A stretch of 64,000 bases of DNA from Malacoraja senta (taxonomy: Eukaryota), in NCBI GenBank assembly GCA_038087875.1, contig CM075989.1, positions 4,402,001-4,466,000 of the forward strand, in the 5' to 3' direction. This document shows, piece by piece, positions 1 through 64,000 of the stretch; the stretch's first letter is position 1; each line of letters starts with the position of its first letter. Below the pieces are notes generated by a model that saw nothing but the letters and a program-made list of their open reading frames with translations, searched no databases and was not told where the DNA came from. The position numbers and the translations under genes are program-made.

Positions 1-40
1 ATCACTATCTATATTCATGGTTAGAAAATAAGAAAAAAAG

Positions 41-320
41 CTTCATGGCTATTGAAGTGGTTTTGAAATGTATTCATTGATGTAATAGAGACTGCACACC
101 AGCCAATGTGAACACAGCAGGAAGCTACAGAGAACTACCAGATAAATGACCAGATAATCTCTTTTAATGATATTGGTTAAAGTGGAAGTGTTGGACAGGT
201 CACCAGGTAAACTCCACCATTCTCCTGTTGAGCAGAGCAATGGGATCTTTCCCACCTATATGAAGGAGTAGACAAACCTTGGTTTAACCAACGTCTGAAG
301 GACACTCTCACGGGACTGCA
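41..320 (-). mobile_element. Old Deu-domain SINE (SacSINE1/AmnSINE1-like), degraded
   Basis: The minus strand shows the Deu-domain motifs in order: GTTAAACCAAGG..AAAGATCCCATTGC..AACCAATATCATTAAAAGAGATTATCTGGTCATT..CATTGGCTG..TTTCAAAACCACTTCAATAGC. Recognised by eye. Confidence 0.7.
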
Positions 321-460
321 TGAGAACCCTGAGAATGTATATCGTAAGCGACCCATACTCTGCAGAGTAGATAAGGAAGGTAAAACAAGTGGTAGGACAA
401 AGCTCCATTTTCTCAACCTACTGTTCTACTTCTGCAAGAGAAGCAAAGCAATATAAGCAT

Positions 461-680
461 GGTGGCGCAGCGCTAGAGTTTCAGCCTTACAGCACCAGAG
501 ACCCAGGTTTGATCCTGACTATGGGTGCTGCCTGTACGGAGTATGTACGTTCCCTCCCTGACCTGCATGGGTTTGCGCCAGGCGTTCCCTAGTGTGTGTA
601 GGATAGCGCTTGTGTGTGGGGATCGCTGGTCGGCACGGACTTGGTGGGCCGAAGGGCCTGTTTCCGTGCTGTATCGCTAC
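461..680 (+). mobile_element. HE1-type V-SINE, internally deleted
   Basis: tRNA-like head (TGGCGCAGCG..GGTTTGATCC) and CR1-like tail GGGCCGAAGGGCCTGTTTCC. Confidence 0.85.
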
Positions 681-695
681 ACCAAACAAAACTGA

Positions 696-783
696 ACAAA
701 GTGCTGGAGTAACTCAGTGGGTCAGGCAGTATTTCTGGAGAACATGGATAGGTGACGTTATGGCTCAGGATACTTCTTCAGAC
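696..783 (-). mobile_element. Penelope-type hairpin-family arm
   Basis: AAAGTGCTGGAGTAACTCAG..GGTGACGTT..CTTCTTCAGAC matches the other copies in the window. Confidence 0.7.
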
Positions 784-937
784 AGAAATAAAGATGAAGT
801 ACCTACATTTTAATAAACCTATTTGGGTAGAAATCTGGTTCGGCAATGGCAGTGGACAAAAAGTAAGTGTCTAAACTATCAGCAAAGAATTATTTTGAGA
901 AGGGTTAATTTTTTAGGAAATTCCTGTTTTTTCATGT

Positions 938-1010
938 ATAATAATAATAATAATGAATTTTATTTACGGGCGCCTTATACCGAGGTCTCAAGGACACCTT
1001 ACAGAGATTT
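938..1010 (-). mobile_element. LINE/SINE 3' tail with (TTA)n, L2-like
   Basis: (ATA)n run followed by TTTATTTACGGGCGCCTT..CTCAAGGACACCTTACA. Confidence 0.45.
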
Positions 1011-1401
1011 ATAGGAAACATATAATCAGAATTTAAAAAATAAGTTATAAAGACCAATACACAAATCAGGGACAGAATTCCTTCCAAAAAGACAAAAAAA
1101 GAAAATCAGAAGCACAATTTGAGGAGAGAGCAGCGGCAGTATAGATTGGCAATCCCAGTTCACTTTGATCATTTATTAGTAGTGAAAGGGTTCTCAATGG
1201 TGTCTGTACACCCCCCTGATAGCTTTTGGCTATCCGAGTGTTGTTGTCCTTTAGGCAAGAGCGCCGTTGAGTTTGACCATCACTTGCCTCTCCCAGTCAG
1301 ACCTTGACCATGTCCAAAATGCATATATCATTCGCCCTCAGACGCAAATCCAATTAAGTTTCACTTGGTCTTTGATCCGAATTGTACAATGTACAGCTCT
1401 G

Positions 1402-1702
1402 ATGGGGGGGGGGGGGGTCCCGGACAGGGGTGAGGGGGGGACGCACCGAGAATGAAGCGGGGACTCATCGGGGGTACACCTAAAATGAAGGGGAACTAGT
1501 GGAGAGGGGGGAGGGTCTTGCTGCCACCACGTGCAGCAGTAGAAGGGACTCTTCGGTGATCTTTTGTAACTTTGTCAGTGCCAAAATGTGGTGACACTTG
1601 TGTACTGCCTAGGTGAGGTCTGCTACATGTTTTTACTGGGTTGTATGTAAAACAAAGCATTTCAGTGTACCTGCGACATGCAACAATAAAGTATCATTGA
1701 AT
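1402..1702 (+). mobile_element. G-rich non-autonomous retroelement 3' part with Rex1-type tail
   Basis: Ends in AAAACAAAGCATTTCAGTGTACC..CAATAAAGTA, the same ending as 25255-25409. Confidence 0.55.
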
Positions 1703-2347
1703 CCTTGAAAGTTTCCCCGATGCCACTAATACAACGTTGTGGAGGCCAACACAACAAGCATTTCAACCTCCACTTGTCCCATTCTCACCTCCATACCATC
1801 CCACTCTTTTCCAACCCAACAGATTTGAGTCTGCCTACATCCAAAATAAAACCATTGCCATATTACGAGGTACATCAGTGGAAGCCCAATCAATAATCAA
1901 GTACTTTACTGGACACTAGATGAGCAACCAGAGCAGCCTTGAAGATATCAGGAATTTCCATAAAACTGTCAAAACAATTCTTACCAGATAGTGTAGACAC
2001 TTCTTTTGTGTCCTAAAGCCATTGCCAAAATAGGCACAAGAGCAACAAGGGGTATATTTTTTTCTCCTCACGTTTTCTATAATTTCCCTGGTCTCTACAA
2101 AACCATCAGACATAGGAGCAGAATAAGGCCATTAAACGGCCAGGAACATTCAAAAAAGTGGTGGACACTGCCAATCCATACCTCCGTACCCTCGAAGGGA
2201 CCTCTGGAAGGCACTGCCTCAAAATTGCAGCCAGCATTATCCGGGACAAACACCATCCTGGCCATGGTCTCATTTCACTCCTGCATCAAGAACGAGGTAT
2301 AGGAGACTGAAAACTGTAACCTGCACATTCGGAAAGAACAACCGGAA

Positions 2348-2696
2348 GGGGTGGCAGAGTGTGGTGTTGCTGCCTTACAGCACCAGAGACCCAGGTTCGA
2401 TCCTGACTACGGGTGTTGTCTGTACAGAGTTCTCCCCGTGACCAGGTGGGTTTTCCCCAGGTGCTCTGGTTTCCTCCCACACTCCAAAGACGTGCAGGTT
2501 TGTAGGTTAATTTGGATTTGGTGAAATAAAATTGTAAATTGGCCCCAAGTGTGTGTCGGATTGTGTTAGCATATGGGGATCATTGGTTGGCACGGACTTG
2601 GTGGCCCAAAGGGCTTGTTTCCACACTGTATCCCTAAACTAAACTAAACTAAACTAAACTTAAACTTAAACTAATCTAAACTAAACTGAACTAAAC
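2348..2696 (+). mobile_element. HE1-type V-SINE with (AAACT)n tail
   Basis: B-box GGTTCGATCC, V-domain, and long AAACT tail. Confidence 0.9.
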
Positions 2697-2773
2697 CATC
2701 AGGCTCTTGAACACTACACTAATTAAACATTGACTAAGAACTGTTTTGGCTGCACTAAGGACTTTGAGGCTTA

Positions 2774-2984
2774 AAGCCCTGTCCCACAGTACGAGTTCAT
2801 TTCAAGAGCTCTACCGAGTTTGCCCTGATTCGAACTCGGAGATTTACGGTAATGGCCACTCGGGTACTCGGGTACTCGGGTACTCGGGGCTCTCGTGGAC
2901 ATTTTTCAACATGTTGAAAAATCTTCACGAGTCTTCCCATGCTTACCTGCCGTTAGCGAGTCTTCCCGAGTACCTGCCGTTAGG
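2774..2984. mobile_element. PIF/Harbinger-like MITE, left part only
   Basis: TTA followed by AAGCCCTGTCCCAC (the family terminus) and ACTCG/CGAGT subterminal repeats. The right terminal inverted repeat (TIR) is missing. Confidence 0.6.
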
Positions 2985-2985
2985 T

Positions 2986-3570
2986 GATGGAAGTCCGACT
3001 TCTGGACAGGAGGACATCCTCAGCAGCTTGGACATCCGAATCGGCCACCTCCTACCAGAGTCCGCGGCTCCCGAAGTCCACAGGCCACGCTGAGTGGAGA
3101 TGCAACGCTGGCGGCCCTCGGCAAAGGGCCCCAGTACTCCGCGATGTTGAAGTCAGTGCCGCCCACGCTGGAAGCTCTACGAACCACAGCTCCACGATGT
3201 TGAAGCAGCAGGCCCAACACTCCGGAGCTTCAACGGCGATCCAGGTAGGCATCGCCCGCTCCGCGGTGTATCCAGCGCTGCGCCGCCGCTGCTGAAGCTA
3301 TGGTCCGGGTCCCCGGCAGGAAAGGCCGCTCCAATCCAGGTGGTAGGCCGCGAGGAGGGGCGGGCGAGGACGCGACTCGGATAATAGTCGCGTCCTTGCC
3401 AGGAAGTGACTGGGAAACGGTTTCCCCCTTACCCTCCCCCCCTCCCCCACATAGAAAAGCTAAAGAAATCTCCAAAACAAACTTTTAAAACAGACAAAAT
3501 GTTTTTAAAAAGACAGAAAAACAGACAGACTGTAGGTAGAGGCTGCCATCAATGCGGCGCCCCTAGTGGC
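2986..3570 (-). mobile_element. GC-rich non-autonomous retroelement, 5' part
   Basis: Shares AAACGGTTTCCCCCTTACCC with 8343-9240 and AGACAGACTGT..GAGGC with 20595-20990. Confidence 0.65.
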
Positions 3571-3654
3571 CCCATTATAATGTATTGAGTTTTTTTGTTT
3601 ATTATGTTATCTGTGAGGACTGTGTTTAATGAACTGTTTTGCAGCTGCAAGTAA

Positions 3655-4130
3655 AGGGCCTGTCCCACCAGCATGCGACTGCATGCGGCAAGCGCGACCT
3701 AATGTGGTCGCTTGAGCCGTACGGCCTCGCGGGGCCGGTCGCACTTCGATCGCCGGAGCCGTATGGAGTTGTGCGGAGCTGGTCCCGACATCGCGCAGGG
3801 ATCCGAAAAACTGACACTGTTCAAAAATCCCACGCGGCAACGGCCTGCCGGCCCGCAGCCGCCTCGACGCCGTACACACCGCCTCGACGGGCGTGCGCAG
3901 CGTCTCGACACCGTACGTCACGCGAGAACTTCCCACAGACTTCGCTCGAACTTCACGTCAATCACTCGACCTCCGCGCGGCCCCCGCTTCTGGTTTGGTC
4001 GCGCTCGCCGCATGTAGTTCCATGCTGGTGGGACCGGCCCTGTACGGGGATCACTCGACCTCCGCGCGGCCCCCGCTTCCGGTTAGGTCGCACTTGCCGC
4101 ATGCAGTCGCATGCTCGTGGGTCAGGCCCT
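3655..4130. mobile_element. PIF/Harbinger-like MITE, complete
   Basis: ~47-bp TIRs starting AGGGCCTGTCCCAC. TAA TSD at 3652-3654 and 4131-4133. Removing the element restores the host LINE tail GCAAGTAAGAATATCATTG. Confidence 0.9.
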
Positions 4131-4454
4131 TAAGAATATCATTGTTCCGTTTTTGGTTGCTAAGATAATTAAACACTGTTGACTTCATTCTTGATACTAT
4201 CTGTTTTTTTTATAATTCTAGGTAGGAGTCTCAGGGAGCTTTGGGCTTCAAGTGTCAAGACACCAATAATGATGCTCATAAAATGAATAAATTGTGAAAT
4301 AGCTAATGCCGGCGAGGAAAGGACATTTGCCATCCTTTGGTCACTTTCACTGGGCTTGTATGTCGAGTTTTTATTTCAGGGCAATAAATGCTGCCCATGC
4401 TTGTGATGCTCTTATCGTTGTAACAAATAACCTGGATCAAACCAAAGCACTGTG

Positions 4455-4757
4455 GACAGCATGGTGGCGCAGCAGTAGAGTTGCTGCCTTACAGCGCCAG
4501 ATACCTGGGTTTGATCCTGACTACCGGGGCTGTCTGTGTGGTGTTTGTACCTTCTCCCCGTGACCTGCAATGGTTTTCACCGGGTGCCCCAGTTTCCTCA
4601 CACACTCCAAAGACGTACAGGTTTGTAGGTTAATTGACTTTGGTAAAGATTGTAAATTGTTCCTCCTGTGTAGGATAGTGTACAGGGATTGCTGTTCAGT
4701 GCAGACTCGGTGGGGCAAAGGGCCTGTTTCCGCAGTGTATCTCTAAACTAAACTAAA
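4455..4757 (+). mobile_element. HE1-type V-SINE
   Basis: Head, V-domain and AAACT tail are all present. Confidence 0.9.
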
Positions 4758-5549
4758 CACTGCCTTCGAGGAATTAGTGTTGCAAACATTCCCTGTTTGT
4801 GACATCGAAACACAACAGTGCTTCGAGATATACCTTGAAATCAGCTGAAGAACTAATTGTCTCCTTTCTCTTGGAGAATCCCCTCAATCTCCCTCATCCT
4901 TTCTCCCTAAAGTGCACAAAGACCACTCTTGGTGAAAACCACCATTGCTCCTAGTTTTACCTTAAACTAAGGTACGCCATAAAGGTGTCTGGCAGGATAA
5001 TGTTGCCTGGGCCTTTGGTGTGAATCAGGCCAAAAAATAAATTGCTGGCACTGAAAGAAACTGGCTCACCGACGACGACAAGATGTAATGAGTAACCCTG
5101 CCCTGACGTGTTGCAGGATTTTAGCCCATGAATTACGAGTGAGGAATGATCGCAGGTGCCGTTTGTTGTTTCACCCCAGGACACCATTAACCCAGATCCT
5201 GCTTCGTGCTTCATACTACGCAATCACGGACAAGCCCACAGCTGCACAACGCTCTCTAAATGAGGAGCAGATGCTAAAGAATGTAAAATATTCCATCAAA
5301 CAGCCAGGCCTTAATGCCTTCATGAAGATCTGTCCATTACCAAAGGAAAAAAAACCTTCACTCTATAAAACATACAATTGGAAGAACAAATCTCTATCCT
5401 ATCTCTTCAAATTCTTCCAAACATTTTATGCAGTAAGGATTTCTCACCCCAAATATTTTTATATTCTCAATATTTTTCTGAAATAATTTTTGTTCTCAAT
5501 TAATAATGCCTCATAGTGAAGCTGTGTTATTGATATACTTAGTTAACTG

Positions 5550-5775
5550 TTCTCTCTGCATTTGCATGTGCTTCCTCTGGGTACCACAATTTCCTCCCAC
5601 ATCCCAAAGATGTGCGGATTTGCTGGGGGTAATTGGCCTCTGTAAATTGCCTCAAGTGTGGATGAGAAAATGGGATAACAGAGAACTAATGTGAATGGGT
5701 GATCCATGGTCGACGTAGAACTAAATGGGCCAAAGGGCCTCTTTCCATGCTGTATCTTTCAAATAATCAATCAAT
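5550..5775 (+). mobile_element. HE1-type V-SINE, older subfamily, 3' half
   Basis: TTTCCTCCCACATCCCAAAGATGTGCGG..GGGCCAAAGGGCCT with a CAAT tail. Confidence 0.75.
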
Positions 5776-5802
5776 CTTCACTTCAGCATAAGGAAGCTCA
5801 AT

Positions 5803-6072
5803 GTTTAGTTTAGAGATACTGCGCGCAAACCGGCCTTTCGGCCCACCGAGCCTGCGCTGACCTGCGATCCCCACACACTAACATTATCCTACACACACTA
5901 GGGACAATTTACAATTTTACCATGCCAATTGGCCTACAAACGTGTACGTCTTCGGAGTGTGGGAGGAAACCGAAGCACCCGGAGAAAACCCAGCGCAGGT
6001 CACGGGGAGAACGTACAAACTCCATACAAACAAGCACTCGTAGTCAGGGTCGAACCCGGGTCTCTGGTGCTG
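5803..6072 (-). mobile_element. HE1-type V-SINE
   Basis: Reverse complement of the family consensus. Confidence 0.9.
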
Positions 6073-6524
6073 CTTTGGTGAATTTATCTGATTAGGCCCC
6101 TACTGGGTTATGGTGTACAAATGTTTGAAGGTTGGGCCTCTTACCAGACCTTACTGATGATTTCACATAGTCAAAATAATTCCCTGAATGACAACTTCTC
6201 CTCGAATTTTATGTTCTCCCATGGTTTGTAATTGATTGTTCTGTCATGGTTAAATGTTTATTTAGTTGTTTTTTAAAATATATCCATGAAAATGATTTAA
6301 CAATGCAAACAAATCAATTTTCAAATTACTAATTTCTCTGCCGCAGTTAAAGGCTTCTTTCGGTATTAGTTATAGTTTTGTAATATTAGGTGTACATCAG
6401 TGATATATCCCACATTTCTCAGTCGTTTAATCTGTACATGGTACAATGTAATAGATTTGTATTTCATAATTGTGCTTTGAAATGTACTTACACCCAAAAC
6501 TTTAACCCACCTTTTTAACTTTCA

Positions 6525-6863
6525 GGTGTAGGAAGGAACTGCAGATACTGGTTTACACCGAAGATAGACGCAAAATGCTGGAGTAACCCAGCGGGACGGG
6601 CAGCATCTCTGGAGAGAAGAAATGGGTGATGTTTCGGGTGGAGACCCTTCTTCAGACTTAGTGTCAGGGGAAAGGGAAACTAGAGAAACGCCTGCTGTGA
6701 TCTCTTTTCACACCTTACATTCTCTTCGTACCCTTCTATATCTCTAGTTTCCCTCTCCCCTGACTCTCAGTCTGAAGAAAGGTCTCGACCGGAAACATCA
6801 CCCATTCCTTCCCTCTTGAGATTCTGTCTGTTCCGCTGAGTTACACCAGCATTTTGTGTCTAG
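6525..6863. mobile_element. Penelope-type inverted-repeat element
   Basis: Inverted arms at ~6565-6690 and ~6740-6863. CTGAAGA..GAAAC core at ~6772-6796. Confidence 0.75.
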
Positions 6864-8052
6864 CTTTTGGACTGACATGTCTTAATGGCATTATCTATAA
6901 TGTTTCTTGTAGCAACGATCAGTTGGTCTGTGGCACCCTGCAAGTGTTTAACTTCTGACAGTCAACGAGATCGTTAAAATAAGAAGATATACAAGGTGGA
7001 TGAAAGCTGGAATAGATATTTCAGATTAAATTGGATTTGTTATAAACGTTAGCCTATCTTTTGTCTTTCAGGTGCTGTTGAATACCCTTTGTGTTTCCAG
7101 CGCTTCTATCCTCACAATGAACACATTCATTCTAGAGCCAAATCATGCATCCTTTATTCAATTAAGGCATCGTTTAACACTCAATAACTGGCCTTCGTTT
7201 CCAAGCAGAAGTTGACAAAATTATGTTCGGACATCCACGTTCAGACTCTGTTTCAAAGTTTTATGTCATTCCGTTTAACTTTTAGCTTGCGAGTGACATC
7301 TAGAAAACCGATTGCCCTTTCGGGTTTACGCAAGGAGGCTATTTTCATTTAAACTCTGAGCATTAGAAAGAATCCCAATCCAAAGCCAGAGGGAGGCTGC
7401 CAGTGAAAAAACAGCGGACAACGGGAATGATAAAAATGACGGAAAATTGAACTGTATCTAATGCTTCCTGTTCAAGAACCATTTATGGCTTTATCAAATT
7501 AACAAGCAAAGCACAGTCTGGATGCACATCATTCCTGGCTGCAGTATTTGTTAGTGAATGGTGTCAAATTGAATTCCGCGATGAGTTTTTCAGATTATAT
7601 CTATCTATTCCTTTATTACACTCAATAGTAAAAAAATTGTGAGTGATTAAATAGAATTTCCTAGTGCATTGAGTACATTGCTTTGTCATTACTAGCATCT
7701 AGTGAGGGAGATAGGAGCATGGTTAAATAGAAAACAGTTCTCACAATTAAACAATTCTCATTTCAAAAGCAGAGCACGCATTCGAATTTTTCTGATTTCG
7801 AAGCCATCGTAACATTATCGAAAGAGACCCTTGTTCTAAAGAAAACACTACATTCATTTTTCAGGGAAACATCGAATTCAAGAGCCAGCATCCTCACCTT
7901 TCCTCACCGGCGCTATCACCCAAAAGGCAGACAATAAGATGAATTGGGAGTCATTCTGAGTACATTGAGATATTTCATATCTAAATCAATTGATATCAGC
8001 ATTTTACAAAGCATATCAAGTCAAATAAAATGATTCTCTCCATCATTGGGTG

Positions 8053-8130
8053 GGGATCGCTGGTCGGTGCAGACTCAGTGAGCCGAAGGACCTGTTTCTG
8101 CGCTGTATCTCTAGACTAAACTAAACTAAA
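8053..8130 (+). mobile_element. HE1 SINE tail fragment
   Basis: GGGGATCGCTGGTCGG..GTATCTCTAGACTAAACTAAA. Confidence 0.8.
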
Positions 8131-8342
8131 AATGCTTCCAAAAAGGTGGACATTTTCTCTGACGGTTCTCCATCTAAGACACTGACCTCATGTTACGAAT
8201 GCTGAGGTGCCAGATTTACTTGGCTTTGATACTTGCTTTCACCAGAGCTAAGAACATTTTCGATTTTACTGGCAGCCCAGTAGACTCCTGAAGCTATTAT
8301 TGGGTTTAACACCAATAGGAAAGAGGGCAAGGGGAAATGTTT

Positions 8343-9240
8343 CAATCAATCAATCAATCAAGTTTTATACGTCACTTGCACACAAGTGGAAGTGAAATGA
8401 ATTTGCCAGCAGAGGGTACAATAAGAAAGAACACACAATACACAATTTAAAAAAAAAACACAAACATCCACCACAACATTCATCACTGTGGTGGAAGGCA
8501 CAAAATTTGGCCAGTCCTCCTCCGTTTTCCCCCGTGGTCGGGACCTCAATCCTCCGCAGTTGCTGCTGCGGGCGTCCAGATGTACAGACAGGGTAAGTCC
8601 AGGTAAGTCCTGAATCGGTGCCTCCCCACCGGAAACCGGCGGTTGAAGATTTAAAGTCCCCGCCGCGCCGCAGCCAAAAGCACCGCAGACAGCAGGGCCG
8701 GCGGTCAGAGCTCCTCTCCAGGGATCCCCGGCGAGGGACCCCGCTCCGGACAGTAAGTCCCCGCCGCGCCCGCAGTAGAAGTTGGCCGCGGGCCGGCGGT
8801 CGGAGCTCTTCTCCTCCCGGGTCCCCAACGAGGGATCCCAGGCTGCGGACGCTGCGCCAGCTGGAGCTCCGCAGATCGCGGCTTCAGGCTGCCGCGGGCC
8901 ATCGAACGTAGCGCTCCCCTCCGGCGACCCCGGCGAGGGCTCGCCCGCTCTGTGACGATAGTCCGCACTGCGCCCGCAGCCAAAGCCCCGGGCCGTCTCC
9001 GGGAAAGGCCGCACCGATTCTTGCTGTTAGGCCACAGGAAGGCGACATGGAAAAAGTCGCCTTTCCGTGGAGGAGGCGACCGAAACGGTTTCCCCCTTAC
9101 CCCCCCCCACACCACTCCCCACACAAGACACACCGAGAAACATTAAAAACATACATTGGGACATACTAAAAAAACAAAAAAAGTAGGGGAAAAAATGAAC
9201 ACGCTGCTGGCAGGGCTGCTGGCTTGCAGCGCCCCCACCG
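8343..9240 (-). mobile_element. GC-rich non-autonomous retroelement, apparently full length
   Basis: CpG-rich body. The minus-strand 3' end is ATTTCACTTCCACTTGTGTGCAAGTGACGTATAAAAC followed by (TTGA)n. The 5' end is homologous to the copies ending at 3570 and 20990. Confidence 0.7.
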
Positions 9241-9402
9241 TTTGAATAATATTTAAGCATGTTTAGAACAAACTAATCTGTTTTGATTTCGTTTGAAGTG
9301 ATCATGTATATAACACTTTTAATAAAAATCATAAAGGAAAAACATGACCCTTCTTTTCCCTGCCTGGATAATAACCATATATTATTATATTATATATTCA
9401 TT

Positions 9403-9498
9403 AGATAGATACAAGGTGCTGGAGTATGGAGTAACTCAGCAGGTTAGGCAGCATCTCTGGAGGAAGAGATGTTTTGCATCGGAACCCTTCTTCAGACT
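9403..9498 (-). mobile_element. Penelope-type arm
   Basis: AGATACAAGGTGCTGGAGTA..GGAACCCTTCTTCAGAC. Confidence 0.7.
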
Positions 9499-9766
9499 TA
9501 TACATATATATATATATATATATATACATTGAATATTGCTTTATCTGCATTTGGATTTCTTTGCTTTTCTGCAAATGCTTCTGCAATGGTTTGGTAATAT
9601 AATGCATTAGTGACACAATACCTTGGAAGTAAGGCCACTTGAAAATACCAGTTGTTATCGCAATTGTCAGGCAAGTGCAGACATATGTAAAAAAAGAGTC
9701 AAAACTTAATACAACATGGACTTTGACTTAACAAAATTTTGTTCGCAAGGTTTGAATATTGTCACA

Positions 9767-10178
9767 AAGATAGACACAAAGTGCTGGAGTAACTCAGCAG
9801 GCCAGGCAGCATCTCCGGAGAAAAAGGCTGGGTGACGTTTCGGGTCGGGTCCGTTCTACAGACTTTCTGAAGACTGTATAAATTCTCACACATGATGTTC
9901 CTGCTCATCCTGTGCTCCTGTGCCCCAGAGCAGTCACGTCCCACGTTCAGACACAAGGAACTGCAGATGCTGGCTTACAAAAAAGGCACAAAGTGCTGGA
10001 GTAACTTAGTGGTGGACAAAAATGCTGGAGAAACTCAGCGGGTGAGGCAGCATCTATGGAGCGAAGGAAATAGGCGACGTTTCAGGTCGAGACCCTTCTT
10101 CAAACTGAGTGGGTCAGGCAGGATCTCTGGAGAACATGGATGGGTGATGTTTCTGGTCGGAACCCTTCTTCAGACTGA
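9767..10178 (-). mobile_element. Cluster of Penelope-type arms including a nested young mini-copy at ~10011-10105
   Basis: Three family copies. The inner copy is flanked by AACTTAGT and AACTGAGT. Confidence 0.7.
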
Positions 10179-10714
10179 AACATTATCACATTCACTACTT
10201 GCTTAATAGGATGCTATGTGATTAGTAAAATAATACTACAATTCAGAAAGATTGTAACGACTATATTTTGGAAATTGCTGTCATAGTTCTATTGTCTGGG
10301 GTGATCGCTCTGAGAGATTTTGTTTGAAGGGAAGATTGCATCCCAGCCCTTCTCATTCCAAAAGGAATTCTTATTCATTACCATTTACATTTGGCATCTT
10401 GTCACCTTCTTCCTGTGGGGATAAATCAGGATGGAAATTCAAAGCTGAACCTCGTCAATGCCACTCACTTATAAGGAGAGAATTTATTAAAAAAGTAGAA
10501 GAGGAAAGGAAATGTGTTCATTTGGAAACAAATATTGCACCATAAGCAAAAGCCACTATCCAGTGAGGCAGTTGCGTGTCCTGCTGACAATTTAAATGAT
10601 CATCATCCATTCCTCCAAGAAGAATCAAGGAACTGTGCATTGGGAATCTCTTAACTTTCTGTACTGCGACAAGATCGGTATAAGGAAGGCAAATGCACGC
10701 TAGCATTTATTTCG

Positions 10715-11898
10715 AGAGTAGTAGAATATAAAAACAGGGATGTGATGCTGAGGCTTTATAAGGCACTGTTCAGACCGCATTTGAAGTATTGTGAAGCATT
10801 TCTGGCCCCATATCTGAGGAAGGATGAGAGGGTCCAGAGGAGGTTTACGAGACTGATCCCAGGAACGTGTGGTGTTTTGTCCACCACTTATGATGAGCTT
10901 TTTCCAGCACTTGCTGGAGTTTAGAAGGATGAGGAGGAACCACGTTAAAATTTACCGAATAGTGAAAGGCTTGGATAGAGTGGATGTGGAGAGGATGTTT
11001 CCATGAGTGGGAGAGTCTAGGACCAGAATAGGCCTCAGAATAAAAGGATGTACCTGTAAAAAGGAGATGAAGGGGAATTTCTCTAGTCAGAGGGTGGTGA
11101 ACTGGTGGGATTCATTGCCACAGACAGCTGTGAAGGCCGACAATATTTTTAAGGCAGAGATTGACAGATTCTTGATTAGTACGGGTGTCAGGGGTTATGG
11201 GGAGAAGGCAGGAGAATGTGGTTGAGAGGGAATGATAGATCAGCCATGATCGAATGGTGGAATAGACTTTATGGTCGGAGAGTCGGTTTGTCAAGGAGGA
11301 CTCTCTCTAACTTCTACAGGTGCACAGTAGAGAGCATGCTGACCGGTTGCATCATGGCTTGGTTCGGCAACTTGAGTGCCCTGGAGAGGAAAAGACTACA
11401 AAAAGTAGTAAACACTGCCCAGTCCATCATCGGCTCTGACCTCCCTTCCATCGAGGGGATCTACCACAGTCGCTGCCTCAAAAAGGCTGGCAGCATCATT
11501 ATAGACCCACATCATCCTGGCCACACACTGATCTCCCTGCTACCTTCAGGTAGAAGGTACAGGAGCCTGAAGACTGCAACGACCAGGTTCAGGAATAGCT
11601 ACTTCCCCTCGGCCATCAGGTTATTAAACTTGGCTCGGACAAAACTCTGAACATTAATAACCCATTATCTGTTATTTGCACTTTATCAGTTTATTTATTC
11701 AAGTGTGTATATATTTATATAATGGTATATGGACACACTGATCCGTTCTGTAGTCATGCCTACTATGTTCTGTTGTGCTGAAGCAAAGCAAGAATTTCAT
11801 TGTCCGATCAGGGACACATGACAATAAACTCACTTGAATCTTGAATCTTGAATGGGCTGAATGGCCTAATTCTGCTCCTATAATTTATGAACATGAAC
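10715..11898 (+). mobile_element. CR1 (HER1-like) LINE 3' end, interrupted by a Rex1 insertion
   Basis: ORF fragments LYKALFRPHLKYC..VQRRFTRLIPG and SQRVVNWWDSLPQ. The 3' UTR resumes at ~11852 (TGGGCTGAATGGCCTAATTCTGCTCC). Confidence 0.85.
11275..11851 (+). mobile_element. Rex1/Babar-type LINE 3' end
   Basis: [41 protein letters not shown]. Tail GACAATAAAC followed by (TTGAATC)n. Confidence 0.9.
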
Positions 11899-13065
11899 TG
11901 ATGAAAAAACTTGACAGTGACAGCATACTTCACAGTATTCCAGACACTGTTTTTCCATTGAGGAGGCACATTACTGGCCGCCACTAAAACGTTCCACAGT
12001 TTCACAACCTAGCTGGTTGGTGACAAGCATTTCCTGAAGACACTGAGCAATTAATTTCTGTGAAATTTTTGACTTCTTAAAAATGTGAAGATCTTCCATT
12101 TTCTCTCCTTATCATATGTTCCTGCTCAGATTGAGACACGAGTTTGCCGTAAAATATTTCAAAGATTTAATTCAGGTATGAAAAATAATTAGATATAAAA
12201 AAGATACAAAATTATGGGCCGTTGTTTGCTTCCACTTTACCAAAAAATATACAAGGTTTGTTATTCCGAGTATAGCTGTGGTTCTCGTTTCCGCTGGTGT
12301 TGAGAGGCCGGCTTCAGGACCGCAATGCAGAACTCCAGCAAAGCAGAGAAGAAACGGGGGAGAAGGTGAAATTAATCAGTTGCAATGACTGATGCTAAGC
12401 TGGGGTTACAGGAGCTTGTCTCTAGATGCGAGAGGCATACATCAAAGGAGGCAGAATGTTGCAGTTTTGACATGAGAAAAGATTGCATTTATGTAGCATT
12501 TTAAACATACCTTATAGAACATCCCAAGGCATTTGACTTCATGAAAAAGGGTACATTTGAACAGGAGACTGACGTTTTAGATATTTTCGCTCCACATAGT
12601 TGCTCATTAGCACTTATAACTGAATGGTGTCGATTGTCTATTTATATGCTGTATCCTTTTCATTTGTCATTTCCTCAGTGAGAAAAATATACCAATATCT
12701 CCATATTTTGTGGCACAAAATTATGCCATCTTCCCTGACAAAGTGTATCAGATATATTAAACATGAACATACAGCTTGATAAATAGATTCTATAAGTCCG
12801 ACCCCCCAAAAAGTACTAATGCAAATATAAAATTAAACCAACATACAGTAGATAAGCGATAATTTGTTTTTAAATAATGGTCCTTCTAGTTCGTGGTTGA
12901 AGGAAGTCTTTAAGTGTGAAAGCTAATTTCCTCAGAATTAATTCTTTCCTTCCATTTTAATTAAGTCTTTTCTAAATTTTGGTAAATACCTTTGCGGGGT
13001 ATTTAAAATACCTACAATATTTTTGTAGCACTTTCATTGCGTAATATACCAGTATTATGATGATG

Positions 13066-13185
13066 TGAGGAACTGCAGATGCTGTAATCGAGTAAAAGAC
13101 AAAGCACTGGAGTAATGCAATGGGACGGATGGCATCTGTGCAGGGGATGGATAGACAATGTATCGAGTCGGGACCCTTCTTCATC
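13066..13185 (-). mobile_element. Penelope-type arm
   Basis: GGAACTGCAGATGCTG..GGGACCCTTCTTCA. Confidence 0.65.
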
Positions 13186-13339
13186 ACATCTATGCTCTTG
13201 AGGTTGCAACACAAGTTCAAGAAACCAAGTGATCGGTTAGAAACAAATTCCTGTACACAATCAACTAATGAGTTATGTAAGGTGGGGGGTGGGGGGTTGG
13301 AATTTGACCTAATAAATTTATTCTATACATCTTACATTA

Positions 13340-13647
13340 GTGGTGGCGCAGCAGTAGAGGTGCTGCCTCACAGCACCAGAGACCCGGGTTCGATCCTGAC
13401 TACGAGTGCTGTCTGTACGGAGTTGTACGTTCTCCCTATGACCTGCGTGGGTTTTCTCCAGGATCTCCGGTTTCCTCCCTCACTCCAAAGACGTGCAGGT
13501 TTGCAGGTTTGCAGGTTTAGTATAATTGTAAATTGTCCCTAGTTTGTGTAGGATAGTGTTAGTGTGCGGGGATCACTAGTCGACGCAGACTCGATGGGCC
13601 AAAAGGCCTGTTTCCGTGCTGTATCTCTGAACTAAACTAAATTAAAC
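13340..13647 (+). mobile_element. HE1-type V-SINE
   Basis: Head, V-domain and tail are all present. Confidence 0.9.
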
Positions 13648-14021
13648 TCTATAGATAAAAAACAGATACAGATAGAGAGTGTAGGTATGCAGAGAAGAAT
13701 GAGAGAGGATCAGATTTTAAAAAAGATATTCTCATCCACAGGGTGAAAGCGGATGCTCACAATAATGCAGAAGGAATATCTTCCCTCATGGTCCAATTAT
13801 CATCTGCTTTCCGTATGGGACCCTCTCTTCTAATCCAAATACCTGAATTTTGAGAACAAACATATTTGATGTTTTCTGAAACTTCTCACTTTCTCATTGC
13901 CTTCAAAATTTCACGTTAAATCTTCTCCAAATAGCTCAAGCTTGCTGAGAGAAATATTTTAATAGATCTTGGTGGCCAGACTTGATTAAGAAATGGATTT
14001 CAAATGCTCCCTAATTTGAAG

Positions 14022-14210
14022 AGACAAGAAACTGTATATGCTGAAATCTTGCGTGTAGCACATGGCCTGGAGTAACTCAATGGGTCGGGCAGCATCTCTG
14101 GAGGGAATGGACAGATAATGTCCAACTCTTCCAGCTTTCTCCCCCTACTACAATCAGTCTGAAGAAGGGTCCCTACCCAAAAAGTTGCCTATCCATGTCT
14201 TCCAGAGATA
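14022..14210. mobile_element. Penelope-type element, degraded
   Basis: Family arm plus CAGTCTGAAGAAGGGTCCCTACCCAAAA. Confidence 0.6.
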
Positions 14211-14536
14211 CAAGCTGTTTGAGTTTAGTTGAATGTCACATATACCGAGTTACAGTGAAAAATGTTGTTGCGTGCTAACTAACTGAGTTATGCCTAATTT
14301 GACCTAAATTTGTGGATTCAACATTTAGCACATTATAAGTATCAGACCTTATCACCCTGTCTATGCTGTATATGTTCCTGATCTGAAATGCTTGCAATGA
14401 CCATATAATTTGTAGGTACACTGAAAAGTTAGGTCAGACTTTCTGCATCCTCCATTGGCAATATAACACACTGCAAACCATATCATCGGGAATTAACATT
14501 GTTATGACATTTAATACTGAACCACATATTAGGGTA

Positions 14537-14768
14537 AGATAGACACAAAGTGCCGGAGTAACTCAGCAGGTCAGGCAGCATCTCTGGAGAAAAGGGACGG
14601 GTGACGTTTCAGGTCAGAACCCTTCTTCAGATGAAGAAGTCTGAAGTAGGGTCCTGTCCCGAAACATCACCCATCCTTTCTCTCCAGAGATGCTGCCTGA
14701 CCCTGCTGAGTTACTCCAGCATTTTGTGTCTATCTGAGGTATAAACCAACATCTGCAGTTCCGTGCTA
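14537..14768. mobile_element. Penelope-type hairpin element, complete
   Basis: ~95-bp inverted arms (14537-14735) plus a one-sided tail. TSD CACATATTAGGGTA (14523-14536) / CACATATTGAGGTA (14769-14782). Confidence 0.85.
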
Positions 14769-15264
14769 CACATATTGAGGTAGCCGATCAAATGCTTTTA
14801 AGAGGTTTTAAAAGGGAAACAGCATAGAGGCAGAGAGGTTAATGGAAGCAATTTCAGAGCATTGGGCTTGGGAACTAAATGGGTGGTCAATAATGCTGGA
14901 GAGATTAAATTAGGAACAGTGGAGAAGTGCAGAGACCTCTGGAGTGTACGGGGTGATCGCTGGTCAGCATGGAACCGGTGGGTCGAAGTCACTCCAGCAC
15001 TTTGTGTTTGGCTCAAGTCATGGTGGGAGTTGAGAAACTCCGAACCTGACGTGAGAGGGCTGCCATGGACATTACACTACAAGGCCGAGAATGATAACCT
15101 GCCTACTGTATTTTTCCCATTGCTCCATTATTGTACGGGTTTGGCTTGATTGTATTCATATATAGTTTTATCTGATTTGATTGCATTGCTTGCAACGCCG
15201 CTTTTCACTGTGCGTCACTACACAGGTCAATAATAAACCTAAAACTAAGCTTCATTGACCGAAT

Positions 15265-15941
15265 GGCACAGATATTAGGCCTGCTGCCCCACAGCACCAA
15301 AGATCCGAGTTCGATCCTGACCTCAGGTGTTATCTGCATGGAGTTTGCACGTTCTCCCTATGACTGGACAAGCTAGATGCAGGAAAAATGTTCCCAATGT
15401 TGGGCGAGTCCAGAACCAGGGGCCACAGTCTTATAATAAAGGGGAGGCCATTTAAGACTGAGGTGAGATAAAACTTTTTCACCCAGAGAGTTGTGAATTT
15501 GTGGAATTCCCTGCCACAGAGGGCAGTGGAGGCCAAATCACTGGATGGATTTAAGAGTGAGTTAGATAGAGCTCTAGGGGCTAGTGGAATCAAGGGATAT
15601 GGGGAGAAGGCACGCATGGGTTATTGATTGGGGACGATCAGCCATGATCGCAATGAATGGCGGTGCTGGCACGAAGGGCCGAATGGCCTCCTCCTGCACC
15701 TATTTTCTATGTTTCTATGACTGCCCGGGTTTCCCTCCGGCTGCGCCGGTTTCCTCCCACAACCCAAAGATGTGCGGGTTTGCAGGTCGGTTGGCCTCTG
15801 CAAAATTGTCCCTTGTGTGCAGGGAGCGGGTGAGAAAGTGAGATAACATAGAACTAGTGACAGCGGGTGATCGATGGTCAGTGTGGACTTGGTGGGCCGA
15901 AGGGCCTGTTTCCATGCTGCATCTCTAAACTGAACTAAACC
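15265..15941 (+). mobile_element. HE1-type V-SINE split by a CR1 insertion
   Basis: SINE head at 15265-15366. The V-domain resumes at 15724. Confidence 0.85.
15367..15714 (+). mobile_element. Young CR1 3' fragment
   Basis: Near-identical to 59430-59789. CTATGACTG is duplicated at 15358-15366 and 15715-15723. Confidence 0.9.
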
Positions 15942-16792
15942 AAATGACAATGACCAAGTTTGGAAGGTTTAGAGCAATTTCATTATTTTTACAAACTTTT
16001 ATTCCCAATTGATATTACTGAAAGTCTGCTGCTGAGAAAAACTTCCTGCCCTTTGTAACTCTTAAAGAACTCTGTGAATGAAACACTCCTCTGCTAATCT
16101 TGTGGTTTGGAGTTTAGACTGAGTGTTTGCTTCAGAGTTATTGCATCATGTATTGAGCAGCCTTTGTAGTTAGTGTGTTACACCTTCCTTTCATCTTCCA
16201 GGCGGCTTTCCAAATAGAACCTCACAACTCTGCCTTAAACACTTGACTCTGACTCTGTTGAGCAGTCGGGTACTGGACCGCATCCCAGAGGTGTGTTCAG
16301 AACTCCAACAAAGAAGCGGTTAACTTTATTTCAATGAAGGCTGATCGTTTGTGGTCTGGCAGCGAGGAAGCTGCTGGCTTCTTGCAGAATCAAAGAATGG
16401 GAGAAATTTGGGGTACAGAAGGAAGCCATTTAACTTTTCAAAACCCTATCGGCCAAAGAAATGCAATTGAAGAAAATCTTACCTCTCAACACTCAATCCA
16501 TAGTTTTGAACATTATTACACATCGGGTGATTTTTTTAAATATTTGGAGAGTTTATACCTCTTCCCCTCTACAGACTATGTTCCAGATTTCCTCTACTCT
16601 AGTTTCTCCTCAATGTTCCTCTTAATTTTTTGCCCATTACCCCAAAGATTTGCTGCCAGATTAATAACCTGATTAACCTCAGTTATTAATCTCCCAATCC
16701 TGCATGTAGCTGCTCTTTCACACTTCACTCAAACACAAAATCCCATTAAACCATCTTGGGGTGGACAAGGTCCCATTAGGACAGATCCCATA

Positions 16793-17108
16793 GGGCGGCA
16801 CGGTGGCGCAGCGGTAGAGCAACTGCCTTACAGCGCCAGAGACCCGGGTTCGATCCTGACCACAGGTGCTGTCTGTACAAAGTTTGTACCTTCTCCCCGT
16901 GGGTTTTATCCGAGATCTTCGGTTTCCTCCCACACACCAAAGACGTACAGGTTTGTAGGTTAATAGGGCTTGGTATACATGTAAATTGTCCCCAGTGTGT
17001 GTTGGATAGTGTTAGTGTGCGGGGATCACTGGTCAGTGCAGACTCAGTGGGCCGAAGGGCCTATTTCCATGTTGTATCTTTAAACTAAACTAAACTAAAC
17101 TAAACTAA
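16793..17108 (+). mobile_element. HE1-type V-SINE, full length
   Basis: GGGCGGCACGGTGGCGCAGCGGTAGAG head, B-box GGTTCGATCC, V-domain, and (AAACT)n tail. Confidence 0.95.
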
Positions 17109-17475
17109 AATATAAATATGCAGAACCAAATACTATTCACTGATAATCCTGTTAGTCTGGCTGTTTGCAAATAGCATTGAATACACCTACCATTCAAGTA
17201 TGCAACCCTGAGCAAATCTACCTCCTGTTTTGGCCCCACTGCCTATATTCCCTCCCATTCACACCTAGTCATTGGCCACTTTCCATCTTTATTCAAAGCA
17301 CATCGGATTAAATTTCACCACATCCTCCTCCCCGCTTAGAGATTTAAATCGACTACCTTGAAGCAAATTACCGATCAAATTTCCTTCAGCAGATCCTGAG
17401 GTTAATTGAAGGTCAGAGAAAACTAATAGGACACAACTGACTCTATCTGTCATGATTAGAAATGTGTTGGTGTGG

Positions 17476-17685
17476 CCAGAGCAGTGCTGAACTACGATCT
17501 ATCCTTGATCGGACCTTGCAGGCTTTACCTTGCTCCAAACGTTATTCCCTTATCATGTATCTATACACTGTAAATGGCTCGATTGTAATCATGTATTGTC
17601 TTTCTGCTGTCTGGTGAGCACACAACAAAAGCTTTTCACTGTATCTCGGTACACGTGACATTAAACTAAACTGAAACTAAAACTG
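17476..17685 (+). mobile_element. Retroelement 3' end with Rex1-type tail
   Basis: CCAGAGCAGTGCTGAACTAC..GCTTTTCACTGTATCTCGGTACACGTGACATTAAACTAAAC. Paralogues at 43630 and 50970. Confidence 0.7.
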
Positions 17686-18039
17686 AGTTTGTGACACTAG
17701 AGGTCTTACGGATGTTAGAAGGTAAACATGGAACGTAATCTACCCAGTAACATAATTTGTATGGAGAAACATTATATCCAGTGACACGTCACTATTTAGA
17801 AATTAGATTTCCCTCTTTCTCGCTGCACTAGATATTTTCTATCTGGATCAATCCCCTGTGATCAAGGAAAGCTACTTTGTTCTGAGTTCTTATGGAGAAC
17901 TTTGACCCAAAACATTGACGATTTTCGTTTCCTCCGACAGATGCTCTTGAACCAGCTGGGATCCTCCAGCAGATTGGTGGTTGCTGTGTCTACTCCAATA
18001 TCTACTGCAGTTCTTTGGGTTCTGAGGTGACCGGTGGCT

Positions 18040-18350
18040 TGCACAGTAGCACAGATGGTTGAGCCACTGCCTCACAGCGCCAGAGACCCAGGTTTGATCC
18101 TGTCCTCGGGTGGGTGCTATCTGCGTGGAGTTTGCACGTTTTCCCTGTGATTGCCTGGGTATCCTCCCACATCCCAAAGACTTGCGATTGGGTATCCTCC
18201 CACATCCCAAAGACTTGCAGGTTTGTAGGTTCATTGGAATCTGTAAATTGCCCCTTTTGTGTAGAGAATGCATTTGAAATTGATTTAACATAGTACTAAT
18301 GTGAATAGGGATCAAAAGTGGACGAAGGGCCTGATTCCATGCTTTATGTG
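18040..18350 (+). mobile_element. HE1-type V-SINE, old, with an internal ~33-bp tandem duplication
   Basis: TGGGTATCCTCCCACATCCCAAAGACTTGC occurs twice in ~18156-18218. Confidence 0.8.
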
Positions 18351-18361
18351 TTTGTATGAAT

Positions 18362-18370
<9 letters not shown>

Positions 18371-18441
<71 letters not shown>
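18371..18441. repeat. (TA)n microsatellite, ~35 units
   Basis: Directly visible. Confidence 0.98.
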
Positions 18442-18443
<2 letters not shown>

Positions 18444-18656
18444 TTTTATATTTTTCACCAACTGAGTTTGATCAGGGCCATGATGCTGGGGACATTGGCC
18501 TGGGAGAGGATTCTGATGATGCTTCACTTTGCCTACCAGCAGGAGTGGGGAATTTTATGAAACATTTATTTCATGATATACTGTATCTCCAGCTCTGAAC
18601 AAGGTCCCAACTTGACTCATCGCCCATCCATGTCCACCAGTGATGCTGCCTGTCCC

Positions 18657-18915
18657 ACCCAGTCCACACCGACCAGCGGTCCAATACACTTGCACTGCCC
18701 GACACACTAGGGACAATTTATAATTTTTACCAAAGCCAATTAACCTATAAACCTGTATGTCTTTGGAGTGTGGGAGAAAACCAGAGCACCCGGAGAAAAC
18801 CCACACAGTCACGGAGAGAGCGTACTAACTTAGTATAGATGGCACTCGCAGTCTGGATCGGACCGGGATCTCTGGCACTATGAGGCAACAACTCCACCAC
18901 TGCATCACCATGCCA
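18657..18915 (-). mobile_element. HE1-type V-SINE
   Basis: Reverse complement of the family consensus. Confidence 0.8.
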
Positions 18916-18921
18916 CCACTA

Positions 18922-19148
18922 TTGTTTAATAGCCTGATGGCTGTGGGGAAGAAGCTGCCCCTGAACCTGGATATTACAGTTTTTCAGGCTCCGATACCTC
19001 TTCCCAATGGCAGGAGTGAATAGAGAGTGTGGGTCTCAGATGATACTGGCTGCCTTTTTGAGGCAGCAACTCTCACAGATCCCTTCGATGATGGGGAGGT
19101 CAGTACCTGTTATGGACTGGGCAGTGTTCACCCCTGTTTACAATCTTC
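18922..19148 (-). mobile_element. Rex1-type LINE fragment
   Basis: TGTTTAATAGCCTGATGGCTGTGGGGAAGAAG matches 45541 onward. Confidence 0.8.
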
Positions 19149-19702
19149 AGGGATGGGGAAAATATCAGATGCGCTCAAATGAATTGCGCAAAGTGCCTGT
19201 ACCAATATCCTTCTGGGCCCAATCTCACGTGCGAGGTGTCACCTAACTCTGTGAAATCACTTCTGTTTGTACTGTACAATTGAAAATGGACACTGATGGA
19301 TCCAATTTCAGGCGTATGCATTTAGGAGTTCTATGTACAGCAATTCTTTATGAAAAAATGCCAATCATATCTATGAACACATTATATATTCAAGACCAGA
19401 GAACCTGAATAATATTGTTTTATGTAATACATGCAGAGGTATGCTTCTCAGCAACAGACTATTTTTTCGAAATGCATCATATTACAACAGCCTATTCCAC
19501 AACAGTGTATAGATTGGGTTTCTCTCTTCGAGCAAGATCTCCAGAAGGGTGAGCACGGGGACAATGTTTCCATGTTAAAGTGCTTAATTAACATTATGCA
19601 CTTTAACCTGGGACTGATAAAAAGTATTACACCTGAGATGAAGTGCATTTATTTTCGGCTTAGCCATGGTTTCTCACTACTTCATTAAAGGAAAGAGCAT
19701 CG

Positions 19703-20058
19703 AACGTAGAACATAGCACAGTACAGCTCAGAAACAGGCCCTTCAGCCCACAATGCCCATGCCGAGCATGATGCCAAGTTAAACTAATCTCTGTATAAAC
19801 GTGATCCATATCCTTCCATTCCCTGCATATCCATGTGCCTATCCTATATCCATTAAAACGCCACCATCATGTCTGCCTCCACCACTCCCTTTGGCAGTGC
19901 ATTCCAGGCACCCACCACTCCCTGTAAAAAATCTGCTCCGCACATCACCTTAAAACTTTGCCCCTCTCACCTTAGACCTCTGCCCTCCAGCCTTTGATAT
20001 TTCGACCCTGGGAAAAAGGATCTGACTGATGCCTCTTATCATTTTATAAATCTTTAGG
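19703..20058 (-). mobile_element. CR1 3' end (second subfamily)
   Basis: AACAGGCCCTTCAGCCCACAATG..GCATTCCAGGCACCCACCACTC. Paralogues at 34792, 39932 and 49135. Confidence 0.8.
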
Positions 20059-20067
20059 TCCCTTCAT

Positions 20068-20545
20068 TTAGCTTAGTTTAGTTTAGTTTAGATATTCAGT
20101 GTGGAAACAGGCTCTTTGGCCCACTGAGTCCACGCCGCCTTGCGATCCCCGTCCATTAACACTATCCTACGCACTAGTGATAATTTTACACTAGAGTTTG
20201 TATGTTCTCCCCGTGAGCTGTGTGTGTTTTCTCCGGGTGCTCCTGTTTCTTCCCACACTCCAAAGACATACAGGTTTGTATGTTAATTGGCTTTGTAAAA
20301 TTGTAAATTGTCCCTAGTGTGTGTAGGATAGGGTTAGTGTGCAGGGATCGCTGGTCGGCACGGACACGGTGGGCCGAAGAGCCTGTTTCCACACTGTATC
20401 TCCAAAGACTAGTGTAAAATTGTCACTAGTGAGTAGGATAGTGTTGGTGTGTGGAGATCGCTTGTCGGTGCGGACTCCGTGGGCTGAAGGGCCTGTTTCC
20501 GTGTTGTATCTCCAAACTAAACTAACTAAACTAAACTAAACTAAA
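20068..20545. mobile_element. Rearranged HE1 cluster: two inverted tails with a central SINE body
   Basis: Minus-strand tail 20068-20194, plus-strand body 20195-20407, plus-strand tail 20408-20545. Confidence 0.8.
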
Positions 20546-20594
20546 TAAGAACCCATTGCAGGAGAGTTCCGTGTATTTTGAAAGCAAAAAGCAA

Positions 20595-20990
20595 AGGTTC
20601 AAATGTTTCAAAGGACTGTCGAACCATCCGCAGTCCGGGATATCGAAGTTCCTGTGGCTTAGAGCTCCCGAAGTCGATCTCTTACCAGAGACCGCGAGCC
20701 CCACGATGTTAAGTCCACAGTGTCCCGCGGTTGTAGCTCCCAAAGTCGATCTCCAGCAGAGGCTGCCAGCCCCACAATGTTTGGCCACAGTGCGGACGGG
20801 AGATACGATACTGGAAATAAATCGCAACTCTGTCGAGGTAAGAGATTAAAGAAAAGTTCCCCCCCCCCCCCCCACCACATAAAATAAGAACACTAAAACA
20901 TACTTTTAACACATACTACAAAACAACAAAGAAGGAATGGACGAGACAGACTGTTGGCGAGGCAGCCATTGCTGGCTCCACCTGATGGTC
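20595..20990 (-). mobile_element. GC-rich non-autonomous retroelement, 5' part
   Basis: GCTCCCGAAGTC, CCACGATGTT and AGACAGACTGT are shared with 2986-3570. Confidence 0.65.
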
Positions 20991-21436
20991 GGTGAAGTGG
21001 GAGCAGAACAAGTGTCCCCTCTGTTTCCAGAGTCCCCAGTGTTCCATTCCACAATCTTCTCACTGAAGTCCATCACTCCATGGAGAAGCCCACTGGACCC
21101 TTTGGTTCCATCCCTATCGCCCATAACCCAAGTATCAAAAGAATCAATGAAAGAGCTGGGCCAAGAAAAAAAGGAGTGGTTTTATTCTGGGTAAACCCAG
21201 CGAATGTAACATGGGCAAGAATAGAGCACTTCACAAATTGAAATGGCCGTGAGATAAAGCCTGTCGGGGTGGGGAGGGGGGGGGGGGGGGGCAGCAAGGC
21301 ACTTCATGCCAAAGTGAATGGAGGGTTCTCATAATTTTTCTGTCTCAGAAGAGGCGGATGCAGGCTGAGGGTGCAACTTGACGCGGTGCACCCCACTATT
21401 GTTGGGGACGGAGGGTTAAAGATCATCGCAGCGTGC

Positions 21437-21455
21437 AGTTTGCATTATGCAAACT
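21437..21455. promoter_or_regulatory. Perfect 19-bp inverted repeat of octamer-like half-sites (candidate POU dimer site)
   Basis: AGTTTGCAT-T-ATGCAAACT, in a repeat-free block. Confidence 0.35.
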
Positions 21456-22860
21456 TTTTTTTTCTCTCTCTCCCTGGATGCGACTCAAGGAAGCCTTTAT
21501 TAGACTCCGTACATTGAAATTCCAGCACAGTACCGAAGGCTTTTCCTCTTTTAAAAAAAAAAACAGTTTTGAAAGGCGAAGTGCACTAGCTGTTGTGTGA
21601 GAGTGTGATAGACAGCCGCACAATGGGCCACTGTGACTCTGGCCCTCCTGCACACTACATAATACTATTTGTGCAAAAGGAGGGGGGGGGGAAATCACAG
21701 AACAGGCAGTTGGCTGTGACACACAAAACTGTATTGCGCGCTTTTGGCAGACAAAGCTCCTGAGAAAAAAATATCTGTGTTGTTCGCATTGCAAAAAAAA
21801 TTCTTATTTTGAAAATGTCTCCTGTCTGCAACGGTTGAACAGGGTATCGGAAACAAGGCTACAGTTTTATGAGGGTTTGTTTTACTGTAGATCACAGGAA
21901 AAAGGGAATGAACTTAATGTTGACCTTGAATAAAGGTGGGGGGGGGGGGTAGGCGTAGGGCGGTGGGTGAGTGGGGGGTTAGAATGGGGGCAACAAATAA
22001 CACAACAGCGACAGCTGTACAAAGCTAAGATTGGATAAGTGCACAGCGGCCCAGTTATTAATCTGCCTTGTGTTGTAAAATAGAGGGGAACCAAGACATG
22101 AATGCTTCACAAAGATCTTTCTGGAAATTTCTCTGGCTCCGTAAACAGGCTCTCCGGATGCAGGCTTGCGATAACTATGGAAGGAGACAAATGCAGCATT
22201 GTAGGAGCAGTGCTGACTGCTTTAGGAGGACTGTAGATGGCAGTGTTGGGGAAGCATCACCCTTGGAAGCACCTTCCTTCAAATGTGACCTAAATTAACT
22301 GAGATGCAGCTACAACACAGCACGATTTATTTTTATGGCTTTGATTTCAAACAAAGAAATTGCGCACAACTTCTTGGACATCCGGTCAAATATTGAAGGC
22401 TGCCCACAAAGTTACTGCAAGCTGCAATGTCAATCATCAGACCAGGCGCCTTTTGTTACTATTGATCAACAAAATACAGGAATCGGAACTGATTCTGTTT
22501 CTGTTTGAGAGGAGGACTTATTCTCTATTTATTGCAGAGACTAAGTCATTCAGGAAGCGGCCAGCTTGCAGCCTTCAGCTGGATCCACACACTGTGACTT
22601 TCAGTTGCAGGTCACTGTCTAGCATGGTGGTGACTCCATTTTCCCAACGACACAGCCAGAAGCCCAGACCCAAGTCTTCCTCACTTCATAAGCCAAGCAG
22701 GACTGATCAGCATTGACTACCGTGTGTCCCTGCAGAAAGGGTTAAAGATAATACGCAAAGGATGTCTGGTTATAAGGGACTCTTGTCAGATGCTAAGGAA
22801 CAAGCAATCCCCTGGTCTTTTGATAACTGTATGGCGTGTGGAATATGACAACATTTGAAG

Positions 22861-23061
22861 GTGTAGGAAGGAACTGCAGATGCTGGTTTAAATTGAAGTT
22901 AGACACAAAACGCTGGAGTAACTCAGCAGGTCAGGCAGCATCTCTGGAGAAAAGGAATAGGTGACATTTCGGGAAGGGTTTTGACCTGAAATGTCACCTA
23001 TTCCTTTTCTCCTGATAAGCCGTCTGACCCGCTGAGTTACTCCAGCCTTTTGTGTCTATTG
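22861..23061. mobile_element. Penelope-type hairpin element with a central deletion
   Basis: Inverted arms. TSD TGACAACATTTGAAG (22846-22860) / TGACGAAATTTGAAG (23062-23076). Confidence 0.85.
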
Positions 23062-23464
23062 TGACGAAATTTGAAGCAGGAATAAAATTTTAAAGAGGAT
23101 TTAATTGTGCCATTTGTCCATTAACCGTTGTACCGTCTCAAATACACCGTCTGAATGCAACGCTGCTGTTTATAATGTTCATAACCACTGGATTTACAAT
23201 GTAATTGTGCACAACAGACACATTGCCGTAAAGGGAAAGGATTACTGGGGTGATCAGCTTTATTACTAAGAGGTACCTAGGCCTCTCCAACACTATTTAC
23301 TTTGAAATAAAATCAGAGGCGTCTTTGGCAAAAAGGAAAACTCTTGTATATTTAGTGGAAGTTTTCTCTAAGGGAGGGGGGTGTGCGTGTGTGCTGCACA
23401 CTTATAGTAAGAAAGCAGACCCCAAATATTAGCCTTCCCTTGTTCAGTATATGTGTTCAGTGTT

Positions 23465-23927
23465 CAGGGACAGCTTCATCTCTACAGCCATCAGGCCATT
23501 AAATGCTGCAACCTTCAAATAAGCTCTGAATTACTTGATTTGGGAGCATTGGTTTTCTCTTTTTGCACTGTTATTGTTTGTTTGTTTTTATGTGTGTGTA
23601 TATATGTGTGTATATATATCTGTATATATATGTAGATATGCGCATGTGTGTATGTGTATATACGTGTGTAAATATGCGTGTGTATATACTGTATGTATAT
23701 ATGTGTGTGTATAGACACACTGAACTTTTTCTTTTGTTCTCTTGAACTTTATACTTGAACGAGCCATTAGTCAATCCTTATGATCTCCAAATGTACCATT
23801 CCATGGACCCCATCTTATCTTTTGTCTTTTTGCACTATTATTGTTTGTTTGTTTTTATGTGTGTATATATATATGTGTGTGTGTAGATATGCGTGTGTAT
23901 ATACAGTATATACTGTATATATATATA

Positions 23928-23983
<56 letters not shown>

Positions 23984-24118
23984 CACACACTGAACTTTTT
24001 CTTCTCGTTCATTATATTGTTTAAAGTGTACTATGTTCACATATTCTGTCGTGCTGCTGCAACTAAGAATTTCATTGTTCTCTCTGGGACATCTGACAAT
24101 AAAACACTCTTGAATCTC
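23465..24118 (+). mobile_element. Rex1-type LINE 3' UTR, partly duplicated, with TA/TG microsatellites
   Basis: CAGCCATCAGGCCATTAAA, then two copies of TTTTGCACT..TTATTGTTTGTTTG..CACACTGAACTTTTTCTT, then tail AAGAATTTCATTGT..GACAATAAAACACTCTTGA. Confidence 0.75.
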
Positions 24119-25162
24119 AAGACTCCAGCAAATTTTACTCTCCATCAACCTGTTCGAATGTGCCTGTTTTCCACGCAGAGAAGGCACTGCTGATGGTCTC
24201 AAATGGTAGACGAAGAGGCCCCAAAAAATAGGCACAAGATTAAAAGCTCAGTGTCCTGACTCATGTATTTATTTATACTAAGACTTTATATATGTCACGA
24301 CCATGCATATGAAGATGATTCCATTTTGTATGGAGGCTGAGGAGTGGAGGAGGTTGTGGTAAGGAAACTTCAAAAAAGTGAACAGAAAATTATCTGAAAT
24401 TTTGGTGACACTTCAAATCAGAGCATTTTTTTGTTTGAAGGTTAAAAGGGTCCTGGATGGAGTCCAATTCAAATGTCTTGGTGCTTTTTTAAAATAGCAC
24501 TTTCTGCTCATTCGATATGAGGTGATTGTATAAATATCCTCAAGTTCACAGGTTTTATAATCATTGCATTAAACCAGTATGAAAAACATCACAGTTAGAA
24601 AATAGATGGATATTTGTGGAAAATGCAGTATCAGAATATTTGTTCTTGTATCATGAAACATATGCTTTTTTATTCAACCACAGAAAATGCAATGTCAAAT
24701 TATAAGAGGATAATAACACATGTGTTATATGTGCAATTAATTTTATTTTAAAGGGCATTGGGGGAGTTTGGACAATTCAGAAGCCAGCCTCTGAAAACCT
24801 TCTGAAGTATGATTTTGACTCTGAGATATTGTACAATGCGTAAATGTGAACCAGCAGTCAGATTCCTATCTCTCCCCGTTGATGTGGGGTGAAATAACTC
24901 AGGGAAATATCTAAAACAGGCCGACACTCCATGCAATCATTCGTTTTACACTGTTGGACAAAGTAAATCATTTGTTGTCGAAACAGCCTATGGCTCACGA
25001 TACACAGGCTGAGAGAAGTTAGGCAAGGATGGAACAAGATAAAAAAGATGGGATTGGATGAGGTAATAAATGCCTGTGGATTAGGAAGATGTTGAGGATC
25101 GATATTTTGAGATTGATATTTTGCAAAATTGCAATTTTGTAAATTTTGATATTAGCTAAGCG

Positions 25163-25624
25163 AGGGTGGCACGGTGGCGCAGCGGTAGAGTTATTACCTT
25201 ACAGCGCCAGAGACCCGGGTTCGATCCTGACTATGGGTGCTGTCTGCGCGAAGTTTTTACCCGGCGTGGGGGCCTGGCAGAGGGGGGAGGGGGTGGGCGG
25301 GATAACAAAGGAAGACCCGGCGTGAGATACTTTGCATACCGTGGGTGAGCAAAACAAAGCATTTCACTGTGACTCGTCACATGTGATAATAAAGTATTTA
25401 CTCACTCATTCTCCCCGTCACCTGTGTGAGTTTTCTCCGGGACATCCGGTTTCCTCCCACACTCCATAGACGTACAAGTTTATAGGTTAATTGGCTTCGG
25501 TATAATTGTAAATTGTCCCGAGTGTGCAGAATAGTGTTAGTGTATGGGGATCGCTGGTCGGCGCAGAATCGGTGGTGAAAATGGCCTGTTTCCACGCTGT
25601 ATCTCTGAACTAAACTAAACTAAA
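25163..25624 (+). mobile_element. HE1-type V-SINE with an unrelated insertion at ~25255-25409
   Basis: Head to ~25254. The V-domain resumes at TTCTCCCCGTCACC. The insert ends with the Rex1-type tail GCATTTCACTGTG..TGTGATAATAAAG. Confidence 0.85.
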
Positions 25625-26156
25625 AGAATGTTAAAATGAACAAACCATGTAGGAAGAGGAATGTTGAGTGGATACAAAAAACAAAATCCATAAAGGCACT
25701 CACTGATAATTAGTAAGTGAAATGTTAATTATGGAGTGGAAGGGGCAGTTAAAGAGGGAATCAGCGGTCAATAATATGTTATTACCCGTCTCTCTGAGAG
25801 TATTAATTGAACAGTTGCATAGGTTCAAGGACGTGATCTGATAAAGGGAAGTTTGGAAAGGCAGCTCTCGTGTGTCAAGGGGTGAAGTGCAGACCTCTTA
25901 TGATTTTTAACCCCACCGTCATTTCACTCAACTCATGAACAAGCAAAGGCGACGCTGGGGAAAGTCCACGGAAATAAAAATAAAATCCCATTTTAGTTTG
26001 TAATTTCCAATCAAATTACGAATCAAAATTATAGAAAAGGCATTAAAAACAGACCATCAGCCAGTGTCATTTCCAATTGTAAAACTTAATTGAGGTACCG
26101 TGTAAATTAGTCACCATCACTAAGAAGCTTTAGAAGTTTTCGCCACAGTTGTACAT

Positions 26157-26452
26157 AGGCACGATGGCGCAGCATTAGAGTTGCTGCCTTACAGCACCAA
26201 AGACCCAAACTCGATCCTGACTATGGGTACTGTTTGTACAGAGTTTGCACATTCTCCCTGTGACCACATGGGTTTTCTCCGGGTGCTCCGGCTTCCTCCC
26301 ATAGTCCTACAACGTACAGGTTTGTAGGTTAATTGGCTTCTGTAAATCCTCTCTCAAGTGTAGGAACTAATGTTCAGGTTGATTGTTGATTGGCGTTGAC
26401 TCGGTGGGCTGAAGGGCCTGTTTCTATGCTATATCTCCAAAATGAAATCTAA
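26157..26452 (+). mobile_element. HE1-type V-SINE
   Basis: Head, V-domain and tail are all present. Confidence 0.85.
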
Positions 26453-27027
26453 ACATTATGAGTTGGTATTAAGAAATCATTCTGAAGTGGTTGTCATTTG
26501 AGTATTAGTGTGAAAATTACTACTGATAGTTCACGCCATATCTGTGTACATTCAGTAAATGTTTTTTATCTATATGACTTTATAATATTTATACCTACTC
26601 TCTCTCTTTCTTTCTACAGTCCTCAATTTCCTTCACATATTTTGTACGCCATTTGTCTTCATAGTTTCACTTGCCAATATTTTCGATGTCACAAACTGCG
26701 CCCTGTTCTCAAATGGGAATCTAACCCATTGCTAAAAAAAAGCTGCCACCAAGATTCTTTGCTTCGTCTTTTCAGGTCAAATATCTCATCCTAAACCATA
26801 CATCCCTTTGACTGTCACCGCAGCACCCCTTCCCCCAAACCCACACTGCAAAAGTAAATGTTAAAAAATACAATAATTGTATAATTCTAGATGCCGAATG
26901 TTTTATTTTTGTACAATTGCTTTAATAAAAATTTTTTTTAAAAAGACTTCACCCATACACTTGTTCCATCCATTCTTCCAATATGTCTGGGTAAAATACA
27001 AGTAAAAGTTCCAAACGTTTGTTATAA

Positions 27028-27170
27028 TGTCATACAGCATGGAAACAGGCCCTTCAGCCCAAAATTCCCATGCCGACCCTGGTTACCTATGCACACTAGC
27101 CCCACCTGCCCGCATTTGGCCCACATCCCTCTAAACCTCTCCTACCCATGTACCAAATCTCTTAAATGTT
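27028..27170 (-). mobile_element. CR1 3' tail fragment
   Basis: GTCATACAGCATGGAAACAGGCCCTTCAGCCCAA. Confidence 0.7.
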
Positions 27171-27578
27171 CAGCAATATTTTGTCTCTCATTTTGGATCT
27201 TCCTCTTTTCACTCCCCTGTGTATAAAGTATTAATGTTCTCTTGATACTTGATACTTGAACGATCCTTATGATCCAAATGTACCATTCCATGGACCCCAC
27301 CTTATCTTTACAGCCTCAAATGCTCAGACTCAAGAGCACCCTGAATGAACAAACCATTTTTCGCTTTAGATATTGGCATTCTGTAGCCCACTTCCAACTA
27401 TGGCAGTGTTATGAGAATATTGGAAAGTAGGCCCTGCAGTGGGCTTTGCAATCCCTCGGTCCTGTACGATCATGGCTGATCTGCCCCAAGCTTCATCTCC
27501 TCTTCTGGGAGTTCTCCAGAGCCCTCAATTCCGCAATTTATTTCAGATATCTTCCTATCAGTCGTTTCAAAATGACTG

Positions 27579-27909
27579 TGTAGGCAGGAACTCCAGATGC
27601 TGGTTGATACCGAACTTAGACACATAATGTCGTGGGAACTCAGCGGATCAGACATCTCTGGAGAATAGGTGACAATTTGGGTCAGAACCCTTCTTCAGAC
27701 CGAAGATAGGCACAAAGTGCTGGAGTAACTCGGCGGCTCAGGCAGCAACTCTGGAGAAAAGCAAAAAGTTTCTGGTCGGAACCCTTCTTCAGACGCTGGT
27801 CGGAACCCTTCTTCAGGTCTGAAGAAGGGTCTCGACCCAAAACATCACCTATTGCTTTACTCCAGAGTTGCTACCTGACCCGCCGAGTTACTCCAGCATT
27901 TTGTGTCTA
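27579..27909. mobile_element. Penelope-type element with tandem and inverted arms
   Basis: Repeated ACCCTTCTTCAG units followed by an inverted arm. TSD-like TTTCAAAATGACTG / TTTCAAAAAGAGTG. Confidence 0.8.
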
Positions 27910-28305
27910 TTTCAAAAAGAGTGATTGACTCAAAATCAAATTAAGCAGGAAATAGTTAAAACTGGCATCAAGCACGATGCTGGGCAACAGGAAGTATTAT
28001 GCTGCACAGGAAAGATTCTGCTCAAATGGCTTAAAATGTCACTGTATTTGCTAAAGGATTTGCTAAAATTTGGCATAAAAGTGCAAAAATCATCCAATCA
28101 ATTTGATTACAACATGAAAAATCACGTCCCCTTCAATCTTGCGACAGAGGAACTTTATAAAATTTTCACTGACCTGACATCCCCCTTATGATAAAATTAA
28201 GTATATTCTCTGGACTTCAACAAGATCATAACTTACTGTGGATGTGTGAAGCCATTCAGTCCACCAGAAAGCACCCACATATCTTGATGCCAGTATATTA
28301 TACAT

Positions 28306-28637
28306 GGGGTGGCACAGTAGCACAGCAGGTAGAGCTGCTGCCTCACAGCGCCAAAGACCCAGGATTAATCCTGACCTCGGGTGCTGTCTGTGTGGAGTTT
28401 GCACCTTCTCCCTGTGACCCCGTGGGTTTCCTCCAGGTGCTTTCCAGTTTCCCCCCACGTCCCAAAGATGTGCGTATTTGTAGGTTAATTGGCCTCTGTA
28501 AATTGCCCCTTGTGTGTAAGGAGTGGATGGGAAAGTGGGACAACATAGAACCAGTGTGAACGGGCGATCAATGATCGGATTGGACTGTGGGCCAAAGGGC
28601 CTGCTCCCATGCTGTGTCTTTGAACTAAATTAAACTA
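28306..28637 (+). mobile_element. HE1-type V-SINE, older subfamily
   Basis: Head, V-domain and tail are all present. Confidence 0.85.
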
Positions 28638-29077
28638 TATTGAACATTCATTCACTGTGTCACTTACAACATGCAATCAAGGCATTGATTTGAGTTCTAA
28701 AATAATCTTTTACTCTGTTGCATCGATGTGCCCTACAGACTAACATATCATAGGTCTCCTTTCACTTCTGAAAGAATTATAAATTAGTTTAGATTCATTT
28801 AAAAATACTAACAATATTTGATAACAAGTACCTTCATTCAATTTATTTTAATTTGGAGTCTAGCCTAGGTGGAAGGAGACATTTTAACAGTGGAGTTAAT
28901 ACAGAGCCTAACCTCAGATAAGAAGGATGACAAATTAGGCCAGGATACACATATACAATTAAAACACGACTCTTTGTTTTTTTTTCTGTTCTGTCTCATT
29001 TTCTATATAATGGTTGAATTTAATATTATCATTTATATTTAATGCAAATGTACAGCAATTTAAGAGGCAGAAGTGGA

Positions 29078-29391
29078 GGGCAGTCACGGTGGTGCAGCGG
29101 TAGAGTTGCTGCCTTACAGCGAATGCAGCGCCGGAGACCCGGGTTCGATCCTGACTACGGGTGCTGTCTGTATGGAGTTTGTACGTTCTCCCCGTGACCT
29201 GCGTGGGTTTTCTCCGAGATCTTCGGTTTCCTCCCACAGGCGTACAGGTATGTAGGTTAATTGGCTTGGTAAATGTAAAAATTGTCCCCAGTGGGTATAG
29301 GATAGTGTAAATGTGCGGGGATCGCTGGTCGGCGCGGACCCAGTGGGCCTGAAGGGCCTGCTTCCACGCTGTATCTCTAAACTAAACTAAA
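29078..29391 (+). mobile_element. HE1-type V-SINE, subfamily with a GAATGCAGC insertion in the head
   Basis: TTACAGCGAATGCAGCGCCGGAGACCCGGG. An equivalent insertion is at 42428. Confidence 0.9.
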
Positions 29392-29569
29392 GTAGGTTGT
29401 AATGTTGCCATAATGAGGCATCACAGCGATACAGCTGGCAGAGAGGCATAATTACAACGTGTGGAGTTTGCATTGGCTTTTTCCATTCTAAATTTTGGGC
29501 TTAGTTTGGAAAGTTTGGAAAGGGAGCTATGATTTTGTGTCTTTTATTCACATGGTCATTTTTAAACAA

Positions 29570-30090
29570 TGCCCGGCTTTCATCCCCCCCCCCCCCCCCC
29601 CCGTCCCCTATTCACCTCACTTTTCTCCCCACTCCCCCACTCACTCCCAATCCTTTTTTTATTCCCCCCCTCCTTCCCAGTACCCCATCCGGACACACCG
29701 ATTTCTCCTATCGCTCCCTCCCCCTCCACCTGTATTCCTTCCTCTGGCTTCACAATTGGCAACTCTTCCATCCTTTTGTCTCGCACCTTCTGTGAATTCA
29801 TCTCTGACCTTTGCCTAATCCAATGCCTATCGACCCCCCCCCCCCTCTGTCCCACCACCCCACAATCAGCCTACCAAAGAGTCCCGACCCGAAAAATCAA
29901 CTATCCAAGGACTAGGTGATGTTTCGAGTTGGAACCCTTCTTCAGACTCGGGCTGAAACCTTTCTTCAGGTGTGAAGATGGGTTCAACACATCACCTTTT
30001 CCTTTTCTCCGGAGAAGCTGTCTGACCTATTGAGTTACTCCAGCGATTTGTGGCTATTTCTATAAACTAGCTTCTGCAGTTCCTTCTTTC
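29570..30090 (+). mobile_element. Penelope-type 3' region plus hairpin
   Basis: C-rich body ending in a degenerate core (GAGTCCCGACCCGAAAA), followed by family arms. Confidence 0.55.
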
Positions 30091-30404
30091 CACCCATAGC
30101 ATGCAGCTTCTGATAGCCTTCTGCGTATTGCCTCTGTACTAGTATTAGGCAAATTTATTCTATCACACCCGACAGGATCAATTTATTTCGATTAATTTCC
30201 AATCCTAAAATCTCGTGTCTTCATTTCCTTAGAGAAGACTACAATCAAACACACTAAAACAAACTAGAAACAAATGGGATGTCTCCAAGCTAAGTATAAA
30301 TATTAGAAAATTCACCATGATAAAAATGATTCCTATTTTCTATCTCCTATGCTTCTATGCTTTTCTAATCTTTCTATTGCAGATACAAAATAAACGTTAA
30401 GATG

Positions 30405-30499
30405 TCTGAAGAAGGGTTTCGGCCCGAAACGTTGCCTATTTCCTTCGCTCCATTAGATGCTGCCTCACCCGCTGAGTTTCTCCAGCATTTTTGTCTACC
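30405..30499 (+). mobile_element. 95-bp Penelope-type mini-element with hammerhead-like core
   Basis: Starts TCTGAAGAAGGGTTTCGGCCCGAAACGTT. TSD AACGTTAAGATG / AATGTTAAGATG. Confidence 0.9.
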
Positions 30500-32455
30500 A
30501 ATGTTAAGATGGTGTGTGTTTCAAATTCCTTCAAAAGCACACAACTTTACACAATGACTTCAGATTCTAATTGACCTGTCAAGTAAACAAACTCAGGATC
30601 ATTATCTAAAGCCAGACCTTTAGTGACCCCACCATTCACTTTAACAATGCACAGCAATCATGTCTTCTCGCCTTTAAAGGATACATATCTACATCACATT
30701 TCTACTTGGTGCAGAGATCATGTCCTTATAATACTGCCAATTTGCCATTAACATTGCCATGGGAAATTCAATAGAATTGAAGGGTTTTATACTTGACAAC
30801 CCCCTAACGCAAGCACCATGACTGTTCTGGGGAAGTATTATAAATGGAAAATATACCGAGAATGCAAAAATATATATGTCTTTCTATGTTGTGTAGAACA
30901 GCCCACAGACCTTGTTTTATTCTTTGCCGATTCTAAGAGCGATTCTTTGCCACCACAGTTTAGCAACGATATTGCCGTGCAGGGCGGGACAAATGTGAGC
31001 TCCTCAGCTTCCTCACCATTTTGACTGAATATAAGTGGCTACGAGGCAGAAGAGAGAGTAGCTGTATGCAAGGAAGAAAGAGAGGTAGAAGAAATACGGG
31101 AGTACTTAATTACAATTTTATATATACATGGTATTTGATAAATATTAATTTTAGGTTATTAATAAACATTAAAAATCAAAGACATAAAATTGAATACATT
31201 TCAATCGGTCTCCCAATGATCCCCCCAAAAATTATATGGCTCTAATCCTGTGCGTTGGACAATTATTTACTGAGAACCCACGCGGAAATTTGTTTTATTA
31301 ATGTTTGTAAAGACTGTCACTGCGAAACTGAATTATAATTGATTCCTTGTGCTTAAATCGTGAATATTATGAGTAAAACTATTGTGTGTGGCATGAGGAA
31401 AGTTTAAGGGGTGAATCTGTGGAAGGTAGCAGTTAAATTGCCACTTTGGGACTGGAACAAGAATTTGGGAACAGATTTTAAGATTTTGCAATTTGCTGGG
31501 ATAAGCACAACAGGCCAGGGGATGGGGCCGTAGTGAAGCTGAGATTCCACTGAAAAAACAATATGCCACTGCTCGGAAAGAAATCTATTCCTTGCCAGCT
31601 CAAAGTCGCTTGGTATGCTTTGCTCATTTGCGAACTTCTATAACTTGTATTGCAGCCAAACTTCAGATTCTAACCACTTGACAAATTCTACATACCCCAA
31701 TATTATTTGGACAATCTAAAACACTTTAATACCTCATGTAGGTTTGAAGATTTATCTTTGCAATAAACTTGTAGATTTTGAGCCACAACCCATCATTTAT
31801 ATTTTAAATTACAATGTTATTGGCAATATTGCGATGTTTAAATAAAGTAATTTCTTTTGGGAAGCTGGGGAAATGAAATTTGTGGAAATACTTTAAGTTT
31901 CAAGTAATATTTCAGAAATACCAATTTTTTGTGGAACCCGGTTCTATAAGGAAAATCAAGGACTAGAAATAGCTGTTAGCTGGTGATGGAGTGAAATCTG
32001 ATTTCACAATTGAGAATTAAAGGAAAGGGGGGGAAATGAAAAGTGCAGGAGGAAAGACAAAATCAATTTGGAAATGTTGATCAGATGAAGCAAGTTTAGG
32101 ATTGTTTAAATTTTATGATTACAGGAAAGTTTGGAGAAGTGAGGTGCTGTGTAATATTAAGCAGCAGAGAAAATAATAACATTGATCATAAATGATTCCA
32201 TGAATCTTGCTGCTTTATTATTTATAAGACCTTAGTCCACAATCAGGATTTGTTTTAAAACACAATTTCTGCCCACTTAGAACAGATAGGATTAATCAGA
32301 ATAACAATTCGCTAAATCCCCTTTCCTGTTTAATTGCTTAACCCAATTAAGTCTTGGATTTTTTTTAATACAATATAATACTGATTTTAATCAGGATCAC
32401 AAAAAGATAGTGAGATTTTGATATCACAGAAGTAGAAAGAATGTATTGTAATATG

Positions 32456-32521
32456 GTAGACACAAAATGCTTTTGTGTCTGTCTTCGGTGTAAACCAGCA
32501 TCTGCAGTTCCTTCCTATACA
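32456..32521. mobile_element. Collapsed Penelope-type hairpin
   Basis: GACACAAAATGCTTTTGTGTC plus tail. TSD TATTGTAATATG / TACTGTAATATG. Confidence 0.8.
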
Positions 32522-32812
32522 TACTGTAATATGATTGTTTGCAGAGTAGGATTCTGAAACAGAAGTAATTCCACTGTCAAAGACAATGGGTAAAAACTCA
32601 AAGCAAATGACAATGCCCGATTCAAATGACAATCTGTCTGTCTCAAAATGTTCATATGTCAAACAATGGTGTAATTATAGAAGAAAAATTCTTCTAGTGT
32701 TCTCTGTATTTGTGCATTGTGGATCATTCGGGAGAATATCAGAGGAGCGTGGAATATGGAAAGAAAAAAGTAAATGGGAACAAAAAGGGGAAACTGGAAG
32801 GAATGAATGAGA

Positions 32813-32953
32813 AGGTGGAGACAAAATGCTGGAGTAACTCAGCGGGTGAGGCAGCATCTCTGGAGAGAAGGAATGCTGCCTCGCCCGTTGAGTTACTCCA
32901 GTATTTTGTGTCTACCTTTGATTTAATCCAGCATCTGCAGTTCTTTCTTACGC
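32813..32953. mobile_element. Penelope-type hairpin with a central deletion
   Basis: Perfect 15-bp TSD AAGGAATGAATGAGA at 32798-32812 and 32954-32968. Confidence 0.85.
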
Positions 32954-33697
32954 AAGGAATGAATGAGAGGCAGGCAAAGTGCAAGAAATGGGGAGAAGAA
33001 ACAAGTCAGGGAAAACAAATTTAAAAACAGGGATACAAAGGCAATTTAACTTATTTAGATTGTATTTTAGAATATGAAACAGGCAATATTTTAGTTTTAA
33101 TGGTGAATAATTCTACATTTCCTGAGCAGGATTGCAGAATCATAGGATGTGTTCAATGTTTTTTTGTTCTCAAATACTGGCCCATGAGACAGAATAAAGT
33201 GTATAGGGAAAAATATTCCAAATTATTCTGGATTAGCAGAGATTATAATGTGGAGATTCAAATTGGCAGCTGTCGCCCTGTACAGAAAAGTTCTGCAAAT
33301 TTATTGCAAACTCAACACTCGATTGGCTTTATTGTTTGCACCAGTGTGATTTTGATATATTAACAGCTGTAATAAGTATTGTACAAGATGTTACTTATCT
33401 CTGCTTTCTTTTAAATCATAATGATATGTCAAACTCAGCCAGTGGAGGAAAAAGTTTATAATATCTTGGAATGATTAGTTTCCCCGAAAATCTAGCTTTT
33501 GCAAAATAGAATAATTCCAATAACATTTTATCACAATAGTTCAATAATTGATGCAAATGTCTAGAGCTAAACGTGTAACAATAATTTGTGTTACCATTTT
33601 AAAGGTCTTGAGAATAAAAGTATATAAATTTAAGGCTTAAGTATAAATTTACATTGAGGTAGAAATTGTGAGAAAAGGTGTAAAACATTTCGTAAGG

Positions 33698-33824
33698 TAC
33701 AAGGAACTACAGATACTTATTTATTCAAAAAAGGACACAGAGTGCTGGAGTAAGTCAGTAGGTCAGGTAGCATCTCGGGAGAACACGGATAGGTGACGTT
33801 TCGGGTAGAGACCCTTCTTCAGAC
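33698..33824 (-). mobile_element. Penelope-type arm with intact hammerhead-like core
   Basis: The minus strand reads CTGAAGAAGGGTCTCTACCCGAAACGTCACC. Confidence 0.75.
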
Positions 33825-34791
33825 ATATTGCAGGATATGGTGGTAATTTTATAGTAAAATGGTAGAAACAGGCTTTATATCTCTAATCTTCAATGTGAAG
33901 CTTATCTGGCCCCCTACATTTTTGTACGTGGTTCTCCAGTATCTATTGTTCCCCAGTTTAATACTTAATATTGGAAGAAAAGTTCAACACAATTGCAGAT
34001 TCCAGCTACTTGGAATCAAAATACTTGAAAGAAAAGAAAATACCACGGCTGAGAAAATTCACAGCAAATCCAGAGAGACGGAAGACTCCTCAGTCATAAG
34101 AAACACAGCAAAAATTAATCGTGTTTAAATAAACCGAAAGCTTCGCTCAAAGACTTAATGTCGGCATACTGCTGGGAGGTTATTTGCAAGTTCTTTTTCT
34201 GACTATTTTTCCTCCCCCCCCCCCTTTCTTATATCATTAGTCGTTATATTCCGATGTGTTGTTTATCAACTGGAACACTTCCACCAGTCAGTCTCTCTCT
34301 GATACGCACAGCTTACTGTGCTTAAAATAGGAATTGCAGTTTAGAGGTGAAGCTGATAAATTTGGTTCAGCAAAATAATATGATTAAATCTGAAAATTAC
34401 TATCACTGGCCTAAATATCACAACTCACGTGGAAGAAAACAAAGTCTGAATTTAAAAACCAAAACTCAAATAATATCCACATAAAGTCAGCACAAGGCAC
34501 TCTGCCCTCTGAGTCACTGCAATATGCATGCTGTGCAGACTTAAATATAGAATATTAAGTTAGCAATATAAATTAAACAGATTCAAAATCATGAATTCTA
34601 TTTTTAAAGATTGGAGTCATTTATTTGTTTTGAAATTAATAAATTGTTTTTCACATATGAAAGGACAAGTTTGAAGCATAAGGAATCAATGTAAGCTTCT
34701 CAAGATTTGTTTGGCCATTTAATGGCTGATTTGATTACTACCAGCTCTACTGATTACTACTATTCCTATTTATCCACAAAAGCCTTTCACA

Positions 34792-35040
34792 GAACGTAGA
34801 ACAGTACAGCACTGGATCAGGCCCTTTGGCCCACAATGTCTGTGCCGAAAATGATGCCAGGATAAACTAACCTCATCTGCCTGCACGTGATCTGTATCCC
34901 TCCATTCCCTGCATATCCATGTGCCTATCATAAGGCCTCTTATATGCCACTATCATATCTGCCTCCACCACCACCCCTGACAGTACATTCCAGGCACCCA
35001 CCATCCTCTGTGTAAAAAACTTACCTCGTACATCTCCTTC
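34792..35040 (-). mobile_element. CR1 3' end
   Basis: ORF remnant RGKFFTQRMVGAWNVL..DRHMDMQGMEGY. Confidence 0.8.
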
Positions 35041-35384
35041 CACCTCCTTGTTAATCAAGAATCTATCTACCTCTTCTTCCACTGCCCGCGTGGGAAAAAA
35101 TAGCTTCAAACATTTACAAGTGTCTGAGGGAAAATATTTGGCCCCGTCTTTGTCTTAAATGTGTGATTCCTTATTTTATAATTTGACATGTTTGTTTTTA
35201 TTGTGAGATGTGGGCTTTCATGTCTATGCCAGTAATTGATAACCACCTCCAACTATCCCTTTAAAGGAAGAAATTAACTACTGCATTCTATGTGATAAAA
35301 ACCCTGGTCAGTCGGAGGATCAAGGATTTTGACTCAAGCAACGATGAACAAAGAGTAACAGTACTTTCAAATCAGCATGGTCTT

Positions 35385-35678
35385 CAATCCCCGAGAAAGA
35401 CATTGCATTCCCTCTCCCTCTGTCCATCCCCACCCCAGTTGTCCTGCTAGTTTCACTGTTCATATCCTTTCATTATCACCTCCTCTGCCGCCAACAATGG
35501 CCGATTGTGTATTAGCCATCGATGCCAACTCTGATTTGTTCTGCACCTTTTCATACCTCTAGTTTCAGTCTGAAGAACTGTCAGGAACAGATAGGTCTCG
35601 ACCCGAAACATCACCTATTCCTTTTCTCCAGAGATGCTGCCTGTCCCGCTGAGGTACTCCAGCATTTGGTGTCTATCT
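35385..35678 (+). mobile_element. Penelope-type 3' region
   Basis: CAGTCTGAAGAA..GGTCTCGACCCGAAACATCACC followed by a family arm. Confidence 0.6.
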
Positions 35679-35827
35679 ATTTATGTATCAGGTATAAATT
35701 ATAGATCATACTGTTCCTGAAACAGTAATCCACATACTGTCCTCTAGATGGACTCACAGTGTGACTCCAGATGCTGCTGTTTCCAATCAGAATTCCATTG
35801 TTCATGGCTATTCCACCTGTCTGTAGA

Positions 35828-36745
35828 AGCATAGAACAACAGGAGTGGGAGTAGACCATTTGCCCTTTCAAACCTGCTGTACCATTCAATGTGATGATGG
35901 CCGGCACTCTATCTCAACGCCACATTCCTGCTCTCTCTCCAATTTAATCTCTTTCTTAAATTAGTTTACTTTAGTTTATAGCATGTACCGAGGTAACAGT
36001 ATTATTACATGTACCAGGGTACAGTTTTTGTTGCGTACCATCCAGTCAGTGGCAAAACTTTACAGGATTACATTCAAGCCATCCACAATGTACAGATAAT
36101 GGGGAAAGGAAAAAACGTTTCGTGCAAGATAAAGTTCAGAGAAGTACGATTAAAGATATAATATATTCATCAACTTGGCCTGTGATTACAAAACTACCCC
36201 TTTCTCCCCATCTCAAACTTCACCATATTCTGTGTCCTTTGATTCTAGTCTTCTCAGCCGAGGGAAATACTTTCCTTGTGTCTAGATTGTCAAGCCCTTT
36301 TCGAATTTTGTTTGAATGAAATCTCCTTGACCCTACAAATAGACACAAAAAGGTGAAGTAACTCCGCAGGTCAGGCAGCATCTCTGGGGAAATGGAATTG
36401 GTGATGTTTCGGGTCGAGGCCCGTCTTCAGACTGCGAGTCAGGGGAAAGGGAAACGAGAGATATAGAACAAATGAAAGCAAGACATGCAAAAAGCAACTT
36501 CCCATTCCCATAGCGACCTTTCAGTCCTGGGCCTCCTCTGTTGTCGGAGTGAATCCAAACACAAATTGGACACATTTTGTCTACCTCTTAACTCTAGTTG
36601 TCATAACACAGTCCCACCATCCCAGGAATCAGTCTGGTGAACTTTTGTTGCACCCCCTCTGCACAAGTATATTTTTTCTTCAGTAAGTAAACCAAAACTG
36701 CACGCAATATTTCATGAGTCACCAAGGCCCTGTATGATTGTACTA
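35828..36745 (-). mobile_element. Old fragmented CR1 with nested Penelope-type (36335-36590) and Rex1-tail (~35960-36150) pieces
   Basis: CATCCCAGGAATCAGTCTGGTGAAC..AAACCAAAACTGCACGCAATA matches the CR1 at ~51730-51830. Confidence 0.55.
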
Positions 36746-37261
36746 ATTGTTGTGTTATTCTCTAGAATTTCTAGCCTTATCTTGTCCTCCTGTCTCTCAG
36801 AGATGAGTGGTTCAGGAATTCATTGCTATTTAAAATGGTGAGTTTTCTTTTTTTTTTCAAATTTGTCAGTTTAATGCTCCACATAATTCCATTCATCTTG
36901 CACAGGTAAATAACATTTACTATATCTTCAATCATAATTCAATGGAGTCACTTTTTGGGTTTATTCCCGAACAACCCAATGTTTTATAATCTCAGATCCT
37001 TGATGGACCTTTGCTTAAGAAAATCACCTTGTTTATGCATCAGGGAACCAGTCCATTTGCTTTCTTAATGTCTAAAATTCCGAAAAATCCTGCTGATTTG
37101 TTATTTGTCAAGTGCAAAGTATTGTTTTCTATTTTCTCTCTCTCTCTCCGGTAAATCTGTGTCTATTTGGCAGGTTCCTTCTGAGCCGGTACTTTGCTGA
37201 AGCTAGAACTACTCCGCAGATTAGGCAGCATATGTAGAAAGAGGAAGAGGTCATGTTTAGA

Positions 37262-37490
37262 GTCATTGAGATTCAGAGTCTTACAGCATGGAAGCAGGTC
37301 CTTCAGCCCAACCTGTCCAGGCCAATAAAAATGCCCCATCTAAGCTAGTCCCATTTAGTCATAGAGTCATACAGAGTGGAAATACACCCTTCAGCCAAAC
37401 TTGCCCACACCGACCAACATGTCCCATCTACACTAGTCCCACTTGCCTACGTTTAACCCACATCTCTCTAAACCTTTCCTATTCATGTAT
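37262..37490 (-). mobile_element. Two tandem CR1 3' tails
   Basis: AGAGTC(A/T)TACAG..CCTTCAGCC occurs twice. Confidence 0.65.
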
Positions 37491-37679
37491 CATGTTTCAG
37501 CTGTTTTGGTGGCATTGGTGGAAGCGGTAATAACGAGGAGAGACTTTGATTTTGATCTCATCCATGTGGTTATCACTGGCAAGTCCGTGATTTTATGTGC
37601 ATCCACAACTGCCTTATAGGATGGTGCTAATCTGCCATATAAACCATGTGGTGAAAATACTCCACCGACGCTAGAACAA

Positions 37680-37906
37680 CACAGTGGCGCAGTGGTAGAG
37701 TTGCTGCCTCACAGAGCCAGAGACCAGGGTTCGATCCTGACTACGTGCAGTATGTACATTCTTCCTGTGACCAGGTGCTTCTGTAAATTACCCCTGGTGT
37801 GTGTAGGATGCAAGTAAGTGAGATAACATAGAGCTAGTGTGTGGGGGATCGCTGGTCAGTGCAGACTCGGTGGGCCGAAGGGCCTGTTTCCACACCGTAT
37901 TTCTAA
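37680..37906 (+). mobile_element. HE1-type V-SINE, internally deleted
   Basis: Head and tail are present. Confidence 0.8.
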
Positions 37907-38814
37907 AAACAAAAACAAGGATGTTCATTGCTACAATCTCCGTGGCAACCACTGTCACTGCAGTCATTGTACTGCTTCGAGCTTGTACTTGAAGCTGTGG
38001 TAGATGGTGGTGTTCAATGAGGATTCCTGGCAGAAGCCCGCACTGTTCCCAGTCTGACTAAAGGTCCCGACCCGTAACGTCACACATTCCTTCTCTCTGG
38101 AGATGCTGCCTGTCCCACTGAGTTACTCCAGCATTTTGTGTTTACCTTCGACCACTAATGAAACCTTGTCTGAGAACAACTTGTTTGTGCAATTGTCTCA
38201 TCAGCAAAAAGTTGTTGAGTGAAAACCACACTATTCCGCAGGGACTCACACCATCTGAAAGCAAAGATCACTGAGCAAGGAACCTATTAGTTGGTGATCT
38301 CGAAGCACTGGTGAAGATTGTCTCTTGCTCTTCAACGTGTGTTCAACTGCACAAGATTAAGAGTATTGTTCTCCAAATACAGCGAGCCCAGCTTAGGACA
38401 ACGCCACAATCTGCCCATGCACTTCTTGTGTATTTTCACATATGAAAATGTCCTTACAAATATCACATCCAGCCTTGATTGCTGTTTAAGTGCTGAAACA
38501 ATATCAATAATGTTCCAAAAGTAGGAATTAGCAATTCAAATTTCACATGAATATCTTTTAATAGGAAGGAGAAAGGATGTGTCTTTTACACTGATAAATG
38601 TCAGTGTAAGCTGCATCTTAGCACCAGTCTGCAGCACAATCAGGAATGGACTGTGAACTTCTCTGAAGATATAATCTGTGTAGGTGCATGCTTTGTGAAG
38701 TCTTTAGACCCTTCATATTCTGCTATTTGTGTTATCATTACTACATCAGCCAGAGGGGAAACAATTATTTACCATAACTCAAAATAAAAGGACGTTCCTT
38801 AAGGAAGGAGATGA

Positions 38815-39493
38815 GGATTCACTGGAATTTAGAAGGATGAGAGGGCATCTTACAGAAACGTATACAATTATAAAAGGACTGGACAAGCTAGATGCAGGAA
38901 AAATGTTCCCAATGATGGAGGAGTTCAGAACCAGGGGCCACAGTCCAAGAATAAAGGGGAGGCCATTTAAAAATGAGATTAGAAAAAACAGAGAGTTTTC
39001 ACACAGAGAGTTGTGAATTTGTGGAATTATCTGCCACAGAAGGCAGTAGAGGCCAGTTCACTGGATGAATTTAAAAGAGTTAGACAGAGCTCTAGGGGCT
39101 AGCGGAATCAAGCGATATGGGGAGAAGGCAGGCACGGGTTATGATTGTGGATGATCAGCCAGGATCACGATGAATGGTGGTGCTGGCTCAAAGGGTCAAA
39201 TGGCCTCCTGCACCTATTTTCTATGTTTCTATGTTTGTAGGAGGAATTTCGTTAGTTAGAGGGAGGTGAATCTGTGGAATTCTTTTCCACAGAAGGCTGT
39301 GAAGGCAGTTACTGGATATTTCTACGGCAGAGATAGTTAGATTCTTGATTAGTACAAGTGTCAAGGATTATGGGGAGAAGGCAGGAGAATGGGGTTAAGT
39401 GGGAAAGATAAATCAGCCGTGATTGAATGGTGGATTAGACTTGATGGGCCGAATGGCCTAATTCTGCTCCTATCACTTATGACCTTATGAACT
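38815..39493 (+). mobile_element. Two tandem CR1 3' ends
   Basis: SLEFRRMRGHLTETYTIIKGLDKLDAGKMFP. Tails (TTTCTATG)n at ~39215-39235 and TTATGACCTTATGA at ~39480. Confidence 0.85.
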
Positions 39494-39931
39494 TTTGAAC
39501 TATACAGACCAGAGCAACTCCCCAACTGGACAGAGAGCCTGCCAAAGGCAAGATAAATAAAGACAAACCATGAACAGGTCAAGGCAGGTATTCAATATTA
39601 CATATTCAAACTAGATATTGAAAGGTTTCAGGAAATGAAAGATTAAAATATTTCATGAATTTTCACTCATTTAAAAATCTTCATTTTGAGAGAAATGATC
39701 AGATACTCAGAAGTCGATTTAAAGTGAATGATCTTTCTCTTATCAAAACTAATGCAAGAAATATCCAGACAATCCTAAAAGGAGCATCAGGCATATTAAA
39801 TAACACAAGAACAATTCTGATTTATATTGCACCTTTGGCCAAGTAAAATGTTACCTGATATTTATACCAAGTCAAAGCAACAAAAAGTTAATCTTATTTA
39901 CATAATCAGTTGGAAATCTGAACGTTATTAC

Positions 39932-40325
39932 ATAGAACATTACTGTACAGGAACAGGCCCTTCAGCCCACAACTTCTGTGCCAAACATGATGCAAGTTAA
40001 ACTAATCTCTCTGTCTGCATATGATCCATTCTCTGTATATCCATGAACCTATCTAAAAGTCTCTTGAATACTATTGTCTTTCTGCTTCCATCATCACCTT
40101 CGGCTGCATGTTTCAGACACCCACCACTCTCTGTGTGGGAACCTTGCCCTGCATATCCCCATTAAACTTTAGTCCTCTGACCTTCAAGCTATGTCCTCTA
40201 GTCTTTGGGATTTCCAACGATGCATTTTATGCACTTCTATCTCCCCTCAACCTCCGACACTCCAGAGAAAATTATTTAAGTTTGTCCAACCTCTCCTCAT
40301 GGCTAATCCAGGCATCATCCTTGTG
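39932..40325 (-). mobile_element. CR1 3' end, old
   Basis: Paralogue of 19703-20058. Confidence 0.7.
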
Positions 40326-40410
40326 AAGGAAAGGCACAGAAGGCTGCAGTAACACAGCGGGTCAGGCAGCATCCCTGGAGAACATTGATAGGTGATGTTT
40401 CAGAGAGTAA

Positions 40411-40666
40411 TGGGCCTGTTCCACTTTCACGACCTAATTCACGACCTCTGCCGAGTTTGCCCTTGACATACTCGCAGCATGGTCGTCACGAGGTCGTAGG
40501 AGGTTGTAGGAGGTCATAGGAGGTCGTAGGTAGGTCGTAGCAGGCCGTGATGCTAGTCGTAGGTACTCGTGGCATCATGTAGGTCGGGGCATTTTTTCTA
40601 GCCTGATGAAAAATGTCCACGAGTAAAAAAGGTCGTGAATTAGGTCGTGAAAGTGGGACGGGCCCT
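40411..40666. mobile_element. PIF/Harbinger-like MITE
   Basis: ~37-bp TIRs TGGGCCTGTTCCACTTTCACGACCTAATTCACGACCT / AGGTCGTGAATTAGGTCGTGAAAGTGGGACGGGCCCT. Flanks are TAA and TTA. Internal AGGTCGT repeats. Confidence 0.85.
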
Positions 40667-40670
40667 TTAG

Positions 40671-40878
40671 TACAGAGAGTGGTGGGTTCCTGGAACGCGC
40701 TGCCAGGGTTGGCCGATACAATAGCGGAGTCTGAGAATTTTAGGTGGGCACGTGGATATACAGTGAATGGAGGAATATTGATCACCTGCAGGCAGAGGAG
40801 ATTAGTTTAACCAGGCATCATGTGTGGCACTGACATTGTGGGCTGAAGGGCCTGTTCCTGGATTGTGCCATTCTATTT
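40671..40878 (+). mobile_element. CR1 3' end
   Basis: QRVVGSWNALP and tail GGGCTGAAGGGCCTGTTCC. Confidence 0.7.
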
Positions 40879-41229
40879 CAGATCATAATAGTTACATCTT
40901 TCCACTGACTAGTTAGCTGTACATGACAATAAACTATACTACACTAAATTAAACTATCTTCTCTCGTCTATGTTCTATGATTCATTCTGCTATATCTTTT
41001 CACATCTTGTCTTGCATCTACATGAAGGAAACAGAGGTATCTCTGGTGATATTCAAGATTATTATCATAACCTAAACTCAGAAATCTTTTGCAATTTCCC
41101 CCAAAATTGTTTATAACAGTTACATCGCTCAGAAAACGTCACCTTTCTGCAATAGCTTGGGGGTTTGCAAGCTGTACAAGTGGCTGGAAATCTCAAGGAT
41201 TAGTAAACAGCAGTACTGTGTTTAAAATC

Positions 41230-41563
41230 ATGTGTAGAAAATCATGAGAGGAATAGATCGGGTGGACGCACAGAGTCTCTTTGCCCTGAGTAGGGGAATC
41301 AAGAACCAGAGGACATAGGTTTAAGGTGAGGGGGGAAAGATTTAATAGGAACTTGAGGGGTAACCTTTTCACACAAAGGGTGGTGGGGTGTATGGAACAA
41401 TCTGCCAGAGGTGGTAGTTGAGGCTGGTTTATGAACATGGATAGGACATGTTTGGAGGGATAGGGGCAGGTGGGACTAGTATAGATGGGTCATGTCGGCC
41501 GGTGTGGTGAAGTTGGGCTGAAGGGCGTGTTTCCACACTGTAAGACTCTCAGGCTCTCTGACT
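41230..41563 (+). mobile_element. CR1 3' end
   Basis: AGAACCAGAGGACATAGGTTTAAGGTGAG..CACACAAAGGGTGGTG. Confidence 0.8.
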
Positions 41564-42385
41564 CAACCACCAAAAAAAAGATATGCAATAACATCAGAGT
41601 GATTGTCTTTTTAATTCACTCAGAAGTGCTCAAGTCTACGCAGGCTTGATTTGATTGCTCACAGAATCATTTTAAACATGTTTGCAGTTAATACAGAGCC
41701 GAACTTTAGCCCCACCTCATTGACCCTGCTGTAAAATCAAAACGCTCTTAATACAGGCACCAAAGTTGGCTGGCAGTGGAGCGTTTGTTCACCAGAGTTT
41801 GATGTGCCTTTATGAATTTGTATAAAACAAAACTCCATTGTCATCTTTGCAAATACAAGTGCATCCGTATCATGTGAATTCAAATCCTAAAACGGTGCAG
41901 AATTCTGGAGAGGAAGCTTCAGAGGAAAGCATTTATTCAGACAGTCTGCAACTCTCCCAGGGCTCTGCAAATGTTTTGCGCATCAGGGTAATTGACACAT
42001 CAATTTATTTATTTAACTTTACTCAACAAGAAAAATCTGAGCAGAATTATTATTCTCTCTGCCGTACATTTTCCAGCGATTTGCTTTGATAAGGTACACT
42101 GGGGATTCAGGGGGAGATGATTTTGCAGGTGGGTTAAGCAACCAAGGAAAGGGCAGGTTTGCATCGTACCCAAAGGATTAATCCTCTGAAAAAGTGCTTT
42201 ATATCAAATACAAATGCAGTTCAATGAATCTCTGCGGTGAAGGGATTGGTAGTTTGCATGCAATTAAGTGGGCTGTGGTGTTAGTCATTCTCAAAGTGAA
42301 CCAATCCCATGTGTTAGCCTTGCAGCACAAATGTTAATATTTCTCGCCGCCACACAGCGCTGGTGGAACTTATTATGAGTCAACA

Positions 42386-42944
42386 GGGCGGCACACTGGC
42401 ACAGCGGTAGGGTTGCTGCCTTACAGCGAAAGCAGCGCCGGAGGCCCGGGTTCGATCCTGACTACGGGTGCTGCCTGTACGGAGTTTGTACGTTCTCCCC
42501 GTGATCTGCGTGGGTTTTCTCAGAGATCTTCGATTTCTTCCCAAGCTCCAAAGACGTACAAAGACGTTAATTGGCTTGGTAAATGTAAAAATTGTCGCTA
42601 GTGGGTGTAGGATGTGTGGGGATCGCTGGTCAGCGTGGACCCGGTGGGCCGAATGGCCTGTTTCCGTGCTGTATCTCTAAACTAAACTAGTTGCTGCCTT
42701 ACAGCGCCAGAGACCTAGGTTCGATTCTAACCACGGGTCCTTGTCTGTAAGGAGTTTGTACACTCTCCCCATGAACTGCGTGGGTTTTCTCCGAGATCTT
42801 TGGGTTCCTCCCACACTCCAAAGACGTACAGGCTTGTAGGTTAATTGGCTTGGTTATAAATGTAAAATTGTCCCAAGTGTGTGCAGGGATTGCTGGTCTG
42901 CGCGGTCTGGGTGGGCAGAAGGGCTGTTTCCGTGCTGTATCTCA
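42386..42944 (+). mobile_element. Two tandem HE1-type V-SINEs
   Basis: First copy 42386-42689 (GAAAGCAGC insertion). The second starts at the first copy's tail. Confidence 0.9.
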
Positions 42945-43752
42945 AAGAGAAGACACCAAAACAAAATAAAAATATTCCTTTGCCTTTTACTTTAATTTAA
43001 GTGATCAATACATGAGATCAAATGCATGAGGAACAGTATCTCTTCACTTTGAATGGACGTTTTCTCTCCTTTTTTCAAACCTTCTGACAGGATGTGTCTC
43101 AGCTGCCCTGTTGGTCATGTAAGCCGTGGGTTTTGATTGGAGCTGCTGGGATCAGGAGACGGAGTAGCAGTGGGATATGCAAATAATCAGGTGGGACCAT
43201 CTGAAGGCCAACATTTTATGCAAACCAGCTGTTTACACACATACAAGGAGTCTTTAATTAAGCAGCTCATGTTCCCAGTGAGAAAGAGGGAGATTTCAAA
43301 GTCTGCAATAATGCAGCGGGTAGATGATTATTTGAGAGACACTGCATTGAGTTAACTATCGATAAGCTGGAGTAACTCGGTGGGTCAGTCATGCAGCATC
43401 TCTGGAGAAAAGGAATAGGTGACGTTTCGGGTCGAGACCCTTCGTCACACTATCATCTGGTTAGAACAAAGTGCACCATCTAAGGCCTGAAGTGTATTAT
43501 AAAGGCATTGTTTCAATCGAGTGCAAATGTGTGGGTGTGGATTTTTATGTTGATGTCTCAGGAATGGAATAGTGCACTCACAATCGTGTGCCCGTAGTGC
43601 AATGACACAGAAAATGCAACTTGTTTTTAAAGTTCAGTTCAGTTTAGTTGATTGTCACGTTTACCAAGTGACAGTGAGAAGCTATTTTTTGCATGCCAAC
43701 CAGTCAGCGGAAAGGCAATACGTGATTACAATTGAGCCATTTACAGTTTGCT

Positions 43753-44190
43753 CAGGGGTGGGGAACCTGCGGTCTTAAGGCCGCATGCGGCCTTCTAGGC
43801 CATTAAGTGCGGCCTTTTGAGTGAATCCAAATTTTGTAGTACAAATCCTTTTATTTTTATTATATTTTTGTTCGTCTTTTATTATTTTTATTTTAATCTT
43901 AAAATGAACGTATTTAGAATACCAAAGAGTAAAAGAAGATTCAACAAAATAATCCTCCCCGACTGACGGCCACAATTAAAACATTAGTAAGTCATGAGGG
44001 CTATTTTATTGCCACGAAGAGTTACTCGCTTTGGGCACTCTTACGGGTAGAACACGAGGAATAGATTTCTTCAACAACTTTCAACATAATTGTCGTGAAG
44101 TATATCTAATTGAAGTTTCTTGGATGCGGCCTTATTAGATTACAGCTAACTTAATGCGGCATTCCAACATGAAAAGGTTCCCCACCCCTG
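43753..44190. mobile_element. hAT/Charlie-like MITE
   Basis: Perfect 16-bp TIRs CAGGGGTGGGGAACCT and TGCGGCC subterminal repeats. It sits in a minus-strand retroelement tail (~43630-44340). The TSD is not clean. Confidence 0.85.
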
Positions 44191-44419
44191 GTATAGATAC
44201 ATGATAAGGGAATAACGTTTAAGGCAAGGTAAAGCCAGTAAAGTCTGATCAAAGATAGTTCGAGGGGCACCAATGAGGTAGCTAGTAGTTCAGGGCTACT
44301 TTCTAGTCGTGGTAGGATGGTTCTGTTGCCTGATAACAGATGGAAATGAACTGGGGAAAGAGCGCTGGGTCTTTGAGATCTGGGGGAAAAATAAATTGGA
44401 ATAGGAAACAGTACCATTA

Positions 44420-45209
44420 AGGGCCTGTCCCACTGACGCAACCTTTCAGCGACTGTCTTCGACCTTCAAGCTCGAAGGCACTCGCCTGGAAAACCTCGAG
44501 CTGGATCGACCGTCAGCGATGAAACTGCGAGCTGGATCGACCGACCGCACACACACACACAAACACATCGCAAAGGTGGGGGCCAGGGAAAGCGGGGGAG
44601 CCCTGTCTGAAATTCACACCCGCGATGAAGAGGAAGGTTAAAAAAAAGCTGCACAGTGTATGGTAAGTCCTTTAGAGAGTGCGGAGTGGGGTAGAGAAGG
44701 GGAAAGAGGGGGAGAGAAAGGGAGAGAAGAGGAGAGAAGGGGAGAGAAGGGGAGAGAAGGGGGGAAGAAGGGGGGGAGAAGGAGTGGAGACACTTTTAAG
44801 AAGTCAGACAACTTATAATAAAGTTTAGCGGGCATTTTACATTGCCGGTCAGTTTTCCTTGGTCCTGAAAACTCCAATGAGCCAATTAAAATGCCCGGTC
44901 AGCGAAGGAGATTGCCTACGGCTGCCCTGGACTGCCTGTAACTACATAGCGACCCCACTCCACTGCACTACGAGTTCAAAAGAACCATGCCGACCAATTT
45001 TTACTCGTGGAAAAATTTTCAACGTGCTGAAACATTTTCCTCGTCCAAACTGTGGCCGCGAGTATGCGGGAACTTCCCCCGAGCATGAAGTAGAGTTCCA
45101 GTGACCTCATAGGACCTCCTAGGACCACGTGTCGACCATGCTGCGAGTTTGAGTCGAGGGCAAACTCTTCTAAAGTCGCAGATTAGGTCGCCACAGTGGG
45201 ACAGCCCCT
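44420..45209. mobile_element. PIF/Harbinger-like non-autonomous element
   Basis: TIRs AGGGCCTGTCCCACTG / CAGTGGGACAGCCCCT. TTA TSD at 44417-44419 and 45210-45212. Confidence 0.9.
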
Positions 45210-45341
45210 TTAGTGTTTATAGCACATTGATTAAACATAGAAAAGTAACACTTGGGGGTGATGTGTATGAACACTGGTGATCCCAACATTAATACATAGT
45301 GGGTTGCTATCCAGCCCAACACATGAAAGGAAATGGCACAG

Positions 45342-47355
45342 AGTCAAGAGACAAGAGTGTTTTATTGTCATATGTCCCGGACGGGACAATGAAATTCTTA
45401 CTTGCTGCAGCACAACAGAATATGTGAATATGTAAACATTGTATATAAACGGGAAAAAAAGAAAAAGTTCAATAAATATCAAATATAGTGCAAATAATAA
45501 TATAGTATTTTGCAGTTCAGATCTCAGAGCTTATTCGTTGTGTTTAATAGCCTGATGGCTGTGGAGAAGAAGGTGTTCCTGAACCTGGACGTTACAGTCT
45601 TCAGGCTCCTGTACCTTCTTCCTGATGGCAATGGAGAGATGAGTGTGTGGCCAGGATGGTGTGGGTCCTTGATGATTTTGGCTGCCTTTTTGAGGCAGCG
45701 ACTACGATAGAACCCTTCGACAGTGATGGAATGGGCAGTGGTCACAACTTTTTGTAGTCTTTTTCGCTCCTGGACGTTCAAGTTGCCGAACCAGGCCACG
45801 ATGCAACCAGTCAGAATGCTCTCTTCCGTGCACCTGTAGAAGTTGAGGAGAATCCTCTTCAACATGCCGAATCTTCGTAATCTTCTCAGGAAGTAGAGTT
45901 GCTGATGTGCCTTCTTTACAATTACATTGGTGTGCTGGGTCCAGGAAAGATCTTCTGATATATGCACGCCCAGGAATTTGAAGTTATTGACCCTCTCCAC
46001 CATCGTCCCGTTGATATAAACAGGATTGTGGGTCCTCGTCCTTCCCCTACCAAAGTCCACAATCAGTTCCTTGGTCTTATTGATGTTGAGAGCCAGGTTG
46101 TTGTGCTGCCACCATTTGGTCAGTCGGTCGATCTCACTTCTATACTCTGACTCGTCCCCATCTGTGATTCGTTCAACCAAAGGTGTCGTCGGCGACCTTG
46201 ATGATGGAGTTCGCACTATGACCAGCAATGCAGTCATGGGTATAGAGTGAGTAAAGCAGGGGGCTGAGCATGCAGCCTTGAGGTGCTCCCGTACTGATTG
46301 TTGCTGAGGATGAAGTGGTTCCTCCAATTCGAACAGACTGTGGACTGTGGATGAGGAAGTCGAGGATCCAATTGCAGAGGGATGTGCAGAGGCCCAGAGC
46401 TTGGTAACCAGCTTGGAAGGGATGATGGTATTAAATGCCGAGTTGTACTCTATAAACAACAGCCTGACGTAGGTGTTTTTATTGTCCAAGTGGTCCAATG
46501 CGGAGTGGAGAGCCAGAGAAATTGCATCCTCCATTGACCTGTTGTGATGGTATGCGATCCGTAGTTGGTCGAGGTTCTTGTCGAGGTAGGAGTTGATGTG
46601 CACCATAACCAACCTCTCAAAGCACTTCATCACCACAGACGTTAGTGCCACTGGTCGATAGTAATTGAGGCACGTCACCGTCTTCTTGGGCCCTCTTAAA
46701 GCAGGTGGGGACCTCAGACCTCAGAAGTGAGAGGTTGAAAATGTCTGCAAAATCTCCCGCCAGTTGGTCTTCACAGGTCTTGAGAACTCGACCGGGTATA
46801 CCATCAGGTCCAAGCGCTTTCCGAGGGTTCACCCCCCTGAAGGATCTTCTGACGTCGGCCTCTGTGACTGTGACTGGGTGAATAGGGGCTCGGGAAGGCA
46901 GATCAATGTTCTCCCTATCGAACTGTGCGTAGAACGCATTGAGCTCGTCAGGGAGTGATGCTTCGCTGTCGTTTGAGCCGCCTCCTGATTTCGCCTTGTA
47001 GGAGGTGATGGCATTCAAGCCCTGCCACAGTTGCCAAAAATCCGTCATTCTCCAGCTTAGAGCAGAAGTCCCTTTTGGCCTTTTTGATGGCCTTACCAAG
47101 GTCGTATCTGGACTTCTTGTAGACCTCTGCATCGCCAGACCTGAATGCCCAGGATCTGGTCCTCAGAAGAATGCAGATCTCATGGTTGATCCAAGGCTTC
47201 TGGTTAGGAAACACTCGGAAGGTTTTTGTTGGAACGCAGTCCCCCACACATTTCCTTATGAAGTCCATAACGACTGTGGCGTATTCGTTCAGGTCCATTG
47301 CCGAGTCCCTGAACATTGCCCAGTCTACAGACTCCAAGCAGTCCTGGATGAGATA
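45342..47355 (-). mobile_element. Rex1/Babar-type LINE, 5'-truncated, with a frameshifted reverse transcriptase
   Basis: [55 protein letters not shown] and SGRRYRSL are spread over several frames. The 3' tail is intact. Confidence 0.95.
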
Positions 47356-47534
47356 CTGTAGGACATTGTGCTGGCATCTCCTTGTGTGAGTCAACCTTTC
47401 TTCAGAAACAATATTATCAAAATCCCTCTTTTTACATCCCTCAGATTCTCTTCTCAGTGAGTAACTTGAGAGTGGGAAAGTTGGACCCAACATTAGGTTT
47501 GAGGGATTCAATGTTTCTGCACCAATAGGATATT

Positions 47535-47700
47535 GTGTATAGGAAGGAACTGCAGATGCTGGTTTACATAGAAGATAGACATAAAATGCTGGAGTAACTC
47601 AGCGGGACAGGCAGCATCTCTGGAGCAAAGCAATGGGTGACATTTCAGGTCAAGACCCTTCCTCAGACTGCCTGTATCGCTGAGTTACACCAACATTTGG
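47535..47700. mobile_element. Penelope-type element
   Basis: Tail, one arm and a partial inverted arm. Confidence 0.75.
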
Positions 47701-48319
47701 TTTCAACTTTATTTCAACTCAACTCAATGCACTGCAAAGGCACAGAAGAGAAGACAATTCCTGAGGCAGATTAGCCAAAATCACACTAAATGGTGGGAGA
47801 GGCTTGAAGGGCCAAGTAGCCCATGGCTCATTTTTCCTTCTTTTCTACCATTTCATCCACAGGGAGCATAACTCCATAATTTCTTGTTGTAAAGCTCCAT
47901 TCAATATGATCAAGGCTTATCATCTCTAGGTCTTATCTCCTCTTCTGTGCCAGTTCCCCATAACCTTCAGCAACCATCAATCTGCTGAAAGGAAATCAGT
48001 GGATAAAGCAGCGTAAAGCCCCTGTCCCGCTTAGGAAACCTGAACGGAAACCTCTGGTGACCTTGCGCCCCACCCACGGTTTCCATGAGGTTCCCGGAGG
48101 TTTTGGTCACTCTCCCTAATGGTCGAAAGTGGTTTCCGCGTGGTCGAGGCTTCTTCTATGTTCCTGCGATTATTTCAACAAAATCAAAACCGGCCTCGAC
48201 TAAAAATAGGTTGCCGTTTGGTCGAAGCCAGTGGAGTGGGGTCGCTATTTACTTACAGGCAGTCGAAGGCAATCTCCTTCGCTGACCGGCCATTTTGATT
48301 GGCTCATTGGAGTTTTCAG

Positions 48320-48341
48320 CAAAGATCCTATAGGATCTTTG
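48320..48341. mobile_element. 22-bp palindromic insertion with 8-bp TSD (candidate transposon footprint)
   Basis: GTTTTCAG-CAAAGATCCTATAGGATCTTTG-GTTTTCAG. Confidence 0.8.
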
Positions 48342-48670
48342 GTTTTCAGGACCTAGAAGATCCGCCGGAAGGTAAAATGCCCGCTAACTTTATTAAACTT
48401 CTTAAAACTGTCTCCACTCCTTCTCCCCCACCCCCCCTTCTCTCCCCTTCTCTCCCCCTTCTCTCCCCCTTCTCTCCCCCTTCTCTCCCCTTCACTCTCC
48501 CCTTCTCTCCCCTTCTCTCCCCATCTCCCCCTCCCTCCCGCGCTCTCTAAAGAACTTACCATGCTCTGTGGCAGCCGTTTACCTTCCTCTTCATCGCGCA
48601 GACAGCGCTCCTCCGCTGTCCCTGGCCCCCACCTTCGCGATGTGTTTGTGTGTGTGTGTGCGGTCGGTAG

Positions 48671-48692
48671 CAAAGATTCTGTAGGATCTTTG
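48671..48692. mobile_element. Second 22-bp palindromic insertion with 8-bp TSD
   Basis: GTCGGTAG-CAAAGATTCTGTAGGATCTTTG-GTCAGTAG. Confidence 0.8.
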
Positions 48693-49134
48693 GTCAGTAG
48701 ATGCAGCTCACGCTTCGGTCGAGGCTTTCCAGGCGAGTGACCAAAACTTCTGGCGACTCATGGAAACCTTGGATGGGGCGCAAGGTCAACAGAGGTTTCC
48801 GTTCAGGTTTCCTAAGTGGGACAGGGGCATTAGGACTAGATTCCACCACCTGCTCTCTCTTGTGTCTCCCCACAATCTTCAATTCCCTGAATCTCAAACT
48901 TTGTCCATTATAATCACCTCCAATGATCTAGCCTCCATAAGCCTGGCGAATTCCAGAGACCTATGTTCCAGGGTCGGACAGTGAGAGTACCGCGATTTTG
49001 GCTGCCAACTATCCGATAAGTGGTTAAACTGAGTTGACCTCTCCACCCAACCCCACCAACGCTATCACCATTTGCACCTTCAGAAGAATGTGGATGGTTA
49101 CATGACATTATCTAAAGTCTGCAGGAAAAAGTCA

Positions 49135-49757
49135 TAGAAACGTAGAATATAGAACAGCACAGGAACAGGCCCTTCAGCCCACAATGTCCATGCCGAACAC
49201 GCCACCGTTAAACTAATCTTCCCTGCCCGCATGTGATCCATATCTCTCCATTTCTTGCACATCTTGTGCGTCTAAAAGCCCCGTAAATGCCACCATCGTA
49301 TCTGCCTCCACCACTATCCCCGGCAGCACGTTTCAGGCACCCACCACTCTCTGTGTAAAACCTAACCCTGCATATCTCCTTTAAACTTTTCCCCCTTCAC
49401 CTTCCAGCTGCGCCCTTTGGTATTTGACATTTCCACCCCAGGAAAAAGGTTCTGACTGTCTACCCTATCTATGCCTCGCATCATTTTATGTTGTTTCATT
49501 ATATAATTGTATTATTTTAATTTAATTCTGGTCACCCCATTATAAGAAGGTTTTGGAGACGGTACAGGCGAGGTTTATCAGAATGATGGGGAAGCAAGGA
49601 ATTGCAGATGATGGTTTACCAAGGAAAGACAAGGCATTTTAATTTAACTTTATACAGATCTCCCCTCAACCACTGATGCTCCAGAGAAAAAAAATACACG
49701 CTTGTCCAACCACTCCTTGTAGCTAATTCCCTCTAATCCAGTCAGCACTCTGGTAAA
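49135..49757 (-). mobile_element. CR1 3' end, interrupted at ~49490-49655
   Basis: Paralogue of 19703-20058. Confidence 0.75.
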
Positions 49758-50004
49758 ACCTTAGTCTTTGGAAGCATGGTGCTAATTATTCTGCTTTTGT
49801 GGTCATGTTGGATATAAATCATCTGACTTGTTTCCCATTTAATAGAAGTGACTGCATTGGTTGTAAAATCCTTTGTGATGCCCATAAAGATAAATCAAAG
49901 TCGCTCTTGTATGGCACAGGTTTACTTTTCTTATTTTCCATTAAAACAATATTTTGTATAACCCAATCATTGATTTCAGACTAAACTTATTTTCTTTTCT
50001 AGTT

Positions 50005-50310
50005 CAGGTGGTAGAGCGGTAGAGTTGCTGCCTTATAGCGCCAGAGACACGGGTTCAATCCTGACTACGGGTGCTGTCTGTATGGAGTTTTTACGTTCTC
50101 CCTGTGACTGCGTGGGTTTTCTCCAGGTGCTCCGGTCTCCTCCCACACTCCAAAGATGTACAGGTTTGTAGGTTAATTGTCCGGTAAAAAAAAAAAGTAA
50201 ATTGTCCCTAGTGTGTGTAGGATAGTGTTAGTCTGCTGGGATAACTGGTTGGTGCGGACTCAGTGAGCCGAAGGGCCTGATTCCACACTGTATCTCTAAA
50301 CTAAACTAAA
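50005..50310 (+). mobile_element. HE1-type V-SINE
   Basis: Head, V-domain and tail are all present. Confidence 0.9.
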
Positions 50311-50671
50311 GTGTTTTGACACATCACAGAACTGATCTGGTGATGTTAGGATGGTCTATATCAACACAGGACTATTGATATGACCACATGCAGTACAGTT
50401 AAACATGACAAACATGTGGTAGCATAGGAACAATATTTTCAGTATGATATTTAAACATCAGCATAGAACACGCACAGATGTTCGAGCATCATTATAATGA
50501 GGTGTGCAACCTTTCCTGAATATGACTGATTGCATTTCATCTTCTTAAAGAAGGAATTCCAGTGAGAAGCTAAACATTTTGTCCGACACCCCAAGCTTGG
50601 CATCCAGCTAATTTATTGAGTAATTATGGCAATTTCAAACTTGCTAAAGGGCCAACTCAAGCTTAATTATG

Positions 50672-50882
50672 GAAACAAGGAACTGCAGATGCTGGTTTAC
50701 AGCAAAAGACACAAAGTGCTGGAGTAACATCAGCGGATAGGTGAACATGGATAGGTGATATTTCGGGTCGGGACCCTTCTTCAGGCTCCTGAAGAAAACA
50801 GTTCCAACGTGAAACGTCACCTATCCATGTTTTCCAGAGATGATGTCTGGCCTGCTGAGTTTTTCCAGCACTTTCTGTCTGT
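50672..50882. mobile_element. Penelope-type hairpin element, degraded
   Basis: CTTCTTCAGGCTCCTGAAGAA centre with family arms. Confidence 0.7.
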
Positions 50883-51380
50883 TTTTTTCCCAGTTTCATT
50901 ATAATTGAGAGCAATTGTAAGCATTGGTCAGACAATGCTGGATGAGTGAGAGTAAGATAACTAGTTAACAACCAGAGAGCAGTCCTGAGCTACCATCTAG
51001 CTCATTGGAAATCCTTGGACTATCTTTAATCAGACTTTACTGGACTTTGTCTTGCACTATACGTTATTTGCTTTATCCTGTATCAGTACAGTGTGAACGG
51101 CTTGATTGTAATCATGTATTGTCTTTCCACTGACTGGATAGCACGCAACAAGATACATAGATACATAGACAATAGGTGCAGGAGTAGGCCATTCGGCCCT
51201 TCGAGCCAGCACCGCCATCCAATTTGATCATGGCTGATCATCCACGATCAGTACCCCATTCCTGCCTTCTAACCATATCCCTTGATTCCACTAGCCCGAA
51301 GAACTCTATCTAACTATCTTTTAAATATATCCAGTAAATCAGCCTCCACTGCCTTCTGTGGCAGAGAATTCCACAAATTC

Positions 51381-51488
51381 TGAAGAATGTGAAGTCTGAA
51401 GAAGGGTTTCGACCCGAAACGTTGCCTATTTCCTTCGCTCCATAGATGCTGTCTCACCCGCTGAGTTTCTCCAGCATTTTTGTCTACC
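51381..51488 (+). mobile_element. Penelope-type mini-element nested in CR1
   Basis: Perfect 11-bp TSD TCCACAAATTC at 51370-51380 and 51489-51499. Confidence 0.9.
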
Positions 51489-53293
51489 TCCACAAATTCA
51501 TAACTCTCTGTGTGAAAACATTTTTTGCTCATCTCAGTTCTAAATGGCCTACCCCTTATTCTTAAACTGTGGCCCCTGGTTCTGGACTCCCCCAACATTG
51601 GGAACATGTTTCCTGCATCTAGCGTGTCCAATCCCTTAATAATTTTATATGTTTCAAAATCCCCTCTCATCCTAAATTTCAGTGAATACAAGCCCAGTCG
51701 CTCCATTCTTTCATCATATGACAGTCCTGCCATCCAGGGAATTGACCTCATGAACTTATGCTGGACTCCCTCAATAGCAAGAATGTCCTTCTTAAAATTA
51801 GAAGACAAAACTGCACACAATACTCCAGGTATGGTTTCACCAGGCCCCTGTACAACTGCAGAAGGACCTCTTTGCTCCTAATCTCAACTCCTATCGTTAT
51901 GAAGGCCAACATGCCATTAGCTTTCTTCACTGCCTGCTGTACCTGCATACTTACTTTCAGTGACTGATGTAGAAGGACACCCAGCTCTCGTTATACTTCC
52001 CCTTTTACCTGACACCATTCAGATAATAATCTGCCTTCCCATTCTTGCCACCAAAGTGGATAACCTCACATTTTCCACATCATGCTGCATCTGCCATGCA
52101 TCTGCCGACTCACCCAACCTGTCCAAGTCACCCAGCATCCTCATAGTATCCTCTTCACAGTTTACACTGCCACCCAGCTTTATGTCATCTGCAAATTTGC
52201 TAATGTTCATTTTAATCCCTTCATCTAAATCATTAATGTATATTGTAAATAGCTGCGGTCGCAGCAACAAGCCGTGGTACCCCACTTGTCACTGCCTGCC
52301 ATTCTGAAAGGGACCCGTTAATCCCTACTCTTTGTTTCCTGTCTGCCAACCAATTTTCTATCCATGTCAATACCCTACCCCCAATACCATGTGCTCTAAT
52401 TTTGCCCACTAATCTCCTGCGTGGGACCTTATCAAAGGCTTCTGAAAGTCCAGATATACTACATCCACTGGCTCTCCCTTCTCCATTTTACTTGTTACAT
52501 CCTCAAAAAATTCCAGAGATTTGTCAAGCATGATTTCCCCTTCGTAATTCCATGCTGACTTGGACCGATCCTGTTACTGCTATCCAATTACATCTTTAAT
52601 AATCGACTCCAGCATCTTCTCCCTCCTTTCTTGAAAAGTAGGATAACATTAGCTGTCCTCCAATCCATTGGAACTGATCCAGAATCTATGGAACATTGGA
52701 AAAAGATCACCAATGCGTCCACGATTTCTAGAGCCACCTACTTGAGTACCCTGGGATGCAGACCATCAGGTCCTGGGGATTTATCAGCCTTCAATCCCAT
52801 TAGTCTACCCAACACCATTTCCTGATCAGTTCCTCCATCACCCGAGGTCCTCTGTCTCAGAGTACATCTGGGAGATTGTTTGTGTCCTCCTTAGTGAAGT
52901 CAGAACTAAAGTACCTGTTCAACTCGTCTGCCATTTCCCCATAATAAATTCACCTGTTTCTGTCTTCAAAGGACCCACATTTGTCTTAACTAATTTTTTC
53001 CTCTTCACTACCTGAAAAAGCTTTTACAATCCTCCTTTATATTCTTGCTATCTTACATTCGTACTTCATCTTTTCTCCCCGTATTGCCTTTTTAGTAACT
53101 TCTGTTGTTCTTTATAAGTTTCCCAATCCTCTGACTTCCTGATCATCTTTGCTATGTTGTACGACTTCTCTTTTAGTTTTATACTGTCCATGACTTCCCT
53201 TGTCAGCCACGGTCGCCTCTTACTCCCCTTAGAATCTTTCTTCCTCTTTGGAATGAAATGATCCTGCATCTTCTGGATTATTCCCAGAAATAT

Positions 53294-53850
53294 TCAATTC
53301 AATTCAATTCCAATTCAATTCAACTTTAATGTCATTGCACAAATACTGAGTATGGGTACAACGAAATGCAGTTTTGCGTCAGTCCGTAGTAGTAGTGCAA
53401 TATAGAAATTTTAAAAAAAAGAGTATACAGAATAATCAAAAATACAGAATAATTAACAATGGGGACGGAGGGACCGGAGGAATCTATCGGCGGGACTCCG
53501 AGTTCAGCCAAGCGACGGTATAATTGTAGAAGCTGTTCCTCATCCTACTGGTACGAGACCTGAGGCTCCTGTACCGCCTCCCTGATGGGAGGAGGGCAAA
53601 CAGTCCATGGTTGGGGTGGGAGGGGTCTTTAATGATCTTCCCAGCCCGTTTCAGACACCGTTTTCGGTGGAGGGCATCCATGGCAGGGAGCGGGGCACTG
53701 ATGATGTGCTGCGCGGTTTTCACCACCCGTTGTAGTGCCTTCCTGTCCGCAACAGTGCAGCTGCTGTACCATACCGTGAAGCAGGTGGTCAGGATGCTCT
53801 CGATGGTACACCGGTAGAAGTTGGTCAGGATCTGGGGGGACAGGTGGGCT
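53294..53850 (-). mobile_element. Rex1/Babar-type LINE 3' end nested in CR1
   Basis: [28 protein letters not shown], a (TTGAA)n tail, and AAATAT duplicated at both ends. Confidence 0.9.
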
Positions 53851-54947
53851 TCTGCCATTGATGTTCAAATATCTGCCATTGATGTTCCACTGTCATCCCT
53901 GCTAGGGTCCCTTTCCAGTCAACTTTGGCCAGCTCCTCCCTCATGCCTCCATAGTCCCCTTTGTTCAACTGCAATACTGACACTTCCGATTTTACCTTCT
54001 CCCTCTCAAATTGCAGATTAAAACTTATTATATTATGGTCACTACCTCCTAATGGTTCCTTTACCTTGAGTTCCCTTATCAAATCCGGTTCATTACACAA
54101 CACTAAATTCAGAATTGCCTTCTCCCTGGTAGGCTCTAGTACAAGCTGCTCTAAGAATCCATCTCAGAGGCACTCCACAAACTCCCTTTCTTGGGGTCCT
54201 GTACCAGCCTGATTTTCCCAGTCTACCTGCATGTTGAAATCTCCCATAACCACCATAGCATTACCTTTGTTACATGCCAATTTTAACTCCTGATGCAACT
54301 TGCACCCTATCTCCAAACTACTGTTTGGGGGCCCGTAGATATCTCCCATGAGTGTCTTTTTACCCTTACCATTTCTCAGTTCTATCCACAATGACTCTAC
54401 ATCTTCTGATTCGATGTCATCCCTCTCAGGGGACTGAATTTCATTCTTTACCAACAGAGCCACCGCACCTCCTCCGCCTACCTGTCTGTCTTTTCAATAG
54501 GACGTATAGCCCTGAATATTCAGTTCCCAGCTCTGATCCTCTTGCAGCCATGCACCTCGGTACAAGTGACAATAAACTAAACTAAACTAAGTTAAACTAG
54601 CAGGAATGAAGGGCTGAATGGCCTACTGCCTTTTTTTCTTTGGTAAATTGGAATAAGGCAGGATAACAACAGCACTAGAGCACATATTTCTCCACATTCC
54701 TATTTAATGGCGTTAAGCTTAAAGTGTGTTGAATGCAATAAAGTTACTTTTCTTAAAATCTAGACAATCGCCTATCTGGATAGAAGTGGCTCAGTGGAAC
54801 AATTGAATGAAGGGATGGGCTATTTGTTCTTCCACAGGACATTGGTGTTGCTGGCCACATCTCTATTCATGTCCCATCCCAAAGTACCCCAGAACTGAAT
54901 GACTTGCTCAGCCATTTTGGGGAGTAGTTAAAGAGTCAATCACATCA

Positions 54948-55052
54948 AGGTGGACACAAAATGCTGGAGTAACTCAGCGGGTCAGGTAGCATCTGGAGAA
55001 AAGGAATAGGTTACGTTTTAGGTCAGAACCCTTCTTGAGACTGACTTCAGAC
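54948..55052 (-). mobile_element. Penelope-type arm
   Basis: Matches the family arm. Confidence 0.7.
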
Positions 55053-55338
55053 TTAATGGGTGCATCGTCACATATAGGCCAAACCTTGTAAGGACAAACA
55101 GTTATATTTCCTGAAGGACTTGAGTAAAGTTAATGCGTTTTACAAACAAATATGGATTGTGATCACATTTTCATGTCATGTTCTTTTATTCATGCTTGAC
55201 TTAAATTTACATGTAAATTTCCCATCTGTTATAAAAGTTGCAATTGTGACTGCAGTTATAAGGTCATAAGGTCATACAGGAGGTGTTGGGAGCAGAATTG
55301 GGCCATTCGGCCCATCAGGTCTAATCCGCCATTCAATC

Positions 55339-56650
55339 ATGTTATATCTGGACTTCCAGAAGGCTTTCGACCAGGTCCCACATAAGAGATTAGTATACAA
55401 ACTTAAAGCACACGGTATTGGGGGTTCAGTATTGATGTGGATAGAGAACTGGCTGGCAAACAGGAAGCAAAGAGTAGGAGTAAACGGGTCCTTTTCACAA
55501 TGGCAGGCAGTGACTAGTGGGGTACCGCAAGGCTCAGTGCTGGGACCCCAGTTATTTACGATATATATTAATGATTTGGACGAGGGAATTGAATGCAACA
55601 TCTCCAAGTTTGCGGATGACACGAAGCTGGGGGGCAGTGTTAGCTGTGGGGAGGATGCTCGGAGGCTGCAAGGTGACTTGGATAGGCTGGGTGAGTGGGC
55701 AAATGCATGGCAGATGCAGTATAATGTGGATAAATGTGAGGTTATCCACTTTGGTGGCAAAAACAGGAAAGTAGACTATTATCTGAATGGTGGCCGATTA
55801 GGAAAAGGGTAGATGCAACGAGACCTGGGTGTCATGGTACACCAGTCATTAAAAGTAGGCAGGTACACAAAAATGCTGGAGAAACTCAGCGGGTGCAGCA
55901 GCATCTATGGAGCGAAGGAAATAGGCAACGTTTCGGGCCGAAACCCTTCTTCAGACTCAAAAGTAGGCATGCAGGTGCTGCAGGAAGTGAAGAAGGCGAA
56001 TGGTATGTTAGCATTCATAGCAAAAGGATTTGAGTATAGGAGCAGGGAGGTTCTACTGCAGTTGTACAGGGTCTTGGTGAGACCACACCTGGAGTATTGC
56101 GTACAGTTTTGGTCTCCTAATCTGAGGAAAGACATTCTTGCCATAGAGGGAGTACAGAGAAGGCTCACCAGACTGATTCCTGGGATGGCAGAACTTTCAT
56201 ATGAAGAAAGACTGGATAGACTCAGCTTGTACTCGCTAGAATTTAGAAGATTGAGGGGGAATCTTATAGAAATGTACAAAATTCTTAAGGGGGACAGGCT
56301 AGATGCAGGAAGATTGTTCCCGATGGTGGGAAGTCCAGAACAAGGGGTCACAGTTTAAGGATAAGGGGGAAATCTTTTAGGACCGAGATGAGGAAAACAT
56401 TTTTCACACAGAGAGTGGTGAATCTGTGGAATTCTCTGCCACAGAAGGTAGCTGAGGCCAGTTCATAGGCTATATTTAAGAGGGAGTTAGATGTGGCCCT
56501 TGTGGCTAAAGGGATCAGGGGGTATGGAGAGAAAGCAGGTACAGGATACTGAGTTGGATGATCAGCCATGATCATATTGAATGGCGGTGCAGGCTCGAAG
56601 GGCCGAATGGCCTACTCCTGCACCTATTTTCTATGTTTCTATGTTTCTAT
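55339..56650 (+). mobile_element. CR1 (HER1-like) LINE, RT to 3' end, with a premature stop
   Basis: YLDFQKAFDQVPH..SGVPQGSVLGP..SKFADDTKL and RPHLEYCVQFWSP. TAG stop at 55810-55812. (TTTCTATG)n tail. Inserted into an older antisense CR1 tail. Confidence 0.95.
55862..55958 (-). mobile_element. 97-bp Penelope-type mini-element nested in CR1
   Basis: Perfect 11-bp TSD AAAAGTAGGCA at 55851-55861 and 55959-55969. Confidence 0.9.
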
Positions 56651-56891
56651 CTATCTCTTCCTCCTGCCTTCTCCCCATATACCCTGACACCCATAAGTAT
56701 TTACACCTATAAACACCCGTGACACTTCAATAAGTATTTTATTGATGTCAAAATACTTTAGAGGTTGTGAAGGACGTTGCTCAATACAGATTTTTCCTTT
56801 CATTCATGTTTTTCCAACATTCAAATGCTGCAACTTCCAACCAAACAATGGTGGAAGTACCTTTCACCAGTAGGACTGCCACAAGTCAAAA

Positions 56892-57085
56892 CACAAAGTG
56901 CTGGAGTAACTCAGCGGGTCAGGCAGCATCTCTGGAAGGAATGGATAGAATAGGTTTCAAGTCGGGAACCACCATCCAGAAACATCGGCTGCCCATTCCC
57001 TCCACAGATGCTGCCTGAACTGCTGAGTTGCTCCAGCACTTTGTGCTTTACTCAAGATTCCAGCACCTGCAGTTCCATGTATCTG
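56892..57085. mobile_element. Penelope-type hairpin element
   Basis: Inverted arms plus tail. TSD-like CACAAGTCAAAA / CACAATTCAAAA. Confidence 0.75.
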
Positions 57086-57276
57086 CACAATTCAAAAAAT
57101 CTGCCTTAACCAGGGCCTTCTCAAGGCTAATTAAGGATAGCCAATAAATGTTGGCTCTGCCACATGCACCCACATCCCATAAAATTAATTTAAATATCCT
57201 CCATCACTTACTGATTTCTCAACTCGGTCATTGTTAGGATAGAAAAAAAACTTCTCACATATTCCTCATTCATAAC

Positions 57277-57418
57277 GGTCCCTTCGGCCCACCAGGTTCG
57301 CGCTGACCAGTGATCCCCGCACATTAACACTATCCTACATGAACTAGGGACAATTTAAATTTATACCAAGCCAATTAACCTACAAACCTGTACGTCTTTG
57401 GAGTGTGGAAGCAAACCA
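57277..57418 (-). mobile_element. HE1 SINE 3' fragment
   Basis: Reverse complement of the SINE tail. Confidence 0.8.
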
Positions 57419-57962
57419 TGCTGCCCTACCATAAATTTATTCTCGAGTTTAAAAAAATAAAATCAAGGCATTTTCCCTGAACCTATGTTCTTGACAACTG
57501 CTCGATATTCAGCTTCCAATGTAAAACTACAACCAGTTATCCATTGACCCGAATTGCTTTATAAACCATCTTTGGGACACTGGGAAATGAAATTTAAATA
57601 ACTCTCCACCTAGTTGTGTTCGTACACTTAACAAGTATAATGGGCCGACAGGTTTCCTTCTCTGTAGACCAAATAAAAGTTAATGACTCAGAGCAGGTCT
57701 GAGAAGCTATGTTTCAAAGCATAAAACTAATTAACATTACTGCCGTTAAACCGAATCTTGAAGAAGGCCATATTCATCACTTCATCTCACTAATGGCGTA
57801 GCTCACCCCATGATACCTGCTGGTTCAATGCTAAAGGGGCCATTATAGTGCACCGGACATGCAGAGTATTGCAAGACAGGGCAAATATACGGGCTTTCAA
57901 AGAGAATTTTACAATGAGCTATGAGGTACAAAATCAGCCAGAATCTGGATTAATGGCAAAGA

Positions 57963-58250
57963 AGGGCATCACGGTGGCACATCAGTACAGTTGCAGCCTT
58001 GCAACAAAACAGACCTGGGTTTGATCCTGACCACGGGTGCTGACTGTACGGAGTTTGCACGTTCTCCCTGTGACCGGCATGGGTTTTCTCCGGTGGCTCT
58101 GGTTTCCTCCCACATTCCAAAGACATACAAGTGTGCAGTCTAATTTGCTTGGTAAAATTGTATATTGTCCCTAGTGTGTGTCGGTTAGTGTTAGTGTGCG
58201 GGGATTGCTGGTTGGCACAAACTCGGTGGGCCGAAAGGCCTCTTTCTAAA
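57963..58250 (+). mobile_element. HE1-type V-SINE
   Basis: Head, V-domain and tail are all present. Confidence 0.85.
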
Positions 58251-58952
58251 AAAACGAATCTCTAGCATATCTAAAACTGTATCTGTAAAAAAAAACTAAT
58301 AAAAGCTCAAAGGGCAGCACTGCCGACTTACAATAGACAATAGACAATAGGTGTAGGAGTAGGCCATTCAGCCCTTGGAGCCTGCTTCGCCATTCAATGT
58401 GATCATGGCTGATCATCCCCAATCAGTACCTCAATCATCCCCAATCAGCTCGCTTAATACTTATGAGTTTACATTCTTATGCCTCTGACCCATCTGAAGC
58501 TTGCAAACTTCCTTCAAAATATGCAGATGAATGAATTGCCCAGAAAACAATCCAGTCCACAGATGAGATCAAGTTATCTTTTTAAATTACAGTTAGCTTA
58601 CATGTTTATATATTGAGAGATTTAAAGCAGATTCATGAACCTCAGTTCAGCACATCACTCCGGTTGAGTAGATCATAAATGTGATCAATCAGGCATTTCT
58701 GGAGAAATAACAACTATATTGTACCTTCGAAGCATCAGGTTTACATAGATTTAGGTTTATGTTTGTTATTATCATCAGGCACAATGAAAAGCTTTGTTTT
58801 GCATGCTATCAATAAGATCATATAATGCTATACATATACGTACAATCAAGCCCATCCCAAGTACAGTAGGTAGAGCAAAGGGGAAGATACAGAGTGCAGA
58901 ATATAGTTCCCAGCATTGTAGCGCATCAGTTCCATAGACAATGTCCGCAATG

Positions 58953-59248
58953 GGGAAACAGGACCGTTCGCCCACCGAGTCCACACTGACCATCAGCTCA
59001 CCATTAATCCTACACAGATCTAATCCAACTTTATTCTTTCCGTATTATCATCAACTCTCCCCAGATTCTACCACCAAACAAGGAGTCATTTACAATGGCC
59101 ATTAACCTCATAAACGGCACATCTTTAAGATGTGGGAAACTGGAGCACCTGGCGAAAACCCACGCGGTCACGGAAAAAATGTGCAAACTCCACGCAGACA
59201 GCACCCAAGGTCAGGGTTGAGCCCAGGTCTCTGGCGCTGGAGGATAGC
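58953..59248 (-). mobile_element. Old HE1-type V-SINE
   Basis: The minus strand reads CAGCGCCAGAGACCTGGGCTCAACCCTGACC..GTGGAGTTTGCAC. Confidence 0.75.
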
Positions 59249-59249
59249 G

Positions 59250-59789
59250 GTTCTAATTTGAGGAAGGACATCCTTGTGATTGAGGCAGAGCAGCGTAGGT
59301 TCACGAGATTGATCCCTGGGATGGCGGGACTGTCATATGAGGAAAGATTGAAAAGACTAGGCTTGTATTCACTGGAGTTTAGAAGGATGAGGGGGAATCT
59401 TATAGAAACATATAACATTATAAAAGGACTGGACAAGCTAGATGCAGGAAAAAATGTTCCCAATGTTGGGCGAGTCCAGAACCAGGGGCCACAGTCTTAG
59501 AATAAAGGGGAGGCCATTTAAGACTGAGGTGAGAAAAAATGTTTTCACCCAGAGAGTTGAGAATTTATGGAATTCCCTGCCACAGAGGGCAGTGGAGGCC
59601 AAATCACTGGATGGATTTAAGAGAGAGTTAGATAGAGCTCTAGGGGCTAGTGGAGTCAAGGGATATGGGGAGAAGGCAGGCACGGGTTATTGATAGGGGA
59701 CGATCTGCCATGATCACAATGAATGGCGGTGCTAGCTCGAAGGGCCGAATGGCCTCCTCCTGCACCTATTTTCTATGTTTCTATGTTTC
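59250..59789 (+). mobile_element. Young CR1 3' end
   Basis: NLRKDILVIEAEQRRFTRLIPGMAGLSYEERL..NLWNSLPQ, with a (TTTCTATG)n tail. Confidence 0.9.
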
Positions 59790-60683
59790 TAACAGCTGTG
59801 TCCACCCATTCTTTACCACTCCAAATAGAAACAGAATTGTAACTAATTGATTTTCTTTTAAACTGGCCACATGGGCAGAATTAATGAATTGTAAGAAGCA
59901 GAGGACATTTTTTTGAATAATTGAATAATATAAGCTTTGGATAAGATGTTGCTAGAGCATTGATCCTTGTTTTGCCCAAATAAGCAATATAGAGATTGAA
60001 AATTATATAATTTATCTCCATCACTGATTATGTTAAATGTTGGTCTGGTACAGGGGGCCATTGAAGTTAATTTGCTTCAGAATGATCAGAACAATCAGTC
60101 TCCTGAGTATGGAGTTAGTGCTTGAGCTCAGCAAAGCTGTAGCATCGCTTCACAACCTCCCCTCCCCACCTTCCCCACCCCCAACTCACTCTCGCTACTC
60201 TCCCCCGACCCCTCTCGTCTCTGCAGAGTGAATGGAGTTACAATGTTAACAGGTGAAACACAGGGTACAGTGGCTGGCCCAACATGGGTGTCGGGAAGCC
60301 TGCGGGAATGTGGTGCAGACCACCGATCTCCGCGGCCTCCATAACAGCCTCCTCATTGATCCACCACTAAAGTACCTCTTATCTCTCTAGTGCCACCAAC
60401 CCACATGAAAGAGGAGATAGGGCCCTCTTATTGAGGCTGATGCAGCTGTACTTTAACAAAACCATTTATTGATGCTCATCTCTAATTAAGAGCCATTTAC
60501 AGCAAGCATTTTATATAATTGATTTGCTAAATGTTAAAAGCCACACTTATTTATATTGACAGCATTAGGGCCATACAAGCACACATTAATAATACTATGT
60601 ATTGGAACCAGATGATTATAGGCAAACCCCATCTTTGATAACATTTTATTTAACTTTTATTAAAATAAAGTGATTAGGCATAT

Positions 60684-61180
60684 AGAGTCATAGTCATACA
60701 GTGTGGAAACAGGCCCTTCGGCCTAACTTGCCCACATCCACCAACATGTCCCATCTACAGTAGTCCCACCTGCCTGCGTCCCTCTAAACCTGACCTATCC
60801 ATATACCTGTCTAATTGCTTCTTAAACTTAGCGATAGTCTCAACTACCTCCTCTGGCAGCTCATTCCATACACCCACCACCCTTTGTGTGAAAAAGTTAC
60901 CCCTCAAATTGCCAATATATCCTTCACCTTAAACCTATGCCCTCTGGTTCTCGATTCCCCCACTCTGGGCAAGGGACTTTGTGCGTCCATCCGCTCTATT
61001 CCTCTCACAATTTTATACACCTCTATAAGATCCCCCGTCATTCTCCTGCGGTCCAAGGAATAGAGTCACAACCTGCTGAACCTCTCCGTATAGCTCACAC
61101 TCCCGAGTCCTGGCAACATCCTCGTAAATCTTCTCTGCATCCCTTCCAACTTAACAATATGTTTCCAATAACAAGGTGGC
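60684..61180 (-). mobile_element. CR1 3' end
   Basis: KLEGMQRRFTRMLPG and a paralogous tail. Confidence 0.8.
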
Positions 61181-61477
61181 CAGGCCAGGCCAGGCCAGGC
61201 CAGGACTAGAATTATATCCTGTGACTTGGATGCATCTTTCGCAGAAAAATAATACTCAAGGTTGGATGTGAGGTCCTTTCCCATCGAACAGGGATTCTAA
61301 TTATAGTTTTACAGGCGGAATTGTACGCCATGCTACACTTGCCTCCCTCTGTTTCCAAAGGGACAATCGCTGCAGGAACTCAAGTGAGACTTCTTCATTC
61401 AGTACAGGTAGTAATTGCTATTGGAAACGCAGGCATTGCGTTTTACAGGCTCCTGTACCCAGACCAACATTCAGGTG

Positions 61478-61758
61478 CTACACGTTGGCGCAGCGGTAGA
61501 GAGGCTGCCTTACAGCGCCAGAGACCCGGGCTCGATCCTGACTACGGGTGCTGTCTGTACGGAGTTCGTACGTTCTCCCTATGACCCGCTTGGGTTTTCT
61601 CCGGGTGCCCCGGTTTCCAACCACATTCCACAGGTTAATTGGCTTATGTATAGATTGCAAATTGTCCCTAGTGTGTAGGATAGCGCTAGTGTACGGGAAT
61701 CGCTGGTCGGCATGGACTCGGTGGGCCGAAAGGCCTGTTTCTGCATTGTATCTCTAAA
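61478..61758 (+). mobile_element. HE1-type V-SINE
   Basis: Head, V-domain and tail are all present. Confidence 0.9.
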
Positions 61759-61899
61759 AAATATTTTAAAAAACATGTGTCTATTGCCTGTGTACAAGAA
61801 CTCTTTGCAGCAGAAGGGAATGTGGACAGGGATCAGGAAGAGGAACGTGGACTTTTATTTTCCCTCTCCAATTGTAGACGTCATCGTAACTCCGTTATT

Positions 61900-62380
61900 C
61901 TTTGGAGCGCCGGAGGCTGAGGGGGGATCTGATAGAGGTATCCAAGATCATGAGGGGAATGTGGTAGGTAGATGGAACGAGCTGCCAGAGGACGTAGTTG
62001 TGGCAGGTACGATAACATTTAAAAGGCACTTGGACAGGTACATGAATAGGAAAGACTTTATGGGCCAAATGCAGGCAAGTGGGATGAGTGTAGATGGGAC
62101 GTGTTGGCCGGTATGGGCAAGTTGGCCCGAACGGCCTTTTTCCATGCTGTAAGACTATGACTCTATGACTCTATATGGAATGAGCTTCCATAGTTGAGGC
62201 AGGTACTATAGCAGCATTTGGGCAGGTACATGGATAGGAAAGGTTTTATTAGAGGGATATAGGCCAACCGGGCAGATGGGACTAGTGTAGATGGGATATG
62301 TATTGGAAATGGGGTGACATGGGCAAGTTGGGCTAAAGGGCCTGCTTCTGTGCTGTATGAATCAATGACCCTGTGACTCC
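61900..62380 (+). mobile_element. Two tandem CR1 3' fragments
   Basis: VVGRWNELPEDVV..FKRHLDRYM, with (ACTCTATG)n-type tails. Confidence 0.75.
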
Positions 62381-62559
62381 TGTTCATAGTGTTCATTGGA
62401 GGCTCTTGGTTCTTCCACTCACTGATAGATCAGCAGCAGCTAAGCTGAGGTTTGATGTTAAGGAGGCGATCATAGACCACCACGGAAGAGCAGAGGGAAC
62501 GAGAGCCCAACTTGTACTGATACAAATATTTTCAAACCAGGAGTGATAATATGAACAGA

Positions 62560-62858
62560 GGCACGGCCTTACAGCACTTACAGCGCCAGAGACCCGGGTT
62601 CGATCCTGGCTACGGATGCTTGTCTGTATGGAGTTTGTACGTTCTCCCCGTGACCTGCGCGGGTTTACTCCAAGAACTTCGGTTTCCTCCAACACTCCAA
62701 AGACGTACAGGTTTGTAGGTTAATTGGCTTGGTATAAATGTATAACAAAATTGTCCCTAGTGTAGGATAGATAGTGTTAATGTGTGGGGATCGCTGGCCG
62801 GTGCGGACTTGATGGGCCGAAGGGCCTGTTTCCGCGCTGTATCTATAAACTAAACTAA
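62560..62858 (+). mobile_element. HE1-type V-SINE
   Basis: B-box, V-domain and tail are present. Confidence 0.9.
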
Positions 62859-63308
62859 ATTTCCAATAGACTTTCACTTAAAGCACTGGGTGAGTGTATA
62901 CTCCTGTCCTGTTATAATGAACAAACCAGCTGCCACAGTATTACATTTAATGTACATACCGCTGAGTGGCAAAGCAGTTCAATATATTCAAAGTAATGAC
63001 TATACTGGGCTTCGGGTAGGAACATTTAAAAAACAGCAGAATCGACTTGTTTCTTCGTTTTATGAATTGGAACTGCTAGTTGGAAGCAGCTATTTAGCTC
63101 CGCAATTCCCTTTTTAGTAACATTATTAATGAGGTGTGCAAGACATCGTTCCATTCTCCACATCACTGGGGAATGGGTCCTTCTACACTGAACAACAACC
63201 TGAACACTGGAGAGGGACTAGAAGGAGCAGAGTGAGACACTGTTAAAGCAATTGGTGAGTCATACTACAATGCTTTAAGTACTTGGTCATTCCATTGTCT
63301 ATATCTCC

Positions 63309-63611
63309 GGGCGGCACGGTGGCACGGTGGCACAGCGGTAGAGTTGCTGCCTTTACAGCGCCAGAAACACGGGTGCGATCCTGACCACGGGTGCGGTCTG
63401 TACGAAATTTGTAACTTCTCCATGTGACCTGCGTGGGGTTTCTCCGGGTGCTCCGGTTTCCTCCCACACTCTAAAGATGTACAGGTTTGTAGGTTAATTG
63501 GCTTTGGTAAAGATTGGAAATTGTCCCTAATGTGTAGGATAGTGCTGGTCGCTGGTCGGTGCGGACTCGGTGGGCCGAAAGGCCGGTTTCCATGCTGAAT
63601 CCCTAAACTAA
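63309..63611 (+). mobile_element. HE1-type V-SINE, full length, with a duplicated GGCACGGT head
   Basis: GGGCGGCACGGTGGCACGGTGGCACAGCGG, then V-domain and tail. Confidence 0.9.
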
Positions 63612-64000
63612 GATAAAATAAACTCCAGGATCCCAACCCAAAACGTCATCAGTCCATTCCCTCCAGAGATGCTGCCTGACCCACGGAGTGGTTCTTAGTG
63701 TTGCACAACCAAATCAATTTGTTCATACTCTTATAAACACAAAATGTGCTTTCACGCTATTTTTTGTGAGATGGATTGTGTTAATGATCATTCACGAGTT
63801 ATTTAACGCCGGGCAGGTAATGGATCATGCACAATCAGGCCAGATCCCTCCAATGATGCCTAACATCTTCTTGAGTAGTGCAGCTAAAGCCATCATCATC
63901 TGTGCTGCGCCTATTTCCACCATTGCTAACCTAATGCAGTGATGCAGTGTGGATGCAATGTAGTTCAACCCAGGATCTTCAGTTCAGTTGAGTTTATTGT

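Follow-up and report, generated by a model that had tools for sequence, protein, structure and literature searches.

Two 22-bp palindromes in an amplified MITE of Malacoraja senta as probable excision scars of a P-superfamily transposon family

The excision mechanism on which the present analysis draws is already established in the laboratory. According to the part of PMC7776569 that covers cleavage, the two strand cuts of Drosophila P transposase lie 17 bp apart, one at the element end and one within the element, and the tables on repair of P excisions (PMC2895639, Tables 1-3) describe truncated tails that are joined by microhomology, bluntly or with templated insertion between the target duplications, a junction spectrum that is due to the 17-nt staggered cut. 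No feature of P transposition is odder than this long staggered cut, which in the literature cited here has been mapped for the Drosophila enzyme alone; P elements are described in the same part of PMC7776569 as hopping locally and preferring promoter-like DNA. Duplications are 8 bp long for P and 7 bp for 1360 and Galileo in the corresponding part of PMC3698922, while the target preferences given in the cited part of PMC3276498 are GTCCGGAC for P, GTTNAAC for 1360 and GTNCGNAC for hobo, a hAT element. General features of P and hAT elements are covered in the relevant passages of PMC1562414 and PMC3942097. In the open-access literature we found no report of the end sequence described below or of natural P-type scars as a repeat class, no report of the P-like family considered here and its amplification inside a MITE, and no donor-scar data for 1360 or Galileo.

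The window analysed here is a stretch of 64,000 nucleotides from Malacoraja senta, and both 22-bp palindromes that it contains, together with their 8-bp duplications, are real, with coordinates and duplications as given in the original prediction. Palindrome 1, CAAAGATCCTATAGGATCTTTG at 48320-48341, is perfect over 22 bp and lies between exact copies of GTTTTCAG (48312-48319 and 48342-48349), with two CCAAT boxes (48298-48310) adjoining the site. Palindrome 2 (48671-48692) is palindrome 1 with 2 substitutions and lies between GTCGGTAG and GTCAGTAG, which differ by a single mismatch located at a CpG. Both sit inside an 820-bp carrier MITE, and they are referred to as scars 1 and 2 after the reading proposed below. 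The features are as follows.

48014..48832, no strand: carrier MITE, about 820 bp, with 90-100-bp terminal inverted repeats, TAA/TTA ends and high depth throughout
44419..45210, minus strand: paralogous MITE from a different subfamily that lacks both palindromes, shared core 74% identical
48312..48319, plus strand: left 8-bp target duplication of site 1, single copy in the paralogous MITE
48320..48341, no strand: scar 1, 22-bp perfect palindrome, which under the scar model would be two 14-nt element ends with a 6-nt overlap
48342..48349, plus strand: right 8-bp target duplication of site 1, exact copy
48663..48670, plus strand: left 8-bp target duplication of site 2, from the sequence and the hairpin-insert scan
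48671..48692, no strand: scar 2, 22-bp near-palindrome, letters compared with contigs of four runs
48693..48700, plus strand: right target duplication of site 2, one mismatch at the CpG

A search of the window with at most 3 mismatches returned palindromes 1 and 2 as the sole matches in 64 kb, and 0 of 100 shuffles yielded 2 matches. The chance of a perfect 22-bp palindrome combined with an exact 8-bp direct repeat was 3e-7 per window by a composition estimate, and a generic scan of the window for hairpin inserts of 14-60 bp with 8-bp duplications also recovered these two palindromes only. The local hopping and promoter preference of P elements, together with the CCAAT boxes by site 1, are possible reasons why a single 820-bp lineage holds both scars and the remaining 63 kb hold none. 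The idea that the palindromes form the two ends of one 373-bp composite was ruled out, the outer 8-mers differing at 4 positions. Elsewhere in the window, a 40-bp near-perfect palindrome at 2892-2931 is without an 8-bp duplication and resembles the hairpin of the paralogous MITE near 44996-45017.

The carrier is presumably a MITE of the Harbinger/PIF type, to judge from the features of its ends. MITE flanks in the window read TTA/TTA at 44419-45210, TAA/TAA at 3651-4131 and TAA/TTA at the carrier, and two shorter MITEs (3651-4131 and 40408-40669) have GGGCCTGTCCCAC-type ends and TWA flanks like those of the carrier. The rest of the window is repeat-rich, with many copies of a 300-bp SINE-like repeat, hairpin repeats of 100-300 bp, and fragmentary LINEs, with domains for reverse transcriptase and endonuclease, at 45527-46720 (minus strand), 54167-54493 (minus strand) and 55270-55809 (plus strand). 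Both insertion sites had been claimed to be empty in the paralogous MITE, and the claim stood in full for site 1, which is cleanly empty and differs from the paralog by an exact 30-bp indel. Site 2 is probably empty as well, judging from the alignment: taking away the insert and one duplication raised the alignment score against the paralog from 90 to 100, and where site 2 has GTCGGTAG the paralog reads GTCGGTCG as its target copy. The insert was aligned entirely to a gap in 1 of 5 gap settings, and the alignment at site 2 is not unique because the paralogous MITE holds, precisely there, its own 27-nt direct repeat with 31-nt spacing (44491-44548).

The abundance of the palindromes was assessed in public runs, the contigs of 4 of the 21 runs being aligned to 47900-48950 at 80% likeness (X15 and X16 from organism E, X17 from organism F and X1 from organism A); X15 possibly comes from the source of the window itself. 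In these four runs from three organisms, depth was 643-2058 times that of the unique flanks at the centre of scar 1 and 1383-5460 times inside scar 2, ratios that are not copy numbers and of which the order of magnitude alone is meaningful. As a share of the neighbouring MITE body, palindrome depth was about 7-10% at site 1 and 13-29% at site 2. Among the pieces listed, scar 2 was bridged, with at least 31 letters on each side and fewer than 10 gap letters, by X1 records 4, 6 and 7, X15 record 12 and X16 record 24, all of which except X15 record 12 show 16-23 letter differences from the window; three further listed pieces over the scar 2 region miss 16-24 letters at unlisted positions. Scar 2 belonged to master copies of the MITE, which amplified in several related organisms, and the same is probable of scar 1, its inheritance resting mainly on depth because a single listed piece bridges it (X17 record 30, with 19 letters missing at unlisted positions). 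The check on whether other copies of the MITE carry the same scars had a positive outcome, for scar 2 by pieces that span it with MITE flanks and for scar 1 mainly by depth.

The letters within the palindromes add to this picture. Position 48330 in scar 1 is A in 60-92% of the depth, while at the matching position 48681 in scar 2 G is the majority letter (62-90% of the depth), so that most scar 1 depth is not spill-over from scar 2. The T at 48678 in scar 2 is private to the window copy, C making up over 99% of the depth there in each of the four runs. Loose ends at 48319, which represent the empty form of site 1, are seen in 32 contigs of X15 and 16 contigs of X16 (rows listed). In none of the four runs did any share of the aligned contigs continue into unlike sequence, and no full element was found at either scar site among the contig rows listed for these runs. 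Depths of hundreds- to thousands-fold in three organisms, together with a MITE-flanked scar 2, thus indicate that the palindromes are mostly inherited from master copies. The local hopping that had been suggested for this locus is accordingly not needed, with a depth of about 640-5500 times single-copy and scar 2 in paralogous contigs; a local hop inside the MITE master lineage is possible.

The palindromes are probably end-joined excision scars of a family of DNA transposons, whose membership of the P superfamily we infer from the features of the sequence. An element with ends CAAAGATCCTA(T/C)AG... would have inserted and duplicated 8 bp, the duplications being directly visible and the element a reconstruction. 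Transposase would then have excised it with a long stagger, so as to leave 3' single-stranded element-end tails on both flanks, with a deduced length of at least 14 nt here as compared to 17 nt in Drosophila P. The tails could have annealed via the near-self-complementary CTA(T/C)AG and, after trimming and ligation, have yielded target, 22 bp and target; given one end with CTATAG and one with CTACAG, a single annealed mismatch could have resolved to either of the observed centres. The scars would have arisen in master copies of an unrelated MITE lineage, the amplification of which would have carried them to many loci and into at least three related organisms, as observed for scar 2 and likely for scar 1, and they are probably inert passengers of the MITE. 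Both window sites have duplications of 8 bp, within the 7 or 8 bp of the P superfamily, and the palindromes have termini that start with CA, as in that superfamily, CA not being exclusive to P. Inserts observed in the organism of the window have one length only (22 bp).

Relatives with the same ends were found in metagenome DNA by a scan for two 11-base ends at most 30 bases apart, that is, for inserts of 22-52 bp. The pattern matched at no fewer than 118 metagenome loci and at 77 prokaryote and 11 viral loci, and duplications were counted on 117 of the metagenome matches, one contig-edge locus being left out. Among the matches listed, a duplication of 7 or 8 bp, with 1 mismatch or none, flanks 25 of these 117, compared to none of the 77 prokaryote matches, which served as control, none of the 11 viral matches, and a rate of 0.35% at random positions; the duplication is exact at 16 of the 25 (eight of 8 bp and eight of 7 bp), and 21 of the 25 have ORF-poor surroundings. 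Pfam analysis of 90 of the 130 frames near metagenome loci revealed DUF4517, a eukaryotic phosphomannomutase (PMM), a weak PHD and a weak RVT_1, of which the first two, lying in neighbouring frames, point to eukaryotes as hosts; the hosts of the duplication-bearing loci are probably animals. At the other 92 of the 117 matches listed, L070 included, no duplication with at most 1 mismatch is present, and many of these are prokaryote-like chance hairpins, with some in old repeats. Merging of loci with shared flanks left 19 independent relatives of 28-49 bp among the matches listed, 9 with duplications of 8 bp and 10 with duplications of 7 bp.

The metagenome relatives show the anatomy of P footprints, in that both ends are kept, truncated and joined by microhomology or insertion between intact duplications, and for the two window copies the same anatomy would be a consistent decomposition. 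One family with 7-bp duplications has nested end pieces that overlap by 1-2 nt (L101, 20+20 nt; L030, 20+13 nt; L045, 15+20 nt; L026, 10+19 nt), and L090 consists of 20+20 nt with a 4-nt overlap, the 20-nt ceiling of this decomposition being preset by the script. A separate comparison of unlinked loci revealed that the ends common to them mostly stop at 19-21 nt. Longer inserts (e.g., L041 and L014) have short copies of the end sequence in their middle, nearly every junction differs among relatives, and insert lengths vary; L082 carries the pair of ends CTATAG and CTACAG. At unrelated sites, L061 and L121 are near-perfect hairpins of 49 bp with 24-nt arms and different exact 8-bp duplications, and they differ from each other by one symmetric base pair; a deeper cut, a true mini-element and a favoured repair product are the candidate explanations for this pair. 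The window scars need at most 14 nt of each end, compared to the 19-21 nt shared by relatives and the 24-nt arms of L061 and L121, and retained ends above 17 nt would imply a deeper cut or that some are products of aborted gap repair. Many metagenome inserts are 45-52 bp long, near the 52-bp limit of the pattern, and a continuum with longer deleted elements is possible.

At least two dispersed repeat families in metagenome DNA of eukaryote type each hold, at a fixed position, an insert of 28-42 bp with a decaying duplication, as in the MITE of the window. The first comprises L020, L022, L035, L036, L060, L075, L104, L115, L119, L120 and L128, and the second L013, L016, L040, L044, L076, L081 and L116. 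The window scars and the metagenome families appear to be akin by their shared ends, 11 nt at each end having been fixed by the search pattern. L070, which alone among the matches listed reproduces the 22-mer exactly, lacks a duplication and may derive by shortening from a repeat-borne scar of 30 bp, its flank scoring 38 against a shuffle maximum of 29 in comparison with 1 of 23 loci and 31 against 28 in comparison with another. At three further loci (L058:1425-1524, L125:290-343 and L117:296-343), CAAAGATCCT ends enclose TTAGGG-type telomeric repeats within longer inverted arms (16-36 nt), without target duplication.

The target sites were compared with the preferences of the known superfamilies. 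Scored against GTTNAAC, the 1360 motif, the ten 7-bp targets among the matches listed agree at 34 of 60 positions, compared to a null mean of 15.9 (34 reached in 0 of 10000 draws), and the 8-bp targets listed show a weak fit to GTNNNNAC (15 of 36, p=0.017). No enrichment is seen for the A/T that flanks the extended P motif, and it is missing at both window sites, the targets of which match the hAT/hobo-type target NTNNNNAN. The GTnnnnAG pattern, which had been put forward as a P signal, is therefore not diagnostic, since hobo has a similar 8-bp core and the pattern alone cannot separate P from hAT. The original prediction of P-type excision footprints gained independent support from the varying lengths of the relatives, their truncated ends with microhomology joins, the 7- and 8-bp duplications and the 1360-like 7-bp targets, while the parent element and its transposase were not found.

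The 64-kb window yielded no long element that combined CAAAGA...TCTTTG ends with a convincing duplication, and longer elements with these termini were likewise not found at the metagenome loci searched or in the viral scans. The window pair 15765-30949 was rejected as a long element, its ends being unrelated beyond the seed. In 57 chosen metagenome loci, no second element end was found beyond 4 one-mismatch matches, and the viral scans for end motifs yielded 4, 0 and 1 matches; each of these lay in ORF-dense DNA, lacked a partner end and was set aside as chance. Pfam analysis of all 86 window frames of at least 95 aa detected LINE-type domains only and no transposase domain; a transposase was likewise not detected in the 90 frames analysed of the 130 at the metagenome loci. 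On a contig of a giant-virus bin, the frame L211:3809-4381 resembles, by eye, a light-harvesting chlorophyll-binding protein.

The palindromes are unlikely to descend from a hAT element, or another element with 8-bp duplications, that lost its interior without transposase, through slippage or recombination across paired terminal repeats or through aborted gap repair. Such an origin would suit the fit of both window sites to the hobo targets, the extension of matches up to the 52-bp limit, and the motif CAAAG, which fits the hAT end consensus YARNG as well as the P consensus CANRG. However, 10 of the 19 independent relatives among the matches listed have 1360-like 7-bp duplications, and the ends common to unlinked loci stop mostly where a fixed cut depth predicts. 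The part of PMC3942097 on hAT gives 8-bp duplications and terminal repeats of 10-25 bp, which would also agree with the sites, but in the portions of the literature cited here hAT elements are not reported to make duplications of 7 bp. In addition, the cited parts of PMC5499845 and PMC3878927 place the hairpins of hAT excision on the flank, so that such excision would leave no element ends, whereas element-like ends lie here between intact duplications.

It is quite unlikely that the 22-mer is an ultra-short non-autonomous element that is moved whole by a transposase and makes a fresh 8-bp duplication each time, and improbable that the 22-bp palindrome and the 49-bp twins are complete elements of two overlapping ends moved by a P-type transposase. 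An element of only two overlapping ends would, to our knowledge, be far shorter than any known non-autonomous element. Mobility would account for the presence of two distinct insertions, equal in length, in a single 820-bp MITE lineage and of no others in the 64 kb, for the identical 22-mer in L070 and for the twin hairpins of L061 and L121 with their different exact duplications, and free copies could contribute to the high palindrome depth. Against this, the relatives vary in length with nearly all junctions distinct, L070 is without duplication and may descend from a longer scar, no share of the contigs in the four runs leads into unlike sequence, and the pieces with scar 2 have MITE flanks. 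Moreover, the binding sites of P transposase lie inward of the terminal repeats (cited part of PMC7776569), and 22 bp leave no room for them.

A role of the hairpins as functional parts of the carrier lineage, as a binding site or a cruciform aiding amplification and whatever their origin, is very improbable: two in one lineage are unexpected at a genomic density below one per 64 kb, and the two metagenome repeat families also hold such an insert at a fixed position, but most MITE copies are without the palindromes given the depth shares at sites 1 and 2, amplified carriers dominate any pattern search by ascertainment, and the local hopping of P and its preference for promoter-like DNA (cited part of PMC7776569) would suit scar 1 beside its two CCAAT boxes.

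If the palindromes are P-type excision scars, they record in a natural animal genome a process known from the laboratory. From natural genomes it would then be possible to read how deep other families cut (at least 14 nt here, and about 19-21 nt or more in the relatives), and the conservation of the long staggered cut beyond flies would become testable from sequence. MITE subfamilies that bear the scars can also be dated and subdivided by them, and, for annotators, tiny palindromes with duplications need not be mobile.

Compared with the described systems, hobo and other hAT elements (cited parts of PMC3276498 and PMC3942097) are similar in their 8-bp duplication and GT..A target preference, and differ in that the hairpin forms on flanking DNA and both ends are not left between intact duplications (cited part of PMC5499845). 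The zebrafish Pdre2/zfTHAP9 system is, like the family proposed here, P-like and from a vertebrate, with a CA start, an 8-bp duplication and excision in cells; unlike the window scars, it has a 13-bp terminal repeat, CATACCTGTCAAC, and flanking deletions after excision (cited part of bioRxiv 10.1101/2024.03.22.586318). The 7-bp duplication of 1360/Hoppel and Galileo (cited parts of PMC3276498 and PMC3698922) recurs in 10 of the 19 independent relatives from the matches listed, where it matches GTTNAAC, whereas the window sites have 8 bp. In junction structure, the excision products of Drosophila P in the reports cited above share the intact 8-bp duplications, the head-to-head truncated ends, the near-palindromic product of 20-50 bp and the CA-start ends. 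The end sequence differs from that of Drosophila P, the relatives keep 19-21 nt (at least 24 nt in L061 and L121) as compared to its 17-nt tail, and the scars described here are natural, old and amplified inside another mobile element.
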